Positions 1 through 64,000 of a DNA stretch of 64,000 nucleotides are shown here, one piece after another. Below the pieces are notes generated by a model, which did no database searches, had not been told where the DNA came from, and worked only from the letters and a program-made list of their open reading frames with translations. How positions within the stretch are numbered: the first letter of the stretch is position 1; each line of letters opens with the position of its first letter. The translations under genes and the position numbers were made by a program. Source of the DNA: Patescibacteria group bacterium (lineage in GTDB: Bacteria; Patescibacteriota; Minisyncoccia; Phycocordibacterales; UBA12079); NCBI GenBank assembly GCA_043800905.1, contig JAZDMO010000007.1, positions 1,627 through 65,626 on the forward strand. The letters are read 5' to 3'.

Positions 1-986
1 CGTCTAAAATGCCAGAAGGTAACAATGATGAAGATAATATTACTATAAGAAGTTGGGGAGATATTCCAAAATTTAGTTTTGAAACAAAAACGCATGATAT
101 TTTAGGAAAAGAATTGGATATATTAGATACTGATAAAGCCACGGAGGTTTCTGGATCACGCTTTTATTATTTGAAAGGTGATTTGGTTTTGTTGCAATTC
201 GCTTTAACAATGTTTGCTTTTGAAACATTAACCAATGAAAAAATAATAAAGAAAATTATAAAACAAAAAGGGTTAAATCTTTCTTCAAAACCGTTTGTAC
301 CTATGTTGCCACCTGTTATGATTAAAAATACAGTTCAAAATGCTATACATCGAGTTTTCGGTGATCAAACTTATAAAATTGGAAATGATGAAGGTTTGAA
401 TTTGGTTGCTTCTGCAGAACACACTATGGCTCCTTATCATATGAACGAAGTTTTAGACGAAAAGGATTTACCAAAACGATATATTGGTTACTCAACCGCT
501 TTTAGAAAAGAAGCAGGGACATATGGTAAAGACATGCAAGGATTTTTTAGAAACCATCAGTTTGATAAATCAGAAATGGAAAGTTTTACTACTGCTGAGA
601 CTGGAGAAGATGAACAAGAGATGATTGTTGGATTACAAGAATATATGATGCAACAATTGAAAATTCCTTATCGTGTGCAACAAATTTGTACTGGAGATAC
701 TGGAAAACCAGACTACCAACAATATGATATTGAATGCTGGATGCCTGGTCAAGGAAAATATCGCGAAACTCACACATCAGACTACATGACCGATTTTCAA
801 ACACGCGGTATTAAATCTTTTTATAGAACAAAAGATGGAGAGAAAAAATTATTACATACCAATGATGCTACCGCTTTTGCTGGCCGCCCAATGATCGCGA
901 TAATGGAAAATTATCAGCAAAAAGATGGAACAATTAAAATACCTGATGTATTACAAAAATATATTGGAAAAAAAATAATAAAATAA
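1..986 (+). CDS. serS: seryl-tRNA synthetase, class II catalytic region; 5' end lies outside the window, so partial
   Basis: ORF 9..986 stays open back to the window edge. Translation carries the SerRS signature VSGSRFYYLKGD and a motif-2-like FRKEAGTYGKDMQGFFRNHQFDKSEM. The N-terminal coiled-coil arm is missing and should be upstream of the window. Confidence 0.8.
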   Translation, partial: SKMPEGNNDEDNITIRSWGDIPKFSFETKTHDILGKELDILDTDKATEVSGSRFYYLKGDLVLLQFALTMFAFETLTNEKIIKKIIKQKGLNLSSKPFVPMLPPVMIKNTVQNAIHRVFGDQTYKIGNDEGLNLVASAEHTMAPYHMNEVLDEKDLPKRYIGYSTAFRKEAGTYGKDMQGFFRNHQFDKSEMESFTTAETGEDEQEMIVGLQEYMMQQLKIPYRVQQICTGDTGKPDYQQYDIECWMPGQGKYRETHTSDYMTDFQTRGIKSFYRTKDGEKKLLHTNDATAFAGRPMIAIMENYQQKDGTIKIPDVLQKYIGKKIIK

Positions 987-1224
987 AATAAAATTAAAAT
1001 TAATTTATTTAATTTCCACAACTTTTTTAGTTATTATAATCTTAGATTTAAAACATCCCATCAACTCTCTTTTTTCTTCGTTAGTTCCATCTTTTAAAAT
1101 ATATTTAGCATAGGTTTTTAAATCTATGTCTTTGTGTTTTGTGTTTTTATCTTGAACACCCAAAACCCTCTATTTCTTCTTTTGTACAATATTTTTTATC
1201 TAAGACGATGGTGAAAATATAAAA

Positions 1225-1536
1225 TTGTTTGAAATGGATAATGACGGAAAAAAATTTGTAAAAATAAGGAAGTGTAATTTTGATGTCGAAATTTCAGTTG
1301 ATGCGATTAAAAAAATAGATAAGTATGATACCTTTTGTTTATTTTCAGGAGACGCTGATTTTGTTTATTTGAATAACTTTTTAAGAAAAAGGGGCAAAAA
1401 GGTTATTTTAATAAAAGGGGGTTATATTACAAGTAAATTACGGAAATCGACTGATTTAATTATAAACGCACAGAAAATCAAAAAACATATCGCTAGAATA
1501 GAACAAAGACCTGACAAGTCAGGTCTTTGTGGATAG
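1225..1536 (+). pseudogene. NYN (LabA-like PIN-fold RNase) domain C-terminal fragment, probable gene remnant
   Basis: 103-aa ORF with a TTG start. It matches the C-terminal half of NYN domains (DTFCLFSGDADFVYLNNFLRKRGKKVILIKG). The upstream in-frame sequence hits a stop at 1201 and no N-terminal NYN half (vfiDGeN motif) is found in any frame. Confidence 0.4.
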
Positions 1537-1678
1537 TTTTGCCGAATGACCTCGGCTAAGGTGTACTAATATACTATACCGAGAGGTCGCTAAAGTCAAC
1601 AAAAATCTTGGGGATAAATATATAGAATTTCAGGATATATGGTTTGAAAATAAAGATTAAAAGTTATATAAATAGCTT

Positions 1679-2770
1679 ATGAAAATAGAATTAAATAAGA
1701 TTAAAATAAGGGAAGTAATTGAGGGCTATAAGGATAGTGCTGAGGAGGGTGTTGTGGCTTACAAAGGAAAACTTGATATTCGTCCTAAATATCAAAGAGA
1801 ATTTGTTTATTCAGGAAAACAGAGAGATGCAGTGCTTGAAACTATCAAGCAAGGTTTCCCTTTGAATGTGATGTATTGGATGATACGCGATGACGGAGGT
1901 TTTGAATTATTGGACGGGCAACAAAGAACAATTAGTATTGGGCAATATGTGGCTGGAGATTTTTCTTTAGGTGATAGGTTTTTTCATAATTTAACAAAAG
2001 AAGAACAAGAGCAAGTTTTAGATTATGAATTGATGATTTATTTTTGTGAAGGAACAGACAAAGAGAGATTAGATTGGTTTAAAACAATTAATATTGCAGG
2101 AGAGAAATTAACTGATCAAGAATTGAGAAATGCAGTTTACACAGGATCATGGCTTTCCGATGCTAAATTGAAATTTAGTAAAACTCATTGCGCCGCATAT
2201 CTTTTGGCGAATGACGGAGGAGCTCTTTTGAAAGGTTCTCCAATCAGACAAGAATATCTTGAGACAGCTCTTGCTTGGATAAATAACGGGGAAGTAGCTG
2301 ATTATATGGCAAAACATCAACATAATAAAAATGCTGACGAATTGTGGAATTATTTTCAAGATGTGATTACTTGGGTGCGAAAAACTTTTGTAAATTATCG
2401 AAAAGAAATGACTGGTGTGAATTGGGGAGAACTATATAATTCATTCAAAGATAAAAAACTTAATGCGATAAAATTAGAAACAGAGATTGCTGAATTGATG
2501 CAAGACGAAGATGTCACCAAAAAGTCAGGGATTTATCCTTATGTTTTAACAAGACAAGAAAAATATCTTTCAATCCGAGCTTTTGATGATAAAACGAAAA
2601 GAGAAACTTATGAAAAACAAAAAGGAATTTGTGTGAAGTGTGGAGAGAAATTTGTGATAGATGAGATGGAGGCGGACCACATTACTCCTTGGTATGAGGG
2701 CGGAAAAACAATCACAGAAAATTGTCAGATGTTGTGTAAAGATTGCAATAGGAGAAAATCAGGAAAATAA
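1679..2770 (+). CDS. DUF262 (ParB-like NTPase, DGQQR motif) fused to a C-terminal HNH endonuclease; GmrSD/type IV restriction-like defence nuclease
   Basis: The N-terminus has KYQREFVYSGKQ and LLDGQQRT, typical of the DUF262/ParB-like nuclease-NTPase domain. The C-terminus has the CxxC...DHIxP...N...CxxCN pattern (CVKCGEKF..ADHITPW..ENCQMLCKDCNRRK) of an HNH nuclease. Confidence 0.6.
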   Translation: MKIELNKIKIREVIEGYKDSAEEGVVAYKGKLDIRPKYQREFVYSGKQRDAVLETIKQGFPLNVMYWMIRDDGGFELLDGQQRTISIGQYVAGDFSLGDRFFHNLTKEEQEQVLDYELMIYFCEGTDKERLDWFKTINIAGEKLTDQELRNAVYTGSWLSDAKLKFSKTHCAAYLLANDGGALLKGSPIRQEYLETALAWINNGEVADYMAKHQHNKNADELWNYFQDVITWVRKTFVNYRKEMTGVNWGELYNSFKDKKLNAIKLETEIAELMQDEDVTKKSGIYPYVLTRQEKYLSIRAFDDKTKRETYEKQKGICVKCGEKFVIDEMEADHITPWYEGGKTITENCQMLCKDCNRRKSGK

Positions 2771-2825
2771 TTTGATAAAATCCAACTATATTAAAAAAAC
2801 AGGGATTTAATAAAAAACCAAAATC

Positions 2826-3665
2826 ATGAAATTTAAATTATTTGATAGGGAGAGGGATAAAAAAGTTTTAAAGGCGGTTATTATTGCCGTTGTTGTGATA
2901 GGTTGTTCTATCACAATTAAAGATGAATTGGTTTGGCAATTTGGAGGAGAAAGTGATTACTATGATGATTATTCTTATACAGAAAATTATTTGGGTGAAT
3001 GTAATGTGGCTAAAATAGATATTAAGGGTTTCCTTGATGTTGAAGCTTATGAAGAAGGAGCTATTTCTTCTAGTGAAATTGTTGGGGCCATTGAAGATAT
3101 TCAAAATAATCCTGATCTTAAGGCCATTATTTTAGACATTGATTCTACTGGTGGAGTTCCTGTGGCTGGTGAAGAAATATCTAATGCTCTTAGCCGTATA
3201 GATAAGCCCACAGTGGCTTTGATTAGAGGTTTTGGTAATTCTTCTGCTTATTGGGTAGCTGTTGGTACAGATAAAATTTTTGCTTCTGCTAATTCTGATG
3301 TGGGATCTATTGGAGTGACAATGTCTTATTTAGATAATGCACAACAAAATCAAATTACAGGTTTGAATTATAATTCAATCAGTTCGGGAAAGTTTAAAGA
3401 CACTGGAGATCCTAATAAAACTTTAACTTGGGAAGAAAAACAATACCTAATGCGAGATGTGAATATCATCAATGATAATTTTATAAAAGCCGTAGCGGAA
3501 AAAAGAAATTTAGAGATTGCAAAAGTTAAAAAACTAGCTGATGGCTCTTCGATGTTAGGACAAATGGCTTTGGAGAATGGTTTGATTGATGAAATTGGTG
3601 ATATGTATGCTGTGAAAAAATATCTTGAAGACCTTATCGGCGAAGAAGTGATTTTGTGTGATTAA
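2826..3665 (+). CDS. sppA: signal peptide peptidase SppA (S49 family, ClpP/crotonase fold)
   Basis: N-terminal TM helix. Motifs KAIILDIDSTGGVPVAGEEI and RGFGNSSAYWVAVGTDKIFASANSDVGSIGV are typical of S49 protease IV. Confidence 0.7.
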   Translation: MKFKLFDRERDKKVLKAVIIAVVVIGCSITIKDELVWQFGGESDYYDDYSYTENYLGECNVAKIDIKGFLDVEAYEEGAISSSEIVGAIEDIQNNPDLKAIILDIDSTGGVPVAGEEISNALSRIDKPTVALIRGFGNSSAYWVAVGTDKIFASANSDVGSIGVTMSYLDNAQQNQITGLNYNSISSGKFKDTGDPNKTLTWEEKQYLMRDVNIINDNFIKAVAEKRNLEIAKVKKLADGSSMLGQMALENGLIDEIGDMYAVKKYLEDLIGEEVILCD

Positions 3666-3785
3666 ATGATATTTGGATATTTGGTTTTTTTAATTAGTAT
3701 ATTATTTTTTTTGAGTTTAATTTAGATGTCAAATTTACTAACATCTATGTTTGACTTTTTTACATCAAAAGATATACTATAAAAT

Positions 3786-4469
3786 ATGAGCAATAAATAT
3801 TCTATTCTCTTAAAAGATTTAAGACTTAAAAAAGGTTTAACTCAAAAGGAATTAGCTAAAAAATTAGGAATTTCTCGTCCTTCCTATATTGCTATCGAGC
3901 AAGGGAAGAGAGACATCACCCTGAATGAATTTGAAAAATTGTCAGGTGTTTTGAGTGTGTCTTTTGATGATTTTGAGAGAGGGGAATTGCCTGATTATGA
4001 AAAATATAAACAAATGATTTTAACCTTTTTGAGAATGAGTGATGGAATAACCAAAACTAAGTTAGCTAAGTTGGTGTATCTTTCTGATTTTGCTTGGTTT
4101 TATTTTAATTTAAAAAGCATGAGTGGAATGCCTTATAGGAAGATTCAATACGGTCCTGTTCCTGATGCTTACTTTAGAGCTATTGATGAATTAGAAAATA
4201 GTGGAAAAATTTTAATTAATTGTAAACAGAAAGATGATAAAGAAATGTTTATTATTTCTGAATCAGAGAGCAATAAAAACCAAAAGTTAGATTCCATTTT
4301 GAAAGATGAGGTTGATTTAATGAAAAATATTTTTAAAAAGTGGAAAAATAAAAAGACAGCAGAAATTGTTAATTTTACCCATAATCAATTGCCGTATTTA
4401 ATCGCAGAAGATGAAGAGATTATTTCTTATGGCCTTATAACTCAAGAAAATCCAGATGAAATCTATTAA
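3786..4469 (+). CDS. XRE-family HTH fused to a Panacea/DUF4065 (SocA/PanA-like) domain; antitoxin-like
   Basis: N-terminal LKKGLTQKELAKKLGISRPSYIAIEQGKRDITLNEFEKL is a Cro/C1-type HTH. The C-terminal ITKTKLAKLVYLSDFAWFY...YGPVPD resembles the DUF4065/Panacea antitoxin domain. It overlaps the next ORF by 14 bp. Confidence 0.55.
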   Translation: MSNKYSILLKDLRLKKGLTQKELAKKLGISRPSYIAIEQGKRDITLNEFEKLSGVLSVSFDDFERGELPDYEKYKQMILTFLRMSDGITKTKLAKLVYLSDFAWFYFNLKSMSGMPYRKIQYGPVPDAYFRAIDELENSGKILINCKQKDDKEMFIISESESNKNQKLDSILKDEVDLMKNIFKKWKNKKTAEIVNFTHNQLPYLIAEDEEIISYGLITQENPDEIY

Positions 4470-4854
4470 ATATGAAGTTGTTTTTAAGCCTTTTGCTGAA
4501 AAACATTTTATAAAAAGTTTTGCGAAAAAATATAAGAATACTTGGGATTTTACTTTTGAGATCATTATAGAAGAATTTAAAAGAATAGATGTTTTGTTTT
4601 TTAAAACTATTGCTGAAATAATTTCTGATCCAAATAAGAGCATCATTATTTGTAAGACTGAGTTTAAAATTGCAGGAACAAAAGATTCAAGACATCGTTC
4701 TGGAAACCGTTGTATTGTGGCTTTGCATAAAGAAATTAATGAAGTTCGGGTTTTACTTGTTTACCACAAGAAAGATTTAAAAGGGAATAATGAAACCGTA
4801 GCTTGGAAAAAAATAATTAAAGAAAATTATCCTGAATATAACGATTTAATTTAA
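4456..4854 (+). CDS. RelE/ParE-superfamily-like toxin candidate; cognate toxin of the upstream Panacea-HTH gene
   Basis: 132 aa, translationally coupled to the upstream gene by overlap. The C-terminal half (KIAGTKDSRHRSGNRCIVALHKEINEVRVLLVYHKKDL) follows the RelE/YafQ pattern: beta strands ending in a basic/His-containing tail. The N-terminus YEVVFKPFAEKHFIKSF resembles the RelE start. Confidence 0.4.
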   Translation: MKSIKYEVVFKPFAEKHFIKSFAKKYKNTWDFTFEIIIEEFKRIDVLFFKTIAEIISDPNKSIIICKTEFKIAGTKDSRHRSGNRCIVALHKEINEVRVLLVYHKKDLKGNNETVAWKKIIKENYPEYNDLI

Positions 4855-4881
4855 ACATTTATTTTGTGTTAAAATCTATCT

Positions 4882-6456
4882 ATGCAAAAGGTTATAGATT
4901 TTATTCAAAAACATACTAACTTAAGTTTTTTTATTTTAGCGCTAGTTTTGGTTTTGGTGATGTATGGTAGTAGTCTAGCCGGCTCTTTTGTTTTTGATGA
5001 TAGGTCTATTATTAGTTATCAAAGTTTTTTTCAAAATCCCGCAAATTGGTGGGAAGTTTTAAAGATGCCCTATTGGGGTTATGAAGCGGGGCTTTATCGT
5101 CCGGTGACAATTTTTTCCTATGGGCTAAATTTTGCTATTTTTGGTTCTGGAGCTTGGAGTTTTCATCTTATCAATATTCTTTTGTATGTTTTTTCGGGTT
5201 ATCTTTTATTTTTGTTTCTCAAAAAAGTTTTATGGGGAAAATATCGCAGGCAGATTGCTTGGGTGAGTGCACTTTTATTTTTGATTTTACCGATTCATAC
5301 CGAAGTGGTGGCAAATATTGTAGGGCGAGCGGAAATTTTTGCCTTAATGTTTTCTTTATTAGGTCTTCTTGAGCTGATTAAAAAAAATCCAAACAAATGG
5401 ATAACCGCTTTATGGTTTTTCTTAGCTATGGGTAGTAAGGAAACGGCTATCGCGGTTTTGCCTATTGCGTTTTTAGTGTGGTTTTCTCGATCTAAGTTTT
5501 TAGAAAAAAAGAAAATTACTCTTCGAGATTTAGAGTTTTATTTTTTCCCAGCTTTTTTGTCGGCTTTTGTTTATTTAAGTTTCCGTTTTCTGATTTTAGG
5601 TTTTTATTTTTTTTCCAATAACGCGAGTCTCGTAGAAAATCCTTTAAAATTTGTTTCTGTTTCAGAAAGAATTTTTACAGCTTTGAAAATTTTATCTATG
5701 TATGTTTATAAAAGTTTAGTGCCCTTCAATCTTTGTTCTGATTATTCTTATAATCAGATTGTAGTTAGTTCTAGTTTTTGGGAAAGCGGAGTAATCGTCG
5801 GTTTTCTGATTTTAGTTTTTTCTTTTGTGGGAATTTTCTATTTTTTTAAAAAGAATTTTAATTTTACTTTGGCGTTGATATTCTTCTTCTTTCCTTTTTT
5901 TATAGTTTCTAATTTATGGAATGCTATCGGGACAATTGCAGGGGAGAGGCTTTTCTTTTATCCTTCAGTGGGTTTATGTATTTTCTTAGGAATATTTTTT
6001 GTTTGGTTGTGGAACTTAGCTAAAAGCGAAAATATCAAAAAAATTTTAATCACTCTATTTGTGTTATTGAGTTTTTTTTATACAATCCGCAGTTTTGACC
6101 GAGCCTTAGATTGGATGAGCGAAGAAAAACTTTTTATTTCTGCAAGTCAGTGTGCACCTCAAAGTGTATTATCTCTTTCTAATTTAGCCACGGTTTATTA
6201 TTTTAAAGGAGATTATGAACAAGCAGAAAAGATTATTTTAGATTCTTATGAAATTTATGATGGTTATACAAAAGCTAATAATAATCTTGGTTTAATTTAT
6301 TGGAGAGGGGGAGAAATAGAAAAAGCTAAAGAGCAATTTTTTAAAACTTTTGAGCACTTTCCGCCCTATGAAGGGGTTTATGAAAATTTAGTTTTATTTT
6401 ATTTATCTCAAAATAATGAAAAAGAAGCTATGAAGTGGTATAAAATAGGTTATTAG
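4882..6456 (+). CDS. polytopic membrane protein with N-terminal GT-C-like (PMT/ArnT-type) glycosyltransferase region and C-terminal TPR repeats
   Basis: About 11 predicted TM helices. The early FVFDD loop motif is typical of GT-C aspartate-rich loops. The C-terminal approx. 120 aa has TPR-like repeats (ATVYYFKGDYEQAEKI, NNLGLIYWRGGEIEKAKEQF). Confidence 0.5.
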   Translation: MQKVIDFIQKHTNLSFFILALVLVLVMYGSSLAGSFVFDDRSIISYQSFFQNPANWWEVLKMPYWGYEAGLYRPVTIFSYGLNFAIFGSGAWSFHLINILLYVFSGYLLFLFLKKVLWGKYRRQIAWVSALLFLILPIHTEVVANIVGRAEIFALMFSLLGLLELIKKNPNKWITALWFFLAMGSKETAIAVLPIAFLVWFSRSKFLEKKKITLRDLEFYFFPAFLSAFVYLSFRFLILGFYFFSNNASLVENPLKFVSVSERIFTALKILSMYVYKSLVPFNLCSDYSYNQIVVSSSFWESGVIVGFLILVFSFVGIFYFFKKNFNFTLALIFFFFPFFIVSNLWNAIGTIAGERLFFYPSVGLCIFLGIFFVWLWNLAKSENIKKILITLFVLLSFFYTIRSFDRALDWMSEEKLFISASQCAPQSVLSLSNLATVYYFKGDYEQAEKIILDSYEIYDGYTKANNNLGLIYWRGGEIEKAKEQFFKTFEHFPPYEGVYENLVLFYLSQNNEKEAMKWYKIGY

Positions 6457-6496
6457 TTATCTAGTTGTTTAGGAAAAATTTACAAAGCAAATTTTT

Positions 6497-7057
6497 ATGT
6501 TTAAAAAAATTATTTATTTGTTGTTAATAATTGTAGGAATAGGTTTTTTAATATTGCTTTGGCAGTATTTTGATTTTTACAATTTCAAACCAGAACAAGA
6601 AATTCTTCTTTCAGAACAAAATGAAAAAAATAATTTAAATCCACAATTGAAAAAAACAATTGAAGATTATTTAGTGACTTTAGATGATTTAGCTTGGCAA
6701 ACAGAGGATGAAACTTCAAATATTTGTGTCTTCGAAAATTTAGATTCAGATAATGAATTATTCCCTTTATCTTTGTGGGTTTATTGTGTTGAATATCGGA
6801 TAGACGAAAGTGGAGAGATAGAAAAATTTAGTGGAGTTTCTTTACCTTTGTTACTGGATTATCCCAATGAACTTTCTTTTTATGATCTAGAAAAATTTAC
6901 TTTTAAGATTCCTCGTGATGGTGCTTTTTACGGCGCTGATATAAGGGAAATTTTTTCAGAAAATATTCAAGAAAAAATTCTTTCGCATAATTCGGTAGAA
7001 ATTTTGGAAACCAAATTGGATGAAAAGATAAAAGCGAAGAATATTTCTGAGGAGTAA
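6497..7057 (+). CDS. hypothetical membrane-anchored/secreted protein
   Basis: 186-aa ORF with a single N-terminal TM/signal-anchor (IIYLLLIIVGIGFLILLW). No recognisable domain. Confidence 0.3.
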   Translation: MFKKIIYLLLIIVGIGFLILLWQYFDFYNFKPEQEILLSEQNEKNNLNPQLKKTIEDYLVTLDDLAWQTEDETSNICVFENLDSDNELFPLSLWVYCVEYRIDESGEIEKFSGVSLPLLLDYPNELSFYDLEKFTFKIPRDGAFYGADIREIFSENIQEKILSHNSVEILETKLDEKIKAKNISEE

Positions 7058-7140
7058 TCGACTTGTATTTTCTTTTAATTAAAGCTAATATTTTAATTCG
7101 GATAGTAATTTAAACTAACACTTTTTAGGGGGGTTCTACA

Positions 7141-7401
7141 ATGAATGGAACAACTTCTTTGGGGGTGGCAGAATTAAACAAAACAAGCTTTTCTGAAACC
7201 TTGTCGGTGGATCTTGGCGACAAGGTTCAGCTAATGGGATTAAAACAGGCGGTTCTTTTCCTCGTGGATGTTTTACGTCGAGAAGAACCTGTTTTAAAGA
7301 AAATGCCGAGCGATTGGCCGGTCCAAGAATTAGAAAGACTATGTTTATCTATATGTAAAAAAATAGACGGGACAAAGGTTCCTCCTGTCGTTAGAAGATA
7401 G
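7141..7401 (+). CDS. hypothetical small protein (86 aa) in a GC-rich islet; a structured ncRNA is an alternative
   Basis: ATG is preceded by the SD-like aggggggttctaca. The segment is clearly more GC-rich than its flanks and contains several stable hairpins (accttgtcg..cgacaaggt; gttcttttcctcg..cgagaagaac). It ends in the intrinsic terminator ggggtggtctacggatcaccctttt at 7418-7444. Confidence 0.25.
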   Translation: MNGTTSLGVAELNKTSFSETLSVDLGDKVQLMGLKQAVLFLVDVLRREEPVLKKMPSDWPVQELERLCLSICKKIDGTKVPPVVRR

Positions 7402-7449
7402 TGTTTTGTTTTTAAGGGGTGGTCTACGGATCACCCTTTTGTTTTATTT

Positions 7450-8118
7450 TTAGTGAGCTACGGTGACACAAATAATTTGTTTTGGTTTATATTTTTTCAG
7501 TGTTCGCATAGCTTCTTTGAGAGTGGCTCCTGTGGTAATAACATCGTCTAATAAAATAATATTTTTATCTTTAATTAATTTAGGCATAATTACTTTAAAA
7601 CAATTTTTTAAATTAATTTCTCTTTCTTCTTTGGAATGAGTTCGAGATTGTGGGGTAGTGTGTTTGATTTTTTTTAAAATATTTTTTCTATATTCAAAAG
7701 ATAAACGCTTATCTAAATTGTTTAATTCTTGAGCAATTAATTCTGTTTGGTTATAGCCCCTTTCTTGAAGTTTTTTGTGAGAGATTGGAATTGGAATTAA
7801 AAGAGGATTATCAAAATTATGTGTTAATTTTAAATCGGCTAATTCTTCAATTAAATTATCATAAATTATTTTCGCAAAAATTTTTGCTATTTTCCGATTA
7901 TTTTTGAATTTTAAAGACCAAATACTTTGTCGTACTAATTCATTTTGATAACTCAAAAATGAAAAGGTATTTTTGAGTGGTGGTGGAGAATTTTTAATCG
8001 GTAAAGATAGTAGTGTTTCCGCAGTCATTTTTTCTATTTTTTTCTGGGTAGGGTTTAAGGGAAGTATGGCATTCAGGATAATTCCACAGATTTCTTTAAG
8101 AGACTTGTCAGTTTGCAT
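7450..8118 (-). CDS. comFC: ComF-family phosphoribosyltransferase-domain protein (competence protein ComFC)
   Basis: PRTase-type motif IILLDDVITTGATLKEA plus upstream LIPIPISHKKLQERGYNQTELIA, typical of ComFC/ComF. Confidence 0.7.
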   Translation of the reverse strand: MQTDKSLKEICGIILNAILPLNPTQKKIEKMTAETLLSLPIKNSPPPLKNTFSFLSYQNELVRQSIWSLKFKNNRKIAKIFAKIIYDNLIEELADLKLTHNFDNPLLIPIPISHKKLQERGYNQTELIAQELNNLDKRLSFEYRKNILKKIKHTTPQSRTHSKEEREINLKNCFKVIMPKLIKDKNIILLDDVITTGATLKEAMRTLKKYKPKQIICVTVAH

Positions 8119-8144
8119 ATATTATATGATATAATAATTGAATA

Positions 8145-9320
8145 ATGTTGGAAAATTTTTTAAGTAAAATTACGTTGCCGTCTTTTTTGCAAAAGAAAAA
8201 TAAAAGTTTTCTGGGTATTGATATTGGAAGCTCGGCGATTAAAATTGTGCAATTAAAGAAAGAAAAGGGTACGGCTGTTTTAGAAACTTATGGTGAACTA
8301 GCTTTGGGACCCAAAGCTGGTTTAGAAGTGGGGAGAGCTACTAATCTATCAGATAAGGAAATCAGTGTCGCTTTGATGGATTTAATTCAAGAATCAAGAG
8401 TGAGTGTAACTGAAAGTGGGGCTTCTATTCCGGTGCGTTCTAGTTTAGTTTTTGATATGGAAATTCCTGATATGCCTTTTGAACAATTAAAAAAAATTGT
8501 TCCCATTGAAGCTCGTCGTTATATTCCAGTTCCTATTTCAGAAGTAATGTTGGATTGGAGAATTGTTCCTAAGGAAATAAAAGAAGAGGATGAAGAAGAT
8601 CCTGAAGACAAGAGATTGGCCGCTCAAAGACCTGCTGATAATTTTGTTGATACTGACCAACAAAAGATAATTGGAAAAACAAAAGTTTTTGTGGTGGCTA
8701 TTCATAAAAATGCTCTGGAAAAGTGTCAGGGAATTATAAAAAACGCTCAATTAAATTTAAATTTTTTAGAAATAGAAATTTTCAGTACCATTCGTTCTGC
8801 AGTAAACCATAATATTGGAACGGTGGCACTTTTAGATATAGGGGCGGGGGTAAGTAAAATGTATATTGTAGAATATGGGGTGATTAAAGATTCTCATATT
8901 ATTAATCGTGGCTCACAAGATATTTCTTTGGCGATTTCTCATGCTATTGGTGTGTCTGTAGATGAGGCTGAAGAAAAAAAGAGAAGTATTGGGCTTACAG
9001 GGCAAGACGGAGTGCAGAAGGAGGTTTCTGATATTATCTCGGCTAATCTTAAATACATTTTAACGGAAGCCAATAACGCCATTAAGCATTATCAAACAAT
9101 CAATAATAAGAATATTAGTGAATTGATTTTTACTGGGGGAGGTTCTGTTATAAAAGGTTTACCAGCTTTTGCTTCTTCTGTTTTAGAAATTAATTCTGAA
9201 ATCGCCAATCCTTTTAGTAAGGTTAAAACACCAGCTTTTTTGGATGACGTGCTAAAAGAAATTGGTCCGGAGTTTGCTGTGGCAGTAGGTTTGGCTTTAA
9301 GAGGTTTAGAAGATAATTAA
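8145..9320 (+). CDS. pilM: type IV pilus assembly protein PilM (actin-like ATPase fold)
   Basis: LGIDIGSSAIKIVQL start, ALLDIGAGVSKMYIV, and a C-terminal FAVAVGLALRG, typical of PilM. First gene of a pilM-N-O arrangement. Confidence 0.8.
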   Translation: MLENFLSKITLPSFLQKKNKSFLGIDIGSSAIKIVQLKKEKGTAVLETYGELALGPKAGLEVGRATNLSDKEISVALMDLIQESRVSVTESGASIPVRSSLVFDMEIPDMPFEQLKKIVPIEARRYIPVPISEVMLDWRIVPKEIKEEDEEDPEDKRLAAQRPADNFVDTDQQKIIGKTKVFVVAIHKNALEKCQGIIKNAQLNLNFLEIEIFSTIRSAVNHNIGTVALLDIGAGVSKMYIVEYGVIKDSHIINRGSQDISLAISHAIGVSVDEAEEKKRSIGLTGQDGVQKEVSDIISANLKYILTEANNAIKHYQTINNKNISELIFTGGGSVIKGLPAFASSVLEINSEIANPFSKVKTPAFLDDVLKEIGPEFAVAVGLALRGLEDN

Positions 9321-9425
9321 TTAAAAAAAATAAAAGAGATCTTGAATTTTATTTTATTATCTTTTTATTTTTTCTTTGTCCACACTTTTATTGTGTTGGA
9401 TCTTTTTTTTGTTATATAATATTAA

Positions 9426-9998
9426 TTGATGGATACTTCTTTTATTCCAAAAAAAGATTTCACTCGTAAAGAAAATAGTAAGAATTATATTGGTTTTGCT
9501 ACCATAGTTTCTATTGTTATTTTTATTGTCGCATTATTTGCTGCGGGAGGGGTTTACTTTTATAAACAGTTTTTAATGGGAGAAATTGAAAATAAATCTA
9601 TTACTTTGACTCAAGAAAAAGGCGGTTTAGATTTAAATGTAATTCAAGAACTTTCTCGTTTCGATGAACGAATAGAATCTGCTACTAAATTATTAAATTC
9701 TCACGTTTCTTTGATTCCTCTTTTTGAATTTTTAGAAGAGAATACTTTAAAAGGGGTTCGTTACGAGCGTTTTACTTTTTCGGTAGAAAAAGGAGGCTTA
9801 GCTCTTGATTTAAAAGGTGAGGCAAGTAGCTACGCAACCGTAGCTTTACAGTCAGAAATTTTTGGAAGTAATAAAAATATTATTGATCCTATTTTTTCTG
9901 ATTTAGGAGTAAGCCCTTCTGGTAATATTACTTTTTCTTTTTCTTCTAAATTAGATCCACGATTAATTTCTTATCGAGATAATTTAACTACTGAATAA
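9426..9998 (+). CDS. pilN: PilN-like bitopic pilus alignment protein
   Basis: Position directly after pilM. A single TM helix near the N-terminus (FATIVSIVIFIVALFAAGGVYFY) followed by a periplasmic domain. No strong sequence signature. Confidence 0.5.
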   Translation: MMDTSFIPKKDFTRKENSKNYIGFATIVSIVIFIVALFAAGGVYFYKQFLMGEIENKSITLTQEKGGLDLNVIQELSRFDERIESATKLLNSHVSLIPLFEFLEENTLKGVRYERFTFSVEKGGLALDLKGEASSYATVALQSEIFGSNKNIIDPIFSDLGVSPSGNITFSFSSKLDPRLISYRDNLTTE

Positions 9999-9999
9999 T

Positions 10000-10536
10000 A
10001 TGTTTAAATTTGCATTACCAATTATATTAATAATAACTTCTGGGGGATTGTTTTTTTCCTATGTTGATCCTAATTATCAAGAAATCCAATCTTTAGAAGA
10101 TTTAAATGGGCAGTATGATGAAGCCTTAAATAAGTCTAAGGAATTACGAGATGTTCGTGATTCTTTGCTTTCTAAATTTACTGCTTTTAAAGTGGAAGAA
10201 ACTGAAAAATTAGAAAAATTATTACCAGATCATTTTGACAACATTAGATTAATTATGGATATTGATGCTATTGCTTCGAAATATAATGTTTTAATAAGAA
10301 AGGTTGACGTATCCAATGCAGGTTCGACTGAGAGTGGTTTAGGAAAAAATACTGATAGTTATAATTCTCTTAGTTTAGATTTTACCATTGAAGCTACCTA
10401 TGATAATTTCCAAAGATTTTTGGATGATTTAACTAATAGTCTTAGAATGGTGGATGTGACAAATCTTTCTTTTCAAGCTTCAAGTTTAAATTTATTTAGA
10501 TACAGTTTAAGTCTTAAAACATATTGGTTAAAATAA
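10000..10536 (+). CDS. pilO: PilO-like bitopic pilus alignment protein
   Basis: Abuts pilN with a 1-bp gap. N-terminal TM helix plus a coiled-coil-like segment, consistent with PilO. Confidence 0.5.
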   Translation: MFKFALPIILIITSGGLFFSYVDPNYQEIQSLEDLNGQYDEALNKSKELRDVRDSLLSKFTAFKVEETEKLEKLLPDHFDNIRLIMDIDAIASKYNVLIRKVDVSNAGSTESGLGKNTDSYNSLSLDFTIEATYDNFQRFLDDLTNSLRMVDVTNLSFQASSLNLFRYSLSLKTYWLK

Positions 10537-10542
10537 AAATTT

Positions 10543-10902
10543 ATGGAAAAAGTAAAAAATAAAAAAACAAATATATTTTCTTTGCTAGGTATTATGGCGG
10601 TTTTGTTTTTTGCTTATCTTTTTATGGCTTCGGCAGCGACTGGTGGTTCTCAATTAGTATCTTTGGGGGCTAAAAATACCAGTGGGGATGTGGGGAGAGA
10701 GACTCTTGAAACTTTATTAAAACTTAAATCTTTGAGATTGGATGGAACCATTTTTGAAGATCAGGTTTTTCTTTCTCTAAAAGATTTTAGCGTTGAATTA
10801 AAAGAACAGCCAAAGGGAAGAAATAATCCTTTTGCTGTTTTGGGAGATGATACTGATTATATTGTTTCGGACGAAGTGTCGGCGGATGAAGAATCAAACT
10901 AG
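10543..10902 (+). CDS. hypothetical small membrane protein with acidic C-terminus, in the pilus operon
   Basis: 119 aa, one TM helix (LLGIMAVLFFAYLFMA). Sits between pilO and pilB. Confidence 0.3.
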   Translation: MEKVKNKKTNIFSLLGIMAVLFFAYLFMASAATGGSQLVSLGAKNTSGDVGRETLETLLKLKSLRLDGTIFEDQVFLSLKDFSVELKEQPKGRNNPFAVLGDDTDYIVSDEVSADEESN

Positions 10903-10917
10903 CAGAAGATTACAATT

Positions 10918-12639
10918 ATGGGTTTTACAGATATTTTAATAAAGAAAAATATCATTTCTGCTTCTCAGCTAGCAGAGTTTCAAAAAGAAGTTGACTCCTC
11001 TAAAGATTTAGAGGAAGTTTTGGTTGAAAAAAATATTTCTCGTGAAGAAATAAATAAAGCCAAAGAAGAATATTATAATCTTCCCGTTAAAGATTTAAAT
11101 GTTGATAATTTTAATTATAAGGCTTTAAAATATGTTCCAGAAAAATCCGCGGTTCATTATGAATTTATTCCTTTGGGAGTTAAGGATGGTTTTTTAGAGG
11201 TGGGTATTGTTGATCCATCTAATATTGAAGCGAGAGATGCCATTGAATTTATTTCCTCAAAAGTTAAATTGCCTTTTAAACTTTTTTTGATTTCCAAGGC
11301 TAATTTTAGAATTGCTTTAGATGGCTATAAAGGTTTGCGAGGAGAAGTTTCTCAAGCTTTAACAGAACTAGAGTTGGAACTTAACGAAGAAGAAGAAAAG
11401 ATTAGTAACGCTGTTTCTAAAATAAAAAAAGGACATTCTGATTATGATGCTACGATTACTGAAGACGCACCAGTAACTAAGATTGTGGCAACTATTTTGA
11501 GATATGCTTCTGAGGGAGAAGCTTCTGATGTTCATATTGAACCTTCGGCAGAAAAAGTTCGAGTACGTTTTCGTGTTGATGGAATTTTGGATACTCATCT
11601 AGTTTTACCAACCAAAGTTCATGGGGCGGTGGTAGCTAGAATAAAAATTTTATCTCAGATGCGTTTGGATGAAAAAAGAAAACCGCAAGATGGAAGATTT
11701 TCTGCCAAAATAGATAGTCATAAAGTTGATTTTCGTGTTTCTACTTTTCCTACTTACTATGGAGAAAAAGTAGTTATGCGTCTTCTTGAAGCGGATAAAG
11801 GAGCAGGGCGATTGGAAGAAACTGGTTTGAGTGATAGTCATTTGAAAATTATTAAAAGATGTATTCAAAGACCGCATGGTTTAATTTTAATTTCTGGTCC
11901 GACTGGTTCAGGAAAAAGTACCACTTTATATTCTATTTTGAGTGAAATTGATCGTTTAAGTAAAAATGTGTTATCTCTGGAAGATCCTGTTGAAAGAAAT
12001 GTTGAAGGGGTTAGTCAGTCACAGGTGCGAGCTGAGATTGGTTACACTTTTGCTAGTGGATTAAGAACTATTTTGCGACAAGACCCAGATGTTATCATGG
12101 TGGGAGAGATTCGAGATAAGGAAACAGCTGGTTTGGCTATTCAAGCTGCCTTAACTGGTCACTTAGTTTTTTCGACCATTCACACCAATGACGCAGTGGG
12201 GGTAATTCCTCGTTTAATTGAAATGGATGTGGATCCTTATTTGATTGCCCCAACTCTTATTTTAGCTATGGCACAAAGACTAACTCGTCGTTTGTCTGAA
12301 GGCTCTGGCAAACCTTTACCAATAGAGGGGAGTATTAAGATGATGATAGATAAGGCTTTTGAAAGTTTGCCTCAAGAATTTAGAAAAGATATTGTTTTTC
12401 CAGAAAATGTTTATGAAGCTAGTCCGACTAAAGATAACCCTACTGGATTAAAGGGGAGAATTGGTGTTTATGAGTTGATTGAAATGGATAGAGATATTGA
12501 AGAAACTATTTTAAAAAACCCAGACAGTATGGATTTGGAAACTTTAGTTCGTCAGAAAGGAATGATTACCATGAAACAAGATGCTTTGATTAAGGCTTTT
12601 AATAAAATTATCCCTTTTGAAGAAGCTAATAAACTTTAA
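10918..12639 (+). CDS. pilB: type IV pilus assembly ATPase PilB (GspE family)
   Basis: Walker A GPTGSGKSTTLYS, Asp box, His box TIHTNDAVG. The N-terminal GSPII-like domain is typical of PilB. Confidence 0.85.
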   Translation: MGFTDILIKKNIISASQLAEFQKEVDSSKDLEEVLVEKNISREEINKAKEEYYNLPVKDLNVDNFNYKALKYVPEKSAVHYEFIPLGVKDGFLEVGIVDPSNIEARDAIEFISSKVKLPFKLFLISKANFRIALDGYKGLRGEVSQALTELELELNEEEEKISNAVSKIKKGHSDYDATITEDAPVTKIVATILRYASEGEASDVHIEPSAEKVRVRFRVDGILDTHLVLPTKVHGAVVARIKILSQMRLDEKRKPQDGRFSAKIDSHKVDFRVSTFPTYYGEKVVMRLLEADKGAGRLEETGLSDSHLKIIKRCIQRPHGLILISGPTGSGKSTTLYSILSEIDRLSKNVLSLEDPVERNVEGVSQSQVRAEIGYTFASGLRTILRQDPDVIMVGEIRDKETAGLAIQAALTGHLVFSTIHTNDAVGVIPRLIEMDVDPYLIAPTLILAMAQRLTRRLSEGSGKPLPIEGSIKMMIDKAFESLPQEFRKDIVFPENVYEASPTKDNPTGLKGRIGVYELIEMDRDIEETILKNPDSMDLETLVRQKGMITMKQDALIKAFNKIIPFEEANKL

Positions 12640-12679
12640 AAATTTAGGGATCGTTTAATAAATTATGTTTCTTTTTGTG

Positions 12680-12712
12680 AAGGATTTTGCAGAGCAAAAT
12701 CCTTCCGTTTGT
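12680..12712 (+). terminator. intrinsic terminator after pilB
   Basis: Hairpin gaaggattttgc-agag-caaaatccttc followed by a T-run. Confidence 0.5.
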
Positions 12713-12754
12713 TTTATTTATTATTACTAGATTACGAAGTAATTTAGTATTCAT

Positions 12755-12843
12755 CGTCTGTCTGTTCGTCATTACGAGGAAAAAATTAAGGTTCAAAAGT
12801 TTTAAAACTTTTGAACCTTAATTTTTGACGTGGTAATCCAGAA
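12755..12843. repeat. copy of an approx. 90-bp hairpin repeat (cgtcattacgagg..aaggttcaaaagttttaaaacttttgaacctt..gacgtggtaatccag)
   Basis: Near-identical to 19029-19132. The internal hairpin differs from that copy by compensatory changes (ggttc/gaacc here, gcctc/gaggc there). Confidence 0.6.
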
Positions 12844-12859
12844 TTATATATTAAGACTT

Positions 12860-13340
12860 AATGAAAAATTAATCAGGCTGTTTTATAAAATTCTTTCTGG
12901 ATTGCTTCGTCACTCCACTGCGTTCCGTTCCTCGCAATGACGGACGACGAAAAGCAAAACGTCTCTGCGAGATCAGATTTTTTAATAAAAATCTGATCGT
13001 GGCAGTCCAGACTTGTGAAATCACGAAGTGATTTAATTAAAAAACTAAAACCTCACTCGCAAAGACGAAAAACAAAGTTTTTCGTTACGTTTTGCGTTAA
13101 GCAAAACGTCTCTGCGAGGCACGAAGCAGTCCAGTAATAAAGTGTTTTTAGGAGGAGTGAAATAATATGATACTTGTCCGCCTTGCCTGCCCCTGCACGC
13201 CGGCAGGCGGGGGTAGACAGGTTGCTTCGTAAACTCGCAATGATGAATGACGAGATGCTGGGTTGATTTATAGACTTGTAATGATAAGTGAATGGATTTT
13301 TTAAAGTAAGATCCCCCTTCCTAAATTTATTCGCCGTGGC
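12860..13340. mobile_element. composite cluster of nested GC-rich MITE-like modules filling the pilB-pilT intergenic region
   Basis: No ORF. Contains atcaggctg..ctggattgcttcg (an inverted copy of the terminus seen at 16090-16129), cctcgcaatgacg, gtctctgcgag twice, cagtccag, and ccttgcctgcccctgcacgccggcaggcggg (an inverted copy of the 58556/63797 module). Modules recur at 15894, 19029, 25482, 31203, 58337 and 63775. Confidence 0.55.
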
Positions 13341-13461
13341 GGGTGGTGGTGAATTTGCGGGTTTTCCCCAGCAAGAGAATATATTTCTTTTCTGTTTTCT
13401 TGTATAATTATAATTAAGATTTGGGTTTTAAAAAATCCAATAGCTCAATAAATTAAATTTT

Positions 13462-14520
13462 ATGGAAAATAAAACTTTATTAAATGAATTAGTCGCTGAT
13501 GTCATCAAAGAAAATGCTTCTGATATTCACTTATCTGTAAATCAAAACCCGTCTATTCGAATTCATGGGGCTCTTTTTGAACTTAAAAAATATCCCGTGG
13601 TCACTGAAGAAAATTTAATTGGAATTATTGATGAAATTTTAACTCCGTCGTTTAAAGAAAGGTTTTTAAAAGAAAAAGAAATTGATTTTTCTTATGAAAT
13701 TGCCGAAGCACGATTTAGAGGAAGTTGTTTTTTTAGCCAGAAATCTATTTGTATTAGTCTGCGATTAATTCCCAAGGTGGTGGGGACTTTGGATGAACTT
13801 AATTTGCCCCCATCTTTACTTAATTTTACAAGAAAGGAACAAGGATTTTTTTTAGTGGTTGGTCCTATGGGTCATGGTAAATCCACAACCTTAGCATCTA
13901 TGATTGATTCTATAAATAAAGAAAGAACTGAACATATTGTGACCATTGAAGACCCTGTGGAATATGTTTATCTTAAAGATAAATCTCTTATTGATCAGAG
14001 AGAGGTGGGGGTTGATACTAAAGATTTTCCTACCGCTTTGAAATCAGCTTTTAGACAGGATGCTGATGTTATTATGATTGGTGAGATGCGAGGTTTGGAA
14101 ACTATTTCAACGGCTGTCACGGCTGCAGAAACAGGACATTTGGTTTTTTCAACTTTACATACCAATAACGCAGCTCAAACCGTTGATAGGATTATTGATG
14201 CTTTTCCTGCTAATCAACAGGATCAAATTAGAGTGCAGTTAGCAGGGTCGCTTTTGGGAATTTTTTCTCAAAGATTAATTCCTAGAATTTCTGGAGGAGT
14301 AATTCCAGCCTATGAACTACTAATTAATAATAACGCTATTTCTAATTTGATTCGTGAAGGTCGTTCTTTTGAAATTCAAAATGTTATTGAAACTTCTTCT
14401 AATGAAGGTATGGTAAGTTTAAATAGGTCTTTAGCTGAATTGGTTCGCTTAGGTGAGGTTACTATGGAGAATGCTAGAAAATATTCAACTACTGAAGGTG
14501 ATTTGGATAAATTGTTTTAG
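13462..14520 (+). CDS. pilT: twitching-motility/retraction ATPase PilT
   Basis: Walker A GPMGHGKSTTLAS, His box TLHTNNAAQT. Its 352-aa size is typical of PilT, shorter than PilB. Confidence 0.85.
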   Translation: MENKTLLNELVADVIKENASDIHLSVNQNPSIRIHGALFELKKYPVVTEENLIGIIDEILTPSFKERFLKEKEIDFSYEIAEARFRGSCFFSQKSICISLRLIPKVVGTLDELNLPPSLLNFTRKEQGFFLVVGPMGHGKSTTLASMIDSINKERTEHIVTIEDPVEYVYLKDKSLIDQREVGVDTKDFPTALKSAFRQDADVIMIGEMRGLETISTAVTAAETGHLVFSTLHTNNAAQTVDRIIDAFPANQQDQIRVQLAGSLLGIFSQRLIPRISGGVIPAYELLINNNAISNLIREGRSFEIQNVIETSSNEGMVSLNRSLAELVRLGEVTMENARKYSTTEGDLDKLF

Positions 14521-14532
14521 GAAAAAATAATT

Positions 14533-15738
14533 ATGTTATTTAAATATAAAGTTGTTGATAATAAAGGAATAGAAAAAGAAGGAAGTATTGAAGCTACCAG
14601 CGAGGAGGTGGCTATTGCTTCTTTGCAAGATCGAGCCTATGTTATTACTTATATTGCTCCAGTTAAGAATACAAACTTTTTAAATTTTGAATTCACTTTT
14701 TTTCAAAAAGTTTCTAATAAGGATGTTGTTATGTTGTCTAAACAAATGGCAACTTTGTTTGGAGCGCAAGTTTCCGCTTTGAGAATTTTTAGACTATTGG
14801 GAGATGAATCAGAAAACCCAATGTTAAAAAGGGTTTTGAAAAAAGTGGCGGATGATATTCAAGGAGGTAATCCGATTTCTCTGGCTTTATCTAAACACCC
14901 AAAGGTTTTTTCTGAATTTTACGTCAATATGGTTAAGTCGGGTGAGGAAGCGGGAACTTTAAACGATACTTTTGCTTATTTAGCAGAGCATCTTGATAGA
15001 AATTATGACTTGGTTTCAAAAGTAAAAAATGCTTTGATTTATCCTATTTTCGTGGTGATTGTTTTTTTTGTGGTTATGGTTTTGATGTTAACTATGGTTA
15101 TTCCTAAAATTAGCTTGATTTTGTTAGACGCTGGACAGGATTTACCTTTTCTTACTAGGGTAGTTATCGGAATTAGTAATTTTTTTGTTAATTACGGTAT
15201 TTTTTTGTTAGTGGCAGTTATCGTTGGTATTTTTATGTTTATTCGTTTTTCCAGAACTCAAGCGGGGAAAATGTCCATCGGTCGTTTTTCTCTAGCCGTT
15301 CCTTATATAGGAGACTTGTATAAAAAAATGTATTTAGCAAGAATTGCTGGAAATATGCAAACCATGTTGGCGAGCGGGGTTTCTATTGTTAAAGCTGTAG
15401 AAACCACGGCTGATGTAGTCGATAGTGTTATTTATCGTGAAATTTTGGAAAAAGCTGCTCAATCAATTAAAACAGGAATTTCTGTTTCTGGAGCTTTGAG
15501 TGGTTATGATGAGGTTCCTAATATCATGGTGCAAATGATTAAGATTGGAGAGGAAACAGGAGAATTAAGTAATATTTTAAGTACTCTTTCTCGTTTCTAT
15601 GAAAGAGAAGTTAACGGAGCGGTTGATATGTTAGTTGGAATGATTGAACCAGCGATGATTGTTTTTCTTGGCTTGGGAGTAGGGGGATTGATGGCAGCAG
15701 TGTTGATGCCAATTTACAATATCTCTTCAGCGATTTAA
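14533..15738 (+). CDS. pilC: type IV pilus inner-membrane platform protein PilC (GspF family)
   Basis: Two GspF-like repeats with TM segments. Approx. 400 aa, directly downstream of pilT. Confidence 0.8.
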   Translation: MLFKYKVVDNKGIEKEGSIEATSEEVAIASLQDRAYVITYIAPVKNTNFLNFEFTFFQKVSNKDVVMLSKQMATLFGAQVSALRIFRLLGDESENPMLKRVLKKVADDIQGGNPISLALSKHPKVFSEFYVNMVKSGEEAGTLNDTFAYLAEHLDRNYDLVSKVKNALIYPIFVVIVFFVVMVLMLTMVIPKISLILLDAGQDLPFLTRVVIGISNFFVNYGIFLLVAVIVGIFMFIRFSRTQAGKMSIGRFSLAVPYIGDLYKKMYLARIAGNMQTMLASGVSIVKAVETTADVVDSVIYREILEKAAQSIKTGISVSGALSGYDEVPNIMVQMIKIGEETGELSNILSTLSRFYEREVNGAVDMLVGMIEPAMIVFLGLGVGGLMAAVLMPIYNISSAI

Positions 15739-15800
15739 ACAGTTTTCAACTTTCAATTATCAGTTTTCATTAAATTTTCAATTGATAAATTATCAGTGAC

Positions 15801-16429
15801 ATGACCTATAATTTAGAGGAAAGAACCGCTAAATACTCTGAAAATGTTATTTCTTTGATTAAAAGTGTCAAAATAAGGCTTAATGAAAAAAATATCAGGC
15901 TGAAAATGATAAACTAGCTAGTCTTAATATTATTTAAAATGATTTTTAATTAAAAACTTAAATATTTAAATTATAAAGAATTTAATTGTTTTAAAAATTT
16001 CTAGACTGCTTCGCAAGCTCGCAGAGACGAATGATTTCATCGTCCATTCGTTATTGCGAGGAATAAGATGCAGAGAAACAGAATCTTATGACGAAGCAAT
16101 CCAGAAAGAATTTCATAAAATAGCCTGATTAATTTACTATTAAGCTCAAAATAACATTGTTAAACAAAAACATAGTTGAACAATTATCAAAATCAGCCAC
16201 AAGTATCGGGGTTAACTATCATGAAACGAATAACGCTAGTTCTAAGAAAGATTTTATAAATAAGATTTATTTTTGTAAAAAAGAGGCTAACGAAACAAGA
16301 TATTGGTTAGATTTATTAAATAAAAATGAAATAAAGTTTACAGAAGATATTGGTTTATTGAAAAAAGAGAATCAAGAACTAGTCATGATTTTCCAGAAAA
16401 TAATCAATACTTCAAACAACAAACATTGA
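15801..16429 (+). pseudogene. four-helix-bundle protein (23S-rRNA-IVS-protein family) gene, split into an N-fragment (15801-15920) and a C-fragment (16157-16429) by an inserted repeat element
   Basis: The N-fragment translation MTYNLEERTAKYSENVISLIKSVKIRLNEKNI... matches the family N-terminus and ends at a stop inside the inserted element. The C-fragment QLSKSATSIGVNYHETNNASSKKDFINKIYFCKKEANETRYWLDLL matches the family C-terminal half. Confidence 0.5.
15894..16129. mobile_element. 236-bp MITE-like element with 8-bp terminal inverted repeats (atcaggct/agcctgat), inserted into the four-helix-bundle gene
   Basis: Termini atcaggct (15894) and agcctgat (16122). Inside are ctcgcagagacg, cgttattgcgagg and gacgaagcaatccag modules. 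The same terminus plus adjoining approx. 35 bp occurs inverted at 12872-12906. Confidence 0.5.
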
Positions 16430-16574
16430 AAATTGAGAATTGTAAACTGAAAATTGTTTTGATTTATCCCCAGAAAGACTTTCTTTTCTTTGCTTTTTGG
16501 GAGTATAATCAAATAAACGCAAATTATATTTGTTATTAATTATTAGTTATTAATTTAATATTATTAAAAATAAT

Positions 16575-17069
16575 ATGAAGAAATTTATGAAAAAGGATAC
16601 AAAAGGTTTTTCTCTTATCGAACTTTTGATTGTGGTTGCGATCATGGGAATTCTATCCGCCGTTGTTTTAAGTTCTTTGGGAACTGCTCGACAAAAAGCG
16701 AGAGATGCTAGAAGAATTTCAGACGTAAAGGATGCCGCTAAGATTTTAGTTATTGCTTCTGATGTGGGAGGAATAAATATTTCAGGTTGTACCACCGCTA
16801 ACGTAGCTTTGAATACTTGTGGAGATGGAACTGATCAATTTATGGATTTAAGAAGTTATTCTGACCCATCAACAGCAACAGCTGTTTGTAGCGGTACAAC
16901 AACTGAAGGTCCTTGTGAATATGGTATTGCAAATATAGATGGAGACGCAAGAGCAACTACAGAAGATTACCAAATTTGTTTTTATCTTGAATATGGAGCA
17001 GGAGATCTTTCTTCTGGTTTAAATTCAGTTGTGGGTCCAATTGGAAACTTGGTAGCTGGTTGTAATTAA
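16575..17069 (+). CDS. type IV (major) pilin, paralog A
   Basis: Class III signal KKDTKG|FSLIELLIVVAIMGILSAVV with Glu at +5. Cys-rich C-terminal domain. The 5' flank and both ends are nearly identical to the gene at 18408. Confidence 0.75.
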   Translation: MKKFMKKDTKGFSLIELLIVVAIMGILSAVVLSSLGTARQKARDARRISDVKDAAKILVIASDVGGINISGCTTANVALNTCGDGTDQFMDLRSYSDPSTATAVCSGTTTEGPCEYGIANIDGDARATTEDYQICFYLEYGAGDLSSGLNSVVGPIGNLVAGCN

Positions 17070-17077
17070 TCTAAATT

Positions 17078-17500
17078 TTGATGATGTTTAATAAACAAAA
17101 TCAAATTGAAAAAGTAGAAACTCTGGGATGTTTAAAAACATCTCGGGGTTTTTCTTTGGTGGAATTGTTAGTATCTATTGCGATCATTGGTATTTTATCT
17201 TCCATTGTTTTAGTTTCTTTAGGAAGTGCTAGAGAAAAGGCCCGTTTAAGTAGAGTTCAAAGTCAAATGACCGCCTTACATCCTCATTTAATAATGTGTA
17301 TTAATGATGGAGTTTCTGTTGACTTTTCTTCTTCTGCTCCTACAGTTGGGGCATCTTTATGTTCTAGTACTAATGTTAATTTTCCAGAATTACCAGCGGG
17401 ATGGTCTTATGTTGTTAGTCCGGTTGGAAGTTATAGGGCTTCAGGAGAAGGGTATCAGGTTAATTGTACAGAAACTGGTTGTGTAACAACTACCCCTTAA
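17078..17500 (+). CDS. type IV pilin-like protein
   Basis: The prepilin motif SRG|FSLVELLVSIAIIGILSSIVLVSL lies after an approx. 20-aa leader. 140 aa. Confidence 0.6.
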   Translation: MMMFNKQNQIEKVETLGCLKTSRGFSLVELLVSIAIIGILSSIVLVSLGSAREKARLSRVQSQMTALHPHLIMCINDGVSVDFSSSAPTVGASLCSSTNVNFPELPAGWSYVVSPVGSYRASGEGYQVNCTETGCVTTTP

Positions 17501-18198
17501 TTATGTTTTTTAATTTTATAAAAAAAGAAAAGCAAGGTTTTCTAGAATATCAGACGGGGTTTACCCCATCAGAAATTTTTATGAAGATATTTGGTGATAT
17601 AAAGAAAAAAATAAGCAGTTTTTTAAAAAATGAAAAGCAAGGTTTTCTAGAATATCAGACGGGGTTTACCCCGTCAGGAATTTTTAATAGTTTGTTATCT
17701 ATAATAAGAAACAAAATGAAAAAAAATCTTTTTAATAAAAAACAAGATTCTTTGAAATTCCAATCGGGGTTTACTTTAACTGAACTTTTGGTGGCTATCG
17801 CGATTATTGGAATTTTATCTTCCATTGTTTTAACTTCAATGAGTGGGGCGAGAGAAAGGGCTAAGGATGGAAAAAGAATTTCTGATATTAAACAAATTCA
17901 GTTAGCTTTAGAATTATATTACGATGTAAATTCTGCTTATCCTGTAGATAATGGTTCTCAAAATATTTTGTATAACGATCCTAAACCTTTAACTAATTTT
18001 TTAAAAATTTCTCAAGACCCCGATGGAACTAATTACCATTATTGGAGTACGGGACAAGATTATCACCTAGGAGCTGTCTTACAACAAACAAATAATGCTT
18101 TAGATGACGACGATGATGCTACTGGTGGTTTTGAAGGTTCTAGTTCTGATTGTGGTTCTGTGACCGGAACAGATTTTTGTTACGATGTAACTCCTTAA
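17464..18198 (+). CDS. type IV pilin preceded by two tandem degenerate prepilin-leader cassettes; the functional start is probably the ATG at 17716
   Basis: The ORF contains two copies of an approx. 107-bp unit encoding KEKQGFLEYQTGFTPSEIF (17527-17580 and 17633-17687). These are followed by a canonical prepilin MKKNLFNKKQDSLKFQSG|FTLTELLVAIAIIGILSSIVL. Confidence 0.6.
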   Translation: MYRNWLCNNYPLIMFFNFIKKEKQGFLEYQTGFTPSEIFMKIFGDIKKKISSFLKNEKQGFLEYQTGFTPSGIFNSLLSIIRNKMKKNLFNKKQDSLKFQSGFTLTELLVAIAIIGILSSIVLTSMSGARERAKDGKRISDIKQIQLALELYYDVNSAYPVDNGSQNILYNDPKPLTNFLKISQDPDGTNYHYWSTGQDYHLGAVLQQTNNALDDDDDATGGFEGSSSDCGSVTGTDFCYDVTP

Positions 18199-18204
18199 AT
18201 TAAA

Positions 18205-18246
18205 AATGAAAAAAGCGGTGGGCTGGTGTCCACCGCTTTTTTTAAT
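18205..18246 (+). terminator. intrinsic terminator after the pilin at 17464
   Basis: aaaaagcggtgggctggtgtccaccgcttttttt: a GC hairpin plus a T-run. Confidence 0.6.
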
Positions 18247-18407
18247 AGAGTTATAAAAAGTAATCATTGTTTTGTTTAATTATTAATTATATTATTTAAA
18301 TGGGATAATTTTTAATCCTTTTAATTGAAGGTATTGTTTAATCAAATAGACACAAATTACATTTGTTATTAATTATTAGTTATTAATTTAATATTATTAA
18401 AAATAAG

Positions 18408-18917
18408 ATGAAGAAATTTATGAAAAAGGATATAAAAGGTTTTTCCCTTATTGAACTTTTGATTGTGGTTGCAATCATGGGAATTCTATCTGCTGTTGTT
18501 TTGAGTTCTCTAGGAACCGCTCGTCAAAAAGCAAGAGACGCTAGAAGAATTTCAGACGTAAAGGATGCCGCTAAGATTTTAGTTATTGCTTCTGATGTGG
18601 GAGGGGTGAGCATCTCAGGTTGTGGTTCTCCTGATGTCGCCTTAAAAACTTGTGGAGACCCTGATATTGAAAATGATCCTTTTATGGATTTAAGAAGTTA
18701 TTCTGACCCTTCTGTTTCTGAAGAAGTTTGTTCAAGTGGAAGAATTATTGCCGACGGTCCCTGTGAGTACGGAATATCTGATATGACTGGTGATGAAGCG
18801 CCCACCACAGAAGATTACCAAATCTGTTTTTTCCTTGAATATGGAGCGGGAGATCTTTCCGCTGGCCTAAATTCTGTTGTGGGTCCAATTGGAAACTTGG
18901 TAGCTGGTTGTAACTAA
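18408..18917 (+). CDS. type IV (major) pilin, paralog B
   Basis: The first approx. 60 aa and last approx. 35 aa are nearly identical to the gene at 16575. The central approx. 70 aa diverge. 78 bp of upstream sequence is conserved with 16497-16574. Confidence 0.75.
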   Translation: MKKFMKKDIKGFSLIELLIVVAIMGILSAVVLSSLGTARQKARDARRISDVKDAAKILVIASDVGGVSISGCGSPDVALKTCGDPDIENDPFMDLRSYSDPSVSEEVCSSGRIIADGPCEYGISDMTGDEAPTTEDYQICFFLEYGAGDLSAGLNSVVGPIGNLVAGCN

Positions 18918-18984
18918 ATTAATTTTTTAAGAAATTTAAGGTTTTTAATAACATAAATAATTATTATTTTCTTCTATTATTTAC

Positions 18985-19022
18985 TTATAAAGTAAAACCC
19001 GTCTTTAGGCGGGTTTTTATTA
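18985..19022 (+). terminator. intrinsic terminator after pilin paralog B
   Basis: gtaaaacccgtctttaggcgggtttttatt. Confidence 0.55.
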
Positions 19023-19028
19023 TCCTTT

Positions 19029-19132
19029 CTCGCAATGACGGTCCGCTTAGGGCGGACCGTCATTGCGAGGAAAAAATTAAGCCTCAAAAGTTTTAAAACT
19101 TTTGAGGCTTAATTTTTGACGTGGCAATCCAG
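19029..19132. repeat. palindromic repeat element (ctcgcaatgacggtccgc..gcggaccgtcattgcgagg + aagcctcaaaagttttaaaacttttgaggctt + gacgtggcaatccag)
   Basis: Two perfect hairpins in series. Same family as 12755-12843 and 31203-31302. Confidence 0.6.
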
Positions 19133-19225
19133 TAAAAATTTAAGTCTTTAAATCTAACCGAAACTATTTTTCAGATGGAAGGGTTTTGTTTTAATGTTCT
19201 GGTGTTTTAATGCTATAATATTTTT

Positions 19226-20050
19226 ATGGAAAAATACCTACTTTATTTTTTTGTTTTTGTTTTGGGAACTATTATTGGTTCTTTTTTGAATGTAGTGATT
19301 TTACGTTTTAAAAAAAATTCTTTAAATGGAAGTTCTTCTTGTCCCCGATGTAAAAAAAATTTAAGATGGTTTGAATTGATTCCAGTTTTAAGCTTCCTTT
19401 TTTTGAAGGGCAGATGTCGCTATTGTCAAAAGAAAATTTCTTGGCAGTATCCTTTAGTAGAAATAGCAACAGGATTATTATTTTTATTTTCTTTTATTTT
19501 TTCCGCCCAAGGCGGATCCGCCTTGGGCGGACAATTTTTCATTAACCTTATTATTTTATGGGTTGTTTTTAGTTTATTGGTAGTAATTTTTGTTTATGAT
19601 TTATACCATAAAATTATTCCTAATATTTTTGTATATCTTTTTATATTATTTTCTTTTTTAAAAGTCATCATAACTTTTCAAAATTTTTCTTTCGGGGCTG
19701 ATATTTGGGCGGGGTTTTTAGTCTCTTTTCCTTTTGCTTTTTTATGGTTTGTTTCAGGAGGAAGGTGGCTTGGTTTTGGAGATGTAAAATTAGCCTTAGG
19801 TATTGGTTGGTTTTTAGGTTTAGTTCAGGGTTCTACTGCAGTTATTTTAGCTGTTTGGATGGGAGCCTTGGTTGGTTTGATTTTGGTTGGTTTAACAAAG
19901 TTATCCGAAAAACATAGATTGTTTTTTAGGCTTAATAATTTTACAATTAAAAGTGAATTACCTTTTGCCCCCTTTTTAATATTAGGTATTGTGATCACTT
20001 TTTTCTTTGACTTAGATGTTTGGGGCTTGGGAGCTTTGCTTCATGGTTAA
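19226..20050 (+). CDS. pilD: prepilin peptidase PilD (A24 family) carrying an in-frame palindromic insertion
   Basis: N-terminal zinc-ribbon CPRC...CRYC, a polytopic membrane domain, and the C-terminal GFGDVKL catalytic Asp region. 19503-19530 is the perfect palindrome ccgcccaaggcggatccgccttgggcgg, which encodes SAQGGSALGGQ in frame. Confidence 0.8.
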   Translation: MEKYLLYFFVFVLGTIIGSFLNVVILRFKKNSLNGSSSCPRCKKNLRWFELIPVLSFLFLKGRCRYCQKKISWQYPLVEIATGLLFLFSFIFSAQGGSALGGQFFINLIILWVVFSLLVVIFVYDLYHKIIPNIFVYLFILFSFLKVIITFQNFSFGADIWAGFLVSFPFAFLWFVSGGRWLGFGDVKLALGIGWFLGLVQGSTAVILAVWMGALVGLILVGLTKLSEKHRLFFRLNNFTIKSELPFAPFLILGIVITFFFDLDVWGLGALLHG

Positions 20051-20055
20051 TCTTT

Positions 20056-20631
20056 ATGAAATTTAAATTCTCCAAAATTTTTTTAGGAAATAATCAGAGA
20101 GGATTTTCTTTGATGGAACTTTTAGTGACCATTGCTATTTTAATGGTGGTTTCTGGTTTAGTTTTTTTTAATCAATCACAATTTAATAATAGTACTTTGA
20201 TAGAAAATTTGGCTTATGAAATGTCCTTAGCTATTCGACAAGCCCAGTCTTTCGGCTTACAAGTAAAAGGAATTGGGGCAGATTTTGATAATGGTTATGG
20301 TGTTTATTTTGAAAAGGACTCTGATGAATTTTTAATTTTTTCTGATACCTATCCTGTAACCCCTAATTTTGTTTATGATGACGGTTATGATGAGATTATT
20401 GATCGCTTGAAGATGACCAACAAAAATCGTATAGACTATTTATGTATTGATGAAAATTGTTTAGTTGATACCTTGAATATTAGTTTTAAAAGACCAAATC
20501 CCAATGCAATTATTAAAGTTGATGATTCGGGAACAGAAGGTTCAGAGGGATCCATTCATATTATTTCACCGAAGGGTTTAGAAAAGAATATTAATGTGAA
20601 TGGCGTTGGCCAAATTTATATAGGATCGTAA
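20056..20631 (+). CDS. pseudopilin/minor pilin (prepilin-type N-terminus)
   Basis: MKFKFSKIFLGNNQRG|FSLMELLVTIAILMVVSGLVFF. The ATG at 20056 is taken as the start because the tracked ORF's 5' end overlaps the pilD stop. Confidence 0.6.
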   Translation: MKFKFSKIFLGNNQRGFSLMELLVTIAILMVVSGLVFFNQSQFNNSTLIENLAYEMSLAIRQAQSFGLQVKGIGADFDNGYGVYFEKDSDEFLIFSDTYPVTPNFVYDDGYDEIIDRLKMTNKNRIDYLCIDENCLVDTLNISFKRPNPNAIIKVDDSGTEGSEGSIHIISPKGLEKNINVNGVGQIYIGS

Positions 20632-20651
20632 AAGTCAAAAAACATTAAAGC

Positions 20652-21371
20652 ATGAAAATATTAAAACAAAAATTAAAAAGAATTAATTCTCTAGAATATC
20701 AGATGGGGTTTATCCTGTCAGTAATTTTTAAAAATATGATTAATTTTTTAAAAAACAAAACGACTAAAATATTCAAAGATAAAAAAGAGGGTTCTTTGAA
20801 ATTTCAAACAGGGTTTACATTGGTGGAAATGATTACAGCTGTAGCAATTTTTGCTTTGGTGATGGTTGTGGCTATGGGTTCTTTATTGAATGTCCTATCT
20901 GCTAATAGACAAAGCCAAGCAATTCAAACCGCAGTGAATAACCTTAATCTTGCAATGGAAACCATGTCTCGTGAGATTAGAACAGGTTACAATTATCATT
21001 GTGGTTCCTGTTTTGGGTCAGATTGTACTACTGATAATGACTGCCCCGCAGGTGATTCTTCTATTGCCTTTGAACCTTATAATGGGAATCCCTCTTCTTA
21101 TAGTGATCAAGTAATTTTTATGTTTGATCAGGATAATCAACAGATTCTAAAATCGACTAACAACGGAGATGATTATTTAGGATTAACTTCTCCTGAATTA
21201 CATGTGGAAGATTTGACTTTTATTGTAGTCGGTTCGGATCCTAGTGATACTAGACATCCTAAGGTCTTAATTACCGCTAGCGGTTATGTTCAAAGCGATT
21301 CTAATACTCAAACTTCTTTTAACTTACAAACAACAGTTTCTCAAAGGTTAATTGATTTTGATTTATGGTAA
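20652..21371 (+). CDS. pseudopilin with one upstream degenerate leader cassette; probable true start at the ATG at 20736
   Basis: Upstream cassette NSLEYQMGFILSVIF, then MINFLKNKTTKIFKDKKEGSLKFQTG|FTLVEMITAVAIFALVMVV. Confidence 0.55.
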   Translation: MKILKQKLKRINSLEYQMGFILSVIFKNMINFLKNKTTKIFKDKKEGSLKFQTGFTLVEMITAVAIFALVMVVAMGSLLNVLSANRQSQAIQTAVNNLNLAMETMSREIRTGYNYHCGSCFGSDCTTDNDCPAGDSSIAFEPYNGNPSSYSDQVIFMFDQDNQQILKSTNNGDDYLGLTSPELHVEDLTFIVVGSDPSDTRHPKVLITASGYVQSDSNTQTSFNLQTTVSQRLIDFDLW

Positions 21372-22219
21372 AAATAATGAATTTAAAAAATAAAAAACAA
21401 GATTCTTTGAAATTCCAATCGGGGTTTACCCCGTCAGAAATTTTTAGTAGTTTGCTATCTATAATAAGAAACAAAATGAAAAAAAATCTTTTTAATAAAA
21501 AACAAGATTCTTTGAAATATCAGACGGGGTTTACCCCATCAGAAATTTTTATAAAGATATTTGGTAATATAAAGAAAAAAATAAGCAGGTTTTTAAAAAA
21601 TGAAAAGCAAGGTTTTGTAGAATATCAGACGGGGTTTACCCTGTCAGTAATTTTTAAAAATATGATTAATTTTTTAAAAAACAAAACGACTAAAATATTC
21701 AAAGATAAAAAAGTGGGTTCTTTGAAATTTCAAACAGGGTTTACCCTGATAGAAACTTTTGTGGCTGTTACGGTTTTGTTGATTGCCATCACCGGTCCTT
21801 TGTATTTAGTAGCAAAAGGTTTGTCAGTTTCTAAATCTGCTAAAAATCAGGTGACAGCTATGTATTTGGCTCAAGAAGCTGTTGAATATATTCGAAATAT
21901 TCGAGATGAAAATATTTTAAAAGGTCAGGATTGGCTGACTGGTTTAGATTATTGTTTAAATGGTAGTAAGTGTGCTATTGATTCGCCTCAAGAAGAAATC
22001 CTCTTGTGTTCGGGAGTTTGTAATTTTTTGAAATATGATGAAGATAAATATCTTTATACCTATTCCAGCGGGACAGCTAGTCCTTTTCGTCGAGAAATTA
22101 GTCTTTTACCTATTGGCAACACTGGGACAGAGGTAGAAATTTTAGTTGATATGTATTGGAATGATGGACCAAATCAAAAAGATTTTGAGGTTAGAGAACA
22201 TTTGTTGAATTGGCAATAA
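21365..22219 (+). CDS. pseudopilin whose 5' region is a mosaic of four prepilin-leader cassettes
   Basis: Encoded cassettes: KKQDSLKFQSGFTPSEIF, KKQDSLKYQTGFTPSEIF, KQGFVEYQTGFTLSVIF, and finally VGSLKFQTG|FTLIETFVAVTVLLIAITG. DNA blocks are near-identical to 17583-17680, 17700-17760 and 20736-20820. Confidence 0.55.
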   Translation: MVKIMNLKNKKQDSLKFQSGFTPSEIFSSLLSIIRNKMKKNLFNKKQDSLKYQTGFTPSEIFIKIFGNIKKKISRFLKNEKQGFVEYQTGFTLSVIFKNMINFLKNKTTKIFKDKKVGSLKFQTGFTLIETFVAVTVLLIAITGPLYLVAKGLSVSKSAKNQVTAMYLAQEAVEYIRNIRDENILKGQDWLTGLDYCLNGSKCAIDSPQEEILLCSGVCNFLKYDEDKYLYTYSSGTASPFRREISLLPIGNTGTEVEILVDMYWNDGPNQKDFEVREHLLNWQ

Positions 22220-22275
22220 GGTTAGTAGATTAGAGAACTTAGATAAATTTAGAGAATTAGGATAAAAAATAAAAA

Positions 22276-22833
22276 ATGTTTAATTTAAGAAAAATATTAA
22301 AACAAAATAAAAAAATAAACAAAGAAAATTTACGAAGTAAATTTTCTCCTTTACGAAATTTCAACTTTATGAACCTTAAGACTAGTTCTGGATTTGTTTC
22401 TATGATTGCCTTATTATTAGCAAATATTTTTTTGATAATTGGTTTGTCCGTTTTTAATATTGCTTTAAGAGAATTTACTCTTTCCTCTGGCTCGCGGGAA
22501 TCTCTTTTTGCTTTTTATGCAGCTGATGGAGGAATGGAATGTGCTTTATATTGGGATTTAAAAGAAGGTGTTTTTGCTACTAGTACTTCTGCTACAGAAT
22601 TAAATTGTAATAACCAGACTATTGCCATAACCTCTGATAGGTCTGTGGCTGGAGATGGAAGAGAGAATTCTTTTAGCTATAGTTTTATAGAAGGTGAGTT
22701 AAATTCACCTTGTGTTACTGTTTATTTAAATAAAAAAGATGATGGAGGGACTGTTATCCGCTCTTATGGTAAAAATTCTTGTGATGAAAGCAATAATCGA
22801 CGAGTAGAAAGAGCTTGGCAAGTGACTTATTAA
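22276..22833 (+). CDS. hypothetical PilX-like minor pilin/pilus-associated protein
   Basis: N-terminal basic leader, then a hydrophobic helix SSGFVSMIALLLANIFLIIGLSVF and a Cys-containing C-domain. Last gene of the pilus block. Confidence 0.35.
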   Translation: MFNLRKILKQNKKINKENLRSKFSPLRNFNFMNLKTSSGFVSMIALLLANIFLIIGLSVFNIALREFTLSSGSRESLFAFYAADGGMECALYWDLKEGVFATSTSATELNCNNQTIAITSDRSVAGDGRENSFSYSFIEGELNSPCVTVYLNKKDDGGTVIRSYGKNSCDESNNRRVERAWQVTY

Positions 22834-22903
22834 ACAAAAGATCTTAAAATATAAAAATATGGCGAACGGAGTTTCAGCTTCGTTCGTCTTGTTTTTAGCT
22901 TAA

Positions 22904-24943
<2,040 letters not shown>

Positions 24944-24947
24944 ATAA

Positions 24948-24986
24948 AAAGACGGGCGAGGCTTTAGCCTCGCCCGTCTTTTTATT
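24948..24986 (+). terminator. intrinsic terminator after ligA
   Basis: aaaaagacgggcgaggctttagcctcgcccgtcttttt. Confidence 0.65.
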
Positions 24987-25186
24987 TCTATCGTTTTTTT
25001 GAATCTACTATTTTTTGATTGTTTTAATAATAGATTCTGAAAAATGTATAAATTGTTGTTGAGATGATATAAATTGTTTCCATAATTTTTATAGATATTT
25101 AAGTATCTATAATATATATTATATAACAGTATGCTTGTGTTTGTCAAGTGTTTTAAAAACAATGGTTTTGGGCTATAATTAGAACT

Positions 25187-25465
25187 ATGGAAATACAAAA
25201 TATAGAGAATTTAGCTAATTTGTGTCGAATAAAATTATCTGAAAGTGAAAAACAAGAGCTCTTAAATGAAATGGGCTCTATTCTTAATTTTATTGAACAA
25301 ATTCAACAGGTGAAGACTGAAGATCTAAAAAATGAAGCGGGAGAACTAAGAAATGTGATGCGAGATGATGAAGCTTTAAATAAAGGAGGTGAATTTACTG
25401 ATGCTATTTTAGCTGAAGCACCGAATCGAGAAGGACAATATATTAAAGTAAAAAAAATACTTTAA
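25187..25465 (+). CDS. gatC: aspartyl/glutamyl-tRNA amidotransferase subunit C
   Basis: 92 aa. IENLANLCRIKLSESEKQELLNEMGSILNFIEQIQQV is typical of GatC. Directly upstream of gatA. Confidence 0.75.
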   Translation: MEIQNIENLANLCRIKLSESEKQELLNEMGSILNFIEQIQQVKTEDLKNEAGELRNVMRDDEALNKGGEFTDAILAEAPNREGQYIKVKKIL

Positions 25466-25481
25466 CATATTTTTCAAATGT

Positions 25482-25618
25482 TGGATTGCCACGATTAAAT
25501 TTTTATTAAAAAATTTAATCTCGCAAAGACGGATTTTGCAAAGCAAAATTCGTTAGGAAAATCAAAGATTTTCGTCTTTGCGAGGAGTGAAGTGAAACGG
25601 AACGACGAAGCAATCCAG
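25482..25618. repeat. MITE-like element with ctggattgcc / gcaatccag ends between gatC and gatA
   Basis: Termini ggattgcc (25483-25490) and gcaatccag (25610-25618). Interior palindrome ctcgcaaagacg...cgtctttgcgag. The tracked gatA ORF start at 25592 lies inside it, so the real start is probably downstream. Confidence 0.55.
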
Positions 25619-25642
25619 TATAAAAATAAATTAAATACAATT

Positions 25643-27070
25643 ATGAAAATAGACTTACAAAACTTAACAATCAAAAAAGCGCATGAGGCCATGAAAGCTG
25701 GCGAATATACGGCTCAAGATTTAGCTCAAGCTTATTTAGACAATATTGATGAAAGTCTAAATGCTTTCCTTGTGGTTTTTGATGATGTTTTAGAACAAGC
25801 TAAAAAAGCGGATGAAAAATTTAAAGATGGAACAGCCGAGTTATTGACAGGAATCCCGATGGCAATTAAAAATAATATTTTGATTGAAGGGAAAAAAACC
25901 ACAGCTGGTTCAAAAATTTTAGAAAATTATCGTGCCACTTATGATGCTACTGTCATTAAAAAATTAAAAAGAGCGGGAGTGGTATTTATTGGCGGAACTA
26001 ACTTAGATGAATTTGCTATGGGTTCTTCCACAGAAAATTCAGCTTTTGGTGTGGTAAAAAATCCTTATGACATTACACGAGTTCCGGGAGGTTCTTCGGG
26101 TGGATCAGCAGTGGCAGTCGCAGCTAATATGGCTTTAGTAGCTTTAGGAACTGATACGGGTGGTTCTATTCGTCAGCCAGCTGGTTTTACTGGTCTTTAT
26201 GGTTTAAAGACTACCTACGGACGAGTTTCTCGTTATGGAGCGATTGCTATGGGATCTTCTTTGGATCAAATAGGACCTTTTGCTAAAAATATTGATGATT
26301 TAAAAATTGTTTATGATTGTATTAAAGGTGAAGACAAAAATGACAGCACCTCATTGTCTAAAAGAATAATAGAAAAAGAAGAAATAAAAATTGATTTAGC
26401 TAAAATTAAAACTATCGGAGTGCCAATGTCATTTTTGGAAGGAGTGGATGAAGATGTCAAAAAAAACTTTGAAAAATCAGTGGAAAAATTAAAAACTCTT
26501 GGTTACGAAATTAAGAATATAGATTTGCCAAATGTGAATCATATTTTGGCTGTTTATTATATAGTGATGTTTGCAGAGGTTTCTACTAACTTAGCGCGTT
26601 TTGACGGGGTGCGTTATGGTTTGCATGTGGAAGGAGAAAATCTTTTAGAGAATTACAAAAAAACTAAAGGACAGGGTTTTGGAAAGGAGGTGCGTCGCAG
26701 AATTATGTTGGGAACCTATATTTTATCGGCAGGTTATAAAGATGCTTATTACAAAAAAGCTCAAGCCTTGAGAGAACTAATTAAAAGAGATTTTAAAAAA
26801 GCTTTTGAAGGAGTAGGCGCTATAATAACTCCGACTTCACCTACTCCGGCTTTTAAAATTGGAGAAAAAGCGAGTGACCCTTTGCAAATGTATTTAGCTG
26901 ATGTATTTACTGTGCCTGCAAACGTGGTTGGTATTCCAGCAATTTCTGTACCAGAAGGAGAAGTAGAGCGAGATGGAAAAAAATTACCGACTGGCTTATT
27001 GGTGAGTGCTCCTTATTTGCATGAAAATGTTTTATTTAAGATAAGCGAAGACTTACAAAATATTTCTTAA
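25643..27070 (+). CDS. gatA: glutamyl-tRNA(Gln)/aspartyl-tRNA(Asn) amidotransferase subunit A (amidase signature family)
   Basis: Amidase signature GGSSGGSAVAVAAN with a Ser-cisSer-Lys arrangement. Start placed at ATG 25643 (MKIDLQNL), in frame with the tracked ORF and outside the repeat element. Confidence 0.9.
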   Translation: MKIDLQNLTIKKAHEAMKAGEYTAQDLAQAYLDNIDESLNAFLVVFDDVLEQAKKADEKFKDGTAELLTGIPMAIKNNILIEGKKTTAGSKILENYRATYDATVIKKLKRAGVVFIGGTNLDEFAMGSSTENSAFGVVKNPYDITRVPGGSSGGSAVAVAANMALVALGTDTGGSIRQPAGFTGLYGLKTTYGRVSRYGAIAMGSSLDQIGPFAKNIDDLKIVYDCIKGEDKNDSTSLSKRIIEKEEIKIDLAKIKTIGVPMSFLEGVDEDVKKNFEKSVEKLKTLGYEIKNIDLPNVNHILAVYYIVMFAEVSTNLARFDGVRYGLHVEGENLLENYKKTKGQGFGKEVRRRIMLGTYILSAGYKDAYYKKAQALRELIKRDFKKAFEGVGAIITPTSPTPAFKIGEKASDPLQMYLADVFTVPANVVGIPAISVPEGEVERDGKKLPTGLLVSAPYLHENVLFKISEDLQNIS

Positions 27071-27210
27071 GAAATACTTTGAATTATAAATTTAAAATTT
27101 TAAATTATAAAATGGCGAGGCTTTAACTTTTCCTCCTTTTGTCTTTTTAAATATACTTTTTCACTTTTAGCTTTTCCTTTTTAGTTTTTGGTTGTGTTAT
27201 AATTTATTAT

Positions 27211-27795
27211 ATGGAGCATATTGACTTTTTAAATATTCAGCAAATATATTATTGGATTTATCTTTTAATTAAAAATATTTTTTATTTTTTAAATCCGGCT
27301 CACTTAATTGAGTTTTTTTATGAATACTGGCCTATATTCATGTTCTATTCTTTTTTTATTTCAGGGGCTTTGTTTTTGGGAATTATTTATACTTATAAAA
27401 AAAGAGCGATTGTTCTTGAGGCTAACGCAAAAATATTTGATACTGTAATTTCAGGAGCTGGTTTTTCAAACGGTGAAATTAAAAATGAACGTTGGGAAAA
27501 GATTTTACAACAGATTAATTCTGAATCACAGTCTGATTGGAAAATGGCCATTATTGATGCCGATGTAATTTTGGATGAAATTTTAGTTAGTTCTGGATAT
27601 CATGGAGATTCTTTAGGAGAAAGATTGAGGAGTGTTGAGATTAGCGATTTTACAACTTTGAATAGTGCTTGGGAAGCCCACAAAATAAGAAATATGATAG
27701 CTCATGGAGGAGCTGATGCTATGTTGACTAGTCGAATGGCAAAAAGAGCAATTTCTTTATATAAAGAAGTTTTTGAAGAATTTGAATATATCTAA
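27211..27795 (+). CDS. hypothetical membrane protein
   Basis: 194 aa with two N-terminal TM helices and a soluble C-domain ending HKIRNMIAHGG. No confident family. Confidence 0.3.
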   Translation: MEHIDFLNIQQIYYWIYLLIKNIFYFLNPAHLIEFFYEYWPIFMFYSFFISGALFLGIIYTYKKRAIVLEANAKIFDTVISGAGFSNGEIKNERWEKILQQINSESQSDWKMAIIDADVILDEILVSSGYHGDSLGERLRSVEISDFTTLNSAWEAHKIRNMIAHGGADAMLTSRMAKRAISLYKEVFEEFEYI

Positions 27796-27998
27796 ATTAG
27801 TAAGTTAGTTATTAGATAAACTTAGTTTTTAGGAGGCGAGCTGTAGGTCCGCCTCCATACTTTTCAATATTTTTTGTTTGATTTTTCACGTTTTTTGTTA
27901 TATATTACATAGGTTAGTTAAAAGTTTTGAGGCAAGAAAAATCACAAAGTAATTTTTTCTAATTCTCTAAAAACTAAAAGCTAATCTACTAAACATAT

Positions 27999-28065
27999 CG
28001 CGGGATGGTGTAGTGGTCGCACGCATGAGTCTTATGACTCATAACCTCAAAGGAGGTTAGATTGT
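27999..28065 (+). pseudogene. degenerate partial duplicate of the downstream tRNA-Met gene (pseudo-tRNA)
   Basis: The first 30 nt (catatcgcgggatggtgtagtggtcgcacg) are identical to the 5' part of the tRNA at 28095. The rest (catgagtcttatgactcataacctcaaaggagg...) is rearranged and cannot form a T-arm or acceptor stem. Confidence 0.4.
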
Positions 28066-28094
28066 TTATAAAATTGAAAGTTGAAAACATATAT

Positions 28095-28165
28095 CGCGGG
28101 ATGGTGTAGTGGTCGCACGGGAGGCTCATAACCTCCAGGGGTTTGTTCGATTCAAACTTCCGCAA
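28095..28165 (+). tRNA. tRNA-Met (anticodon CAU), initiator-like with a C1·A72 mismatch
   Basis: Manual fold: acceptor cgcggga/ttccgca with 1-72 C·A; D-stem gtgt/gcac; anticodon stem ggagg/cctcc with loop ctCATaa; 4-nt variable loop; T-arm gtttg-ttcgatt-caaac. CCA is not encoded. Followed by terminator aaaaccaccttaattaaggtggtttt (28170-28205). Confidence 0.6.
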
Positions 28166-28261
28166 CAAGTAAACAAAACCACCTTAATTAAGGTGGTTTT
28201 GTTTTGGGAAGTATTTAAAATTTTTTGTAAATATGTTATATTGTTTTTCGTATTAATAAAT

Positions 28262-28335
28262 GTCGGCGTAGCTCAGTTGGTTAGAGCGCAGCACTCATAA
28301 AGCTGAGGTCGAAGGTTCAACTCCTTCCGTCGACA
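28262..28335 (+). tRNA. tRNA with CAU anticodon: elongator Met or Ile2 (lysidine)
   Basis: Acceptor gtcggcg/cgtcgac; D-arm gctc-agttggtta-gagc; anticodon loop ctCATaa; T-arm gaagg-ttcaact-ccttc. Confidence 0.65.
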
Positions 28336-28387
28336 CACAGATTGTTGAGAAAATTAAGGATATCTGTTAAAGTATGTGTGCACTTTG

Positions 28388-28460
28388 CGGGTGTAGCTCA
28401 GCTGGTTAGAGCGTCCGCCTGTCACGCGGAAGGTCGAGGGTTCAAGTCCCTTCACTCGCG
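28388..28460 (+). tRNA. tRNA-Asp (GUC)
   Basis: Acceptor gcgggtg/cactcgc; anticodon stem tccgc/gcgga with loop ctGTCac; T-arm gaggg-ttcaagt-ccctt. A terminator hairpin follows at 28470-28500. Confidence 0.75.
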
Positions 28461-28551
28461 CAAAATTAAAAAACTGAAACTTTTTGTTTCGGTTTTTTAA
28501 TTTATATTGAAAATATATAGTTTTTCATATATTATTTAAATTGGTTTAAAA

Positions 28552-28627
28552 GCCAATGTAGCTCAGTTGGTAGAGCACCCCCATGGTCAGGGGGAGGTCT
28601 GCGGTTCAATCCCGCACATTGGCTCCA
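28552..28627 (+). tRNA. tRNA-Thr (GGU), CCA encoded
   Basis: Acceptor gccaatg/cattggc; anticodon stem ccccc/ggggg with loop atGGTca; T-arm tgcgg-ttcaatc-ccgca; 3' tcca. Confidence 0.75.
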
Positions 28628-28648
28628 ATTATAGAGGAGATGAGTTTC

Positions 28649-28721
28649 GCCCTCTTAGCTCATCTGGTAGAGCAACGGTATCGTAAATCGTAGGTGGTCG
28701 GTTCAAGTCCGACAGAGGGCT
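28649..28721 (+). tRNA. tRNA-Thr (CGU)
   Basis: Acceptor gccctct/agagggc; D-arm gctc-atctggta-gagc; anticodon stem acggt/atcgt with loop atCGTaa; T-arm gtcgg-ttcaagt-ccgac. Confidence 0.65.
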
Positions 28722-28807
28722 CAATAGATATTTTGGTAGTCGCCTCATCGGCGACCCGCTGGAGAGGAGGGTTCAATTCTGCGAGGTGACTCATGAGTTT
28801 TAATTAT

Positions 28808-28841
28808 ATATTTCAGAATGACATTCTATCATTCTATAGAA
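28808..28841. promoter_or_regulatory. perfect 17-bp-arm palindrome between the tRNA cluster and rsmI; candidate operator or terminator
   Basis: gacattctatcattcta|tagaatgatagaatgtc. AT-rich, approx. 60 bp upstream of the rsmI start. Confidence 0.35.
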
Positions 28842-28899
28842 TGATAGAATGTCTTTAAATTAGCTGGATACAAAATACCAAATACTATATACTAATTTC

Positions 28900-29592
28900 A
28901 TGAATAATTTTTATATTGTCGCTACACCCATAGGAAATTTAGAAGATATTACTTTGCGAGCTTTGAGAATTCTTAAAGAAGTGGATTTAATATTGTGCGA
29001 AGATACTCGGGTGACCAAAAAACTTTTAGATAAATATGAAATACAAACTCCGACTCTTTCTTATCATTCTTTTAGCGGGAAAATTAAAACAGATAAAATT
29101 TTAGATTTGTTGGGAGAAGGAAAAAATTTAGCTTTGGTTTCTGATGCGGGAACTCCAACAATTTCTGATCCCGGATTTCAATTAGTTAAAGAGGTTAAGG
29201 AAAAATTTGGTGAAAAGGTTGTGATTTTACCAATCCCTGGTCCTAGTGCTGTGGTTTCTGCGCTTTCAGTTAGTGGTTTACTAGCGGATTCTTTTACCTT
29301 TTTAGGATTTCTTCCTCATAAAAAAGGGAAACAAACTTTAATTCAAGAAATTTTTGATTCAAAGCGAACTATGGTTTTTTATGAATCTCCACATCGAGTT
29401 TTAAAAACTTTGAAAATGTTGGAAGCAGTAGATGAGCAAAAAGAAAAAAAGATTGTAGTTGCTCGAGAGTTAACTAAAATGTTTGAACAAATCGTTTCTG
29501 GAAATATTTCGGAAGTAATTTTATATTTTGAACAAAATCCAGATAAAGTAAAAGGAGAGTTTGTTGTTTTGGTTGGAGCGATAAAGCATTAA
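28900..29592 (+). CDS. rsmI: 16S rRNA (cytidine1402-2'-O)-methyltransferase RsmI (tetrapyrrole-methylase fold)
   Basis: FYIVATPIGNLEDITLRALRILKEVDLILCEDTRVTKKLL is the canonical RsmI N-terminus. 230 aa. Confidence 0.85.
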   Translation: MNNFYIVATPIGNLEDITLRALRILKEVDLILCEDTRVTKKLLDKYEIQTPTLSYHSFSGKIKTDKILDLLGEGKNLALVSDAGTPTISDPGFQLVKEVKEKFGEKVVILPIPGPSAVVSALSVSGLLADSFTFLGFLPHKKGKQTLIQEIFDSKRTMVFYESPHRVLKTLKMLEAVDEQKEKKIVVARELTKMFEQIVSGNISEVILYFEQNPDKVKGEFVVLVGAIKH

Positions 29593-29610
29593 AACACAAA
29601 AACATAAAAA

Positions 29611-29630
29611 CCTGCCTGCCGGCAGGCAGG
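29611..29630. repeat. 20-bp perfect palindrome cctgcctgccggcaggcagg
   Basis: The same 20-mer occurs at 37292-37311 (inside a CDS) and 58439-58458. Partial copies at 13185 and 63945. Confidence 0.7.
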
Positions 29631-29741
29631 CATTAAAACAAAGACGGTTGCAAAATGACAGTTTTTGTTTTTTGTTCTCGTGCTTTAATGTTCTTGTGTC
29701 TCTAATTTTGTATTCTAAAACAAATACAGTATAATACGGCT

Positions 29742-29957
29742 ATGAAGAAGATAATTTTACTATCATTTATAATAATGGTCACTCCATTTTTAGGGATTCC
29801 AAGTCTTTGGAAAAATGTAATTTTTGTTTTTGCTGGTTTAATTATCATTTTGAATACTTTTTCTGAAAATAAAAAAAATACATCTCATAGTCGTGAAGAA
29901 GTGAAAGATAATGTTTATGTTGAAAATGATAGTTCTGCAGAAATTAAAACAGAATAA
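29742..29957 (+). CDS. hypothetical small membrane protein
   Basis: 71 aa, two TM helices. Overlaps the start of the next ORF. Confidence 0.25.
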   Translation: MKKIILLSFIIMVTPFLGIPSLWKNVIFVFAGLIIILNTFSENKKNTSHSREEVKDNVYVENDSSAEIKTE

Positions 29958-31116
29958 GAAAAAAACTTTTGGTTTTATTGGCATTGGTGCTCTTTTTATG
30001 GGAGTGCTTTTATTGTTTTTCTTAACAGATTTATTTGATTTAACTATTAATTTTAAAAATTCTCGAATTATTGTTGAAAGTAAAACTGAAGAGGTAAAAG
30101 AAGCTTCTCATGTTGAATTACCAAATTCAGTTAGGGGTTTATATATGACTAGTTGGGTAGCTGGAACTAAAAGTATTCGAACTCCTTTGGTGCAATTAAT
30201 TGAAGACACAGAAATTAACGCTATTGTAATTGATATTAAAGACTATACAGGTAAGATCGCTTTTGAGGTGGAAGATGAATATTTGAAAAAATTTGATGCG
30301 GTGGAAAATCGTATTCCTGATATTAAAGAATTTTTGGAATATTTGCATAGCAAAGGTATTTATGTGATTGGGAGAATTTCTGTTTTTCAAGACCCCAACC
30401 TTGTAGCCTTAAGACCAGATTTAGCTGTTAAACAGTCAAAAAATGGACCGGTATGGAAAGATCGAAAAGGGATTTCTTGGCTAGATGCTGGTTCTCAGGA
30501 TGTTTGGGATTATGTAATTGCCATAGCGCATGAATCCTATAAGTTTGGTTTTGATGAATTAAATTTTGATTATATTCGTTTTCCTTCAGATGGCGATATG
30601 AATAATATTTATTATCCTATCAGTGAAGAACGGGTAGAGGCTGATCCTGAAAAAGGAAAAGCTAAAGTAATGCAAGAGTTCTTTGTTTATTTAGATAATA
30701 AAATGAGTGACATTGATGCAGTAATTTCAGCAGATTTATTTGGAATGGTAACAACCAATTCAGATGATTTAAATATCGGTCAGGTTTTGGAATATGCTTT
30801 GCCATTTTTTGATTTCATTTGTCCCATGGTTTACCCTTCACATTATCCAACTGGTTTTATTGGTTTGAAGAATCCAGCTGAACATCCCTATGAAGTAGTT
30901 AAATATTCTATGGAGAGAGCAGTGGGGAAAGCTTTGAATGCTAGTTCAACTCCAAGTAAATTAAGACCATGGTTACAAGATTTTGATTTAGGCGCCGATT
31001 ATACAGCCTCTATGGTACGAGCCCAAATTCAAGCGACTTATGATGTTGGATTAAATTCTTGGTTATTGTGGTCGGCGTCGAACAAATATACTAAAGAAGC
31101 TCTCTACGATAAATAA
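29911..31116 (+). CDS. putative glycoside-hydrolase-like TIM-barrel protein (DUF4015/GHL-type), membrane anchored
   Basis: N-terminal TM helix. NAIVIDIKDYTGKIAFE...GIYVIGRISVFQD...ISWLDAGSQDVWDYVIAIAHESYKFGFDELNFDYIRFP is characteristic of the DUF4015 putative glycosyl hydrolase family. Confidence 0.45.
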   Translation: MFMLKMIVLQKLKQNKKKTFGFIGIGALFMGVLLLFFLTDLFDLTINFKNSRIIVESKTEEVKEASHVELPNSVRGLYMTSWVAGTKSIRTPLVQLIEDTEINAIVIDIKDYTGKIAFEVEDEYLKKFDAVENRIPDIKEFLEYLHSKGIYVIGRISVFQDPNLVALRPDLAVKQSKNGPVWKDRKGISWLDAGSQDVWDYVIAIAHESYKFGFDELNFDYIRFPSDGDMNNIYYPISEERVEADPEKGKAKVMQEFFVYLDNKMSDIDAVISADLFGMVTTNSDDLNIGQVLEYALPFFDFICPMVYPSHYPTGFIGLKNPAEHPYEVVKYSMERAVGKALNASSTPSKLRPWLQDFDLGADYTASMVRAQIQATYDVGLNSWLLWSASNKYTKEALYDK

Positions 31117-31123
31117 AAATTAA

Positions 31124-31162
31124 AATAAAAGGCTCGGCGCTAAAGCGCTGAGCCTTTTATTT
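31124..31162 (+). terminator. intrinsic terminator
   Basis: aaaataaaaggctcggcgctaaagcgctgagccttttatttt. Confidence 0.6.
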
Positions 31163-31202
31163 TAGTATATAGTATTCGGTATTTTGTATTTTGTATAAAT
31201 AA

Positions 31203-31302
31203 GTGACGGTCGCCGAAGGCGACCGTCATTGCGAAATATTTTTAGAGAATTTTTTTGAAAAAATTTTTCAAAAAAATTCTCTAAAAATATTGTGGCAATC
31301 CA
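31203..31302. repeat. palindromic repeat element (gtgacggtcgccgaaggcgaccgtcattgcg + long AT palindrome + gtggcaatccag)
   Basis: gacggtcgccgaaggcgaccgtc hairpin; tagagaatttttttgaaaaaatttttcaaaaaaattctcta palindrome; family terminus gcaatccag. Confidence 0.55.
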
Positions 31303-31404
31303 GAAAAAACTCTTAAATTTTAAACGGCTCAACCTGTTGAGCCGTTTAACAAGGCTATATTGCTTGTTATTTTATGAAAGAAAGTTATTTTTAAAAATTC
31401 ACAC

Positions 31405-31440
31405 TAATGTTGGTTTAACATTGGTGTGTTGTGTTATAAT
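31405..31440 (+). promoter_or_regulatory. candidate sigma70-type promoter with extended -10 (TGtTATAAT) for the ATPase gene
   Basis: ttggtg (31411-31416) ...18 bp... tgttataat (31432-31440). This lies inside the 5' end of the tracked ORF, so the real start codon is probably downstream (possibly GTG 31450, leaderless). Confidence 0.3.
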
Positions 31441-33234
31441 TACAAGAACGTGGAAGAAGAAAAAAACCCAATTACATATTTTGCTGAAGTTGATCGACGA
31501 AATAGGAAAACCCCTTTCGGAATTAAAGCTTCCGATAGAACTCGTCATGTCTATGTCATCGGAAAAACCGGAATGGGAAAATCTACTATGTTGGAAAACA
31601 TGGCTGTGCAAGATATTCAACAAGGAAATGGCCTATGTTTTATTGACCCGCACGGTAGTTCAGTAAAAAAATTTTTAGATTATGTGCCTGAAAATAGAAT
31701 TGATGATGTAATCTATTTTGCCCCTTTTGATGTGGATCACCCCATTGCTTTTAATGTAATGGAAGACGTGGGAGCAGACAAAAGACACTTAGTAGCTCAG
31801 GGTTTGCTTTCGGCTTTCAAGAAAATCTGGGGTGAAGAAACTTTTTCAGACAGAATGGAACACATTACTAATAATACTTTATTGGCTCTTTTGGAATATC
31901 CAGGATCTACCATGTTGGGAATGACTAAAATATTTACCGATGCTAAATATCGAAAGAAGGTGGTGGATAATGTAACTGACCCTTCGGTAAAAGCTTTTTG
32001 GACAGAGGAGTTTGCTGGTTGGGATGATCGTTACCGAAAAGATGCCTATGCCGCTATTTTGAACAAGGTGGGGCAATTTACTTCTAATCCTTTGATTCGA
32101 AATATTATTGGACAAGAAAAATCTTCTTTTGATTTTAGGGATATTTTAGATTCAAAAAAAATTTTGTTGGTGAATCTTTCTATTGGGCAAATTGGTGAAG
32201 CTAACGCAGATTTGTTGGGTTCTATGTTGACTACCAAAATTTATTTAGCCGCCATGAGCCGTGCCGATGTGCGTTCAGCTGAATTACATAATTTACCGAA
32301 TTTTTATTTATATATTGATGAATTTCAAAATTTAGCCAATGATTCTTTTGCTGATATTCTTTCACAGGCGAGAAAGTATAAATTAAATTTAACTTTAGCT
32401 CACCAGTATATTGAACAGATGCCAGAGAAGGTCGCTGCTGCTGTCTTTGGAAACGTGGGGACCATGATTACTTTTAGAGTTGGTGCTACTGATGCAGAAG
32501 TTTTAGAAAAAGAATTTGCGCCTGAATTTACTGCTGAAGATTTAGTTAATCTTGGTTTTGCTCAAATATATCTAAAATTAATGATAGATGGAATTGGTTC
32601 TAATCCTTTTTCAGCAAAAACTTTACCACCAATTCAAGTTCCAAATTTGTCTTTTAAAAATGAAATTCTGGAAGCTTCTCGAAAAAGTTTTACTGTACCA
32701 AGAGAAGAAATCGAAAAGAAAATTATGGAATGGCATGCTTCTGGTGATCCTGCTGGGAAAAAACAAAATCAACCAGTTGTGCCTGTTCCGGTTCAAGAAA
32801 GAAAAGAAATTCCTAATAAAAATTTTAAACCAAGAGATTTTTCTTCAAAAAACAATATTAATCAAGCAAATTCAGCTCCGGTTCGCACTCCAGAAAAACG
32901 TCTAAGTTTAAATGAATTAGGAAATCAGTCCAAAAACATTCGTCAATCAAAATTTGTTAAGCCTAAAATAATTATGCCAGATACTAAGGATTTGAGAACG
33001 GCATTGTCTGAAGCCTTACAAAATGTACAAAATAATTCTTTGAAAAAAGAGAATGAAATGAAAGTTGAAGTAAAGGCGCAGGAAGATACTACTCCAAAAA
33101 CAATTATTAACCCTCCTACAGAAGTAAAAAAGGAAATCAAAGAAAGAGATGAAAGAAAATTGGTGGTACAAGAAATTCCTAAAGATCGGTTGGAAAAACT
33201 TTTGTATGTAAAAAGTCCCGATGAGGAAAAATAG
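31426..33234 (+). CDS. TraD/VirD4/TraG-like (type IV coupling protein family) or DUF87 HerA-like P-loop ATPase with a long K/E-rich low-complexity tail
   Basis: Walker A VIGKTGMGKST; CFIDPHG; Walker B/DE IDEFQNL; the ARKY(K/G)..L.LAHQ motif shared by T4CP and DUF87 ATPases. The C-terminal approx. 170 aa are low-complexity and charged. Confidence 0.55.
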   Translation: MLCYNYKNVEEEKNPITYFAEVDRRNRKTPFGIKASDRTRHVYVIGKTGMGKSTMLENMAVQDIQQGNGLCFIDPHGSSVKKFLDYVPENRIDDVIYFAPFDVDHPIAFNVMEDVGADKRHLVAQGLLSAFKKIWGEETFSDRMEHITNNTLLALLEYPGSTMLGMTKIFTDAKYRKKVVDNVTDPSVKAFWTEEFAGWDDRYRKDAYAAILNKVGQFTSNPLIRNIIGQEKSSFDFRDILDSKKILLVNLSIGQIGEANADLLGSMLTTKIYLAAMSRADVRSAELHNLPNFYLYIDEFQNLANDSFADILSQARKYKLNLTLAHQYIEQMPEKVAAAVFGNVGTMITFRVGATDAEVLEKEFAPEFTAEDLVNLGFAQIYLKLMIDGIGSNPFSAKTLPPIQVPNLSFKNEILEASRKSFTVPREEIEKKIMEWHASGDPAGKKQNQPVVPVPVQERKEIPNKNFKPRDFSSKNNINQANSAPVRTPEKRLSLNELGNQSKNIRQSKFVKPKIIMPDTKDLRTALSEALQNVQNNSLKKENEMKVEVKAQEDTTPKTIINPPTEVKKEIKERDERKLVVQEIPKDRLEKLLYVKSPDEEK

Positions 33235-34675
33235 TTTACAAAAAAACACAGAGAAGTTTATTTTTATGATCGCTCTGTGTTTTTTATTGCCTATTATTTC
33301 TATGGCTCAAGTTGAAATCGTGGAAATTATGTATGACTTACCTGAAGGAAGTGATAGTGGAAGGGAGTGGATAAGAATTTATAATAATGATTCAGAAAGT
33401 GTTAATTTGGATGGTTGGAGACTTTTTGAAGCAGAGACTAATCATAAAATAGTTTCCAGTATTGAAGGCGATTCTATGATTTTGGCAGGAAATACTTCAG
33501 CAATTATTGTAGATAATGTGGAAAAATTTAAAATAGATTGGCCTAATTTTAGTGGTTTAATTTTTGATAGTGCTTTTTCACTTTCCAATACCGGTGAACA
33601 ATTAATTTTAAGAAATATGGATTTAGAAGATGTAGATTCTGTTTCCTACCAAAAAGAGGATGGAGCCAATGGTGATGGAAATACTTTGCAAAAAATTAAT
33701 GGATTTTGGTCCTCTGCTTTGCCCACCTTAGGAACACCTAGCCCCTCCGACTCAGAAGAACAAGACTTGGAGATAGTATCTCCAAGTGATGAAAGTTCGG
33801 GTGAGGAAGAGGTTTCTTTTTCAAATCAGTCTGGAGTTTCTTATTTTCAGCCAAAAATAAAAGCTCATATTTTAGTTTCTCCAAATTTACCAACAGCAGG
33901 AGCAGATTTTTTATTTGAAGGCGAGTCTGTTGGTTTGAATAATTTTCCTTTGGAAAATGAAAAATATATTTGGTCTTTCGGAGATGGGGCTAGAGTGGAA
34001 GGTCAGAAAGTTTTACATGCTTTTGTTTATCCAGGAGATTATTTAGTAACTCTAGAAGTGGTTTCTGGAAAATATTCAGCTATAGATAGAATTAAAATGA
34101 AGGTGGTTGCTCCTGAAATTTTTATTTCGAATGTTTCTAGAGAAATGAATAATTCGTTTATAGAATTAAATAATCCTTCAAAAAATAATATTGATTTATC
34201 GTGGTGGCGTTTTCGGATAGATAATCAATTTTTTACTTTACCTAAAAATACAATACTTTTAGCCAATACTAAAATTGCTTTTTCATCCAAGGTTACTAAC
34301 CTGTATCCACAAATAGGACAGATGGTCTATTTGCTTTATCCTAACGGAGAAATTTTTTATAATTATTTAGAAAATAAAATTGCTGAAGTTCTTCCTCAAT
34401 CAAGTGTCGCTGTTAAAGTTTCTGAACCAATTCAAAAAGAAAACATTATTCCAGAAATAAAAAACACTCAAACCCAAACAGCTTCGGTGGCGGGGAGCCT
34501 TTCTTTTTTGGGAACTTCAACCGAGCAAAAAATAGATGAAGAAAAATTAGATTTTTCTTCTGAAGAGCCTACAGAAAAATCAAAACTATTAAATAAATGG
34601 AGATTGCTTACTATTGCCATCGCTACCATGGCCGTGGGTGGAACAATTTTTGTTTCGGCTATCGATTCAAAATAG
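33221..34675 (+). CDS. secreted/anchored protein with two lamin-tail domains (LTD)
   Basis: Signal peptide. LTD-like repeat 1 EIVEIMYDLPEGSDSGREWIRIYNNDSESVNLDGWRLFE; repeat 2 EIFISNVSREMNNSFIELNNPSKNNIDLSWWRFRI. C-terminal TM anchor TIAIATMAVGGTIFV. Confidence 0.55.
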   Translation: MRKNSLQKNTEKFIFMIALCFLLPIISMAQVEIVEIMYDLPEGSDSGREWIRIYNNDSESVNLDGWRLFEAETNHKIVSSIEGDSMILAGNTSAIIVDNVEKFKIDWPNFSGLIFDSAFSLSNTGEQLILRNMDLEDVDSVSYQKEDGANGDGNTLQKINGFWSSALPTLGTPSPSDSEEQDLEIVSPSDESSGEEEVSFSNQSGVSYFQPKIKAHILVSPNLPTAGADFLFEGESVGLNNFPLENEKYIWSFGDGARVEGQKVLHAFVYPGDYLVTLEVVSGKYSAIDRIKMKVVAPEIFISNVSREMNNSFIELNNPSKNNIDLSWWRFRIDNQFFTLPKNTILLANTKIAFSSKVTNLYPQIGQMVYLLYPNGEIFYNYLENKIAEVLPQSSVAVKVSEPIQKENIIPEIKNTQTQTASVAGSLSFLGTSTEQKIDEEKLDFSSEEPTEKSKLLNKWRLLTIAIATMAVGGTIFVSAIDSK

Positions 34676-34711
34676 CTTAAAAAACAAGATTTTTTATAGT
34701 ATTATAGGGGA

Positions 34712-35581
34712 ATGAAAAAGAAAATAGTTTTAGTGACCGGCGGTGCTGGTTTTATAGGTTCTCATCTAATTGAAGAGTTAGTTAAAGATGAAAATAACCG
34801 AGTTATCTCTCTTGATAATTATTTTACTGGTAAAAAAGAAAATCATATTGTTGGGGCTGAATATATCGAAGGGCATACTAAAGATATTGAATTCCTTGTG
34901 ACTGAAATTCCCGACATTGTTTATCATTTAGGTGAATATTCTCGGGTGTTAACCTCTTTTGAAGATATTGCTTTGGTTTGGGAAATGAATAAATTGGGAA
35001 CTTTTAAAGTTTTAGAATTTTGTCGTAAGAATAAAATTCGTTTGATTTACGCGGGATCAAGTACTAAATTCGGAGAATTCAGTGATAATAATGGAAATGG
35101 TAAAGATCAAAGTCCCTATGCTTGTTTTAAGGCATCGAATACTGATTTGGTAAATAATTATGGAAATTGGTTTGGTTTGGATTATGCGATTACTTATTTT
35201 TATAATGTTTCTGGTGGGCGAGAAATGCGTACTGGAAAATATGCAACTTTGATTGGAATTTTTACTGATAAAAAATTAAAAGGCGAAAAACTTTCAGTGG
35301 TGGCTCCAGGGACACAAAAAAGAGCTTTTACTCATGTGGAAGATACTGTTCGTGGACTTATCTTAGTCGGAGAGAAAGGTCAGGGTGATGGTCACTGTAT
35401 TAGTTCTGAAAAAGAATATTCTATTTTAGAAATTGCTCAAATGTTTGGAGGAGAAATAGAAATGTTGCCAGAAAAAAGAGGTGATAGAAATTTTTCAAAA
35501 ATGGATTTAACTAAAATGAAAGAGTTAGGCTGGGTTGCTGAAAAAGATATAAAAGATTATATTCAAAATATAATTAAATAA
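34712..35581 (+). CDS. NAD-dependent epimerase/dehydratase (extended SDR; UDP-glucuronate decarboxylase/UXS-like)
   Basis: Rossmann VLVTGGAGFIGSHL, DNYFTGKKEN, catalytic YACFK (YxxxK). Confidence 0.7.
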   Translation: MKKKIVLVTGGAGFIGSHLIEELVKDENNRVISLDNYFTGKKENHIVGAEYIEGHTKDIEFLVTEIPDIVYHLGEYSRVLTSFEDIALVWEMNKLGTFKVLEFCRKNKIRLIYAGSSTKFGEFSDNNGNGKDQSPYACFKASNTDLVNNYGNWFGLDYAITYFYNVSGGREMRTGKYATLIGIFTDKKLKGEKLSVVAPGTQKRAFTHVEDTVRGLILVGEKGQGDGHCISSEKEYSILEIAQMFGGEIEMLPEKRGDRNFSKMDLTKMKELGWVAEKDIKDYIQNIIK

Positions 35582-35586
35582 CATAT

Positions 35587-36753
35587 ATGCGAAAAAAGAT
35601 TTTAATATTTTCAACAGCCTACGAGCCCTTTATGTCTGGGGCAGAAGTGGCTGTTAAAGAAATCACTGATCGTTTAGGCGAAAGCTGTGAATTTTTCATG
35701 ATTACAGCACGGATGGATAAAAATTTGTCTAAGAAAGAAAAAATAGGAAATATAAATGTTTTTCGTGTGGGTTTTGGTTTTAAAAATCTGGATAAATTTC
35801 TCCTGCCTTTTTGCGGATTGTGGGTGGCTTTAAAAAATTATAAGAAAGAGAATTATCAAATTGTTTGGTCTATTATGGCAAGTCAGGCGAGTATCGGAGC
35901 TTCTTTTTTTAAGATTTTAAAACCACAGGTTAAATTATTGTTAACTTTGCAAGAAGGAGATGAAGAGGAATATTTAAAAAGATATGTTGGGGGGAGTGAT
36001 TTTTTGTATCGATTTTTAATTCAACCATGGCATCTTTTGGTTTTTCATAAGGCGGATTTGATTCAGACTATTAGTTTTGATTTAAAAAATAGAGCTTTGA
36101 AAAATGAGGTTGTTTGTCCTATTGAGGTTATTCCTAACGGAGTAGATATTGAAAATTTTAGTCAAAAATATTCGGTGACGGAATTAGATTCTTTAGCGAA
36201 AAGTTTAGGTAAAGAAGAAGACGACATTTTTTTAGTACACACGGGGCGTTTTAATTATAAAAATGGTTTAGAAGATTTGATCAAGTCTTTAATTTATTTA
36301 CCCCTTAATATTAAATTACTTTTATTGGGTGGGGGGATTGATGAAGAAAAATTAAAGGAGGTTGTGATGGAACGAAGTTTGGAAAAAAGAGTTAAGTTTT
36401 TGGGTTTTATTAATCATCAAGAATTACCAAAGTATTTGAGAATATCAGATATCTTTGTTCGTCCTTCTTTATCGGAAGGTTTGGGAAATTCTTTTTTGGA
36501 AGCCATGGTGGTTAAATTAGCAGTGATTGCTACCCCAGTGGGAGGTATTCCTGATTTTTTAAAAGACGAAGAAACCGGTTTATTTTGTATCGTACATAAT
36601 CCGGAATCCATAGCCGAAAGAGTGAAGAAAATTTTGGCTGATAAAAAATTGAAAGATTATATAGTTGAAAAAGCTTATAAAATGGTTATTAAAAAATATG
36701 ATTGGAATTTGATTGCTGTTGATATGGGAAAAATATTTGATTCTTTGGTATGA
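35587..36753 (+). CDS. glycosyltransferase family 4 (GT-B, group 1)
   Basis: C-terminal PSLSEGLGNSFLEAMVVKLAVIATPVGGIPDF (EX7E-type motif). Confidence 0.7.
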   Translation: MRKKILIFSTAYEPFMSGAEVAVKEITDRLGESCEFFMITARMDKNLSKKEKIGNINVFRVGFGFKNLDKFLLPFCGLWVALKNYKKENYQIVWSIMASQASIGASFFKILKPQVKLLLTLQEGDEEEYLKRYVGGSDFLYRFLIQPWHLLVFHKADLIQTISFDLKNRALKNEVVCPIEVIPNGVDIENFSQKYSVTELDSLAKSLGKEEDDIFLVHTGRFNYKNGLEDLIKSLIYLPLNIKLLLLGGGIDEEKLKEVVMERSLEKRVKFLGFINHQELPKYLRISDIFVRPSLSEGLGNSFLEAMVVKLAVIATPVGGIPDFLKDEETGLFCIVHNPESIAERVKKILADKKLKDYIVEKAYKMVIKKYDWNLIAVDMGKIFDSLV

Positions 36754-37859
36754 AAAATATTTTAATTACAACTGGGGTTTATCCTCCAGAAATAGGTGGT
36801 CCTGCGACTTATTCTAAGTTACTTTTTGATGAATTGCCTAAACGAGGCTATGAAGTAGAAGTTTTGCCTTTTAATGAAGTCCGCCATTTACCAAAAGGGA
36901 TTCGTCATATTGTCTATTTTTTTAAAATTTTAAAAAAGGCTAAGGGTGTTGATATTATTTATGCCCAAGATCCAGTTAGTGTTGGTTTCCCTTCAATGTT
37001 GATGGCTAGAATTTTAAACAAAAGATTTTTTGTGAGAATTGCTGGTGATTATGCTTGGGAACAGGGAGTTCAGAGATTTGGGATTACGGAAGATTTAGAT
37101 TCTTTTGCTGAAAAAGAAAAAGGTTATAATTTTTTTGTAAAAATATTTAAAACAATTCAAACTTGGGTGGCTGGAGATGCTGAAAATGTCATTGTCCCTA
37201 GTTATTATTTTAAAGGAATTATTGAAAAATGGGGAATAGATTCTGAAAAAATAAAGGTAATTTACAACGGAATTAGATTAAACGAGTCAAACCTGCCTGC
37301 CGGCAGGCAGGAGTCGAAAGTCCATAATGTCGAAGGGAAGGTTTTGTTGTCAGTGGGGAGATTGGTTCCATGGAAAGGTTTTAAAGTTTTAATTGAATGT
37401 ATACCAGAGCTTTTGAAAGAAATTCCGAATTTAAAATTAAAAATTGTGGGAAGTGGTCCGCAAAAAGAAGAATTAGAAAATTTAATTAATGAATTGGATT
37501 TAAACGAAAGTGTGGTTTTGGCAGGGCAATTATCTAGAGAGGAATTGTTGGAAGAAAAGAAAAGGGCTGATATTTTTGTTTTTAATACTAATTGGGAATC
37601 TTTTTCTTTTGATACTGTGGAAGCCATGTCTTTGGGTTTGCCTGTGATTGCAACAGAAGTGGGGCCTTTGCCTGAATTGATAGAAAATGGAAAAGAAGGA
37701 ATTTTAGTTGAACCGAATAATAAAGACCAGATTATAGAATCGATTCTGTTTGTTCTAAAAAATAATAAATTTAGAGAAAAAATTATTAAAAATGCGAGAT
37801 TAAAAGTTCAGCGATTTTCTATTGAAAATACTTTGGATGAATTAGAAAAAGTTCTTTAA
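36750..37859 (+). CDS. glycosyltransferase family 4 carrying an in-frame copy of the 20-bp palindrome
   Basis: GT4 C-domain SFDTVEAMSLGLPVIATEVGPLPELI. 37292-37311 cctgcctgccggcaggcagg is translated as LPAGRQ in the interdomain region. Confidence 0.7.
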   Translation: MKNILITTGVYPPEIGGPATYSKLLFDELPKRGYEVEVLPFNEVRHLPKGIRHIVYFFKILKKAKGVDIIYAQDPVSVGFPSMLMARILNKRFFVRIAGDYAWEQGVQRFGITEDLDSFAEKEKGYNFFVKIFKTIQTWVAGDAENVIVPSYYFKGIIEKWGIDSEKIKVIYNGIRLNESNLPAGRQESKVHNVEGKVLLSVGRLVPWKGFKVLIECIPELLKEIPNLKLKIVGSGPQKEELENLINELDLNESVVLAGQLSREELLEEKKRADIFVFNTNWESFSFDTVEAMSLGLPVIATEVGPLPELIENGKEGILVEPNNKDQIIESILFVLKNNKFREKIIKNARLKVQRFSIENTLDELEKVL

Positions 37860-37898
37860 TTTTAAATACTGGATACCAAATACTGAATACTATATACT

Positions 37899-39029
37899 AT
37901 GTATATGAGGCTTTTATTGCTTAGTACTGATAAAAAAATATTGGAGGAAAATAGTGCTGTTCGTCAAAGAATGCTTGATTACGCTGGTTTAGTGGACCAT
38001 TTAGATATAACTGTTTTTAATTTGGCCGATAAAGATAAGGAGATTAAGGATAAAATTAAAATTGCCCAGAATGCTTTTGTTTATCCCACTAATTCAAAAT
38101 TTAAGTTAAATTACTACAAAGACGCCATCAACATTGCCATTGAAGAACTAGACGAAATTGACTTAGTGAGTGCTCAAGATCCTTATGAAACAGGTTTTAT
38201 TGCTTATAAAATTTCAGAGAAGATAAATACAAAATTAGAATTACAAATTCATACAGATATTTTTAATCCTAATTTTATTAGATTTTCTTGGGGAAATCGT
38301 TTCCGTTATTTTGTGGCAAAATTTTTATTGGATAAAGCGGATTCTATTCGGGTAGTTTCTAAAAGAATTAAATTGTCTTTACCAGAAAAATATCAAAGTA
38401 GAATAACTGTTTTACCAATTTTTATTGATCCTTTTTTTATTTCTAATCAAAAAGTTGGTTTTGACTTACATAAAAAATATCCACGTTTTAAATTTATTAT
38501 TGTGATGATAAGTCGTTTATCTCGGGAAAAAAACATTGGTTTAGCTTTGTACGCTTTGAAAGATGTTTTAAAAATTCTTCCTAAAACTGGTTTAGTAATT
38601 GTAGGAGACGGTCCTGAAAGAAAAAATTTAAAGAGGATCGCTAGAAAAACAGGAGTAGAAGAAAATGTTATTTTTAAATCTTGGGTAGAAAATCCTGTGC
38701 CTTATTACAAGAGTGCGAATTTATTTTTAAACACTTCTTTTTATGAAGGCTATGGAATGTCTTTAGTTGAAGCAACTTTATCAGGTTGCCCAGTGATGAC
38801 CACTAAGGTTGGAATTGTGGGGGAAATTTTGAGTAGTAATAATGCTTTCTTGGTGGAAATGAATAATCGAAAAAATTTAGCGAAAAATATAATCAATGCA
38901 CAACAACATCCTGAATTATTGGAAGCTTGTGCTAAAAAAGCTCAACAAGATTATATGAACAAATCTTTTCATTCAAGAAATGAATATTTAAGAGGTTTTA
39001 AAGAAATGTGGGAGAAAACTTCCCTATAA
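37899..39029 (+). CDS. glycosyltransferase family 4
   Basis: TSFYEGYGMSLVEATLSGCPVMTTKVGIVGEIL. Confidence 0.7.
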   Translation: MYMRLLLLSTDKKILEENSAVRQRMLDYAGLVDHLDITVFNLADKDKEIKDKIKIAQNAFVYPTNSKFKLNYYKDAINIAIEELDEIDLVSAQDPYETGFIAYKISEKINTKLELQIHTDIFNPNFIRFSWGNRFRYFVAKFLLDKADSIRVVSKRIKLSLPEKYQSRITVLPIFIDPFFISNQKVGFDLHKKYPRFKFIIVMISRLSREKNIGLALYALKDVLKILPKTGLVIVGDGPERKNLKRIARKTGVEENVIFKSWVENPVPYYKSANLFLNTSFYEGYGMSLVEATLSGCPVMTTKVGIVGEILSSNNAFLVEMNNRKNLAKNIINAQQHPELLEACAKKAQQDYMNKSFHSRNEYLRGFKEMWEKTSL

Positions 39030-39035
39030 AAAGAA

Positions 39036-39078
39036 AAGGCCCTACAAGGACGAAACCTTGTAGGGTGATCTTTTCCGT
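39036..39078 (+). terminator. intrinsic terminator
   Basis: aaggccctacaaggacgaaaccttgtagggtgatctttt. Confidence 0.55.
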
Positions 39079-39120
39079 TGGTGATTACTACTATAATATA
39101 CTACTATAATATACAAGTCA

Positions 39121-40203
39121 ATGAAATTATTAATCGTAACGCAAAAAGTAGATAAGAATGATGATGTACTCGGTTTTATGCACGGGTGGATTTCTGAATT
39201 TGCAAAACATTGTGAAAAGGTGACAGTAATTGCTTTAGGTGTGGGTGAATATGATTTACCTCGAAATGTAAAAGTCTTATCCTTGGGAAAGAATAATTTG
39301 TTATTGCGAGGAGTGAAGCGAAGCGGAACGACGTGGCAATCCAGCAACAAAAGTCGTAAAAAATATATTTTTAATTTTTATAAATATATCTGGCAGGAGC
39401 GAAAAAATTACGATAATGTGTTTGTTCACATGAACCCCGAATACGTGGTTCTAGGGTCAATTTTATGGCGATTTTGGGGTAAAAGGGTGGGACTTTGGTA
39501 CACACATAAGGCTGTTAATTTAAAGTTAAGGATAGCTGAGAAAATGGCTAATTTGGTGTTCTCGGCTAGTTCAGAATCTTTTGGTTTAAAAAGCAAAAAA
39601 CTTCATATTACGGGTCATGGAATTAATTTAGAACAGCTTAAAATTAAGAAAGATAAAATTCAAAATGAGATTTTCAAAATGATTTTAGTCGGAAGGATTG
39701 CTCCCATAAAAAATCAAGACATCTTGATTAAATCGGCGGTAATTTTAAAAAATAAATATCTGGATTTTAAATTTAAAATTGATTTAATTGGTGGGGCTGA
39801 TTCATATGTTCAAAGAGAATATAAAGTGCTTCTTGAAAGTTTGGTTAAAACAAATAATTTAGAAAATGAAATTAGTTTCGTTTCTCCTGTCGCTAATAAA
39901 GAAATCAATGCTATTTATGAAAAAGCGAATTTAAGTTTAAATTTGTGTCCCACAGGAGGAGCTGACAAAGTGGTTTTGGAATCAATGGCTTGTGAATTGC
40001 CTGTTATAGTTTTTAATAAAACCTTTGAGAATATTTTACCCGAAGAATTAATTTTAGAAAAATTAGAACCAGAACTTTTAGCAGAAAAAATTTATGAAAT
40101 TTCTCAGAAGAAAAATTTGAATTTTGGATTAAGAGAAAGGGTTGAAAAAAGTCATAATTTGAAAAAATTAATCATTAAGATTTTAAATTTATATTATGCT
40201 TAA
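39121..40203 (+). CDS. GT-B glycosyltransferase (GT4-like) carrying an in-frame repeat-element fragment
   Basis: GT-B C-domain features (CPTGGADKVVLESMACELPVIVF). 39301-39344 ttattgcgaggagtgaagcgaagcggaacgacgtggcaatccag is a family half-element, translated as LLRGVKRSGTTWQSS. Confidence 0.5.
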   Translation: MKLLIVTQKVDKNDDVLGFMHGWISEFAKHCEKVTVIALGVGEYDLPRNVKVLSLGKNNLLLRGVKRSGTTWQSSNKSRKKYIFNFYKYIWQERKNYDNVFVHMNPEYVVLGSILWRFWGKRVGLWYTHKAVNLKLRIAEKMANLVFSASSESFGLKSKKLHITGHGINLEQLKIKKDKIQNEIFKMILVGRIAPIKNQDILIKSAVILKNKYLDFKFKIDLIGGADSYVQREYKVLLESLVKTNNLENEISFVSPVANKEINAIYEKANLSLNLCPTGGADKVVLESMACELPVIVFNKTFENILPEELILEKLEPELLAEKIYEISQKKNLNFGLRERVEKSHNLKKLIIKILNLYYA

Positions 40204-41225
40204 AGTTTGTTTTTTTGGAATTTATAATCCTGAGTATTCGAGAAACCGGGTGTTGATGAACGGTTTACGTCAAAACGATGTGGTTGTTTTAGAATGTCGT
40301 TCAGAAAAGACTGGTTTTAAAAAATATATTGATTTAATTAAAAAACATTGGAAGATAAGAAAAGATTATAATGTTTTGTTCGTGGCGTTTCCGGGTTTCC
40401 AAACAATGATTTTAGCTCGTTTTCTTACTAGAAAGAAAATAATTTTTGATTCCTTTGCCCCCATTTATGAATCTGAAGTTTTGGATAGAAAAAATATAAA
40501 AAAAGAAAGTTTAAAAGCTAAATATTATTGGTTGCTTGATTGGGCTTCTTTTAAATTAGCAGATATTGTTTTAGTTTTTACTGATGAATACAGAAAATAC
40601 TTTATAGAAAGTTTTAATATTGATGAAAAAAAAGATAAGAAAAATTTTATTGGGGACTTCGACTGATTTATTTTTTCCCCAAAATGCTATTGAAGACGGA
40701 AAGTTTAAGATTTATTTTTATGGACATTTGATTCCCTTACAAGGACAGGAATATATTCTTGAGGCAGCTTGTTTGTTAGAAAAACACGATGATATTGTTT
40801 TTTTGATGGGTGGGTCGGTTGCTAAGAAAAAATATGATGACGGTTCTTTCAAAAATGTAATTTTTAAAGAAAATGTTTTTAAAGAAAAATTGGCCGAGGA
40901 TATTCAAGGAAGTGATGTTTGTTTAGGAATTTTTGGTGACACAATAAAATCAAAAAGAGTTATTCCGAATAAAATTTATGATTATGTCGCTTGTAGAAAA
41001 CCAGTAATTACAGCCGATACACCTGCTATTAGAGAATTATTTGACGAGAATGATTTATATTTAGTGCCAACCGCTAATTCAGAGGCTTTAGCTAAAGCTA
41101 TTTTGAAATTAAAAGAAGATTCTGACTTAAGAGAAAAATTAGCTGAAAATAGTTATAATAAGTTTACTCAAAACTGTACTCCCAAAATATTAGGTAAAGA
41201 ATTGTTAAAGATTATCTCTTTTTAA
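40196..41225 (+). pseudogene. WcaI-like group 1 glycosyltransferase, split into two ORFs (40196-40666 and 40620-41225) by a +1 frameshift at or near an A8 tract
   Basis: ORF1 is a GT-B N-domain and ORF2 a GT-B C-domain (RVIPNKIYDYVACRKPVITADTPAIRELF). They overlap in different frames around gatgaaaaaaaagat (A8, 40626-40633). Confidence 0.5.
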
Positions 41226-41229
41226 AATA

Positions 41230-42258
41230 ATGAAAATTTATATAAGTAAAATTTTAGATTTACCATACCTTCCAATTTTGTACCCCAATTTAGGATTTCA
41301 AACAAAAGGAGGTTTTTTATTTTTAAATAAAGGTCAAAACTTTTTTGATAAAACTTTTTTTGATTTAGTTTTTGAACCTGAAGAAGCTGATTTTTTAATG
41401 TTGCCCCATAATTACCCTTTGATAAAAAATCAAGAAAATTATTTAAAAGAAATAATAGACCTTTCTAAAAAATTACAAAAGAAAATTATTGTTTTTGTAT
41501 ATGGAGATTCAGACGGGGAAGTTAATATAGAAAATTCTGTGGTTTTTAGAACTTCACAATATAAATTTAAAAAGAAATTTAATGAAATTATCGCCCCTCC
41601 TTTTATAGAAGATTTGTTAGAAAATACAAATATTTCTTTGCGAGAGAAAAAAGAAAAACCAAGAGTTGGTTTTTGTGGTTTTGCTGATATCAGAGGTTGG
41701 AAAGGAAAATTAAAATTTTGGATTAAAACTTTTTTTGCTTCAAGAGAAGTTTATCGGCAAGGAATTTTCTTTAGGAAAAAAGCTATTAAGGTTTTAGAAA
41801 AATCTAATTTAGTAAAAACTAATTTTATTTTAAGGGACTTTTATTCAGGAAATTTAAAAACGATTAAAATTCTTCCTGAAATTGCAAGAAATGAATATAT
41901 AAATAACCTTTTAAATTCTGATTTCGTCTTAGCTCCTAAAGGTGACGGTAATTTTTCTTTGAGATTTTTTGAAGCTCTTTCTCTTGGAAGAATCCCTGTG
42001 TTAATTGATACTGAGTGTATTCTTCCTTTGGAAGAAGTAGCTAATTATGATGATTTTGTTTTAAGAATTGACTATAAGAATATCTCTAACTTAGATAAGA
42101 TTATTTTTGATTTTTATGATAAATTATCTGATAAGGATTGGGAAAATATGCAAAAAATGGCGAGAGAAAGTTTTGTTAATTATCTTAATGTGAAAAGCTT
42201 TTACCAACTCTTTTTTTCTGATAACGGTTTTTTGATGAAAAATTATTTGAATCTATGA
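41230..42258 (+). CDS. exostosin-like (GT47-type) putative glycosyltransferase
   Basis: C-terminal DFVLAPKGDGNFSLRFFEALSLGRIPVLIDTECILPLEEVANYDDFVL resembles the exostosin/GT47 C-terminal motif. Confidence 0.45.
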   Translation: MKIYISKILDLPYLPILYPNLGFQTKGGFLFLNKGQNFFDKTFFDLVFEPEEADFLMLPHNYPLIKNQENYLKEIIDLSKKLQKKIIVFVYGDSDGEVNIENSVVFRTSQYKFKKKFNEIIAPPFIEDLLENTNISLREKKEKPRVGFCGFADIRGWKGKLKFWIKTFFASREVYRQGIFFRKKAIKVLEKSNLVKTNFILRDFYSGNLKTIKILPEIARNEYINNLLNSDFVLAPKGDGNFSLRFFEALSLGRIPVLIDTECILPLEEVANYDDFVLRIDYKNISNLDKIIFDFYDKLSDKDWENMQKMARESFVNYLNVKSFYQLFFSDNGFLMKNYLNL

Positions 42259-43292
42259 AATATAAAAATTTAATTTATTTTCAAAACGGGTCCATGGGGG
42301 ATTTTTTAATGACAATTTTCTTCTTGGAAAATGTTTATTTAAATAATCCTGAATTGAATCTTTATGTCGTGGTGCCAAAAAGTGAAAAGCTTCTACAACA
42401 ATTTTTAGAAAAATATTCTTACATTAAAATAATTTTAGTAAATCGTAAATCCTATAAGGGGATTTCGGGAATGATAAAATTATTAAAATTTTATTTTTCT
42501 TCTAATTTGGTTTTAACAGCTCCCACCCCAGGAAAACTTTCCTTGTTGGTAAAGTTGCAAGCTAAAATGATAGCTTTGATGCCATATTCTAAATTGGTAG
42601 GTTTTGACGATGGAGAGAAAATAAATGAAACTATTTATAATGAAGTTTTAGACTATCATACAGATATAATTTATCCCGAATTTTTAAAACAAGTTTTGCT
42701 TTCACTAGGTTTTGAAATCAAAATAGAAAATCCTTTATTTAGATATCAAAAAGACGAAAACATCTTGAAAAGAATGGATTTAACAGAAAATAGTTTTGTG
42801 GTAATTAATCCTTTGGCGGCTACACAAGGAAGAAGTTTAAACGGAAAAGAAATGTCAGATTTTATAAAAGAAATTAAAAAAATAAATAATAATTTAAAAA
42901 TTGTTTTAACTGGAGGAGGAAATGATAGCGAAATTCTTCAAAATTTCTCTAAAATTTTTGACAATGTTTTTGTTTTTGTTAATTTAAGAATAACTGATTT
43001 ATGTAATTTAATTGAGGGAGCAAATTTATTTGTGGGGGTAGACACGGGGACTACTCACCTTGCTTCTTTTTTAAATAAAAAATCTTTGGTTATCGCTAAA
43101 AACGGAACTCCAAATTGGTTGCCTTATTACAATAAAAATGCTCGTATTTTATTTTCAATTAACAATTGCAACCAAGTGATTTATGAAGGAAGAGATTTTT
43201 TGGAAAAAAATAGGGGTAGTAAATTAAGATGTTTAGAAAATGTTCCTGTTGAGGTTGTTAAAAGATCTTTAGGCGAAATATTAACAAAATAA
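42255..43292 (+). CDS. glycosyltransferase family 9 (heptosyltransferase-like)
   Basis: VVINPLAATQGRSLNGKEMSDFIKEI and NLFVGVDTGTTHLASFLNKKSLVI match GT9 signatures. Confidence 0.6.
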   Translation: MKYKNLIYFQNGSMGDFLMTIFFLENVYLNNPELNLYVVVPKSEKLLQQFLEKYSYIKIILVNRKSYKGISGMIKLLKFYFSSNLVLTAPTPGKLSLLVKLQAKMIALMPYSKLVGFDDGEKINETIYNEVLDYHTDIIYPEFLKQVLLSLGFEIKIENPLFRYQKDENILKRMDLTENSFVVINPLAATQGRSLNGKEMSDFIKEIKKINNNLKIVLTGGGNDSEILQNFSKIFDNVFVFVNLRITDLCNLIEGANLFVGVDTGTTHLASFLNKKSLVIAKNGTPNWLPYYNKNARILFSINNCNQVIYEGRDFLEKNRGSKLRCLENVPVEVVKRSLGEILTK

Positions 43293-44444
43293 ATGGAAAA
43301 AGAAACATATTCAAAAAGAATAGCTTTTTATACGATTGCTTTGCATAGCGGTGGTGGTGAAAGAGTGCTTTTGGATTTGGCACAGGGATTTGTGGAAGAC
43401 GGTTTTAAGGTGGATTTGCTTTTATTTCGTCGCGAAGGTTCGTTAAAAGATAAAGTAGACTCTAGAATAAATATTATTGAACTAGAATCTTCTCGGATTG
43501 CTTTTTCTATTTTCCCAATAATAAAATATCTGAGAGAAAAAAAACCTTTGTTTATTTTAGGAACCTCCGAGCATGCTAACTTGATTTTAATTTTAGCTAA
43601 AATGATTTCTATGACTAAGACAAAAATTTTTGTTAGAGTTGGAATGACTTTTTCTGATTTATTTAAGCAGTATAAAAATAAACGAGACAGATTAATCCCT
43701 TTTTTGATTAAATTTTTGTATCCCTATGCGGATAAAATAATTGCTAATTCTCAAAATGTAGCTTTTGATTTAGAAAGGGTTTCTAAAATTCCAAAAAATA
43801 AAATACAGGTTATTTATAATCCAAAGTTTATTTCAGAGATAGAAAAAAGAGCAGTTCAGGGAGAGTGGAAATATTCTGATAAATTTACTATTTTGGCTAT
43901 TGGAAGATTACAAAAACAAAAAGATTTTGAAACCTTAATTAAAGCTTTTTCTTTAGTAAAACAAAAAATAGATGCTCAACTAATTATTTTAGGGGAGGGA
44001 GGGGAAAAAGATAATTTAAATAATTTAATTTATGAATTGAATTTGAGAGGATATGTTTATTTGGTTGGTTTTGTGGAAAATCCTTATTTGTATATGAAAA
44101 ACGCAGATGTTTTTGTTTCCTCTTCACTTTGGGAAGGCTTTTCTAATGCTCTAGTAGAAGCCGGTATTTTATCTTTGCCGATTATCGCTACTGATTGCGG
44201 ATCCGGGTCAAGGGAATTATTGGCCCCTCGCTCTGACTTTAATAAAACCTTAGAAAAAGGTAAAATAGAATATGTACAAAATGGAATCTTGGTAGCAAAA
44301 CAAGATATAGAAAAAATAGCGGAAGCTATTATTTGTCTTTTTGAGGATGAAGTTTTAAGAAAAAAATATTCAGAAAGAATTCAAAAACAAAGTCAAAAAT
44401 TTGAAATAAAGAAAATATTAGAAGAGTATAAAAAATTAATTTAA
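43293..44444 (+). CDS. glycosyltransferase family 4
   Basis: FVSSSLWEGFSNALVEAGILSLPIIATDCGSGSRELL. Confidence 0.7.
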   Translation: MEKETYSKRIAFYTIALHSGGGERVLLDLAQGFVEDGFKVDLLLFRREGSLKDKVDSRINIIELESSRIAFSIFPIIKYLREKKPLFILGTSEHANLILILAKMISMTKTKIFVRVGMTFSDLFKQYKNKRDRLIPFLIKFLYPYADKIIANSQNVAFDLERVSKIPKNKIQVIYNPKFISEIEKRAVQGEWKYSDKFTILAIGRLQKQKDFETLIKAFSLVKQKIDAQLIILGEGGEKDNLNNLIYELNLRGYVYLVGFVENPYLYMKNADVFVSSSLWEGFSNALVEAGILSLPIIATDCGSGSRELLAPRSDFNKTLEKGKIEYVQNGILVAKQDIEKIAEAIICLFEDEVLRKKYSERIQKQSQKFEIKKILEEYKKLI

Positions 44445-44445
44445 A

Positions 44446-45117
44446 GTGAAAGTATTTATATTAAAATTAATAGTAAAATACAGAAAATTAGAAAGTATAT
44501 TCTTGTGGTTGTTAAAAGATATTACTGTAAAAGTTCATGATGTAAGAATTAAAACCCATATTACTGATATGTCAGATGCTCAAACTTTTAGGGAAATATT
44601 TTTAAAAGGAGAATATGATAGAGAATTAGGAACTCCAAAAACAATTTTAGACTTAGGTTCTAATGTTGGTTATTCAATATTATTTTTTAAGGCAAAATAT
44701 CCGGATGCTGTGATTTGTGGATATGAGGCAAACCCCGAAACTTTTAAAAAATTAAAAAGAAATGTGGGCCATTTAAATAATGTAAAGATTTTTAATAAGG
44801 CCATAAGTGACAAAAACGGTTTTGAAAAAATGTATTTAGGTAGTAGTTCAGCATCATCTTCTTTAGTGGATAGATTTGATGAAAATTTTCCTACAGCGCA
44901 AGTAGAATGTATAGAGTTACCCAAGCAAGATTTTGATTTAATTAAATTTGATATAGAGGGAGGGGAACATAAGGTTATAAAGAACCCAACAAATACTAAA
45001 TATATTATAGGAGAGGTTCATTATGATTTAGGGAGTGGATTTAAATTAGATAATTTTGATTTAAAAATTATTAAAATATCAAGGTACCGAGAAGTTGTAT
45101 GGGGTTATCTTAAATAA
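44446..45117 (+). CDS. FkbM-family methyltransferase
   Basis: ILDLGSNVGYSILFF...GYEANPETFKKLKRN...IKFDIEGGEHKV, the FkbM pattern. The true start may be the internal ATG near 44569. Confidence 0.6.
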   Translation: MKVFILKLIVKYRKLESIFLWLLKDITVKVHDVRIKTHITDMSDAQTFREIFLKGEYDRELGTPKTILDLGSNVGYSILFFKAKYPDAVICGYEANPETFKKLKRNVGHLNNVKIFNKAISDKNGFEKMYLGSSSASSSLVDRFDENFPTAQVECIELPKQDFDLIKFDIEGGEHKVIKNPTNTKYIIGEVHYDLGSGFKLDNFDLKIIKISRYREVVWGYLK

Positions 45118-45756
45118 ATGATCAAAATTAAAATATATAAATCAAAAGAAAAGTTAATTAAAGATAAAATTTCTAAAGATGATGTAGTTTTGGATGTGGG
45201 TTTTTGGGGGCAGAATACGAATATAGATAGTAAAGATTGGGTGCATAAAATTTTATTATCTCAGAGTAGTAATGTTTTTGGTGTTGATTTAAATTTCGAT
45301 GGTGGTCGATTGAGAAATCTTGGAAATTATAGAAAACAATCAGCTGAAAATTTTGATTTTGATAAAAAATTTGATGTAATTTTTGCCGGAGATTTAATTG
45401 AGCACCTTTCAAATTTAGGTTTATTTTTGGATTCTTGTAAGAGAAATTTAAAAGATGAAGGAACATTGATAATTACTACCCCAAACGCTTTTGGTCTTTT
45501 TAATATAATGGAAAAACTTTTAAAAAAAGAGCCAAGTGTAAATAGTGATCATACTGTCTATTTTAATTTTATAGTTCTTAAAAAATTATTAGAAAAGAAT
45601 GGCTGGGAAGTTACAGAAGAAAGTTATTTAGATGATGTGTGGCCTAAATATAGACAAAGTCTAAAAAGAAAATTTCTCTATTTGATTTATAAATTTTTTA
45701 ATTTTTTTACTGATAAGTTTGTGGAAAATCTAGTAATTATTGTTAAAAAAAAATGA
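45118..45756 (+). CDS. class I SAM-dependent methyltransferase
   Basis: VLDVGFWGQ (motif I), FDVIFAGDLIEHLSN (motif II/III), TPNAF. Confidence 0.6.
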   Translation: MIKIKIYKSKEKLIKDKISKDDVVLDVGFWGQNTNIDSKDWVHKILLSQSSNVFGVDLNFDGGRLRNLGNYRKQSAENFDFDKKFDVIFAGDLIEHLSNLGLFLDSCKRNLKDEGTLIITTPNAFGLFNIMEKLLKKEPSVNSDHTVYFNFIVLKKLLEKNGWEVTEESYLDDVWPKYRQSLKRKFLYLIYKFFNFFTDKFVENLVIIVKKK

Positions 45757-46475
45757 AAAATAAAGTTGTAATTTATACAGCCATTTTTGGCGGAAAAGAT
45801 AACTTGATTGAACCGGAATTTATTCCTGAAGGATGTGATTTTGTGTGTTTTACTGATTCAGATTTTGTTTCGGGTGTTTGGGAAGTTAGAAAAGTAAAAC
45901 CTGAGTTTGAAGATCCAAACAGAAGCGCAAAAATTTACAAAATTTTGCCTCATAAATATTTTCCAGAATATGAAATTAGTATTTGGATTGATGGAAATAT
46001 GTTGGTGAAAGGGGATGTGAGTGAGTTAATAAAAAAATATTTAAAAGATGTTAACTTTTCAGCTTTTGACCATACCCCCTATAGAAAATTTTGGAAAAAG
46101 TTTTTTCCTTTGAAATTCGAAGAATATCGTGATTGTGTTTACGATGAAGCAAGATTCATTTTAGAGCTTGGTAAAAAGAGAGTGAAATATAAAGATGATC
46201 CTGAATTAATTAAATTTCAAATAGAAAAATATCGTAAAGAAAATTATCCCAAACATAGTGGTTTAATAGTGGGGATGGTTTTGTTGAGAAGACATAATGA
46301 AGAAGATGTCATACAAACAATGGAAGCTTGGTGGCAAGAAATTCAAAATGGAAGTTGTAGAGACCAATTAAGTTTTAATTATGTCGCTTGGAAAAATAAT
46401 TTTAATTTTTGTTATATAGAACAAAGTTCTAGAAAAAACAGGTGGTTTCTACATACACAACACAGGTTAAAATAG
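45753..46475 (+). CDS. DUF616/TOD1-like putative glycosyltransferase
   Basis: VIYTAIFGGKDNL...CFTDSDF...IWIDGNM. Confidence 0.45.
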   Translation: MKNKVVIYTAIFGGKDNLIEPEFIPEGCDFVCFTDSDFVSGVWEVRKVKPEFEDPNRSAKIYKILPHKYFPEYEISIWIDGNMLVKGDVSELIKKYLKDVNFSAFDHTPYRKFWKKFFPLKFEEYRDCVYDEARFILELGKKRVKYKDDPELIKFQIEKYRKENYPKHSGLIVGMVLLRRHNEEDVIQTMEAWWQEIQNGSCRDQLSFNYVAWKNNFNFCYIEQSSRKNRWFLHTQHRLK

Positions 46476-46484
46476 AGCTTTAAA

Positions 46485-47342
46485 TTAAATTTTAAGTATC
46501 TTTTTTAAGATGAGTTTAATTTTCTTTTTAATGCTTGTTTTTTGCCCATAAAACCATTTGTTTTCTCTTTCTGCATATAGTCCTGCATTCAAATATTTTT
46601 TAATATTAATTCTTTCTTTATATTTTTTCCTTTGCTGTTTTAATCTTTCCCCTGTTATGTTTGTGTGGAAGACTGTCCAGTCTTCATCTTCTTCCTTCAT
46701 CAAAGTATAAACTTTGTGTTTTTGAATGTAATTTTCCCAAGCTACCTCGACAGTTCTTCTTTGGTTTGGTTCAGGATTATTTTCTCTAAAACCGGAATCA
46801 ATAAAATCACCTGCATATTCTCGCATAGCTTTTGTGTGAGTGTCTCTTTTTATAAGCGCGAAGTTTTCGCTTAATCTGTCGCTGAAATAATAACCGTCCC
46901 AAGCATTATGATGTTTTGCTTTATAGTTAGAAGAACCGCCAAAGGCAAAAATTTCTCCTTTATTAAGAAAGGAAATTGCTTTTTCTAACCAGCCATCATT
47001 TTTTTGACAATAAGGGAGAGTATCAAATTTAAAAAATAACAAATATTTTTTTCGTGACAAATTGGCAACATGATATTCTCGTATATGAGCAAAATCTTTT
47101 CCTTTTTCTGGATGATTTTCTTTATTTAATGAGAGAGTATCTATTAATCCTTGATCTAATAATTCAAGATAGGCTTTTTTTGTGTTTTGATTGCTTCCTG
47201 CGTCCATAATAATAACTTCTGCTGGTTTTCCACCAAGGAATTTAAACCAGTCCAAAAGAACATCTTTTAAATTTTCATGATTGCCATAATTGGCACAAAC
47301 CATAGAAATTTCATTTAGAATATTTTGTTTATTTTCGCTCAT
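46485..47342 (-). CDS. hypothetical protein, possibly a GT-A-like nucleotide-sugar transferase
   Basis: 285 aa. The VIIMDAGSNQNT segment is only weakly reminiscent of the GT-A DxD region. No firm family. Confidence 0.3.
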   Translation of the reverse strand: MSENKQNILNEISMVCANYGNHENLKDVLLDWFKFLGGKPAEVIIMDAGSNQNTKKAYLELLDQGLIDTLSLNKENHPEKGKDFAHIREYHVANLSRKKYLLFFKFDTLPYCQKNDGWLEKAISFLNKGEIFAFGGSSNYKAKHHNAWDGYYFSDRLSENFALIKRDTHTKAMREYAGDFIDSGFRENNPEPNQRRTVEVAWENYIQKHKVYTLMKEEDEDWTVFHTNITGERLKQQRKKYKERINIKKYLNAGLYAERENKWFYGQKTSIKKKIKLILKKILKI

Positions 47343-47349
47343 AAGTTTA

Positions 47350-48249
47350 TTATTTTTCTATCCATGCAAATAATTTGGTTTTGGTTTTGTATATTGTGTA
47401 TTTCGGAACAAACAATTTTATTTTACTTTCAATTATTTCAGGGTCGTCTGGGAGGTGATAGGTACAAATAGCTATTTTCGGTTTATACTTTTGAATGGTA
47501 TTTCTCGCCCCATCTAGAAATTTTCTTTCAGCTCCCTCTATATCTATTTTTATAAAGTCTATTTTAGTTATAGTTTGATTTTTTTCAATAAAAGAATCTA
47601 GAGTAATTTGTTGTACTTCTTCAATTTCTGTATTTTTCCCTTGTCTTTCGCTAGAGCTACTAACCAATTTATCTTTATTTACAAAAAAATTAATATTTGT
47701 ATTGATATCACCCAGTGCATATGGGAGATATTGAATATTAGTTATATTATTTGTTTTTATATTTTTGTTTAAAAAAATACCCGTTTCTTTTATTGGTTCA
47801 AAGGAAAAAATTTTTCCACCACCTCCTATTTGTTGTGACGCAAATATAGAAAAAAGTCCTATATTTGATCCTGCATCAATGACAACATCATCTTTTTCTA
47901 AAAATACTCCGTTTTCTTCATAGGGGCCTTCAAAATCTAAAAGTAAATTATTATTTAATATGTTCTTTTTTATAAATTCATTTTTAGACAGTAATATTGA
48001 AACAATATCACCCACAGGAAGGTGATTATTGTAAAAAAAAGTATAACCCATACAGACAAAGTTTTTTTCGTTCTGATTATAATCAATGAGATTTCTTTTT
48101 TTTAAAATATTAGGAATCCAATTTCTTTTTTTTAATCTTTTAAAAACAAGATTAGGAGATATTGAGTAAATAATAATAAAAATATTTTTCCCCCAGGATT
48201 CTTTAATAAGAAAATTTATTCTTGGAATTATCTTTTTTAATAAATTCAT
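47350..48249 (-). CDS. FkbM-family methyltransferase
   Basis: VIDAGSNIGLFSIFASQQIGGGGKIFSFEP and IKIDIEGAERKFL. Confidence 0.6.
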   Translation of the reverse strand: MNLLKKIIPRINFLIKESWGKNIFIIIYSISPNLVFKRLKKRNWIPNILKKRNLIDYNQNEKNFVCMGYTFFYNNHLPVGDIVSILLSKNEFIKKNILNNNLLLDFEGPYEENGVFLEKDDVVIDAGSNIGLFSIFASQQIGGGGKIFSFEPIKETGIFLNKNIKTNNITNIQYLPYALGDINTNINFFVNKDKLVSSSSERQGKNTEIEEVQQITLDSFIEKNQTITKIDFIKIDIEGAERKFLDGARNTIQKYKPKIAICTYHLPDDPEIIESKIKLFVPKYTIYKTKTKLFAWIEK

Positions 48250-48328
48250 AAAATTATTATATCATAAAGTTGGGTTCGTTGAGAAAACCTTTATTTTAAG
48301 TGCATATTTGTTTATACTTTAGTTAAAT

Positions 48329-49249
48329 ATGTCTTTAAATCCTAAAATTAGTGTTATTATTCCAACTCACAATAGACCTGAATTATTGGAAAGGGCTATT
48401 CAAAGTGTTTTATGTCAAACATTTCAAGACTTTGAAATTATTGTTATTGATGATGGTTTAGAGAAACGAGCGGATAAAATTATTAGCCAAATTTCAGATG
48501 AAAGAATCCAATATATTCAGAATATTAAAAATTTAGGGGCTTCTGCTTCAAGAAATGTTGGTATTAACAAAGCGAAGGGTAAATACATTACTTTTTTAGA
48601 TGATGATGACGAATTCTATCCAGAGAAAATAGAAAAACAGTATCAAATTATTGAAGCTAGTTTTGAAAAAATAGATTTTGTGTATTGTATTGTTGATGTT
48701 TATTCTCAACAGAGTGGTGATTTTATTTACACACAAAAACATGATTTCAAAGAAGGTGTGCAATCTTTTTTTGAAGAAGCTCTTTCTTTGAAAATGGCAG
48801 TAGCTACCCCTTCAATTTTTTGTAAAAAGAAGAAGGTTTTGGAAATAGGGGGTTTTGATGAAAATTTTCCTAATGCAGAAGATAAAGATTTTTTTATAAG
48901 ATTGTCAAAAAATAGTCAGGGATTTTTTATAAATCAGTCTTTGGTCAAGGTTAATTTTTTTGATGAAAAAGAAAATCGTTTAAGTGGAAATTTAAAATCT
49001 AGAATTATAGGTCGTGAAATGTTAATAAAAAAATATAATACTGATTTATTTAAAAGACCAAAGATTTTAGGTAAACATCTTTTTCTATTAGCTTTTCTTT
49101 ATCAAGAAGATGGTAATTTAAAGAAAACTCAGGAATTGTTTTTTCAGGCGTGGAAATTAGATAAAACAAACTTTATTTTTTTGAAACAGATTTTAAAGAA
49201 TTTATATCTAAGATTTTTTCAAAAGACATTTAATAAAAAATCTAGATAG
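48329..49249 (+). CDS. glycosyltransferase family 2
   Basis: ISVIIPTHNRPELLERAIQSVLCQTFQDFEIIVIDDG...DDDD. Confidence 0.75.
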   Translation: MSLNPKISVIIPTHNRPELLERAIQSVLCQTFQDFEIIVIDDGLEKRADKIISQISDERIQYIQNIKNLGASASRNVGINKAKGKYITFLDDDDEFYPEKIEKQYQIIEASFEKIDFVYCIVDVYSQQSGDFIYTQKHDFKEGVQSFFEEALSLKMAVATPSIFCKKKKVLEIGGFDENFPNAEDKDFFIRLSKNSQGFFINQSLVKVNFFDEKENRLSGNLKSRIIGREMLIKKYNTDLFKRPKILGKHLFLLAFLYQEDGNLKKTQELFFQAWKLDKTNFIFLKQILKNLYLRFFQKTFNKKSR

Positions 49250-50254
49250 AGTTTTCCAGTTTCGCCATTCTTTTAAATCTAATTTTCTTCGTAAAGATGA
49301 CTTCCAAAATTTTTTCCAAATTACCCAGTTTTGATTTGAATTTATACTGCATATTTGTAGCCAGCGTTGAGAAATCATTTCTGAAAATATAGGTTCTTTA
49401 TAAAAATTTGTTATTTTATTTTGAGCTATTAATTTAGATAACCAAAGTTCTTCTTTTTTGAGAAAATCATGGGTTTTATAATTTTCTGGCTTGTATACCT
49501 CTCCATGAATTAAGAGATTTTCTTCTGTTGGTGTAATGTCGAGATTATCTTTCAGTAGGGTGGTTCTTAATTGTGCAATTGCCATTTTTTGTTTTGCAGA
49601 TTGAATTTTACCTGTGTTAGAATCATGAATTCTATATTGAATTAAAGCTTTTTTGATGTTTGTTATAGGAAAATATTTAACAGCATTGCTCCATAAACCA
49701 TAATCTTCTGCATGTTCGTAATTAATGTTATATCTTAAATTATATTTTTCTAGAATATTTTTTCGGGTTATTATTGATGGATGAATTATTATGCATCTAA
49801 ATAACAGAGCAATTTTGATTTTTTCTGGATGAGAAATGGGTTTTGAATATTTATTTATTTTTTTATTTCCTATAATTATTTTTGCCCAAGATCCAGCAAT
49901 ACCAATGTGTGGGTTTTTCTTCATGAATTTTATTTGAATTTCTAGTCTTTTAGGGAAACTAATATCATCTGCATCCATTCTTGCGATGTATTCCCCCCTT
50001 GCTTGATCAAGTCCTTTGTTTAACGATTTAATGACCCCTAAATTAACCTCGTTACTGATGAGTTTAATTCTAGAGTCATTATAGGATTTGATTATTTTTT
50101 CGCTGTTATCGGTTGAGCCATCATTGATAATTAAAAATTCAAAATCAGTGAAGGTTTGGTTAAGAATACTTTCAATTGATTTTTTTAGATATTTTTCACT
50201 ATTATAAACAGGCATTAAGACTGTTATTTTGGGGTTTTTGATATTATTATCCAT
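49208..50254 (-). CDS. glycosyltransferase family 2
   Basis: ITVLMPVYNSEKYLKKSIESILNQTFTDFEFLIINDGSTDNS...ARMDADD. Confidence 0.75.
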   Translation of the reverse strand: MDNNIKNPKITVLMPVYNSEKYLKKSIESILNQTFTDFEFLIINDGSTDNSEKIIKSYNDSRIKLISNEVNLGVIKSLNKGLDQARGEYIARMDADDISFPKRLEIQIKFMKKNPHIGIAGSWAKIIIGNKKINKYSKPISHPEKIKIALLFRCIIIHPSIITRKNILEKYNLRYNINYEHAEDYGLWSNAVKYFPITNIKKALIQYRIHDSNTGKIQSAKQKMAIAQLRTTLLKDNLDITPTEENLLIHGEVYKPENYKTHDFLKKEELWLSKLIAQNKITNFYKEPIFSEMISQRWLQICSINSNQNWVIWKKFWKSSLRRKLDLKEWRNWKTLSRFFIKCLLKKS

Positions 50255-50450
50255 GTTGTTTTAATTTATAGTAATTATTAAAGCATTTTTTAACAATGAC
50301 AGCAATTTTGTTTGAATTCAGGAATTAATTTGTGGGATGAGTCTTAATATTTTTGAGTAAAATATATTGCTATTTTGGGATAAAGGGTGTAGTTTGATAG
50401 GTAGACTGTTCTTTAATTTCAAAATAAAAAAACTAAAAGAGGAGGCAAAA

Positions 50451-51752
50451 ATGAGGAAAAGAATATTACTTATAGATCCGCCCTTTCAAAGATTTATGGG
50501 ATTTTCCAAAACAGGAATTCCTCTCGGGCTGTTGTCTTTGGCAGGAGTTTTGAAAAAAAGAGGTCATTGGGTTGAAGTTCTGGATTCGGATTATAATCCA
50601 AATGGAACCCCTTACCCTTTTATGGATAAAATAGGCCACTATGATGAATACCTTGATAATTTAAATAATGGAAACCATTTAATTTGGGAGGACATTTCTT
50701 CCCAGATTGAGAAATCAAAACCAGATGTGGTTGGTATTTCTTTTATTTCTACCAAATTAAGGAGCGGATTAAGGGTCGCGCAAATTGCAAAAAAGATGGG
50801 TGTAAAAAGAATTGTGGGAGGGGGTCCTCATGTAATAATTCGTCCAGATGATGTTGCTGGCAAAGGTAGTGCTGTTGATTATTTAATTATTGGAGAGGCT
50901 GAAGAACAATTGGATGTTTTTGAAGGAAGCCCTTCTAATAGCGTTATAAAAGCAAGCAGAATAAAAAATTTAGATTCATTGCCTTGGATGGCCAGGGAAA
51001 GTCTTGTGGGGATTCACCATTATCGACCTTCTGATCTTGGTTTTATGATAACCTCAAGAGGGTGTTCTGGGTCTTGCAATTTTTGCTGTTCTGAGAAATT
51101 GTGGGGCAAAAAAGTCAGATTCAGGAGTATTCAAGATGTCATTGCAGAAATGGTTTATGTTAACAAAAAATATGGTACCAAAAAGTTTTATATGACAGAT
51201 GATACTTTTACAATGAATAGAAAAAGAGTTTTTGAATTTACTGACGGGCTTCTTGGAAAAAAATATGAATGGGGTTGTTTGACTCGAGTAGATAGAATAA
51301 ATAGTAAAATGCTTGAACAAATGGTTTTGTCTGGTTGTAATATGATTAAAGTCGGTGTTGAGAGTGGAAGTCAGAGGGTATTAAATTTAATGAACAAGGG
51401 AACAACCCTCAGTCAGGCAAGAGCTGTTGCAAAGTTGCTTAATGATTTTTCTGTAACTTGGCTAGCTTATATAATGGTTGGAGTTCCTGGGGAAACCTCT
51501 GAAGATGTTGATGCCACTATGAAGTTTGTCGATGAAATCAAACCCACTTATGTTAGTGCTTCAATTTATACTCCGTATGTTGGAACTGGTTTTTACAAAA
51601 ACGGTTACGACCATTTATTAAAAGGGAAAATTATGGGCGATTATGCTATCGAAGAAGCAAATCACCACAGTTTAAAAGTTATAGCGGGAGATGTTCCTCG
51701 TGAAAAGATTGTTGAATTCATGAGATTTGCGGATAGTTATAATTCACCCTAG
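50451..51752 (+). CDS. B12-binding-domain radical SAM enzyme (class B radical SAM methylase-like)
   Basis: The N-terminal RILLIDPP...GIPLGLLSLAGVLKKRGHWVEVLD is a B12-binding Rossmann. It is followed by a CSGSCNFCC (Cx3Cx2C) radical SAM cluster motif. The start is placed at the ATG after the aggagg SD (frame of the tracked ORF). Confidence 0.7.
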   Translation: MRKRILLIDPPFQRFMGFSKTGIPLGLLSLAGVLKKRGHWVEVLDSDYNPNGTPYPFMDKIGHYDEYLDNLNNGNHLIWEDISSQIEKSKPDVVGISFISTKLRSGLRVAQIAKKMGVKRIVGGGPHVIIRPDDVAGKGSAVDYLIIGEAEEQLDVFEGSPSNSVIKASRIKNLDSLPWMARESLVGIHHYRPSDLGFMITSRGCSGSCNFCCSEKLWGKKVRFRSIQDVIAEMVYVNKKYGTKKFYMTDDTFTMNRKRVFEFTDGLLGKKYEWGCLTRVDRINSKMLEQMVLSGCNMIKVGVESGSQRVLNLMNKGTTLSQARAVAKLLNDFSVTWLAYIMVGVPGETSEDVDATMKFVDEIKPTYVSASIYTPYVGTGFYKNGYDHLLKGKIMGDYAIEEANHHSLKVIAGDVPREKIVEFMRFADSYNSP

Positions 51753-51901
51753 TGAGTATTTTTGAGAGGGGTCCTTTTATTTTTTTATTTCGAATTATTA
51801 TTGTATTAATGAGTTTTTTGAGACAAAGCGAGATTGGTTTATTCAATCTCGCTTTTCAATTTTCGTAAAATTTTAACAAAAAACTGTTTTTAAAAAATAA
51901 C

Positions 51902-52807
51902 CTAGATTTTCATCCAAGTTAAGGGTATTGGATTATATTTATTTTTTTCTAAATCAGTAAACCACTTTTCAGGGGCTATTACTATTTTGTCAGGGTTTGG
52001 GTTTAACCAAGCTCCCCACCAACTAAAAGAACTGTTAGCAATAACATTGTGTTTACACAAGCTCATCAATATTAAATCTTCATAATTTTTGTTTTCTTCA
52101 ACAAAGGTAATAGAGAATTCGGTTTTAAAATTTTCTTTTGCCCACCAGATATCATCAGAAAAAACAAAGATTTTTAGATCTTTGAATTTTTCTGAAATTT
52201 TTTGGATAGCGTTTTGATAATAATCTAAAGAACAGATTTCATAAATTTTGTTTGTTTTTTTATTATTGATATAATCGCTTCTGCGAATATGGATAGAAAT
52301 TGAATTTGTGTTTTCAATAATCCCTTTTAATTTTTGATTTTTAATTGAGAATTCATTTTTTAAAGTAAATTCTTCACGAATAATATTTTTAATATTTTTT
52401 CCGTTCGAGATAAATCCGTCTTGGGCGGAAAAATATTTTTCGTTTTGCCAATAACCATCTAGATAAATATCTTTGTTGGAATTTTCTAGTATTTTTTTAT
52501 TAAAATTATTCGGCTTTTCAGTAATATAAATTGAATTATCTGAAAAAAATAAATTATAAAAAAGATATTTCCAATTATTTATTTTTTTATATTTCTTTAA
52601 CTTTTTTATTTCGTCATTGTTCGCTATCTTTTCAACTATATTAAAAATTCCTAATTCATATTTGCGAGGAGTCGTGTTTTTTTTAATGTGATTAAACCAA
52701 GAGATATCTAATTTTAATTCGGTTTTATTTTTTTCAGCCAAAGCACGTCCAATTGCATATTGGAACATTTGATTTCCTAAACCGCCTGTTAATTTAACAA
52801 TAATCAT
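51902..52807 (-). CDS. glycosyltransferase family 11 alpha-1,2-fucosyltransferase (FutC-like)
   Basis: GGLGNQMFQYA at the N-terminus, HIRRSDY, CKHNVIANSSFSWWGAWL, KIVIAPEKWF: all four GT11 hallmarks. Confidence 0.7.
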   Translation of the reverse strand: MIIVKLTGGLGNQMFQYAIGRALAEKNKTELKLDISWFNHIKKNTTPRKYELGIFNIVEKIANNDEIKKLKKYKKINNWKYLFYNLFFSDNSIYITEKPNNFNKKILENSNKDIYLDGYWQNEKYFSAQDGFISNGKNIKNIIREEFTLKNEFSIKNQKLKGIIENTNSISIHIRRSDYINNKKTNKIYEICSLDYYQNAIQKISEKFKDLKIFVFSDDIWWAKENFKTEFSITFVEENKNYEDLILMSLCKHNVIANSSFSWWGAWLNPNPDKIVIAPEKWFTDLEKNKYNPIPLTWMKI

Positions 52808-52808
52808 A

Positions 52809-53393
52809 TTATTTATTTTTCAAACCGAGAGTCTCTGCGGCTGTTGTTTTTTGCCTGAATCCTACCACTTTTGCTGGGGCCCCGACAGCAATAGCATATT
52901 CGGGAATATCTTTGGTTACAACACTGCCAGCTCCGATAACGGCGCCTTTTTCTATGGTGACACCGTCTAGTATAGATGAATTTCCTCCTATCCAGACTTC
53001 GTCTTTTATTATGGTTCCTTTCATTTCGTTTCCGCTTGTTTTTATTGACTCTGTTGTTTTTATGTTGTGGTTAGCCCCGGGGATATTTACATTTGGGCCT
53101 ATTGAAACATTATTTCCTATCTTTACTTTTCCACAAATAAAGTTATTAACCCCTAAATCACAATTATCTCCAACAGTTAATTCAATAGGTGATATGAAAC
53201 AATTATGGTAAATCGTTATGTTTTTACCAAATTTAATTTTGTTTTTGTTCCTTATAAAAGTATTGTTGAAAAGCGTAATAGGGAGTTCTATTTTTTCAAA
53301 TTTATTTTTGTTTAAAAAATAAAAAAATAAACCATAAAGTTTTTGTTTGTTCTTAGAATATTTATATAAATAAAACAATCTTTTTCTTAACAT
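52809..53393 (-). CDS. hexapeptide-repeat (left-handed beta-helix) O-acetyltransferase
   Basis: Repeated [LIV]G..xx[IV] hexads (IGNNVSIGPNVNI, IGGNSSILDGVTIEKGAVIGAGSVV). Confidence 0.65.
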   Translation of the reverse strand: MLRKRLFYLYKYSKNKQKLYGLFFYFLNKNKFEKIELPITLFNNTFIRNKNKIKFGKNITIYHNCFISPIELTVGDNCDLGVNNFICGKVKIGNNVSIGPNVNIPGANHNIKTTESIKTSGNEMKGTIIKDEVWIGGNSSILDGVTIEKGAVIGAGSVVTKDIPEYAIAVGAPAKVVGFRQKTTAAETLGLKNK

Positions 53394-55006
53394 ATTGATA
53401 TAATATCATTTTTAACCTTGAATTTTAAGTTTTTGTTTTTATTTTTAATAAATTCTTTTAGTTTGCTTATTGTTGGATAATCATTTTCCCCCACAAAACA
53501 TCTTGCGTCATCAATGAGAATAACATGGTTTTTAATTGGATGATTAAAAATAGCAGTTAACTCTTTGAAGATTGGTGTGTTTAAATTACCTTTGGCGGTA
53601 ATATCTCCAGAATAATGACCGTCAAGCCAAAAAAGGCAAGGTTCATTTATCTCTTTTAAAATACTAGGAAGTATTTCTCCGCTATCCCCGTTTAAAATTA
53701 AAATATTGGTGTTTTGTTTAAACTTATCAACGGCTTTTCTATATAAAGAGATGTCTAATTCAATTGAATAAATCTTTTTAAACATTTTTTCCATTGCCTC
53801 CACCATTTTACCTTTATAGGTGCCCGTTTCTATGAAAGTTTTTATTCTATATTTTCTGGCATATTTTTTTATATTTTTTTGTTTGATTACGTGGGGAGGG
53901 GGGGTTGGTTTGCCTCTAGTTAACCAAATTAAAATAATTAATTGATTTTTTAGATAATTAGCAAATTTATTAAAAAGTATTTTTTTTACAAAAAGTTTAG
54001 ATATTAATTTTATTTTTAATAAAAATAGTTTTAGTTTTTTTAACATAATTTCTTTAATCGTGGGCGGATAGTTATTTTCTGGATTAATTTCTAAAATCTC
54101 ATACCGCAGAGGTTCACCACTCGATGTTTTTTTAATAATTTTTGTAATCATGGGAAAAAGATTATATTCGTCCAAAATCAATTCTTTCGATTGGATAATT
54201 TCTCCTTTCGATTTTTCATAAGTATTATTTTTTAGGGTGTCTTCAATAATTTTTATAGCTTCTCTTGGTTTTTTTATATCAATTACTGACAATGAATTTT
54301 TAGGAAAATATTCGTAAATATTTGAACACCCATAATAAAGTGGGTAACTTTCTCCTAAAAATGCATCAGAGAGTTTTTCTGACCAATAATCTCTATTAGA
54401 ACTATTTTCTAGAACAATATGATATTTATATGGGGCAATAATATCCCATTTATCAGTGAAATCTTTTATATCTTTACCCAAAATATCTATTTTATTTCCA
54501 AAATGTTTTTTTAATTTATTTATGAATTTTAATCTTTGACGGTGTCCTTTTGTGGAGTTTTTATTTGATGAAATTACTGAAATCAACCTACTTTTCTTTA
54601 TTTCTTGGGAACTTTTTAAATTGTCGTAATTTTTAGAAAAGTTTCCCCATGTGTTTATTTCTTTATTATACTCAGCACCAATCATCCATGGCAATGACTC
54701 TTGTTTGTTTAGTATATTTGGATGTTTGATGTTTCTTTGTGACGTAATAATAGTTTCAAATTGTTTTAAAAAATTAGAGTTATATTTTTTTATGTTTTTC
54801 GGTTCCGTTGTAATGAAAATTGTGTTTTTTTTAGGACAAATACAGCTCTCTTTTTGTACTAAACCGCCCAAAATAATCCAGTAATCACATTTTTCAATGT
54901 TTTTGTTTATTGAAAAATGGTAATTCTCCCAGATCCCTTTCGAATTTGGTGTCTGTCTTTCTATAGGCCATTCTGGGGAAGCTGTTGTTAATTTAATTTT
55001 TTGCAT
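53387..55006 (-). CDS. bifunctional: N-terminal GT10 alpha-1,3/4-fucosyltransferase-like domain fused to a C-terminal methyltransferase-like domain
   Basis: The N-domain has YKYHIVLENSSNRDYWSEKLSDAFLGESYPLYYGCSNIYEYFPKNSLSVIDI (GT10 FxLxFENSxxxDYxTEK..P.Y.G motif). The C-domain (approx. residues 340-539) has FIETGTYKG...LFWLDGHYSG...ILIDDARCF and is paralogous to ORF 54993-55709. Confidence 0.55.
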   Translation of the reverse strand: MQKIKLTTASPEWPIERQTPNSKGIWENYHFSINKNIEKCDYWIILGGLVQKESCICPKKNTIFITTEPKNIKKYNSNFLKQFETIITSQRNIKHPNILNKQESLPWMIGAEYNKEINTWGNFSKNYDNLKSSQEIKKSRLISVISSNKNSTKGHRQRLKFINKLKKHFGNKIDILGKDIKDFTDKWDIIAPYKYHIVLENSSNRDYWSEKLSDAFLGESYPLYYGCSNIYEYFPKNSLSVIDIKKPREAIKIIEDTLKNNTYEKSKGEIIQSKELILDEYNLFPMITKIIKKTSSGEPLRYEILEINPENNYPPTIKEIMLKKLKLFLLKIKLISKLFVKKILFNKFANYLKNQLIILIWLTRGKPTPPPHVIKQKNIKKYARKYRIKTFIETGTYKGKMVEAMEKMFKKIYSIELDISLYRKAVDKFKQNTNILILNGDSGEILPSILKEINEPCLFWLDGHYSGDITAKGNLNTPIFKELTAIFNHPIKNHVILIDDARCFVGENDYPTISKLKEFIKNKNKNLKFKVKNDIISIC

Positions 55007-55709
55007 AAATGATTTTTCTCAGTATCTTTTTAATCTTGCGATAATTAAAGCTCGCTTTTTGTCTGAACGGCTCTTTGTATGATTTTGATTTGATATATTT
55101 TATATTATCACACGGGACTATCCTTATAATATCGTTAGAAACTTTAAAATTGATATTACTATTTATTTTTTTTATAAAAGAGAATAGTTCTTTAACAGTT
55201 GGGTATTCATTTTCTCCCGTAAAACATCTTGCGTCATCGATAAGGATTATATGATTTTTAATACGATGATTTAATATAATTTCTAGTTCTTTTAAAATCG
55301 GGGTATTAAGATTACCTCTTGCTGTTATTCCTCCAGAGTAGTGGCCATCTAGCCAAAAAAGTGTGGGTTGATATAAAGTGGGAGTAACCACTTTTAAAAT
55401 ATCAGAACTATCTCCTTGAAGTATTGTTATATGGGTATTATAAATGAATTTTTCTTTTGATTTTTTATATAGATCTTTGTCTAATTCGATTGATATTAAT
55501 TTTTTGAATTTGTTTTTTAAAGCTTCCACTGTTTCTCCTAAGAAAGTACCGGTTTCAATAAAAATATCAATAGAAAATTCCTTAGCATAGTTTTCTATTG
55601 TTTGCCTTTTTATGGTATAGAGGGGAGGACTGATTGGCTTGCCAATAATAAATTTATATAGTTTATTATCAATAGTGTTTAATATCTTTTTAATTTGTTT
55701 TTTTACCAT
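54993..55709 (-). CDS. standalone paralog of the methyltransferase-like domain (TylF/MycF-like fold suspected)
   Basis: FIETGTFLGETVEAL...LFWLDGHYSGGITARGNLNTPILKELEIILNHRIKNHIILIDDARCF. Collinear with the C-domain of the upstream gene over approx. 190 aa. Confidence 0.5.
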   Translation of the reverse strand: MVKKQIKKILNTIDNKLYKFIIGKPISPPLYTIKRQTIENYAKEFSIDIFIETGTFLGETVEALKNKFKKLISIELDKDLYKKSKEKFIYNTHITILQGDSSDILKVVTPTLYQPTLFWLDGHYSGGITARGNLNTPILKELEIILNHRIKNHIILIDDARCFTGENEYPTVKELFSFIKKINSNINFKVSNDIIRIVPCDNIKYIKSKSYKEPFRQKASFNYRKIKKILRKIIYAKN

Positions 55710-56975
55710 TTAGCTATATTTATCTGTTGAATAATCTAAAACCGTAGCAATTTGTCCTTCACTTGACCCTTTAAATATTAGTGATTTTGGGTTGTTTACA
55801 TCAGTTATTTCAAAATAAATATCTTTTTTATGATCAAAAGATTCTATGCAAGGTTCGTGGATAGCAGTAGTGAAATTATAATTTCCTACATTAAACAAAA
55901 ATGACGGGATCTCAACAACGGTTGCGTATTTTCCTGGAGAATAGGTTTTTAGTTTTTTTGTTTTGTCTGATTCAGAAGATTTTAATAGTAGTGTATTTGA
56001 TGAGTAAAATAAGATAGAAAAAAGAGCATTCTCAACCTTTTTAAGAACTTTGTATTCTGTTTTAATAAAAAAGTTTTGGCTAATAGGTATATTGGTTGTT
56101 GGCTTTTTATTTTTATCTAGAATGGAAACTCTTGTGATTTGTGCTTTCTTTTTTTGATCAACTTCAAATTCAGTAACGGCTTTTTTTTCTTTTATCTTGT
56201 TTAAATAATGACTGATAACTTTTTTCGTTTCTCCGATCATTTTTATTTTTCCGTTTTCGATTAGAATACACCTTTTGCAAAGTTTTTTAACGGCTTCTAG
56301 GTTATGGCTTACGAATAGAATAGTTCTTCCTGCTTGGCTGGTGACCTCGTCCATTTTACCAAGGCATTTTTTTTGGAATTCTGCGTCGCCGACAGCAAGA
56401 ACTTCATCTACCAAAAGAATATCAGGTTCCATATGAGCTGCCACAGAAAAACCAAGACGCACTAGCATTCCAGAAGAATATCTTTTTACGGGCGTATCAA
56501 TAAATTTTCCTACTCCTGAAAATTCTACGATAGCATCAAATTTTTCAGCAATTTCTTTTTTAGTCATTCCTAAAATAGCTCCATTAAGAAAAATATTTTC
56601 TCGTCCAGTTAATTCAGAATGAAAACCGGTCCCAACTTCTAGAAGAGAGGCCACTTTTCCGTGCATTCTGATTTCTCCTGTGGTTGGTGGTGTGATTCCT
56701 GTTAAAATTTTAAGTAAAGTAGACTTACCCGCTCCATTGGCTCCGATAATTCCAACAGCTTCTCCTGCTTGAATTTCAAAATCAATGTCTTTTAATGCCC
56801 AAAATTCTTCATTAGTATTTCTCCCTGTAATTTGTTCAGCTTTCTTTTTTAGAAAAGAAAAAGGTTTTTTAGCTATATTGGTTAAAACATCGCGCATTGC
56901 AACATAACTACCTCGTTCATGAGTGATATTGTATTTTTTTGAAATGTTTTTAACAATTATTATTGGTTTATTCAT
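55710..56975 (-). CDS. wzt: ABC transporter ATP-binding protein of the glycan-export (Wzt/TagH) type with a C-terminal glycan-binding domain
   Basis: Walker A GANGAGKST, signature YSSGMLVRL, Walker B ILLVDE. An extra approx. 160-aa C-terminal beta-rich domain is typical of Wzt_C. Confidence 0.8.
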   Translation of the reverse strand: MNKPIIIVKNISKKYNITHERGSYVAMRDVLTNIAKKPFSFLKKKAEQITGRNTNEEFWALKDIDFEIQAGEAVGIIGANGAGKSTLLKILTGITPPTTGEIRMHGKVASLLEVGTGFHSELTGRENIFLNGAILGMTKKEIAEKFDAIVEFSGVGKFIDTPVKRYSSGMLVRLGFSVAAHMEPDILLVDEVLAVGDAEFQKKCLGKMDEVTSQAGRTILFVSHNLEAVKKLCKRCILIENGKIKMIGETKKVISHYLNKIKEKKAVTEFEVDQKKKAQITRVSILDKNKKPTTNIPISQNFFIKTEYKVLKKVENALFSILFYSSNTLLLKSSESDKTKKLKTYSPGKYATVVEIPSFLFNVGNYNFTTAIHEPCIESFDHKKDIYFEITDVNNPKSLIFKGSSEGQIATVLDYSTDKYS

Positions 56976-56987
56976 AATATTTTATAT

Positions 56988-57815
56988 TCATACAACGTCT
57001 GCAAAATATCTTTCGGTTTTTTTGAAAAAATAAAATCCTATTAATAAGACTATTAGACAAACAGTTCCTGAAATTGTTAAAAGTGTCCAATTTATTGGGG
57101 CATTTCCTAATAGAGCTGCACGAGAGGCTTTAATTACTCCAGTCATAGGATTTAAGGCCAAAAGCCATGAATATTTTCCTACAATACTAGCTGGATAAAT
57201 TACTGGGGTGACAAACATCATTATGGAAATGAAAAAAGGTAAAGCATAACGAACATCGCGATATTTAACATTTATAGAAGCAAGAAATAGACCACCTCCT
57301 ACTGAAGCCATAAAAGTAATAAATAGAAGTAGGGGAATAATTAAAAGCCCAATTAAATTTGGTGTGTATTGATAATAAATCATCATTCCAACTAAAATAG
57401 TGGAGGCTATGAAAAAATCAACAAATTTTGTGATTGTAGATGAAATAGGTAAAATTATTCTTGGAAAGTAAACCTTAGTGATAATTCCTTGATTAGAAAT
57501 TAAACAATTACTTACATCTGATAAAGAAGCAGAAAAAAATTGCCAAAATAAAAGTCCAGAGTAAACAAAGATTGGGTAAGGAATTCCGTCTGAAGGCATT
57601 TTAGCAAAGTTTCCGAAAAATATGGTGAAAACAACCATCGTCATGAAAGGTTGAAAAAGAGCCCATAAAATTCCTATGGCTGTTTGTTTGTAGCGAACTT
57701 TAATATCTCTCCAAGTTAGGAAATACAATAATTCTTTGTATTGCCAGATTTCTTTTAAATCGTTAAAACTAAAAGTTTTTTTCGGTTTAATTATGGTTGT
57801 CTTTGAGTTATACAT
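56988..57815 (-). CDS. wzm: ABC-2 type polysaccharide export permease
   Basis: Six TM helices, 275 aa, immediately upstream of and co-oriented with the ATPase. Confidence 0.75.
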   Translation of the reverse strand: MYNSKTTIIKPKKTFSFNDLKEIWQYKELLYFLTWRDIKVRYKQTAIGILWALFQPFMTMVVFTIFFGNFAKMPSDGIPYPIFVYSGLLFWQFFSASLSDVSNCLISNQGIITKVYFPRIILPISSTITKFVDFFIASTILVGMMIYYQYTPNLIGLLIIPLLLFITFMASVGGGLFLASINVKYRDVRYALPFFISIMMFVTPVIYPASIVGKYSWLLALNPMTGVIKASRAALLGNAPINWTLLTISGTVCLIVLLIGFYFFKKTERYFADVV

Positions 57816-57901
57816 AAATTGTTTGTTTATGAAATAATAACAATTTATTCATTTTTTTTCCACTGTTTGTCTGAAAATGGCTGTGATATAATTTTGATAT
57901 T

Positions 57902-58306
57902 ATGCTTGATAAAAAAAGATTTTCTATTGTTTTAATGGTTTTAATCTATGTAATTTTGATTATGGATATACTGGCTTTTAGATTTTTCCTTTATTGGCGC
58001 TTTTGGTGGTTTGATATAGTAATGCATTTTTTGGGTGGAATTTGGATAATGTTGGTGAGTTATTATATTTTTTATCTTTCGGATTATGCTGAGTATGTAA
58101 GACATTTGAGTAAAAAATATTCTCCTTTTATTTTATCTTTGTCTTCAATTGCTTTTGTGGGAATTTTTTGGGAATTGTTTGAATTGACAACTAAAGTTTC
58201 TATTCAATCAAATTATGTTTTAGACACAAGTTTAGACTTGTTTATGGATATGAGTGGTTGGATAGTGGCTTATACCTATGTGGAAAAAAGAACAAGAAAG
58301 CGTTGA
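57902..58306 (+). CDS. hypothetical integral membrane protein
   Basis: 134 aa, four predicted TM helices. Confidence 0.3.
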   Translation: MLDKKRFSIVLMVLIYVILIMDILAFRFFLYWRFWWFDIVMHFLGGIWIMLVSYYIFYLSDYAEYVRHLSKKYSPFILSLSSIAFVGIFWELFELTTKVSIQSNYVLDTSLDLFMDMSGWIVAYTYVEKRTRKR

Positions 58307-58336
58307 TATTTTTTAAATTAAAAAATTAAAACTTTA

Positions 58337-58641
58337 TTCGCAATGATATTTATTTACTGGATTGCCACACCGAGCGCCAAAAACTTTAATTAAAGTTTTT
58401 GGTGCTCGGCTCGCAATGACGAACGAACGGATGTTGGACCTGCCTGCCGGCAGGCAGGTTGCCATGATATCGCTCGCAATGACGAGATGCTGGGTTGCTT
58501 CGTAAACTCGCAATGACGAACTGACGAATAAACACTGGATTCCTCCCAAGCCTACCTGCCCCCGCCTGCCGGCGTGCAAGGGCAGGCAGGGCGGACAAAT
58601 GCCACAGAATTTTTTAAAACAAAAAATTCTTCGCAATGACG
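58337..58641. mobile_element. approx. 300-bp cluster of nested GC-rich repeat modules
   Basis: Contains ctggattgcc, ctcgcaatgacg three times, the 20-bp palindrome 58439-58458, gacgagatgctgggttgcttcgtaaactcgcaatgacg (inverted at 13215-13260), and tggattcctcccaagcctacctgcccccgcctgccggcgtgcaagggcaggcagggcgg (copy at 63775-63835). The ORFs tracked here on the minus strand are translations of the repeats. Confidence 0.6.
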
Positions 58642-58838
58642 ATAATTTTTTGGGATGTTTTTTCTTTGTTTTTTATGTTGTTTTTTGGTATAATTTTTCG
58701 GTTATACTTAACAGAGTTGCAAGTTTTTAAAGTTTATAAAATTCGTAAAGTTTATCTGTAGGTAGATAGAAAATTACTTTGTAATTTTTTCGAAATATTT
58801 TTTGACTTTAAATCTGTATTAGAAATTAAAATACTTTT

Positions 58839-60554
58839 ATGTTAAACAAAATAGGTTTAGGTAGTGTCCAAAATAGAATAATGAGGATCAAGGAACTTCG
58901 TCGCAATCAAAGAATTTTGATTTTATTAGTAATATTGATTTTGGCGGTGGTGTTATATCAACAGGTAGTCATCAAAGATATTTTAGAAGAAACTGTAATG
59001 ACTTCAGAGGCAAGACTGGTAGAAGTTTCTTCTGTTAAAGATTTAACACTTGATAATACTCCTTTACCTTTATTGGGAAAGGTTCAGTCTCAATCATCGG
59101 CAATAATTTATTCTCAGAGTGCTGGGGAGGTAATTGGTTTGTATAAAAAAGAAGGAGATTTTGTTTGGGCAGATCAAATCATCGGAGAAATAGATAATTG
59201 GGCTCAAAGATCAACTGTAATTCAAGCTGAAGCAAATGTTGAAATGGCAACTGCCCAACTGGAAAAAATTAAAAAAGGTGCTAGGGAAGAACAAATTTCT
59301 ATTCTAAAAGCCACTTTGAATAATTCCCAAAATTCTTTAAACGAAACTAAGGCATCGGTTATCAATACTTTAAATGATGCCTACGGAAAATCAGATGATG
59401 CTATTCGTAATAAAATAGATCCTATGTTTCGAGACCCTCGCAACGAGGCTCCGCAGTTACTTTTTTCTGTGAATGATTCTCAGTTAGAGATTGATTTGGA
59501 ATGGGGAAGAAGAATAATTGAAGAAATGTTGAAAGTTTGGGAAAAAGAATTAAGTGTTTTAAACACGGAAGCGGATTTAATTAAAGCTTTGAACACTGCA
59601 AAAGATAACGTGGATTCGGTGAGAACTTTTTTGGATAAAATGGCGACGGCTGTTAATGTGCTAACTCCTAATTCTAATTTATCAGAAACAACAATTGCTA
59701 CATGGAAAGCAAATGTAAGTGCTAGCCGATCGGTTATTAATTTGGTGGTGGCAAGTATTCCGGCTTCTATTAATTCTTTAAATGGAGCTAATTCATCTTT
59801 AAGTATCGCTCAATTAAATTATGAACAAGCTCTTTCTGGAGAGAGAACAGAAGATATCATCAGTGCTGAAGCTCAGTTAAAACAAGCGCAGGCAGGTTTA
59901 CAGGTGGCTTATTCTTCTTTAGAAAAAACTATTTTAAGAGCTCCGATTAGTGGAACCATTAATGATCTTGGTTTTGAAAAAGGTGACTTTGTATCAACCT
60001 ATGCTCCTTTGGTAACAATTGCGAATAATGCGAAACTTGAAATTGTTTCTTATATTACAGAAGTAGATCGAAGTGATATTCAGGTTGGAGCAAACGTTTT
60101 AGTTGGTAAAAAATGGAAGGGAACGGTAAAGACTATTGCTCCCGCTTTAGATTCTCAAACTAAAAAAATTAAAGTAGAAATTTCTTTGATTGATTCTGAT
60201 GTTCCTTTAACTAATGGACAATCTATTGCTTTGTTGGTTGAGAGGTTTGTTAAGAAAGAAGGTTCCTTAAGTGAATTTTCGGTGCCGATTTCTGCTATTA
60301 AAATTGGAGCTGATAACACGGTAGTTTTCACTATTAACAATGAAAATCGTTTGGTGGCCCATCCTGTTTTAACCGGTCCAATTTTAGGGGAAAAAATTAC
60401 TATTTTAGATGGAGTAACTGAAGATATGGTTATTGTGACGGACGCTCGTGGTTTGCGGGAAGGACAAGAGGTCGTTTTAGCTCCTTCTTTAGGAACCTCT
60501 AATCCAGAGAAAAAAGAAACAGATTCGACATTAAATAATCTAAATCAAAATTAA
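58839..60554 (+). CDS. HlyD-family membrane fusion (periplasmic adaptor) protein
   Basis: N-terminal TM anchor, long coiled-coil region, and a C-terminal beta-barrel/lipoyl-like segment (APISGTINDLGFEKGDFVS). Confidence 0.7.
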   Translation: MLNKIGLGSVQNRIMRIKELRRNQRILILLVILILAVVLYQQVVIKDILEETVMTSEARLVEVSSVKDLTLDNTPLPLLGKVQSQSSAIIYSQSAGEVIGLYKKEGDFVWADQIIGEIDNWAQRSTVIQAEANVEMATAQLEKIKKGAREEQISILKATLNNSQNSLNETKASVINTLNDAYGKSDDAIRNKIDPMFRDPRNEAPQLLFSVNDSQLEIDLEWGRRIIEEMLKVWEKELSVLNTEADLIKALNTAKDNVDSVRTFLDKMATAVNVLTPNSNLSETTIATWKANVSASRSVINLVVASIPASINSLNGANSSLSIAQLNYEQALSGERTEDIISAEAQLKQAQAGLQVAYSSLEKTILRAPISGTINDLGFEKGDFVSTYAPLVTIANNAKLEIVSYITEVDRSDIQVGANVLVGKKWKGTVKTIAPALDSQTKKIKVEISLIDSDVPLTNGQSIALLVERFVKKEGSLSEFSVPISAIKIGADNTVVFTINNENRLVAHPVLTGPILGEKITILDGVTEDMVIVTDARGLREGQEVVLAPSLGTSNPEKKETDSTLNNLNQN

Positions 60555-60558
60555 TTTC

Positions 60559-63500
60559 ATGAAAGATTTTTGGACTTTTTTTATAAGAAAAAGAGCGTTC
60601 ACTAGTTTATTAGTTATTTCTTTAACAATTGCTGGGATTTTTTCTTTGGTTAAAATTACCAAAGAGTCATCTCCTGAAATTCAAATTCCTTTAGCGATTG
60701 TTTCTACTTTTTTACCAGGGTCTTCTGCTTACGATACGGAAAGATTAATTACGGATAAGATTGAAGACCAATTGATTAATAATCTTGATACTGTAAGTAA
60801 GGTATCTTCTACTTCGGGGGAAGGAATTTCTTCAATTACAGTAGAATTTAATGCTGATGCTGATATTCCTAGTTCAATTCAAAAGGTTAAAGATGAGGTA
60901 GATAAAGTTAAGGGAGAATTGCCAACTGAAGCTGAGGATCCTATTATTTCTGATATTAATTTTGCCGATCAGCCGATTTTAATGTTTTCTATTTCTAGCG
61001 ATTTACCAACAACCGAGTTTATTAAATTAGCTGATAATGTTGAAGCAAAATTAAAAACTGTTAGTGGTGTTTCTAAGTTAGGTATTAGTGGTATTCAAAA
61101 AAGAGAGGTACAAGTTATCGTTGATAAGGCAGCCTTATCTAAATTTAATTTAGGGATTTCTGATTTAGTTTCTGCTATTTCTCGCGCCAATAGTTCTATT
61201 CCGGTAGGAAATATTGAAATTTCTGGAATTAAATATCCGTTAAAATTTAAAGGAGATATTACCGATACCGCCGTGATTAAAGATATTCCGGTTTTGAATT
61301 TGGGAGGGGAAGTTATTTATGTTAGAGATTTAGCCTTTGTTTCAGATGGGGTTTCCCAACAAAATTCTTATTCTCGTATTAGCTTGGACGGAGAGCCTTC
61401 TCAACAAGCGGTTTCTTTCTCTGTTTATAAAAAACGTGGTGGAGATATTACTTCTATTGTGAATGGAGTAAAAAAATCTATAGAAGAAATGCAAAACGGT
61501 GGAATTTTAGAGGGATCCGAAGTTTTGTATTCGGTGGATATGGCAGAATATTTGAAAGACGATTTAAATAATCTTTCGGGTTCTGGTTTGGTAACCGTCT
61601 TTCTGGTGGTGATGATTTTGTATTTATCTATCGGTTGGCGAGAAGCTTTAATCGCTGGTTTAGCTATTCCATTTTCCTTCTTAATTGCCTTTATCGGTTT
61701 GTATTCTAGTGGAAACACTATTAATTTTATTTCTTTGTTTGCTTTGATTTTAGCGGTCGGAATTTTGGTCGATTCTGCCATTGTGGTAACGGAAGCGATG
61801 CACACCAAAATTAAAGATGGAATGGGTGGAAAAGAATCAGCTATCGCAACTATAAAAGAATTTTATATGTCTTTGACCTCAGGGACCATGACTACGGTGG
61901 CCGCTTTTTTCCCTTTATTTTTTCTGTCAGGAATTATGGGTAAGTTTGTGAGTGGAATTCCTTATACTTTGATTTTTGTTTTGTTTGCTTCTTTGTTTGT
62001 TGCTTTAGGAATTGTGCCTTTAATTGCCATGTTAGTTTTGAAAAAAAATGGAAATTCAAATGGTAAGTTGTTTAAATTCCAAACTAAATACAATAATCTT
62101 CTTAAAGATTGGTATGAAGTTCGCTTGAAAAATATTATTTTAAATCGAAAATTTCAAAATAAATTTTTATGGGCTATGGGAATAGCTTTGGTGTTATCTT
62201 TTATTTTACCTTTAAGTGGTTTATTAAAAACGACCTTATTTCCAGATGAAGATCAAAAGTTTATTTATGTAGATGTGGAGATGCCTCAAGGAACTGTTTT
62301 GGCAGAAACTGATATGGCGGTGCGAGCAGTAGAGGAAATTCTTTATAATCAACCTTTTATAGAATCTTTTGAAACTAGTGTTGGGGCAACAAATTCTTTC
62401 AGTAATTCAGGATCTAGTTCTGGTGAAAAATTTGGAAATATGACGGTGATTTTGCGTAAGGATAGGAGTAAAACCAGTTACGAAATTGTTGAAGTTTTAA
62501 GAAAAGAATTGGCTCCTATTAAAATTGCAAAGGTAATTGTTGCTCAGCCAGGAAGCGGGCCTCCTTCAGGAGCACCGATTACAATTAAATTTTTTGGAGA
62601 TGATTTAGATAATTTGGAAAAGGTTGTTTTTCAAGCAGGTGAGGTTTTGAAAGAAATTTCTGGGACTGTTGATGTGACCAATAGTATGGAAAATAATGTA
62701 ATTGAATTTGTTTTATCTATTGATAGGGCAAAGCTGGCAGAAAATAATCTTTCTCCTGTTTCTTTAGCACAGGTTTTAAGAACTTCTATTTATGGTGTCG
62801 ATGCTACAACTATTAAAACAGCTGGGGAAGATATTGATGTTTTGGTTAAATTAAATTTAAATTCAGAAAATATTGATCCCAGCTTAACTTCTCAAACAAC
62901 AGTAGATGCTATTCGCCAAATGGAAATTAGTACACCACAAGGAAAGGTTTTGTTGGGTTCTTTGCTGGATATTAGTTTAAGTAAAAATAATTCTTCGATT
63001 ATTCATGAAGATGGAGATCGAGTAGCGACTGTTTCCAGTCAGTTGGCAAAGGGGGCAAACGCTGTAGAAATTAATAAAGAATTTCAAAAAAAGATTGATG
63101 ATGGAACCTTATCTATTCCAGAAGGGATTAGGTTGAAGACTGGAGGAGAAAATGAAGATATTATGAAAACTTTTACTGAAATGTTAATGGCTTTAGTTGC
63201 TGGATTGCTTTTGGTGATTGTGGTTTTGATTTTACAATTTGATTCTTTCAAACAAACTTTCTTTATTGTGGTGGGAGTGATGATGTCATTGATCGGAGTT
63301 TTGGTCGGTTTGACTATTACAGGAAATGCTTTTTCTTTCCCTTCTTTTATTGGAGTGATTGCTTTGGCTGGAATTGTGGTAAATAATGCTATTATTTTGA
63401 TTGATACCATGAATTCTATGCGAATGGAAAAACCAGATTTAGAATTAGTTGAGGTGGTAATTCAATCTTCAATTACACGTTTGCGTCCAATTTTGTTAAC

Positions 63501-63651
63501 GACCTTAACTACTGTGATTGGTATGGTACCTTTGATTTTTGCTTCTAGTATGTGGGCTCCTTTGTCATTTTCAATTATCTTTGGACTTTCTTTTGCAACT
63601 GTGATTACTTTAATTTTGGTACCAGTTTTGTATGTGAGATATACGAAATAA
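60559..63651 (+). CDS. RND superfamily efflux permease (AcrB/HAE-type, 12 TM, 1030 aa)
   Basis: Two large periplasmic loops and the duplicated 6-TM architecture. Conserved TM4-like GLAIPFSFLIAFIGLY and TM10-like segments. Confidence 0.85.
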   Translation: MKDFWTFFIRKRAFTSLLVISLTIAGIFSLVKITKESSPEIQIPLAIVSTFLPGSSAYDTERLITDKIEDQLINNLDTVSKVSSTSGEGISSITVEFNADADIPSSIQKVKDEVDKVKGELPTEAEDPIISDINFADQPILMFSISSDLPTTEFIKLADNVEAKLKTVSGVSKLGISGIQKREVQVIVDKAALSKFNLGISDLVSAISRANSSIPVGNIEISGIKYPLKFKGDITDTAVIKDIPVLNLGGEVIYVRDLAFVSDGVSQQNSYSRISLDGEPSQQAVSFSVYKKRGGDITSIVNGVKKSIEEMQNGGILEGSEVLYSVDMAEYLKDDLNNLSGSGLVTVFLVVMILYLSIGWREALIAGLAIPFSFLIAFIGLYSSGNTINFISLFALILAVGILVDSAIVVTEAMHTKIKDGMGGKESAIATIKEFYMSLTSGTMTTVAAFFPLFFLSGIMGKFVSGIPYTLIFVLFASLFVALGIVPLIAMLVLKKNGNSNGKLFKFQTKYNNLLKDWYEVRLKNIILNRKFQNKFLWAMGIALVLSFILPLSGLLKTTLFPDEDQKFIYVDVEMPQGTVLAETDMAVRAVEEILYNQPFIESFETSVGATNSFSNSGSSSGEKFGNMTVILRKDRSKTSYEIVEVLRKELAPIKIAKVIVAQPGSGPPSGAPITIKFFGDDLDNLEKVVFQAGEVLKEISGTVDVTNSMENNVIEFVLSIDRAKLAENNLSPVSLAQVLRTSIYGVDATTIKTAGEDIDVLVKLNLNSENIDPSLTSQTTVDAIRQMEISTPQGKVLLGSLLDISLSKNNSSIIHEDGDRVATVSSQLAKGANAVEINKEFQKKIDDGTLSIPEGIRLKTGGENEDIMKTFTEMLMALVAGLLLVIVVLILQFDSFKQTFFIVVGVMMSLIGVLVGLTITGNAFSFPSFIGVIALAGIVVNNAIILIDTMNSMRMEKPDLELVEVVIQSSITRLRPILLTTLTTVIGMVPLIFASSMWAPLSFSIIFGLSFATVITLILVPVLYVRYTK

Positions 63652-63677
63652 ATATATAAAAGCTTGATAAAAAATAA

Positions 63678-63712
63678 AAAAGCGATAATTTTAAATTATC
63701 GCTTTTTTATTA
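63678..63712 (+). terminator. intrinsic terminator after the RND gene
   Basis: aaaaagcgataattttaaattatcgcttttttatt. Confidence 0.6.
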
Positions 63713-63774
63713 TTCCATTTTTAGAAGTAAAACCTTCGCCTTTAGGTGATTATTCAAACATTTTTTTAAAATCT

Positions 63775-63965
63775 GGATTCCACCCAAGCCTACCTGCCCC
63801 CGCCTGCCGGCGTGCAGGGGCAGGCAAGGCGGACAGGTGCCACACAAGGTTTTTTGATTTTTCTTCAAAAATCAAAAAACTGTATAATTATGACGACCGT
63901 CATAATTATACAGTTTGTTTTTTTTGCTAGACCTGTCTACTGGCAGGCAGGCTTGGGTGGAATTC
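63775..63965. mobile_element. approx. 190-bp MITE-like element with approx. 25-bp terminal inverted repeats and nested internal palindromes; further family modules run to the window end
   Basis: Left end ggattccacccaagcctacctgcc, right end ggcaggcaggcttgggtggaattcc. Internal cctgccggcgtgcaggggcaggc, the hairpin ttgatttttcttcaaaaatcaa, and the perfect 16-bp-arm palindrome ctgtataattatgacg-a-ccgtcataattatacag (63880-63913). Confidence 0.6.
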
Positions 63966-64000
63966 CGCCTCTAACCGTCTCTGCGAGCTTGCGAAGCAGT

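Follow-up and report, generated by a model that had tools for sequence, protein, structure and literature searches.

We have analysed a short interval of the window, that is, of the whole 64-kb stretch of DNA under study, in which one intact gene lies among gene remnants between the housekeeping genes serS and sppA. Below, M denotes the DNA methyltransferase and R the restriction protein (or their genes) of the two-gene module to which this gene is related. The features of the interval and its flanks are the following:

serS, ending 18 bp before the recombinase tail and cut by the window start: NCBIfam TIGR00414, 303 bits, profile 115-418 of 418
1005-1163, minus strand: C-terminal tail (52 codons) of a large serine recombinase, found by tblastn to the protein of locus L016
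1164-1224, no strand: putative junction left by a deletion, with the recombinase tail on one side and the NYN 3' half on the other, placed by gene order
1225-1536, plus strand: 3' half of an NYN gene, frame open from 1204; Pfam NYN 67-141 of 145 only, E 8e-13
1503-1530, no strand: perfect hairpin with a 12-bp stem where the NYN remnant ends, from a terminator-like scan
1537-1678, no strand: non-coding spacer (142 bp) before R, where the methyltransferase 3' end sits in relatives
1679-2770, plus strand: R gene, ATG start, 363 aa, intact; DUF262 (ParB/Srx-like NTPase), helical middle and zinc-HNH nuclease
1913-1927, plus strand: DGQQR motif of the DUF262 nucleotide-binding domain, aa 79-83, read from the sequence
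2630-2761, plus strand: HNH domain, aa 318-361
2826-3665, plus strand: sppA, a resident housekeeping gene and the right boundary of the islet; NCBIfam TIGR00706, 167 bits
3786-4854, plus strand: two-gene module of an HTH-SocA/Panacea antitoxin-like gene (3786-4469) and an overlapping 132-aa gene (4456-4854)

A preliminary description of this DNA had seen here a small variable defence islet between serS and sppA, with a truncated NYN gene adjoining the nuclease gene, and the profile matches to both flanks and to the NYN remnant agree with it. The variability is also real: where relatives have an sppA of 68-82% identity, the DNA upstream of it contains a varying set of MTase, REase, RT or helicase genes. 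The sppA homologues themselves behave normally in Patescibacteria, with identity falling from 82% to 50%. No convincing att-like direct repeats flank the islet; the short A/T-rich pairs are typical of chance, and one pair of 77% identity (1007-1028 and 4844-4865) has suggestive positions and is likewise unconvincing.

The DUF262-HNH gene

The two domains that had been read in the 363-aa protein, a DUF262 domain with its DGQQR motif and a C-terminal HNH nuclease, are both well supported by Pfam, at scores that chance would not give: GmrSD_N/DUF262 (PF03235) matches aa 34-154 with 61 bits (cutoff 33.2), and HNH (PF01844) matches the C-terminal domain with 52.3 bits (cutoff 21.4). The same profile check gave no match to DUF1524 (PF07510) in this protein at E <= 0.1. 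DGQQR is invariant in the family alignments A2 and A3. In the nuclease domain the sequence has C318xxC321, D333-H334 (nt 2675-2680), N348, C353xxC356 and N357, and C318, C321, D333, H334, N348, C353 and N357 are invariant in alignment A3. This domain resembles an HNH nicking endonuclease of known structure (PDB 4h9d, E 2e-7). An AF2 model built on a two-clade alignment (pLDDT 85.6) resembles HNH nucleases, BrxU, SspE and ParB/Srx folds; it supersedes a model built on 45 sequences about 80% identical, whose pLDDT was 57. Over its whole length (aa 1-363) the protein also matches the PADLOC REase_II profile PDLC03418 (1-372 of 372, E 3.4e-133, 442 bits), a REBASE-derived model of Type II REases, and its length agrees with the roughly 360-390 aa typical of the family.

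A methyltransferase partner in related loci

Homologues of R number more than 8000 in the databases and form 506 clusters at 50% identity; they occur in many phyla and also on plasmids and in phages. Directly upstream of R, about 180 of 185 related loci encode an m6A methyltransferase of the EcoRI family, M, which is recognised by Pfam EcoRI_methylase (PF13651) and PADLOC MTase_II (PDLC03297). Among the 165 chromosomal or metagenomic loci, 6 were too short to judge, and M was found upstream in 156 of the 159 that remain evaluable: immediately so in 131, and behind an insert of 0.4-2 kb in 25. Viral contigs give the same picture (23 of 24 loci), and plasmids and a Flavobacterium phage likewise carry the pair, with R identities of 38-62%. 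Whatever the source, be it genomes, metagenomes, plasmids or phages, the pairing persists to R identities as low as 36%. Where evaluable relatives have M, it is encoded on the same strand and at most about 2.5 kb upstream; in complete modules R starts 0-2 bp past the end of M, so that the two genes are probably co-transcribed, and two M-R fusion proteins are known in the family. A RhuM gene is a recurrent insert separating the two, and no other conserved neighbour of R was found in the related loci. On these grounds the 363-aa ORF is very probably the R half of a two-gene restriction-modification family of the BanLI type, and the window copy is a fresh member of a known family of modules with a hitherto unstudied mechanism.

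This changes the reading of the gene. The preliminary description had taken it for a stand-alone, modification-dependent nuclease of the GmrSD type, that is, a Type IV enzyme like GmrSD, BrxU or SspE, in which DUF262 would sense modified phage DNA and the HNH domain would cut it. The N-terminal DUF262 with DGQQR is indeed common to all of them. However, the C-terminal nuclease of the window protein is a zinc-binding HNH of the PF01844 type where theirs is DUF1524, and with 363 aa the protein is some 200 residues shorter than the solved SspE and BrxU chains (560-580 aa). PADLOC places it in REase_II and not in Type IV, with a match along the full profile. Moreover, about 97% of evaluable relatives have an operon-like arrangement with the m6A methyltransferase upstream, sometimes as a fusion, whereas the Type IV enzymes lack this coupling; R is solitary in the window only through gene loss. 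BanLI, finally, behaves as a restriction-modification system (PMC3990576). This comparison does not support the Type IV reading, and we regard it as decidedly improbable. From the coupling to a methyltransferase it follows, as far as the sequences can tell, that R would almost certainly be blocked by modification and not dependent on it.

In BanLI, from Bifidobacterium animalis subsp. lactis, an integrase gene is followed by an EcoRI-like M and then by R; the system methylates RTCm6AGG on one strand, with an EOP of about 0.1 in E. coli (PMC3990576). REBASE lists BanLI as Type II, and its R gene carries a DUF262 annotation (PMC13091528). The integrase, EcoRI-like m6A M (about 42 kDa) and R (about 43.5 kDa) of BanLI resemble the arrangement of L016 and related loci, whereas the window has neither methyltransferase nor integrase and only R is intact. 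BanLI is probably the studied member of the window R family. What ties the two together is the EcoRI-like M, the PGAP name, the protein sizes and the gene order, with slight support from MATPLNR, which is encoded by the M.BanLI primer and resembles the N-termini of the family M proteins (MAKSLN, MATKTLN). A second pair, on a Sulfitobacter plasmid, leaves GAATTC unmethylated in a strain whose unique m6A motif is GGCATC (PMC9025767), and this pair likely methylates GGCATC. The sole studied members of the R family methylate only one of the two strands of an asymmetric site.

Target recognition

What directs R to its target? The window R belongs to a sub-clade that spans CPR bacteria and other phyla at about 80% identity between members. 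Pairwise identities average 81.7% in R, 70% in the core of M and 21% in its C-terminal region, so that nearly uniform R proteins from different phyla are partnered by methyltransferases with unrelated variable regions. Even when two R proteins are at least 90% identical, their partners' C-termini differ in length and share an identity of only 12-20%. Such conservation of R, while M varies, is far above what is usual for restriction enzymes. Very recent horizontal spread was considered as the cause of the approximately 80% identity and rejected, since gene G+C tracks host G+C; the saturation of synonymous sites between the window R and all relatives except the nearest also counts against it.

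From the identity of R at about 80%, combined with the unrelated variable regions of its partners, which we assume to be target-recognition regions, we infer that R would lack sequence specificity and be targeted by M. We put this forward tentatively: R may depend on M for targeting in a manner like that of the Type III (Mod/Res) systems. The likeness is one of logic only, in that the single M of BanLI methylates an asymmetric site on one strand and the R family has an NTPase domain and seemingly no specificity. The components differ, R being a ParB-type NTPase with an HNH domain in place of an SF2 helicase with a PD-(D/E)xK nuclease, and M a gamma-class EcoRI-family enzyme and not a Mod subunit. 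We propose that, in the complete module, the methyltransferase would mark one strand of a short asymmetric site, and the HNH domain would cut unmarked incoming DNA under the control of the nucleotide-binding DUF262 domain. As a generalization that we consider plausible, though short of an even prospect, BanLI-type modules could form a distinct class of restriction-modification systems in which a hemimethylating M provides all the specificity, and the cutter is an interchangeable, near-universal ParB-type NTPase-HNH protein, about 80% identical across phyla and harmless if orphaned. If this is true, a specificity-free, nucleotide-controlled nuclease steered by M would amount to a novel mode of restriction that relies on a ParB-like switch, and it would explain the persistence of intact orphan R copies like that of the window.

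Alternatively, R could be a classical Type II or IIS endonuclease with its own recognition site, left in the window as an unexpressed orphan that lost its promoter together with M, a very young pseudogene-to-be. REBASE and PADLOC do class the family as Type II (PMC13091528), and while R of relatives follows M almost without a gap, here it lies beyond a 142-bp spacer and behind a strong hairpin. The hairpin pattern occurs at one locus in the window, where chance would give none, and may be a putative terminator. Promoter-like hexamers are nevertheless present upstream of R, at 1546-1575, which argues against a silent gene. A nearly invariant R is also hard to reconcile with an enzyme reading its own site when members of the family methylate different sites (RTCAGG and probably GGCATC) and almost identical R proteins accompany methyltransferases with unrelated variable regions. 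The window shows no conspicuous avoidance of any site. A search for avoided palindromes in the window and the 165 loci gave only a general avoidance of 4- and 6-mer palindromes, with no outstanding site, in a test badly suited to this family since its known motifs are asymmetric. We therefore judge this alternative improbable, and return to an R that would be steered by its methyltransferase.

Fate of the methyltransferase gene and history of the islet

The M-R module of the window is incomplete: the EcoRI-family (PF13651) methyltransferase expected directly upstream of R on the same strand is absent. The preliminary description had noted neither this absence nor the recombinase tail at 1005-1163. 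No homologue of M was detected in the 64-kb window (best tblastn E 0.13), nor any remnant of it upstream of R by tblastn with 78 methyltransferase ORFs or by sensitive blastn; similarity to methyltransferase 3' ends stops about 30 nt before the R ATG, in A/T-rich sequence. The window has no other DNA methyltransferase candidate either. Its sole ORF with a DPPF motif, at 50367-51752, was considered as a protecting methyltransferase and rejected, being a B12-binding radical SAM protein. Of the spacer before R, only the final 50 nt or so are similar to the closest relative, and Rfam searches of 900-3000, which include the spacer, gave chance-level matches only.

The pieces that remain to the left of R come from larger genes. 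The recombinase tail aligns with aa 446-497 of the 498-aa L016 protein (44% identity, E 3e-9, tblastn), which has the Pfam Resolvase, Recombinase and Zn_ribbon_recom domains; of this domain set, the last 52 residues alone remain in the window. Recombinase homologues lie near the M-R pair in 17 of the 165 loci, and 13 of these 17 are upstream and on the minus strand, as in the window. The tail marks the left edge of what is most simply read as a decayed mobile element. The NYN remnant aligns with the C-terminal 100 or so residues (nt 584-880 of the gene at 152-913) of an intact 253-aa NYN protein encoded before the closest R homologue, that of locus L085 (86.5% identity), with 35% identity; it has lost the N-terminal catalytic half and hence is non-functional. 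In full-length relatives the position of the putative junction is filled by the methyltransferase gene and passenger genes, together with the recombinase N-terminus. The junction is placed by the order recombinase (minus strand), M, R in L016 and RhuM fragment, NYN, R in L085.

We propose that the module arrived on an element integrated next to serS by a large serine recombinase, and that a deletion between the recombinase gene and the NYN passenger gene would then have taken the methyltransferase gene and the NYN 5' half together with most of the recombinase gene, so that R was left intact beside a recombinase tail of 52 codons and the NYN 3' half. That a single deletion did this is, on balance, the course we lean towards in a history reconstructed from non-orthologous loci. 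An orphan R would be tolerated since it is untargeted, a leftover and not a working stand-alone defence, and is probably harmless. The account as a whole, in which the gene is the orphaned R of a BanLI-type module in a decayed element, inert after the loss of M, seems to us reasonably probable. It replaces a Type IV nuclease by an orphaned R subunit of a decayed integrative element in a defence hot spot of a CPR genome. In keeping with solitary R genes and decayed restriction-modification loci elsewhere, R remains in a variable defence hot spot after M is lost; unlike the usual orphans, which are inactivated by mutation, the window R carries no lesion.

The R gene is indeed undamaged: the protein deviates at 1 of 205 conserved family columns, with no lesion at any conserved position, and with a dN/dS of 0.08 against the L085 homologue the gene is under strong purifying selection relative to it. 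This lack of decay fits a recent loss of M and fits continued function equally well. R could thus still be working, with a cognate or same-specificity methyltransferase elsewhere in the genome and a module that is split, not broken. The intact, family-typical R and its low dN/dS favour such a split, as do the inserted genes that already part M from R in 25 loci, since strict adjacency is not required. The absence of M is, in addition, judged on 64 kb of a contig of 82 kb, itself part of the genome, and a cognate M could be encoded in the rest. Against this, wherever evaluable relatives have M, it sits on the strand of R and not more than about 2.5 kb upstream, with nothing similar in the 64 kb, and the truncations of recombinase and NYN show a deletion exactly at the expected position of M. 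A split module seems to us rather unlikely, and we keep to an R orphaned by deletion.

A further alternative gives the NYN gene a role of its own: NYN and DUF262-HNH could form a two-gene system in which NYN replaces M and of which the window copy is degraded. The mutually closest R pair, that of the window and L085, both have NYN directly upstream, and L038 and L060 too have an NYN gene close to an M-R pair. In the latter two loci, however, NYN coexists with M, and the former are two cases only, with NYN proteins that share just 35% identity. Besides, L085 is a 2.2-kb contig that begins within a RhuM gene; since RhuM genes often lie inserted between M and R, its M is probably just off the contig. 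We consider an NYN-R system highly improbable, and take NYN for a passenger of the BanLI-type module.

To the right of sppA, the first gene of the two-gene module matches Pfam HTH_3 and SocA_Panacea, and its 132-aa partner is without an assigned family. Homologues of this pair of genes, at 52-61% identity, adjoin the M-R module in L082, L083, L084, L079 and L115.

The nuclease gene and its usual methyltransferase partner

Our analysis shows that a known restriction–modification (R-M) family has a new member in the window, an incomplete one. The genuine ORF at 1679-2770 encodes a DUF262-HNH nuclease (R) and lies in DNA of ~31% G+C between serS, which is cut by the window start, and sppA, both matched in NCBIfam as the preliminary description had placed them. 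The two nuclease domains proposed there are supported by Pfam, and their motifs are legible in the sequence.

Domains and motifs of R (1679-2770, plus strand, 363 aa)
aa 34-154: GmrSD_N/DUF262 (Pfam PF03235, 61 bits)
aa 79-83: DGQQR, read off the sequence
aa 318-361: HNH (Pfam PF01844, 52 bits)
C318xxC321, D333-H334, N348, C353xxC356: read off the sequence

The same description had predicted a stand-alone, modification-dependent enzyme. While the nuclease domains, the defence context and the variable islet were borne out, this part was not, because REase_II PDLC03418 (PADLOC, REBASE-derived) covers residues 1-363 (E 3e-133), a methyltransferase gene is conserved directly upstream of R in the family, and Pfam gave no DUF1524 match in the protein. 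A Type IV reading of the window R is thus very unlikely.

The partner was identified by clustering all flanking ORFs of 80 loci each from species-representative genomes and from metagenomes. R has a single conserved neighbour, a gene of ~350 aa directly 5΄ on the same strand (median gap 2 bp), which codes for an EcoRI-family N6-adenine methyltransferase (M; Pfam PF13651, E 1e-136; PADLOC MTase_II).

Position of M among the R-bearing loci
Directly upstream of R: 131/165
Upstream, with 0.4-2 kb of passenger genes separating M and R: 25/165
Too short for judgement: 6/165
Missing from the fetched stretch: 3/165

The M-R pairing also occurs on plasmids of Aeromonas, Variovorax, Sulfitobacter, Gordonia and lactobacilli (R identity 37-62%), in a Flavobacterium phage (38%) and in 23 of 24 IMG/VR contigs (36-79%). 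The family is large, with >8000 close homologues in each of two database searches and 506 clusters at E <= 1e-30 in a 50%-identity library. Two database proteins, P0377 (688 aa) and P0509 (515 aa), combine EcoRI_methylase with GmrSD_N, and P0377 has HNH in addition; they are M-R fusions of the same family, natural or read-through. Passenger genes are repeatedly found inserted in the short M-R gap (L002, L008, L012, L030, L038, L048 and other loci). At least 8 loci have T5orf172/MUG113 (~200 aa) there; other inserts include RhuM, Bro-N, DUF2130 and several ORFs that match no family.

Two members have been studied. In Bifidobacterium animalis subsp. lactis the order is integrase, M.BanLI (EcoRI-like, 41.7 kDa) and R.BanLI (43.5 kDa); M.BanLI methylates the asymmetric RTC(m6A)GG on one strand only, and the cloned pair lowers P1 plating in E. 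coli about ten-fold (PMC3990576). According to a 2026 paper, the BanLI REase gene carries the annotation "DUF262 domain-containing protein" (PMC13091528). We infer that BanLI belongs to this family because of its size, gene order, EcoRI-like M and annotation. In Sulfitobacter indolifex GAATTC is unmethylated, a GGCATC m6A motif is unique to the strain, and a plasmid gene pair was suggested by the authors to be possibly a new R-M system (PMC9025767); the R of this plasmid is among our family matches (57% identity). The window R is very probably the restriction member of a BanLI-type pair.

Absence of the methyltransferase from the window and remnants in the islet

No M homologue was found in the 64-kb window by tblastn with 78 family methyltransferase ORFs (best E 0.13). 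The lone ORF with a [DNS]PP[YFW] motif was ruled out as a methyltransferase candidate, being a radical SAM protein. A cognate methyltransferase might act in trans from elsewhere in the genome, which we consider possible though unlikely. Upstream of R we found two gene remnants, and these occupy the place where M is expected:

1005-1163, minus strand: recombinase tail, a small ORF matching the final 52 residues of a 498-aa protein at 44% identity (E 3e-9)
1225-1536, upstream of R: 3΄ half of an NYN gene, only NYN profile positions 67-141 of 145 (Pfam)

The truncation of the NYN gene had been noted previously; the loss of M and the recombinase remnant were absent from that account. The 498-aa protein is a large serine recombinase encoded just upstream of M-R in L016, in the same orientation as in the window, and such a recombinase lies beside the pair in 17/165 loci. 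In L085, the locus with the closest R (87%), an intact 253-aa NYN gene precedes R, and the terminal part of a RhuM gene lies ahead of NYN; RhuM is often found inserted between M and R. That NYN and R form a separate system, as their adjacency in both loci might suggest, is extremely improbable. We propose that an ancestral element, recombinase(-) / M / (RhuM) / NYN / R, would have integrated 18 bp after serS, and that M would then have been lost in one deletion, which would have brought the recombinase tail next to the 3΄ half of NYN. This reconstructed history is the simplest account. The end of the NYN remnant carries a perfect 12-bp-stem hairpin (1503-1530; ACAAAGACCTGAC AAGT CAGGTCTTTGT), which occurs only there within the 64-kb window.

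The window R is undamaged. It deviates once (V113 for I) from the family consensus in 205 columns at least 95% conserved, where the family median is 2, and comparison with the L085 R gives dN/dS 0.08 (dS 0.94). The other three R copies without M (L085, L063, L122) are equally free of damage. That the window R is a silent classical Type II gene is quite unlikely.

The serS-sppA interval is a variable defence islet, as had been supposed. Four relatives (sppA identity 82%, 79%, 68% and 68%) carry differing genes upstream of sppA:

Dam-like methyltransferase
N6/N4 methyltransferase and small ORFs
reverse transcriptase, C5 methyltransferase and MwoI-like REase
large DEAD-box helicase

In one relative (L171, 401-4255) the reverse transcriptase is fused to a trypsin-like protease domain (RVT_1 + Trypsin_2) and adjoins the C5 methyltransferase and MwoI-like REase; it may be a defence-associated RT.

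Conservation of R and M and a possible mode of action

In R-M pairs the restriction enzyme is usually the faster-evolving partner. Here R, ~80% identical across phyla, and a variable M show the reverse.

Mean pairwise identity across loci
R: 81.7% (minimum 73.6%)
M catalytic core: 70%
M internal variable segment: 44%
M C-terminal segment: 21%

The sequences behind the R value come from Patescibacteria, Bdellovibrionales, Gammaproteobacteria, Omnitrophota, Poribacteria, Flavobacteriaceae and one archaeal MAG; identity of the comparison gene sppA drops from 82% to 50% within ~100 matches. The M C-terminal segment (26-76 residues) is essentially unalignable, and even where R pairs are at least 90% identical the partner C-termini are 12-20% identical and unequal in length. 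Recent spread was rejected as the cause of the high R identity, since synonymous sites are saturated and gene G+C follows that of the host.

No paper on how the M-R family works mechanistically was found in our literature search. In gamma-class methyltransferases target recognition is expected in the variable regions, and the two studied cases, BanLI and Sulfitobacter, have different asymmetric motifs. Moreover, one-strand marking by a single methyltransferase leaves at least one daughter duplex exposed to an ordinary Type IIS enzyme. Taken together, these points suggest that R may be devoid of sequence specificity and directed by M, its HNH nuclease being gated by a ParB/Srx-type nucleotide switch. 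BanLI-type modules would then resemble Type III systems in that R is steered by M, and an orphan R could be tolerated because it would be untargeted. We offer the proposal as a whole, R without specificity, M-directed and hence tolerated as an orphan, only tentatively.

Genes beyond sppA

Downstream of sppA lie two overlapping genes, one antitoxin-like with HTH_3 and SocA/Panacea domains (227 aa), the other a 132-aa ORF:

3786-4854: Panacea/132-aa gene pair

Pfam, NCBIfam, PADLOC and PHROGs gave no match for the 132-aa ORF. In three other lineages (L082/83/84, L079 and L115) the M-R module has a homologous pair as its neighbour (52-61% identity), and the window pair is probably a PanA-type toxin-antitoxin with an undescribed putative toxin. 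A 22-nt direct repeat (77% identity) has one copy just after serS (1007-1028) and the other where the 132-aa ORF ends (4844-4865), so that the islet, sppA and this pair lie between the copies; the DNA is A/T-rich, and the match is probably due to chance. Further along, five tRNA genes (Met, Met, Asp, Thr, Thr) are clustered at 28095-28722 on the plus strand. The same strand encodes almost every ORF of 150 aa or more within the first 46 kb, and in the first 10 kb, the part profiled, the GC skew stays positive.

Follow-up and report, generated by a model that had tools for sequence, protein, structure and literature searches.

What do two small, overlapping genes in a Patescibacteria chromosome encode: a toxin and its antitoxin, and if so, what would the toxin attack, and which part of the antitoxin would hold it in check? 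The genes lie on a contig of a Patescibacteria group bacterium, and the window, by which we mean the whole stretch of DNA analysed here (64,000 nucleotides), contains one copy of the pair. The original prediction described two open reading frames on the same strand overlapping by 14 bp, and the ORF list gives exactly this arrangement, here labelled A and B:

Positions 3786..4469, + strand: panA-like antitoxin gene (A), an ORF of 227 aa with an ATG start, encoding HTH_3, Panacea and an acidic tail.
Positions 4456..4854, + strand: toxin gene (B), an ORF of 132 aa with an ATG start, encoding a HigB2-like protein of RelE/ParE fold, the predicted toxin.
Positions 4456..4469, + strand: the 14-bp overlap of A and B, with the toxin ATG at 4456 and the antitoxin TAA at 4467-4469.

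The toxin ATG sits inside the last codons of the antitoxin gene (...CCAGATGAAATCTATTAA), an overlap that probably couples translation of the toxin to that of the antitoxin. No intrinsic terminator was predicted 3' of the toxin gene. In the databases, the window's own proteins are named 'helix-turn-helix domain-containing protein' (A) and 'hypothetical protein' (B) and belong to a Patescibacteria-group MAG. The explanation that we favour, and consider probable, is that A and B are a PanA/PanT system, a type II toxin-antitoxin cassette that a Patescibacteria chromosome carries as an autonomous module of two genes and whose toxin is a predicted mRNase. The toxin-antitoxin reading of the original prediction was supported overall.

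The first ORF had been proposed to encode an XRE-type HTH followed by a Panacea domain. An HMM search, the check suggested for DUF4065, detected it, and both domains lie above the Pfam gathering thresholds:

Positions 3810..3974, + strand: XRE/HTH_3 DNA-binding domain, aa 9-63 of A (Pfam HTH_3, E 6.9e-17).
Positions 4062..4391, + strand: SocA_Panacea (DUF4065) domain, PF13274, aa 93-202 of A in Pfam, with an AF2 core at aa 71-206.

The PF13274 match (E 1.7e-12) scored 48.7 bits against a gathering score of 25.7 and spans model positions 1-110 of 113. Homology searching returned 2280 homologs of A, and its most conserved segment is aa 71-126. In NCBIfam and PADLOC, the Panacea part weakly resembled the C-terminal region of DarG, and the HTH resembled, again weakly, HipB-type antitoxins and R-M control proteins. 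The AlphaFold model of A, built on 115 homologs (pLDDT 85), comprises a five-helix HTH at aa 6-65 and a confident alpha/beta core at aa 71-206. When A was searched against the PDB with Foldseek, the HTH matched C.BclI, C.AhdI and C.Esp1396I, with 32-35% identity, as well as HipB, SinR and DdrO; all matches were to HTH domains, with no solved Panacea neighbour among them.

To judge whether A and B belong together, we turned to other genomes. A scan of species-representative genomes found close relatives of B in 107 of them; the 80 loci examined all belong to the close subfamily. A full-length A homolog (50-72% identity) lies directly upstream of B in 79 of the 80, the sole exception being cut by a contig end. 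The two genes meet with a junction of -14 bp in 31 loci, -11 bp in 33 and +2 to +6 bp in 15. Three distant loci, with toxins of 31-35% identity, also keep a neighbour carrying HTH_3 and SocA_Panacea: the genes overlap by 23 bp in L085 (Saccharimonadales) and by 20 bp in L088, and in L087 they are adjacent but divergent. The pairing of A and B is obligate, and given the size of the B family and the near-universal presence of the upstream A homolog, the arrangement far exceeds what chance would produce. The organisms that carry B are overwhelmingly Patescibacteria, namely Paceibacterota/Parcubacteria, Nomurabacteria, Yanofskybacteria, Taylorbacteria and Saccharibacteria-labelled MAGs, the family reaching as far as the Saccharibacteria/Saccharimonadales; a small number of MAGs carry DPANN archaea, Verrucomicrobiota or Gammaproteobacteria labels. 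Searches of phage and plasmid collections by tblastn returned no B homologs.

The genes that flank the pair vary between loci (L001-L004 among those compared). The 129 nearest flanking ORFs represent 121 Pfam families, none of them found in more than five ORFs, and this variety marks A and B as an autonomous cassette of two genes, a third conserved gene being absent. Several R-M families occur among the nearest neighbours, none of them dominant. In the window, a GmrSD_N-HNH gene lies at 1679-2770; L001 stands beside type I R-M and Schlafen/AlbA genes, and L085 beside MmeI and Mrr. A placement in defence islands was considered and dropped, the nearest-neighbour scans giving some R-M genes and no dominant family.

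The main role of such a cassette might be abortive infection against phages, in which Panacea would sense a phage cue and set the toxin free, a role compatible with the explanation that we favour. The restriction-type genes that adjoin some loci (the window, L001 and L085) would fit it, but most neighbours are housekeeping or unrelated genes, and R-M-type families make up a minority of the flanking ORFs. The toxin, moreover, matches no PADLOC model, and the phage and plasmid collections contain no homolog of it. We therefore regard a primarily anti-phage role as conceivable but unlikely.

For the type II toxin-antitoxin cassette itself, the identity of the toxin is central, and here curated models were of little help. 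Scanned as a single sequence, B had no match in Pfam, NCBIfam, PADLOC or PHROGs, and none in the PDB by phmmer. None of the curated RelE/ParE models (Pfam ParE_toxin, RelE PF06296, HigB, YoeB and YafQ, and those of NCBIfam) matched B at E values up to 10, and among 87 diverse members of its family PF06296 matched only one (E 0.014). The family itself is large: more than 480 homologous proteins share 60-73% identity, and an exhaustive HMMER search delineated about 175 clusters at 50% identity, nearly all of stand-alone proteins of about 130 aa.

Linking B to HigB2 required a profile of the diverse family together with a structure model. When the profile of the 87 diverse members was searched against the PDB, the five best sequences were all V. 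cholerae HigB-2, with a weak E of about 0.02, and the match coincides with the conserved beta3-beta4 block. Aligning the B family with VcHigB2 by hhalign, using a sequence checked to be identical to 5ja9_C, gave an E of 2e-5 and 77% probability. The fold predicted for B is the RelE/ParE fold, with an N-terminal strand, two helices and a three-stranded antiparallel sheet, with or without a C-terminal helix, as the suggested check of the 132-aa protein had asked. The original prediction had seen a RelE/YafQ-like C-terminal pattern in this protein: the RelE fold and HigB2-type residues were found, but no RelE or YafQ Pfam model matched. Because the HigB-2 match is weak, and both the gene order and the antitoxin type are different, we treat B as a sister clade of HigB2 within the RelE superfamily rather than as a HigB2 member.

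The profile and the hhalign comparison also point to a candidate active site:

Positions 4654..4770, + strand: predicted catalytic block of B (beta2-beta4), comprising K67, K71, the loop SRHRSGN, R85, Y103 and K105.

In this alignment, which is one of sequences rather than of superposed structures, K71, R85, Y103 and K105 of B pair with R51, R64, Y82 and K84 of VcHigB2. These four HigB2 residues are required for activity, their alanine mutants being 170- to 3000-fold less active, and the basic beta2-beta3 loop of the toxin matters as well (Hadzi et al. 2017, PMC5416850). Across the 87 diverse members of the B family, K67, R85, Y103 and K105 are each at least 90% conserved; K71, which corresponds to HigB2 R51, is kept in the close subfamily only. 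The SRHRSGN loop is basic and Ser-rich. B thus presents the elements of a RelE-type active site, namely a basic residue on beta2, an Arg on beta3, and a Tyr with a Lys/Arg on beta4 or alpha3. Judged by sequence, this favours a ribosome-dependent mRNase of the RelE/HigB2 type over a gyrase poison of the ParE type, and we infer both mRNA cleavage by B and its toxicity.

The same residues bear on the idea that the pair is non-toxic, B being either a domesticated ribosome- or RNA-binding factor or the co-repressor partner of an XRE-Panacea transcription factor. Such a role would sit well with the unusually high conservation of the pair (60-73% identity) in many CPR lineages that have tiny genomes. 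Nevertheless, the catalytic residues are retained under this strong conservation, the variable genomic contexts are typical of mobile TA modules, the architecture is that of validated PanAT systems, and at one locus (L027) decay is specific to the toxin, in which a TTA-to-TAA nonsense change is found; we consider a non-toxic pair very unlikely. That B poisons DNA gyrase in the manner of ParE instead of cleaving mRNA is highly improbable: the RelE/ParE fold is common to both activities, but the best structural match and all the best sequence matches of B are mRNases (aRelE, YoeB, HigB2 and HigB), the four HigB2 RNase residues align with conserved residues of B, and ParE toxins have the fold but typically not the HigB2-type RNase residue set, which in B is present and conserved.

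As to regulation, a MAFFT alignment of 72 upstream regions showed the intergenic DNA in front of A to be markedly more conserved than the sequence around it. Three putative elements were recognized there:

Positions 3726..3744, + strand: putative operator O1, ATGTCAAATTTACTAACAT (ATGTCAAnnTTATnAACAT in the upstream alignment), an ATGT-N11-ACAT dyad.
Positions 3747..3765, + strand: putative operator O2, ATGTTTGACTTTTTTACAT (ATGTTTGACTTCTTTACAT in the upstream alignment), likewise ATGT-N11-ACAT, in conserved columns and containing the -35.
Positions 3751..3778, + strand: sigma-70-like promoter, with the -35 TTGACT at 3751-3756, a 16-nt spacer and the -10 TATACT at 3773-3778.

The pattern TGT-N11-ACA occurs in 62 of the 72 upstream regions, compared with a mean of 1.7 in shuffles and 2 of 69 control regions. 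Two tandem sites of the kind of O1 and O2 are present at 38 of the 72 loci (mean of 0.002 in shuffles, 0 of 69 controls), and the distant locus L085 keeps a perfect ATGTCA-N7-TGACAT, composed of the half-sites ATGTCA and TGACAT. The promoter hexamers match the consensus at 10 of 12 positions. A -10-like TAYAMT stands 5-10 nt before the ATG at 53 of the 72 loci, as against a mean of 1.6 in shuffles and none of the 69 controls, with spacings distributed over 6-9 nt. In the window, the -10 ends 7 nt before the antitoxin ATG, so the mRNA of A and B is probably leaderless or nearly so. An HTH_3 domain in A and predicted operators overlapping the pair's own promoter amount, computationally, to the organization of an autoregulated type II TA operon. 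We infer autorepression by a pair of HTH dimers, which would bind the tandem operators and occlude the -35, as in R-M controller proteins.

Beyond its two Pfam domains, A ends in a segment that stands out as a candidate for neutralizing the toxin:

Positions 4404..4466, + strand: conserved acidic tail of A, aa 207-227, the EDEEIISYGLITQENPDEIY region, outside the Pfam domain.

This tail has a net charge of -7.2 and a pI of 4.05, and B is a basic protein (pI 9.4, net charge +7.8). In the AlphaFold model the tail receives the lowest confidence of the protein (pLDDT 63-66), and it is probably disordered. Even in partners only 40-44% identical, residues E211, I213, L217, I218, E221, P223 and Y227 are invariant, forming the motif E-I-I-x-Y-x-L-I-x-x-E-x-P-x-x-x-Y. 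The motif is kept in L087, where the two genes do not overlap, so the overlap with the toxin ORF does not explain the conservation of the tail. The tail may be what neutralizes the toxin, but another part of A may do so instead, in light of work on other PanAs: Panacea neutralizes directly in some of them, and other domains do so in multidomain PanAs (Ernits et al. 2023, PMC10440598). For the HTH-bearing PanA of B. fungorum, HTH-Panacea alone failed to neutralize the cognate MqsR toxin, and the authors suggested that Panacea senses and does not neutralize (PMC10440598).

A working model of the cassette would run as follows. A bicistronic, leaderless or near-leaderless mRNA would yield the antitoxin first, and the toxin would be made by termination-reinitiation at the 14-bp overlap. 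The N-terminal XRE-type HTH would probably dimerize and bind the two tandem ATGT-N11-ACAT operators over the -35, so that the antitoxin, alone or in complex, could repress the promoter through O1 and O2. Panacea and the tail of the antitoxin would together bind the toxin directly and so keep it inactive; in the variant that we favour, the tail would fold onto the basic, RNA-binding face of the toxin or displace its C-terminal helix. The neutralizing segments of RelB, YefM and HigA2 act on their toxins in like manner, and the tail of A resembles them: it is acidic, conserved and, by prediction, flexible. Should the antitoxin be lost or inactivated, or should Panacea sense a cue, the toxin would be freed and could then enter the ribosomal A site and cut the mRNA under translation with an active site composed of a Lys (beta2), an Arg (beta3) and a Tyr-x-Lys (beta4).

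A bolder version can be formulated, which we put forward tentatively and think rather unlikely to hold as a whole. B would define an unannotated clade within the RelE superfamily, centred on CPR and lacking a Pfam or NCBIfam model, and the tail, not Panacea, would be the neutralizer, so that this PanA would be a RelB-like linear neutralizer joined to an XRE repressor and a sensor formed by Panacea. The cassette would then serve as a widespread phage- or stress-triggered shut-off of translation in ultra-small episymbionts, driven from a leaderless, C-protein-like promoter.

How much of this is new? The original prediction raised the possibility of a new PanA-toxin pairing, a suggestion that the literature does not sustain. 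PanA antitoxins bind and neutralize diverse toxins, 343 of them have an N-terminal HTH, and the PanT partners include MqsR-like, Fic/Doc, toxSAS, PemK and ParE toxins (Kurata et al. 2022, PMC8832971). Moreover, Dataset S1 of the same study (PNAS 119:e2102212119) lists 'notest' clusters with RelE-superfamily HHpred matches, among them T14, in which an HTH-PanA is paired with a HigB2-like toxin. Since this combination was predicted in 2022, A and B do not make a new kind of system; systems and pairings of this type are already known as predictions (Kurata et al. 2022). What is new here, on the side of the toxin, is the assignment of a predicted fold and active site, the size of the family and its bias towards CPR, and a toxin that lacks a curated model; on the side of the antitoxin and its operon, it is the putative operators, the predicted leaderless promoter and the conserved acidic tail. 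In the literature searched, we found no description of Panacea modules in CPR bacteria specifically.

These results give a RelE/HigB2-type mRNase assignment to a family that pipelines label 'hypothetical' in more than 100 species-level Patescibacteria genomes. The pair offers a clean, testable example for whether Panacea neutralizes or senses, and the predicted catalytic residues, the DNA sites and the candidate tail provide concrete mutants and targets.

Among known systems, the nearest in overall design is cluster T14 (pT15), whose top HHpred match is HigB-2 (99.7%), followed by YoeB/ParE and aRelE (Kurata et al. 2022). Its genes stand in the order A|T with junctions of -8, -11, -17, +2, +6 or +12 bp, and T14, with 16 entries in the RefSeq-based survey, was scored 'notest' and so stands as an unvalidated prediction. 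Among its members, Ca. Saccharimonas aalborgensis, a TM7 isolate, Cryosericum, Flexibacter and Pedobacter have a PanA with an HTH, whereas the partners from Methanobacteria lack one (Kurata et al. 2022). Our pair is alike in having a Panacea antitoxin upstream of a small 'hypothetical' toxin, with an N-terminal HTH as in the bacterial members of T14, and the junctions fall in a similar range (-14, -11 or +2 to +6 at our loci). HigB-2 as the top target and members from CPR/Saccharibacteria are likewise shared with the B family. The scale differs: against 16 entries in T14, the B family counts at least 107 species genomes, overwhelmingly of Paceibacteria/Parcubacteria-type CPR, and about 175 clusters at 50% identity. 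The B family is probably T14 itself or its sister, as compared by architecture, HHpred target and membership rather than by T14 sequence. If it is T14, the HTH-less partners of Methanobacteria would argue that the HTH is dispensable for neutralization.

The closest characterized relative of B is V. cholerae HigB2 (PDB 5JA8/5JA9/5MJE; PF06296), at only about 20% identity and below every Pfam threshold. B exceeds it by about 20 aa and has longer N-terminal helices. In HigBA2, the toxin gene higB2 stands before higA2; here the order is reversed. The antitoxins are also built differently: HigA2 has an N-terminal disordered neutralizing segment and a C-terminal HTH, whereas A has an N-terminal HTH, then Panacea and the acidic tail.

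With RelBE and YefM-YoeB, the pair shares an antitoxin-first overlapping operon, a basic RelE-fold predicted mRNase, an acidic flexible C-terminus of the antitoxin, and predicted autoregulation at an operator overlapping the promoter. It departs from them in the DNA-binding domain of A, which is an XRE-HTH and not an RHH or Phd/YefM domain, and in the 135-aa Panacea domain that lies between the DNA-binding and C-terminal parts. The regulatory half of the system recalls instead the R-M controller proteins C.Esp1396I, C.AhdI and C.BclI. Their HTH is 32-35% identical to that of A and superposes on it at 1.3-2.0 A, and both have a tandem pair of dyad operators, each about 19 bp long, adjoining or overlapping the gene's own promoter, those of A and B being predicted. 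Many C-protein genes have leaderless transcripts. C proteins, however, are stand-alone HTH dimers of about 75 aa that control R-M genes, whereas the HTH of A is the N-terminal module of an antitoxin.

Among the 72 related loci examined, the end of the conserved -10 hexamer lies only 6-9 nt upstream of the antitoxin ATG (positions 3773-3788 in the window), leaving no space for a Shine-Dalgarno sequence between the two. Because this gap excludes such a sequence, the promoter layout implies that the antitoxin would be translated in leaderless fashion in the CPR bacteria that carry the cassette.

The genes flanking the cassette in the window are as follows.

1225-1536, + strand: 103-aa ORF with a partial NYN domain (model positions 67-141 of 145)
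1679-2770, + strand: 363-aa protein, GmrSD_N (DUF262) plus a C-terminal HNH nuclease
4882-6456: TMTC-like/TPR membrane protein gene, the next gene after the toxin
6497-7057, + strand: 186-aa ORF, 3' of the cassette
7141-7401, + strand: 86-aa ORF, 3' of the cassette

Approximately 1 kb 5' of the cassette lies a defence gene resembling type IV restriction systems, the GmrSD_N-HNH gene. The sole match of the ORF at 1225-1536 covers NYN in its C-terminal half, and a truncated gene or the remnant of a pseudogene is the probable explanation. Genes of the NYN and Peptidase_S49 families were seen again beside the cassette at two other loci, indicating that the synteny of the window is common to a few loci. 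On the downstream side, a gap of just 27 nt (4855-4881) lies between the stop codon of the toxin and the TMTC-like/TPR gene; no intrinsic terminator was predicted between the two genes, and transcription may read through from the cassette into this membrane protein gene. The two ORFs that follow it had no match in a Pfam search at E-values up to 1e-3.

Some related cassettes reside in TA-rich or defence-rich surroundings. These include L003, with a Gp49/HigB-like gene paired with HTH_19 and a faint YafQ-like ORF (1-695 and 9369-9626); L001, with a type I R-M system and a Schlafen/AlbA ATPase (1-4124); and the distantly related Saccharimonadales locus L085, with an MmeI-type R-M system and Mrr (1-1688).

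The cassette was further detected in MAGs labelled Nanoarchaeota, Pacearchaeota, Verrucomicrobiota, Gammaproteobacteria, and Bacteroidia (L053, L074, L041, L036, L063, L081, and L054), whose toxins share 55-62% identity with the window toxin. Its presence under these non-CPR labels could reflect horizontal transfer between CPR bacteria and neighbouring organisms, or mis-binning or mislabelling of the MAGs.

At L027, the toxin ORF (2501-2893) carries an in-frame TAA where its relatives encode Leu (TTA), explained either by decay of the toxin or by an error in sequencing; the antitoxin gene is intact. At L087, a distant relative, the HTH-Panacea and toxin genes (921-2143) do not overlap and are divergently oriented around a common 125-bp intergenic region, a layout that is unusual for a type II TA pair.

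Follow-up and report, generated by a model that had tools for sequence, protein, structure and literature searches.

ComFB is a small protein of the Bacillus comF operon and is represented by Pfam PF10719. The gene described here likewise encodes a small protein beside comFC in a competence and type IV pilus neighbourhood, but it is convergent with comFC instead of co-oriented and the predicted fold of its product is a two-helix hairpin. Identity with ComFB was rejected, as the small protein gave no Pfam family at E ≤ 0.1. Among bacterial RNAs, the G+C-rich islet in which the gene lies resembles tmRNA, RNase P RNA, SRP RNA and 6S RNA in its above-average G+C, its local hairpins and its 3′ terminator, and differs from them in that it has neither a covariance-model match nor a conserved structure. 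The first-pass annotation of this DNA had offered two readings of the islet, a small protein or an unrecognised ncRNA. The former was borne out by the reading frame, the amino acid conservation, the Shine-Dalgarno (SD) sequence and the synteny, whereas the latter found no Rfam match and no conserved hairpins on its side. Comparison of the sequences supports the islet as a real small-protein gene that is conserved as a protein.

According to the public record the source is a Patescibacteria MAG, in which the 86-codon ORF is already annotated as the hypothetical protein V1851_01155. In the window, that is the whole stretch of 64,000 nucleotides that was analysed, the ORF occupies a 392-bp spacer (7058-7449) between the stop codons of a 186-aa ORF on the plus strand, here called p186, and of a convergent comF-family gene on the minus strand (Table 1). 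Homologues of p186 numbered 43, in Patescibacteria, and p186 adjoins comFC in the loci L002 and L030-L037. The surroundings constitute a competence and type IV pilus cluster, and the ORFs beyond pilM resemble pilus ATPases, pilins and a prepilin peptidase, as judged by eye only from their translations. The comFC-pilM pair was found to be kept across Patescibacteria relatives (loci L001-L007, L024-L029 and L032-L039). The gene converging on comFC varies by lineage and may be TMTC-like, p186, Nudix-like or other, and an overlap of 17-26 nt between the p186 homologue and the end of comFC occurs in several genomes.

Table 1. Coordinates of the small gene, its expression signals, its internal hairpins and the neighbouring genes in the window.
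Feature	Position	Strand	Remarks
TMTC-like TPR membrane protein gene	4882-6456		upstream of p186
p186 (NCBI V1851_01150)	6497-7057	+	186 aa, apparent N-terminal membrane anchor; synteny anchor
Promoter-like pair TTGTAT (7063-7068), 17-nt spacer, TAATAT (7086-7091)	7063-7091	+	putative function
Shine-Dalgarno-like G-run AGGGGGG	7127-7133	+	7 nt before ATG 7141
Protein-coding gene V1851_01155	7141-7401	+	86 codons; conserved core residues about 22-86
Hairpin 1, perfect 10-bp inverted repeat, 11-nt loop GTGGATCTTGG	7197-7227	+	-17.7 kcal/mol, z -3.5
Hairpin 2, long imperfect inverted repeat within coding sequence	7240-7297	+	-23.5 kcal/mol, z -3.9
Intrinsic terminator, 11-bp stem (7414-7439) then T-rich tail TGTTTTATTT	7414-7449	+	
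ComF-family phosphoribosyltransferase gene (comFC-like)	7450-8118	-	convergent; Pfam Pribosyltran, TIGR00201 comF
pilM	8145-9320		after comFC

An exhaustive HMMER search of 1.84 billion representative proteins returned one credible homologue of the small protein, P0003 (87 aa, E 3.7e-11), which in a pairwise blastp comparison displayed 46% identity to the window protein over 67 residues (E 6e-20). P0003 is encoded on the 3.4-kb Logan contig L030, where the gene order is that of the window: a TMTC-like C-terminus, the p186 homologue, the small ORF, comFC on the minus strand and pilM. A third member of 67 aa was reached via the contigs of p186 homologues; on contig L031 it is flanked by the p186 homologue and comFC. 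A match to L031 at E 1e-32 was obtained with a profile of all three members, a value to be read with L031 itself among the source sequences of the profile. The family accordingly counts three, two of them found among approximately 15 billion predicted proteins searched and the third on contig L031. No further member was detected by the three-member profile HMM among 39 loci, a two-sequence profile search gave nothing beyond the two known members, and a word-indexed search of 5.8 billion proteins retrieved only the protein itself. The small ORF was unmatched in viral contigs, JGI metagenome contigs, phage DNA and plasmids, metagenome contigs searched with the p186 neighbour gave nothing, and Pfam, PHROGs, NCBIfam and PDB sequence searches of the small protein gave no credible match. 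Two giant repeat proteins reported by HMMER, P0002 and P0004, were discarded as repeat artefacts; their matches, 9 and 5 weak stretches with identities of 28-34%, all fell within Ig-like or HYR-like tandem repeats.

The two genomes carrying an orthologue are close to that of the window, with a pilM identity of 82% for L030 and an identity of 80% for L031 over the available comFC fragment. The gene is absent from relatives at 63-73% pilM identity, and in 29 representative genomes fetched via pilM the comFC-pilM pair was kept and the islet was not traced by tblastn, blastn or nhmmer. In the non-carriers p186 either overlaps comFC or is separated from it by 118-162 non-coding bases, as in L002, where 118 bp lie between the p186 homologue and comFC. 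Among the sampled genomes, the gene was found only in that of the window and in the two closest to it, in each case between p186 and comFC-pilM.

All three members have an open frame at the same syntenic position, of 86, 87 and 67 codons. The core of 65 codons aligned without gaps in all three, and the indels in the N-terminal part comprised whole codons; the first approximately 20 residues are variable and are missing altogether in L031. Invariant residues were G26-D27-K28-V29, L31, L34, L41, P56, W59, C68, I75-D76 and V80. Between the window and L030, nucleotide identity at the three codon positions was 0.52, 0.74 and 0.49, and position 2 was the best conserved in all three pairs. The same pair displayed pN of 0.34 and pS of 0.71, and the residues shared between them were encoded by an identical codon in 18 cases and by a synonymous codon in 17. 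With three members only and saturation at synonymous sites (dS 1.0-2.2), the dN/dS estimates of about 0.2-0.8 are rough. The small gene evolves faster than its neighbours, as seen from the 46% amino acid identity compared to 66-84% for the neighbouring proteins. The first-pass annotation had named the pattern of substitution among orthologues as the test between protein and RNA. Applied to L030 and L031, this test favours a protein, because codons were replaced synonymously, position 2 was conserved and the internal hairpins were not.

Codon usage singles out the reading frame of the ORF. With a codon model trained on the 43 long ORFs of the window, the frame scored a log-likelihood of +0.07 bits per codon, within the range of host genes in frame (0.29 +/- 0.15, 5th percentile 0.04). 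The other five frames scored from -0.20 to -1.45, compared to a 99th percentile of -0.38 for host genes out of frame; four of them were in the out-of-frame range and the fifth (-0.20) was located between the out-of-frame and in-frame ranges. An equally long stop-free run occurred in 234 of 5000 shuffles of the spacer (4.7%).

The signals for expression are shared by the orthologues. At the place equivalent to the promoter-like pair, L030 has TTGTTT-17-TAGTAT and L031 has TTGAAT-17-TAGTAT, giving a common upstream architecture of TTGnnT-17-TA(A/G)TAT in all three. An SD-like run precedes the ATG by exactly 7 nt in each of the three, with AGGGGG in L030 and AGGAGG in L031 in the place of the AGGGGGG of the window. 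Such a site is uncommon here, being present in only about 1 of the 43 long genes of the window, which makes the SD of the small gene noteworthy. The terminator (-17 kcal/mol, z -5.1) was the sole terminator-like site found in 6400-8300 and is flanked on either side by a 13-nt direct repeat. L030 (-19.9 kcal/mol, z -5.5) and L031 have terminator hairpins at the equivalent place, with different stem sequences. The G-run with a good SD, the 86-codon ORF and the clean intrinsic terminator at the end, all reported by the first-pass annotation, were thereby recovered. Based on these signals, a sigma-70-like promoter TTGTAT-17-TAATAT would, if it fires as its sequence suggests, start a transcript of approximately 350 nt, the G-rich SD would recruit the ribosome for translation of the 86 codons, and the intrinsic terminator would end the transcript just ahead of the convergent comFC. 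It is very likely that 7063-7449 forms a self-contained single-gene unit for the small protein.

The scarcity of SD sequences in this genome was evident throughout the window, where the 43 long ORFs almost all are without one and the ORF at 50451 (AGAGGAGG) is the clear exception. In several of the ORFs a TATAAT-like box stands no more than about 15 nt from the ATG (for example 8145, 8118 on the minus strand, 19226, and 48249 on the minus strand), which suggests that their mRNAs may be leaderless or have very short leaders.

The G+C content of the islet (7125-7445) was 0.411 and that of the ORF 0.410, compared to 0.3125 for the whole window and 0.275-0.277 for the two flanking genes, in agreement with the original description of a segment of approximately 380 bp that is much richer in G+C. 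In 300-bp windows the 95th and 99th percentiles of G+C were 0.383 and 0.423; the islet falls between them and is therefore real but moderate. Several other spots in the window exceed it. By codon position the G+C of the ORF was 0.51/0.36/0.36, which in order is like that of real genes and in level is shifted up. Its GC3 of 0.36 exceeded that of every long host gene (0.16-0.28), and its GC3s was 0.33, with 86-codon chunks of host genes reaching 0.32 at the 99th percentile. The orthologous genes had a G+C of 0.33 and 0.35 versus the 0.41 of the window copy, in genomes of near-equal composition (0.31 vs 0.30). The G+C-rich, structured look is peculiar to the copy in the window genome.

Among the G+C-richer spots are intergenic islets of up to 0.49 G+C at 12869-13300 and 58334-58650, and also at 19029-19069 and 31204-31228. 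These consist of repeated TCGCAATGA(C) units, of which there are eight forward and two reverse copies in the window, accompanied by G+C palindromes such as CCTGCCGGCAGGCAGG; their ORFs are short and overlapping, none longer than 100 aa, and no Rfam gathering match was obtained. They resemble a family of dispersed repeats without relation to the islet studied here. A link between the latter and the G+C-rich TCGCAATGAC-type repeat islets (12.9-13.3 kb and 58.3-58.65 kb) was rejected, as no similarity was seen by eye and the hairpins of the small gene are unique in the window.

The strong local hairpins noticed in the first reading of the islet were confirmed, as the two internal hairpins fold 3.5-3.9 standard deviations better than shuffled sequences. 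The motif GTGGAT, said to lie in the loops of two hairpins, is in the loop of hairpin 1, whereas in hairpin 2 it belongs to a small apical stem. Compared to shuffles, the equivalent segments of L030 gave z -0.74 for hairpin 1 and z -0.04 for hairpin 2. The 351-nt segment 7100-7450 folded with z -4.9 on the plus strand and z -3.7 on the minus strand, and the ORF alone with z -2.5 and -2.75, respectively. The value of -2.5 for the ORF is unremarkable because it lies within the background of the window itself (260-nt windows, mean z -0.73, sd 1.95, 5th percentile -4.4). Folding that is as strong on both strands points to Watson-Crick inverted repeats at the level of DNA and not to a strand-specific RNA structure. 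A three-way consensus by RNAalifold was weak, with -21 kcal/mol over 333 columns, and the two internal hairpins of the window were not recovered in it. The terminator was the only structure conserved across the orthologues, which is equally expected for an mRNA.

Shuffling of synonymous codons, with the protein and the codon set kept, gave z -2.35 for the gene, and 4 of 400 shuffles folded as well as the real sequence. In the segment 7192-7301, which spans both hairpins, the value was z -5.0 and none of 1000 shuffles reached it, a comparison that favours the hairpins since the offset of the segment was chosen after the hairpins had been seen. Among 489 coding segments of equal length from the 43 host genes, one was more extreme (z -5.2) and the next was at -4.3. 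On the fixed grid that was used for the host genes, the segments of the small gene gave z -0.7, -2.5 and +1.0, and the orthologues shuffled in the same manner gave z -1.0 and -0.4. In the window copy the mRNA contains structure beyond the need of the protein, and the account of a plain gene has no explanation for it.

One explanation would be a transcript of dual function that encodes the protein and in addition carries two selected hairpins, acting in cis on stability or translation or as a binding site. The synonymous shuffles of the gene and of 7192-7301 speak in its favour, as do the rank of the latter among the host segments and the rarity of a perfect 10-bp inverted repeat with a stem of 50% G+C inside genes of the window. 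The excess of structure is, however, missing in both orthologues, it is lower on the fixed grid, where the offset is not picked to span the hairpins, and it is subject to ascertainment bias, as the region was flagged for its hairpins in the first place. Moreover, the structure is symmetric between the strands, and each hairpin is present as a single copy in the window. We regard dual function as unlikely. A still bolder version, in which the mRNA of a young, fast-evolving gene has been reshaped in one lineage, through two hairpins that rely on the choice among synonymous codons, into a structured element that is both message and regulatory or protein-binding RNA, is less probable again. Alternatively, the locus could record how a coding sequence gains new structure through template-switch mutations. 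In hairpin 1 the conserved GDKV motif is partly encoded by the 3′ arm. The codons in question are matched by an exact reverse complement in the 5′ arm, which belongs to the N-terminal part that is not conserved. A constrained 3′ arm and an unconstrained 5′ arm fit, as we infer, a template-switch (quasi-palindrome) origin, and mutation of this kind is possibly the source of the inverted repeats. For a conserved protein-coding gene, the hairpins and the extra G+C are most simply explained by lineage-specific drift of the sequence and not by a conserved functional RNA.

Perfect palindromes and strong folds occur also elsewhere in the window. Two 46-nt perfect palindromes with a 21-bp stem and a 4-nt loop (12781-12826 and 19072-19117) are identical apart from paired changes in the two arms, GGTTC/GAACC versus GCCTC/GAGGC, from which it follows that the hairpin has been kept by compensatory change. 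The G+C-rich palindrome TCCGCCCAAGGCGGATCCGCCTTGGGCGGA (19502-19531, 13-bp stem) is in frame within a prepilin-peptidase-like ORF (19226-20050), where it encodes SAQGGSALGGQ. No other coding segment was as extreme in the scan by synonymous shuffling (z -5.2), and the palindrome may have been inserted in frame. Dense clusters of long perfect hairpins with stems of 11-27 bp were found at 31121-31349 and 63673-63916, outside the long (at least 200 aa) ORFs. The folding of 260-nt windows gave z -7.6 at 31001, z -6.9 at 63501, and, at 19001, z -12.5 on the minus and -10.9 on the plus strand. An identical 30-nt A+T palindrome, TTTTTAAAAATATGATTAATTTTTTAAAAA, is present at 20725-20754 and 21651-21680, inside the adjacent ORFs 20652-21371 and 21365-22219, which may be tandem paralogues.

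Recent horizontal acquisition from a G+C-richer donor, for instance as a phage or plasmid moron, would explain the composition differently. The G+C of 0.41 in a background of 0.31, with a GC3 above that of every long host gene, agrees with such an origin, as does the presence of an SD in a genome where these are rare; furthermore, the junction downstream of comFC varies among the relatives and the gene is absent from those with a pilM identity of 73% or less. Against it, the two closest relatives carry the orthologue at exactly this position, the flanking promoter, SD and terminator align, and the G+C of the orthologues (0.33 and 0.35) is near the 0.30 of the host. Nothing similar was found in phage DNA, plasmids, viral contigs or PHROGs, and there were no flanking repeats or target-site duplications save the 13-nt direct repeat around the terminator. 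The shared position, the near-host G+C and the aligned signals in the relatives imply that the gene predates the split of these genomes and that the excess of G+C arose in place, and recent acquisition is in our judgement quite improbable. A MITE or other palindromic mobile element was rejected because neither hairpin has a second copy in the window and no inserted length interrupts the alignment of the coding core with its orthologues.

A search of the whole window by Rfam cmscan at gathering thresholds (4227 families) detected nothing except five tRNAs at 28.1-28.7 kb, which form a plus-strand cluster at 28095-28721, and the ncRNA option of the first-pass annotation, for which cmscan had been suggested as a check, was not sustained by any such match at the islet. 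At E ≤ 10 the best hit at the locus was SQ2397, with 31.1 bits versus a threshold of 100, and it rested on the terminator. The orthologous segments displayed no match above threshold, and the families below threshold differed between the orthologues and likewise owed their scores to the terminator. In keeping with the statement that no signature of tmRNA, RNase P RNA or SRP RNA could be made out, their covariance models were unmatched and aragorn-type tRNA-like ends are absent from the islet. That the segment encodes a housekeeping or regulatory ncRNA, with an accidental ORF, is hardly credible: raised G+C, the strong plus-strand fold, the clean terminator, a second promoter-like site (CTAACA-16-TACAAT, 7115-7142) that would start transcription past the ATG, and the lack of an SD in most host genes, by which the G-run need not be one, can be cited for it, but the empty Rfam result near the islet, the comparable minus-strand fold, the failure of hairpins 1 and 2 to be conserved in L030 or to appear in the three-way consensus, and the conservation of the amino acid sequence, with codons exchanged for synonymous ones and the frame open in three of three, stand against it.

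The possible ncRNA thus turns out to be an ordinary small-protein gene and should no longer be treated as a candidate RNA. As a caution, raised G+C and hairpins in an AT-rich genome are insufficient for calling an RNA gene. Beyond good annotation the finding has little weight. What it adds is a three-member orphan family confined to a narrow subclade of Patescibacteria, always beside comFC and pilM. The SD kept in a mostly SD-less genome and the position at comFC and pilM are small leads regarding competence and pilus loci or translation initiation in these reduced bacteria.

The predicted 86-aa product includes the peptides VQLMGLK and MPSDWPVQELER. AlphaFold2 gave a mean pLDDT of 62 for the single sequence and 76.5 with the two-sequence alignment, and in the latter the means of 10-residue blocks over residues 21-80 were 74-96, with five of the six blocks at 90 or above. 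The model has a disordered N-terminus, antiparallel helices at 25-47 and 61-76, and a short contact between residues ~22 and ~79 that closes the hairpin. The product would be a soluble protein with a core of approximately 65 residues folded as an antiparallel two-helix hairpin behind a disordered stretch of the first ~20 residues, with G-D-K-V at 26-29, P56, W59, C68 and I-D at 75-76 as its conserved signature. Helical hairpins usually pair with themselves or with a partner, and by analogy the hairpin of this family may do the same. We infer that the protein is small and soluble and acts as an adaptor or oligomerises. Its gene keeps the same position, which suggests a link to p186, comFC and the pilus genes, and any partner would probably belong to the neighbouring competence and type IV pilus genes.

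A Foldseek search with the predicted model gave no match at E < 1. Rop, the phytoplasma proteins PHYL1/SAP54 and the designed 2L4HC2 hairpins, all of which form four-helix bundles, are alike to it in predicted shape only, with 5-8% sequence identity and scores typical of any helical hairpin. In comparison with the usual annotated small proteins, the family differs in being without a Pfam, NCBIfam or PHROG model. With the generic bacterial small-protein gene it has in common the same canonical parts, a promoter-like site, an SD, a short ORF and a terminator, all of which are kept in the orthologues.

Follow-up and report, generated by a model that had tools for sequence, protein, structure and literature searches.

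Units related to CGTC-tagged REPs, small GC-rich palindromes and an IS256-derived MITE form mosaics in a 64-kb stretch of a Patescibacteria genome

The repeats described here are scattered over a 64-kb stretch of DNA from a Patescibacteria (CPR) genome, called the window throughout, whose ~65 ORFs include pilB, pilT, pilD, gatC, gatA and the genes for a methylase, a GT4 glycosyltransferase and a PF05635 protein. A preliminary description had listed eleven loci with shared modules, and all eleven carry the motifs far above the level of shuffled sequence. With up to two mismatches CTCGCAATGACG has 20 matches against 1.22±1.15 expected, a number reached in none of 100 dinucleotide-preserving shuffles, while GCAATCCAG with at most one mismatch has 18 against 7.3±2.5 in shuffles of the same kind. 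The palindrome CCTGCCTGCCGGCAGGCAGG (PAL20) is present in three exact and three near copies, compared to none in shuffles. A self-repeat search of the window recovered longer shared blocks in both directions (direct families D8, D12, D13, D16 and D19; inverted pairs I1–I5, I7, I8, I10 and I12). The repeats are made up of three mixed layers: CGTC units, small GC-rich palindromes and one 269-bp MITE derived from the IS256 family (Table 1).

A catalogue of heads and tails gives ~20 CGTC units, ~9 on the (+) and ~11 on the (−) strand. The modules are indeed nested hairpin repeats in both orientations, as first proposed, with PAL20 inside the unit at 58434–58484 and the GC block inside those at 58535–58641 and from 63773. 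The claim that they are far more GC-rich than their surroundings holds for the cores, but the inner hairpins are AT-rich in many units; covariance-model matches in the window range from 29 to 64% GC, and the 1-kb GC content goes up only from ~0.31 to ~0.35 at the repeat loci. All intergenic repeat loci lie between co-directional genes of the + strand, GC skew is uniformly positive, and the low-GC glycosylation island at 40–57.8 kb carries no CGTC units. A CRISPR-like array was ruled out by the irregular spacing and the presence of units in both orientations. The repeats also create spurious ORFs at 58334–58636, 63664–63930 and 39042–39350. At Pfam level, no transposase, Y1_Tnp or HUH protein was found among the ~65 ORFs of the window, in agreement with the preliminary description, and searches of literature full text with the motif sequences returned unrelated primers only.

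Table 1. Repeat units, palindromes and associated features, in window positions. D and I numbers refer to the self-repeat search; R1 is a covariance model of canonical units; fold energies and z values are for DNA.
Feature	Position	Strand	Details
CGTC unit, 75 nt	12767–12841	+	head CGTCATTACGAG, apex a 46-nt perfect AT-rich palindrome, tail GTAATCCAG; basal pair A-T instead of G-C, both sides being changed; fold −22.3 kcal/mol, z = −7.1; D12, I5
IS256-type MITE-end fragment	12856–12896	+	inverted repeat CTTAATGAAAAATTAATCAGGCTG + 16 nt, joined to next unit in fixed register; aligns with window 16146–16040, L232 and L243; I1
CGTC unit, 46 nt	12897–12942	−	many tandem G·A pairs in apical helix; R1 49.8 bits, E = 3.1e-14
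CGTC unit, 51 nt, CTCTGC/GCAGTC subfamily	12960–13010	+	AT palindrome apex; z = −6.7; I4
Partial unit	13015–13067	−	head CTCGCAAAGACG + AAATCAC-GAA-GTGATTT hairpin; tail not recognisable
Minimal CGTC unit, 28 nt	13107–13134	+	R1 25.1 bits, E = 8e-6
GC block (GC-rich nested palindrome)	13172–13221	.	abuts TTGC of unit 13218–13245; I2, I3
CGTC unit, GC-block end in place of tail	13218–13245	−	R1 E = 0.2; D13
Decayed copy (GC to AT) of unit at 58485–58518	13252–13288	−	common prefix GAGATGCTGGGTTG; D13, 71%
PF05635 (23S_rRNA_IVP / four-helix-bundle) gene, split by MITE	15801–16429	+	N-terminal part 15801–15876, C-terminal part 16146–16429
MITE, 269 bp, IS256-family derivative	15877–16145	.	inverted repeats GGCTTAATGAAAAAAATATCAGGCT and GCTTAATAGTAAATTAATCAGGCT (reverse complement)
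CGTC unit within MITE	16001–16029	−	R1 E = 0.0028
CGTC unit within MITE	16049–16104	+	directly before right inverted repeat; R1 E = 1.5e-4
Heads-facing palindrome	19029–19069	.	CTCGCAATGACG-GTCCGC TTAG GGCGGAC-CGTCATTGCGAG; left partner head only; D16, I12
CGTC unit, 75 nt, sister of 12767–12841	19058–19132	+	104-nt block including the unit folds at −47.1 kcal/mol, z = −13.3; D12 (92%), I5
Perfect palindrome, 30 nt, inside pilD	19502–19531	.	encodes SAQGGSALGG, loop between two Pfam domains; D9
CGTC unit, 51 nt, sister of 12960–13010	25481–25531	−	R1 match; z = −4.5; I4
CGTC unit, 46 nt, gatC-gatA spacer	25573–25618	+	R1 38.9 bits, E = 1.6e-10; gatA probably starts at 25643
PAL20	29611–29630	.	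19 nt past methylase gene stop; flanks CATAAAAA / CATTAAAA, 7/8 positions match
GC hairpin overlapping CGTC tag, then 80-nt CGTC unit (31224–31303)	31205–31303	+	hairpin GACGGTCGCC-GAAG-GCGACCGTC; unit carries 54-nt AT palindrome; fold −40.2 kcal/mol, z = −13.0
PAL20 (37292–37311) + 7-nt flanking direct repeats	37285–37318	.	AGTCAAA / AGTCGAA; inside GT4 glycosyltransferase, in frame (NLPAGRQ) between its two Rossmann domains
CGTC unit, 46 nt	39299–39344	+	either intergenic or in doubtful 5′ extension of ORF 39121–40203; R1 E = 9.7e-8; D19
Isolated degenerate head	58337–58348	−	TTCGCAATGATA; head/tail catalogue
CGTC unit, 65 nt	58357–58421	−	40-nt hairpin apex, closed by basal ATTGC/GCAAT stem; −20.1 kcal/mol, z = −6.7
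CGTC unit with PAL20 (58439–58458)	58434–58484	−	PAL20 inserted between TTGGA and TTGCC; R1 match
Minimal CGTC unit, 29 nt	58490–58518	−	R1 30 bits, E = 1.7e-7
CGTC unit with GC block (58551–58599)	58535–58641	−	GC block nested between CTGGAT and TGCC; D8
Second copy (89%) of tail + GC-block composite	63767–63853	−	GC block 63789–63837; D8, I3
Degenerate PAL20, 3 mismatches	63932–63951	.	
CGTC unit, CTCTGC subfamily	63976–64000	+	runs into window end; catalogue, R1

The CGTC units share the plan CGTC-ATTGC-GA-(variable hairpin)-G-NN-GCAAT-CCAG, in which a basal platform, consisting of the CGTC tag, the 5-bp ATTGC/GCAAT stem, a GA/GNN internal loop and the CCAG tail, carries a variable apical helix. 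This apical helix is 5 bp long with loops of 3–4 nt; among 98 distinct units there are 53 triloops and 33 tetraloops, and apices in the window reach 54 nt. A covariance model (R1), for which only 30 distinct 36-nt units from IMG/VR viral-contig loci (median GC 65%) served as input, finds seven window units at E < 0.01, the best at 3.1e-14. Since a model of canonical units alone finds them, the window units are homologous to the canonical high-GC units. In a set of 13 distinct CPR units, 12 of them in the window and one on the metagenome contig L243, ten start with CGTC, with CGTT and TGTT as variants, and one further window unit has CATC. At three sites (19029–19069, 31205–31227 and L225 15275–15291) the tag is paired to a GACG that lies upstream, in the adjacent hairpin. 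The stem starts with A-T/T-A pairs in canonical and most window units, the first pair being broken in the CTCTGC and CTTTGC variants (pair 5-20 is unpaired in 7 of 13 cells). The CCAG tail is found in 11 of the 13 CPR units, and in all 30 canonical units, though the pattern used to collect the latter demanded it.

These features recall the CGTC-tagged REP superfamily of Di Nocera, De Gregorio and Rocco (2013, BMC Genomics 14:522; PMC3733652), which includes Neisseria dRS3 and Rickettsia RPE-4/RPE-6. There the superfamily is defined by a terminal CGTC (with TGTC and CCTC variants), a stem that nearly always begins with complementary A/T at positions 1–2, and an unpaired 3-nt CCA tail; stems are 8–9 bp and loops 4–5 nt (its Table 1), with other loop lengths in some families. 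The paper describes mostly inverted dimers with one predominant polarity, located intergenically, mainly between co-directional or convergent ORFs, with some intragenic copies and no flanking dedicated transposase, and it names hosts from five phyla, Novosphingobium aromaticivorans among the species and Patescibacteria not among the phyla. Matched to this text definition, the tag, the stem start and the tail would place our units in the superfamily. The repeats probably belong to an already described cross-phylum repeat class and not to an unknown family, and are a MITE only locally. The preliminary description had not recognised the family and had itself named a known REP family as grounds for giving up its reading; the match to CGTC-tagged REPs is of this kind.

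Further similarities to published CGTC REPs are the inverted dimers, the co-directional intergenic position, the patchy distribution, the lack of a dedicated transposase and, for some species, the mosaic clusters. There are also clear differences. In the window units the internal loop breaks the helix into two parts of 5 bp each, the apices consist of perfect AT palindromes as long as 54 nt, and the pairs mostly have the tags facing. In addition, the CTCTGC/GCAGTC subfamily is lineage-specific (it gave no matches in IMG/VR, where it served as a specificity control), and an IS256-type MITE has units physically joined to it. The canonical unit is widespread in high-GC genomes. Its 36-mer matches N. 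aromaticivorans plasmid pNL2 at 92% identity, in a tags-outward dimer 13 nt past a stop codon, and dimers in IMG/VR are tags-outward in 46 cases versus 3 tags-facing (spacer mode 18 nt), which is the opposite polarity to the five tags-facing pairs that make up most of the window dimers. Canonical high-GC dimers are bounded by CGTC/GACG only, and no target duplications were found around CGTC units or dimers. No gene recurs beside the units in 109 viral-contig loci; the search yielded only common structural genes of phages, from prophages that are related to each other. We consider it likely that the window repeats are the Patescibacteria version of the CGTC-tagged REP superfamily, that is, short non-coding hairpin DNA arranged in BIME-like mosaics in intergenic spacers. 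In this AT-rich genome the apex would have been swapped for long perfect AT palindromes, and PAL20 and the GC block would have become nested into some of the units.

One mosaic lies in the spacer between pilB and pilT, which is 822 bp long in the window versus 100–209 bp in the four closest syntenic relatives. These relatives contain 0–1 CGTC units per 21 kb, and no relative was found above 73–74% PilT identity. The spacer had been described as built almost entirely from repeats; modules are recognisable across 12767–13290, but this is only ~60% of its length, and the remainder includes a terminator-like hairpin of pilB (12679–12705) and a conserved block upstream of pilT (13362–13414). Similarly, gatC and gatA abut in the related contig L230 and are separated by 177 bp with two units in the window. 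R1 has 7 matches in the 64-kb window versus 4 in 962 kb of other Patescibacteria loci, a ~25-fold difference in density. In this lineage specifically, units have been added to spacers that are otherwise syntenic. The idea that they replaced a receiver-domain gene, which occupies the pilB-pilT gap of distant relatives, was rejected; no remnant of the gene was found in the window, and the closest relatives also lack it, so the repeats did not take its place. Decay accompanies gain, as in the copy at 13252–13288, where GC has changed to AT.

Both helices of the unit are maintained through compensated changes. Double changes occur in four of the five apical pairs (none of 500 shuffles is as high) and in three of the five basal pairs among CPR copies, where there are no one-sided changes. 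Two apical pairs are compensated between the sister units 12767 and 19058 (GGTTC/GAACC versus GCCTC/GAGGC), and two more between the sisters 12960 and 25531. In perfect palindromes template switching can be the source of such changes, so that selection is not required. Under nearest-neighbour DNA energies, long-apex units fold with z from −4.5 to about −13, and short ones (28–46 nt) fold no better than shuffles. In the apical stems of the 98 distinct units there are 350 G-C/C-G and 78 tandem G·A/A·G pairs, G·T occurs only once and A·C twice, and 39 of the 53 triloops are of the GNA type. The near-absence of G·T, the tandem G·A pairs, the GNA triloops, the use of both orientations and the non-terminator scores argue that the pairing is that of DNA rather than RNA.

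These observations bear directly on a possible cis-acting role of the units in RNA, as terminators, attenuators or 3′-end stabilisers under selection between co-directional genes. The hairpins covary, the intergenic loci all lie between co-directional + strand genes, the N. aromaticivorans dimer closely follows a stop codon, and the authors of PMC3733652 favour transcription of many REPs. Such a function is nevertheless improbable: the units are about equally frequent in both orientations relative to transcription, G·U is almost absent (1 in ~450 pairs), U-tracts are missing, and a terminator scan picks none of the units and only the ordinary pilB hairpin at 12679–12705. Moreover, the orthologous spacers of relatives work without units and decayed copies are present. 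Nor does a known structured RNA explain the distribution, an outcome that had been considered beforehand, since across the whole window only five tRNAs reach the Rfam gathering score and a permissive scan of 12650–13450 gave just sub-threshold, miRNA-like hairpin matches. Conservation of the platform to the base across phyla with a free apex, the irrelevance of orientation, and the BIME-like + − + − + − alternation of the pilB-pilT mosaic would all suit double-stranded binding sites for a host protein (gyrase, IHF and nucleoid proteins have been suggested for E. coli BIMEs), or else recombination sites. We regard this as very unlikely, because the patchy distribution even among syntenic relatives argues against a general host function, the compensated changes preserve pairing and not sequence, and there is no candidate protein.

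The element at 15877–16145 is a genuine MITE with an IS256-family parent. Its two inverted repeats agree in 18 of 24 positions, and it is flanked by an exact 9-bp target duplication, TCAAAATAA, at 15868–15876 and 16146–16154; removing the MITE and one copy of the duplication restores an in-frame 116-aa protein covering positions 10–102 of the PF05635 profile. The parent, a ~1030-bp IS256-family element, is present in the related metagenome contigs L233 and L236, with a transposase that matches NF048019 at E = 2.7e-89 (299 bits versus a cut-off of 150). Homology between MITE and parent covers ~90 nt at the left end and ~40 nt at the right end. Like IS256-family insertion sequences and their MITEs (NCBIfam NF048019, ‘variant Zn-binding type’), it combines ~25-bp inverted repeats with a 9-bp duplication; unlike the parent, which contains no CGTC unit, it has an interior of two CGTC units (16001–16029 and 16049–16104). 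The arrangement of inverted repeat, ~17 nt and unit recurs in fixed register at two places in the window and in two other metagenome contigs (L232 and L243), although the IS256 link is seen at only 2 of the 11 loci.

It might then be supposed that every module comes from a classical MITE, derived by deletion from a single insertion sequence and mobilised in trans by its transposase, as is plainly the case for 15877–16145 and could also apply to the inverted-repeat fragment at 12856–12896 with its recurrent junction to a unit. We consider this explanation unlikely. Only three copies of the inverted repeat occur in the window even at up to five mismatches, the other ~17 units have neither inverted repeats nor duplications, high-GC genomes without this repeat sequence are rich in the units, and the IS256 element itself carries no unit. 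The label MITE-like, given initially to the whole family, is therefore appropriate for 15877–16145 and unfit for most units, which have no terminal inverted repeats or target duplications. Of the link to IS200/IS605 that had been suggested there is no sign in the window. Such elements have a TnpA (Y1) transposase, subterminal hairpins and strand-specific insertion 3′ of a tetra- or pentanucleotide; the window encodes no TnpA, the only transposase tied to any copy is of IS256 type, and the ~9:11 orientation on a replichore of uniformly positive skew shows no strand bias.

PAL20 behaves differently, being a genuine insertion that comes with 7-bp duplications of its target. An alignment of pilD orthologues reveals a filled site in the relative L225, where PAL20 adds 9 aa together with an exact 7-bp duplication (TTTTCAA), giving an in-frame, stop-free insert of 20+7 = 27 nt; a different site is filled in L229, and each is empty in the other orthologues. 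Among 44 copies, 11 have at least 5/7 flank matches (z = 3.8). PAL20 was found in 35 IMG/VR loci and occurs in contigs of 38–68% GC, its copies often being embedded in tandem 7–9-mers and also found inside conserved protein and RNA genes, and a palindromic insert occupies a tRNA variable arm in L214. The 30-nt pilD palindrome is absent in L229 and present as the same insert in L230; as a specificity control it gave no IMG/VR matches. These palindromes add 7–11 residues to real proteins (PilD and the GT4 glycosyltransferase). GC palindromes have been inserted four times at the step between CTGGA and TTGC.

A perfect palindrome in very different assemblies could look technical at first sight, and one could ask whether the motifs arise by chance, from low complexity, or as artefacts of assembly or adapters. 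This can be practically dismissed given the shuffle controls for all three motifs, the copies in finished plasmids and in assemblies of independent origin (NCBI, JGI, ENA), the target duplications, the in-frame insertions in conserved genes, and the single compensated variant carried by L228, which has no IMG/VR matches compared to the 35 loci with PAL20.

Other small repeats offer partial parallels. The cyanobacterial small dispersed repeats that Elhai et al. reportedly described in 2008 are said to be 21–27 nt long, often within tandem heptamers, and located in conserved genes and RNAs. By description PAL20 is similar (~20 nt, hairpin-forming, dispersed, associated with tandem 7–9-mers), but it shows a 7-bp target duplication in ~1/4 of copies and is not confined to one phylum. 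Rickettsia palindromic elements, of which RPE-1 elements are ~100–150 bp long, likewise include in-frame palindromes, comparable to those seen here in loops and linkers (pilD, GT4) and in the tRNA variable arm of L214; unlike them, the intragenic copies in the window are PAL20 and the 30-nt palindrome and not CGTC units. With REPIN/RAYT systems and E. coli BIMEs the CGTC units share short imperfect palindromes, inverted doublets with a short spacer, alternating clusters and a tag outside the stem. The tag is CGTC, however, and not the GTAG/GTGG that lies 5′ of the hairpin in GTAG REPs, and the window contains no RAYT (Y1 HUH) gene, which in those systems is single-copy and has REPs at its flanks. 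REP/RAYT pairs are described as lineage-specific in two studies (PMC3116915; bioRxiv 10.1101/2022.05.22.493013), whereas the CGTC platform is conserved across phyla.

Returning to the CGTC-tagged REP reading, the conserved platform may be what a trans-acting enzyme recognises when it works on the folded single strand, and by analogy with RAYT on GTAG REPs the substrate would be ssDNA and not RNA. Spread within the lineage could also have proceeded via carriage on IS256 MITEs and duplication of composite blocks. Most copies would be neutral or selfish, with old copies drifting to AT. A bolder and tentative proposal is that the 36-nt CGTC platform and PAL20, both kept to the base across bacteria of 30–70% GC, are substrates of at least one widely distributed enzyme, that PAL20 is the smallest of the mobile elements that duplicate their target, that CGTC REPs hitch-hike on IS256-derived MITEs in Patescibacteria, and that the step between CTGGA and TTGC is a cleavage or joining site. 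If this were true, PAL20 would always be in frame and stop-free, because it adds 20 + 7 = 27 nt, and so would be able to settle in proteins and tRNAs.

So high a density of repeats, ~20 REP-type units together with a MITE and several mini-palindromes within 64 kb, is unexpected because CPR/Patescibacteria genomes are small and streamlined. It affects the annotation and assembly of MAGs through spurious ORFs, extra residues, a split PF05635 gene and a spacer expanded from 100–200 bp to 822 bp. The window ties CGTC REPs, a class with no known transposase, to a concrete carrier in the form of an IS256-family MITE, and for a 20-bp palindrome that is unchanged across very different genomes, sites with and without the insert are documented together with a 7-bp duplication. 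With the MITE carrier and the PAL20 filled and empty sites, the question of what moves these repeats becomes testable.

The repeats are real and modular. Every locus listed in the preliminary description contains modules, and counts lie far above expectation: CTCGCAATGACG (up to two mismatches) has 20 matches in the window against 1.2 expected, GCAATCCAG (up to one mismatch) 18 against 7.3, and PAL20, a 20-bp perfect palindrome, three exact and three near copies against none. Comparison of the window with itself also recovered longer shared blocks. Head/tail pairing yields some 20 units with the layout CGTC-ATTGC-GA-[variable]-G-NN-GCAAT-CCAG (28–107 nt), about nine on the + strand and about 11 on the - strand, which differ in their variable part (see table). 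Long-apex units fold as DNA much better than shuffles (z -4.5 to -13), and at 12960-13010, 25481-25531, 31205-31303 and 58357-58421 the hairpin is closed by the basal (A)TTGC/GCAA(T) stem; short units fold no better than shuffles. The GC-richness first ascribed to the repeats holds for their cores only, since many units have AT-rich inner hairpins, and the pilB-pilT spacer is built from repeats over ~60% of its 822 bp, for which "almost entirely" was too strong. Unit strands alternate there (+ - + - + -), an arrangement resembling that of BIMEs.

Coordinates of the repeats and associated features (window positions unless a contig is named)
Feature	Position	Remark
CGTC units, variable part almost nil	13107-13134, 58490-58518	
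CGTC units, 46-nt type	12897-12942, 25573-25618, 39299-39344	variable part a purine-rich helix with tandem G·A pairs
CGTC units, palindromic apex	units at 12767, 12960, 19058, 25481, 31224, 58357	variable part a perfect AT-rich palindrome, 26-54 nt
PAL20, exact copies	29611, 37292, 58439	CCTGCCTGCCGGCAGGCAGG
GC block	13172-13221, 58551-58599, 63789-63837	also a relative in L228
MITE	15877-16145	inverted repeats: GGCTTAATGAAAAAAATATCAGGCT (left), reverse complement of GCTTAATAGTAAATTAATCAGGCT (right)
Tandem 7-9-mer spacers	L225 11063-11175, 12382-12800, 16694-17456; L229 9800-10000; L230 12267-12544	
pilT upstream motif	13362-13414; L225 9792-10000; L228 9834-10000; L229 9800-10000; L230 9901-10000	
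Type IV pilus cluster	pilB 10918-12639; pilT 13462-14520; pilC 14533-15738; prepilin peptidase 19226-20050	also pilM/N/O and pilins

The unit is widespread outside this genome. A search of IMG/VR for the exact pattern CGTCATTGCGAG-N10-40-GCAATCCAG gave 148 matches, spread over 109 loci (median GC 65%, range 31–74%), with a modal unit length of 36 nt. These units are usually paired with an inverted copy ~18 nt further on, their CGTC tags outward (46 dimers versus 3 of opposite polarity); a target duplication was sought around the dimers and none was found. Compensated double changes affect four of the five apical pairs across 30 distinct 36-mers, a count matched by none of 500 shuffles; the basal stem had no room to vary here, since the search pattern fixed most of it. 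A covariance model built solely from these 36-mers (R1) recovers seven window units at E < 0.01 (best 3e-14). In the copies from Patescibacteria the basal stem does covary, three of five pairs carrying changes in both bases and no pair being changed in one base alone, and the sister units 12767/19058 and 12960/25531 are each two compensated apical pairs apart. Template switching can be another source of compensated changes in perfect palindromes. The canonical 36-mer of high-GC loci matches plasmids of Methylosinus, Methylocystis, Novosphingobium, Legionella, Calothrix and Halomonas, and on N. aromaticivorans pNL2 it forms a typical dimer 13 nt past a stop codon.

The family, unrecognised in the preliminary description, is of a known kind. 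According to Di Nocera, De Gregorio and Rocco (2013, PMC3733652), a CGTC-tagged REP is marked by an unpaired CGTC at one of its ends, a stem that opens with A/T pairs and a CCA tail. Such REPs are mostly inverted dimers between co-directional or convergent genes, at times intragenic, form mosaics in Neisseria and Wolbachia, and are patchily distributed over five phyla without a dedicated transposase, unlike GTAG REPs. The window units share the tag, the stem start and the tail but, taken literally, do not fit the stem of 8–9 bp and loop of 4–5 nt that the paper gives. N. aromaticivorans is a host named there, and the pNL2 dimer is, at the level of sequence, an independent link between the canonical unit and this class. 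By sequence and structure, the window repeats are CGTC-tagged REPs, in a new phylum and of unusual form.

Apical stems of 98 distinct units comprise 350 G-C/C-G pairs, 78 tandem G·A/A·G pairs, one G·T and two A·C, and 39 of 53 triloops are GNA. GNA triloops with a C-G closing pair are unusually stable DNA mini-hairpins. No CGTC unit scores in a terminator scan of the window, where the real pilB terminator-like hairpin lies at 12679-12705. That the units are functional RNA is argued against by their occurrence in both orientations beside genes all on the + strand, by the absence of G·U pairs and terminator features, and by the lack of an Rfam family for them. Pair types, loops, orientation and terminator scores hint instead that constraint acts at the DNA level. 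Protein-binding DNA sites are in turn argued against by the patchy distribution.

The window (GC ~31%) carries almost all its genes on the + strand, and its cumulative GC skew climbs over most of its length. Beyond the pilus cluster it holds ligA, gatC, gatA, five tRNAs, many glycosyltransferases and an HlyD/AcrB pair. Its PilT and a GT4 protein are 100% identical to the NCBI MAG proteins MFH0845999.1 and MFH0846022.1, respectively; the next-nearest PilT relatives reach at most 74% identity, and the best species-level genomes, Paceibacterota/Parcubacteria MAGs, 66%. We compared it with its closest syntenic relatives, L225, L228, L229 and L230 (PilT ~71–73% identical; GC 30–31%). Their pilB-pilT gaps measure 209, 167, 201 and 100 bp, respectively, versus 822 bp in the window; all four keep the TTTTTCCCCAA...TATAAT block (window 13362-13414), and they hold 0–1 CGTC units per 21 kb. 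The genes gatC and gatA abut in L230 and are separated in the window by 177 bp with two units. At E < 0.01, R1 finds seven units in the 64-kb window and four in other Patescibacteria loci totalling 962 kb. The units are thus lineage-specific additions, the relatives compared being too distant to resolve CGTC insertions to the base. Composite repeat blocks are duplicated within the window (families D8 and D13), and 13252-13288 is a copy of 58485-58518 whose GC has decayed to AT. Independent assemblies, duplications and in-frame insertions exclude an artefact.

Several further features were noted. All five syntenic genomes conserve a TTTT(T)CCCCA(A/G) motif upstream of pilT, with a TATAAT-like box after it; this is probably the promoter of pilT or an operator. 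More distant Patescibacteria (L110-L118, L124, L139, L152, L155, L156) carry a ~130-aa response-regulator receiver gene in the pilB-pilT gap; it is missing from the four closest relatives and from the window, which shows no trace of it. Pilin-like ORFs contain tandem and dispersed repeats of 105-bp period (D1, D2; 17528-17807, 20687-20851, 21288-21800), and the pilin paralogue block 16503-17091 has a duplicate at 18336-18939 (80–89% identity). Defence-type genes lie near the window start (NYN-domain protein, 1225-1536; GmrSD_N + HNH, 1679-2770; HTH + SocA/Panacea antitoxin, 3786-4469), and a VirD4/TraG-like coupling ATPase (TrwB_AAD_bind, TraG-D_C; 31426-33234) immediately follows the repeat locus 31205-31303. 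Translated repeats make up ORFs 58334-58636 (-), 63664-63930 (+) and 39042-39350 (-), of 88–102 aa and without a Pfam match, which gene callers likely annotate as spurious "hypothetical proteins". The glycosyltransferase/methyltransferase/Wzm-Wzt ABC island at 40000-57800 (GC 26–29%, partly - strand, flat GC skew) lacks CGTC and PAL20 units, which would fit its acquisition after the repeat expansion.

PAL20 is an insertion with target duplication. It occurs in 35 IMG/VR loci (GC 38–68%) and, counting near or compensated copies, four times in L225 and once each in L229 and L228; a compensated variant sequence has no IMG/VR match, and it is thus the exact sequence that is dispersed. At least five of seven flanking bases are identical left versus right in 11 of 44 distinct copies (null mean 1.9/7, z = 3.8). 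Among five aligned pilD orthologues, L225 has nine extra residues (LPAGRQVFN), its PAL20 being bracketed by an exact duplication, TTTTCAA. This site is empty in L229, which has PAL20 at another site, empty in all other orthologues aligned; the window and L230 bear a different 30-nt palindrome at the L225 site (SAQGGSALGG, window 19502-19531). Flanked by AGTCAAA and AGTCGAA, the PAL20 copy of the window GT4 gene codes for NLPAGRQ in the linker between the domains. This insert is missing from five close homologues (63–69% identity), and one homologue (P0123) shows NLLAGRQ at that position. The insertion never breaks the reading frame because 20 + 7 = 27 and no frame contains a stop. The GC block reads as PAL20 halves with a second PAL-like 20-mer between them, from which we infer an origin by nesting. 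Modules are indeed nested, as proposed. At four window places a GC palindrome sits between CTGGA and TTGC of a CGTC unit.

Similar sequences were seen elsewhere. In viral contig L214 (2239-2330), ARAGORN still calls tRNA-Met despite PAL20 in the variable arm, and two more viral contigs have tRNA-like fragments with PAL20 (L191 8616, L221 515). In the relatives, intergenic spacers are made up of tandem 7-9-mers (e.g. ATAAAGTCT), which return inverted on the far side of a central AAATTTGC-NNN-GCAAATTT hairpin. The GT4 gene has a comparable 9-mer array (encoding KVH-KVH) exactly at the position of PAL20. The 30-nt palindrome region has a look-alike (73%), degenerate and decayed towards AT, at 52386-52437 in the GT11 glycosyltransferase ORF 51902-52807 (-).

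Reading all modules as MITEs, as first proposed, is true for only two of 11 loci: within the window, the inverted-repeat sequence occurs only at the MITE and at 12856-12942. The MITE itself has inverted repeats, an exact 9-bp flanking duplication (TCAAAATAA) and an IS256 parent. It interrupts a PF05635 (four-helix-bundle) gene; excising it with one duplication copy yields a 116-aa ORF matching profile positions 10-102, versus 30-102 for the C-terminal fragment alone. A metagenome scan with the inverted-repeat pattern gave 16 loci. Complete elements of ~1030 bp lie on contigs L233 and L236; they share the ends of the MITE and contain one ORF each, of 273 aa. This ORF is a match to NCBIfam NF048019 ("IS256 family transposase, variant Zn-binding type"; E = 2.7e-89, 299 bits versus a cut-off of 150), and Pfam gives none; the window itself, as first described, has no transposase. 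The left ~90 nt of the MITE align with the left end of this insertion sequence, and at its right end a CGTC unit is separated from the inverted repeat by ~17 nt. Because this junction recurs in unchanged register at 12856-12942 and in metagenome contigs L232 and L243, some CGTC units, at the least, are transported by an IS256-derived MITE.

The repeat system is real and dense: CGTC REPs occur intermingled with a mobile palindrome of very small size and a single IS256 MITE. The invariant platform of the unit may be the recognition site for a putative trans-acting enzyme whose substrate would be the folded single strand, with an apex free to vary and open to nested palindromes. Units would spread by three routes, namely movement by this enzyme, transport as passengers of MITEs and duplication of whole blocks, and most copies would be neutral. 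The repeat class is already known; new and testable are the conservation of two tiny hairpins to the base across phyla, the 7-bp duplication made by a 20-bp element, and the MITE as a carrier of CGTC units.
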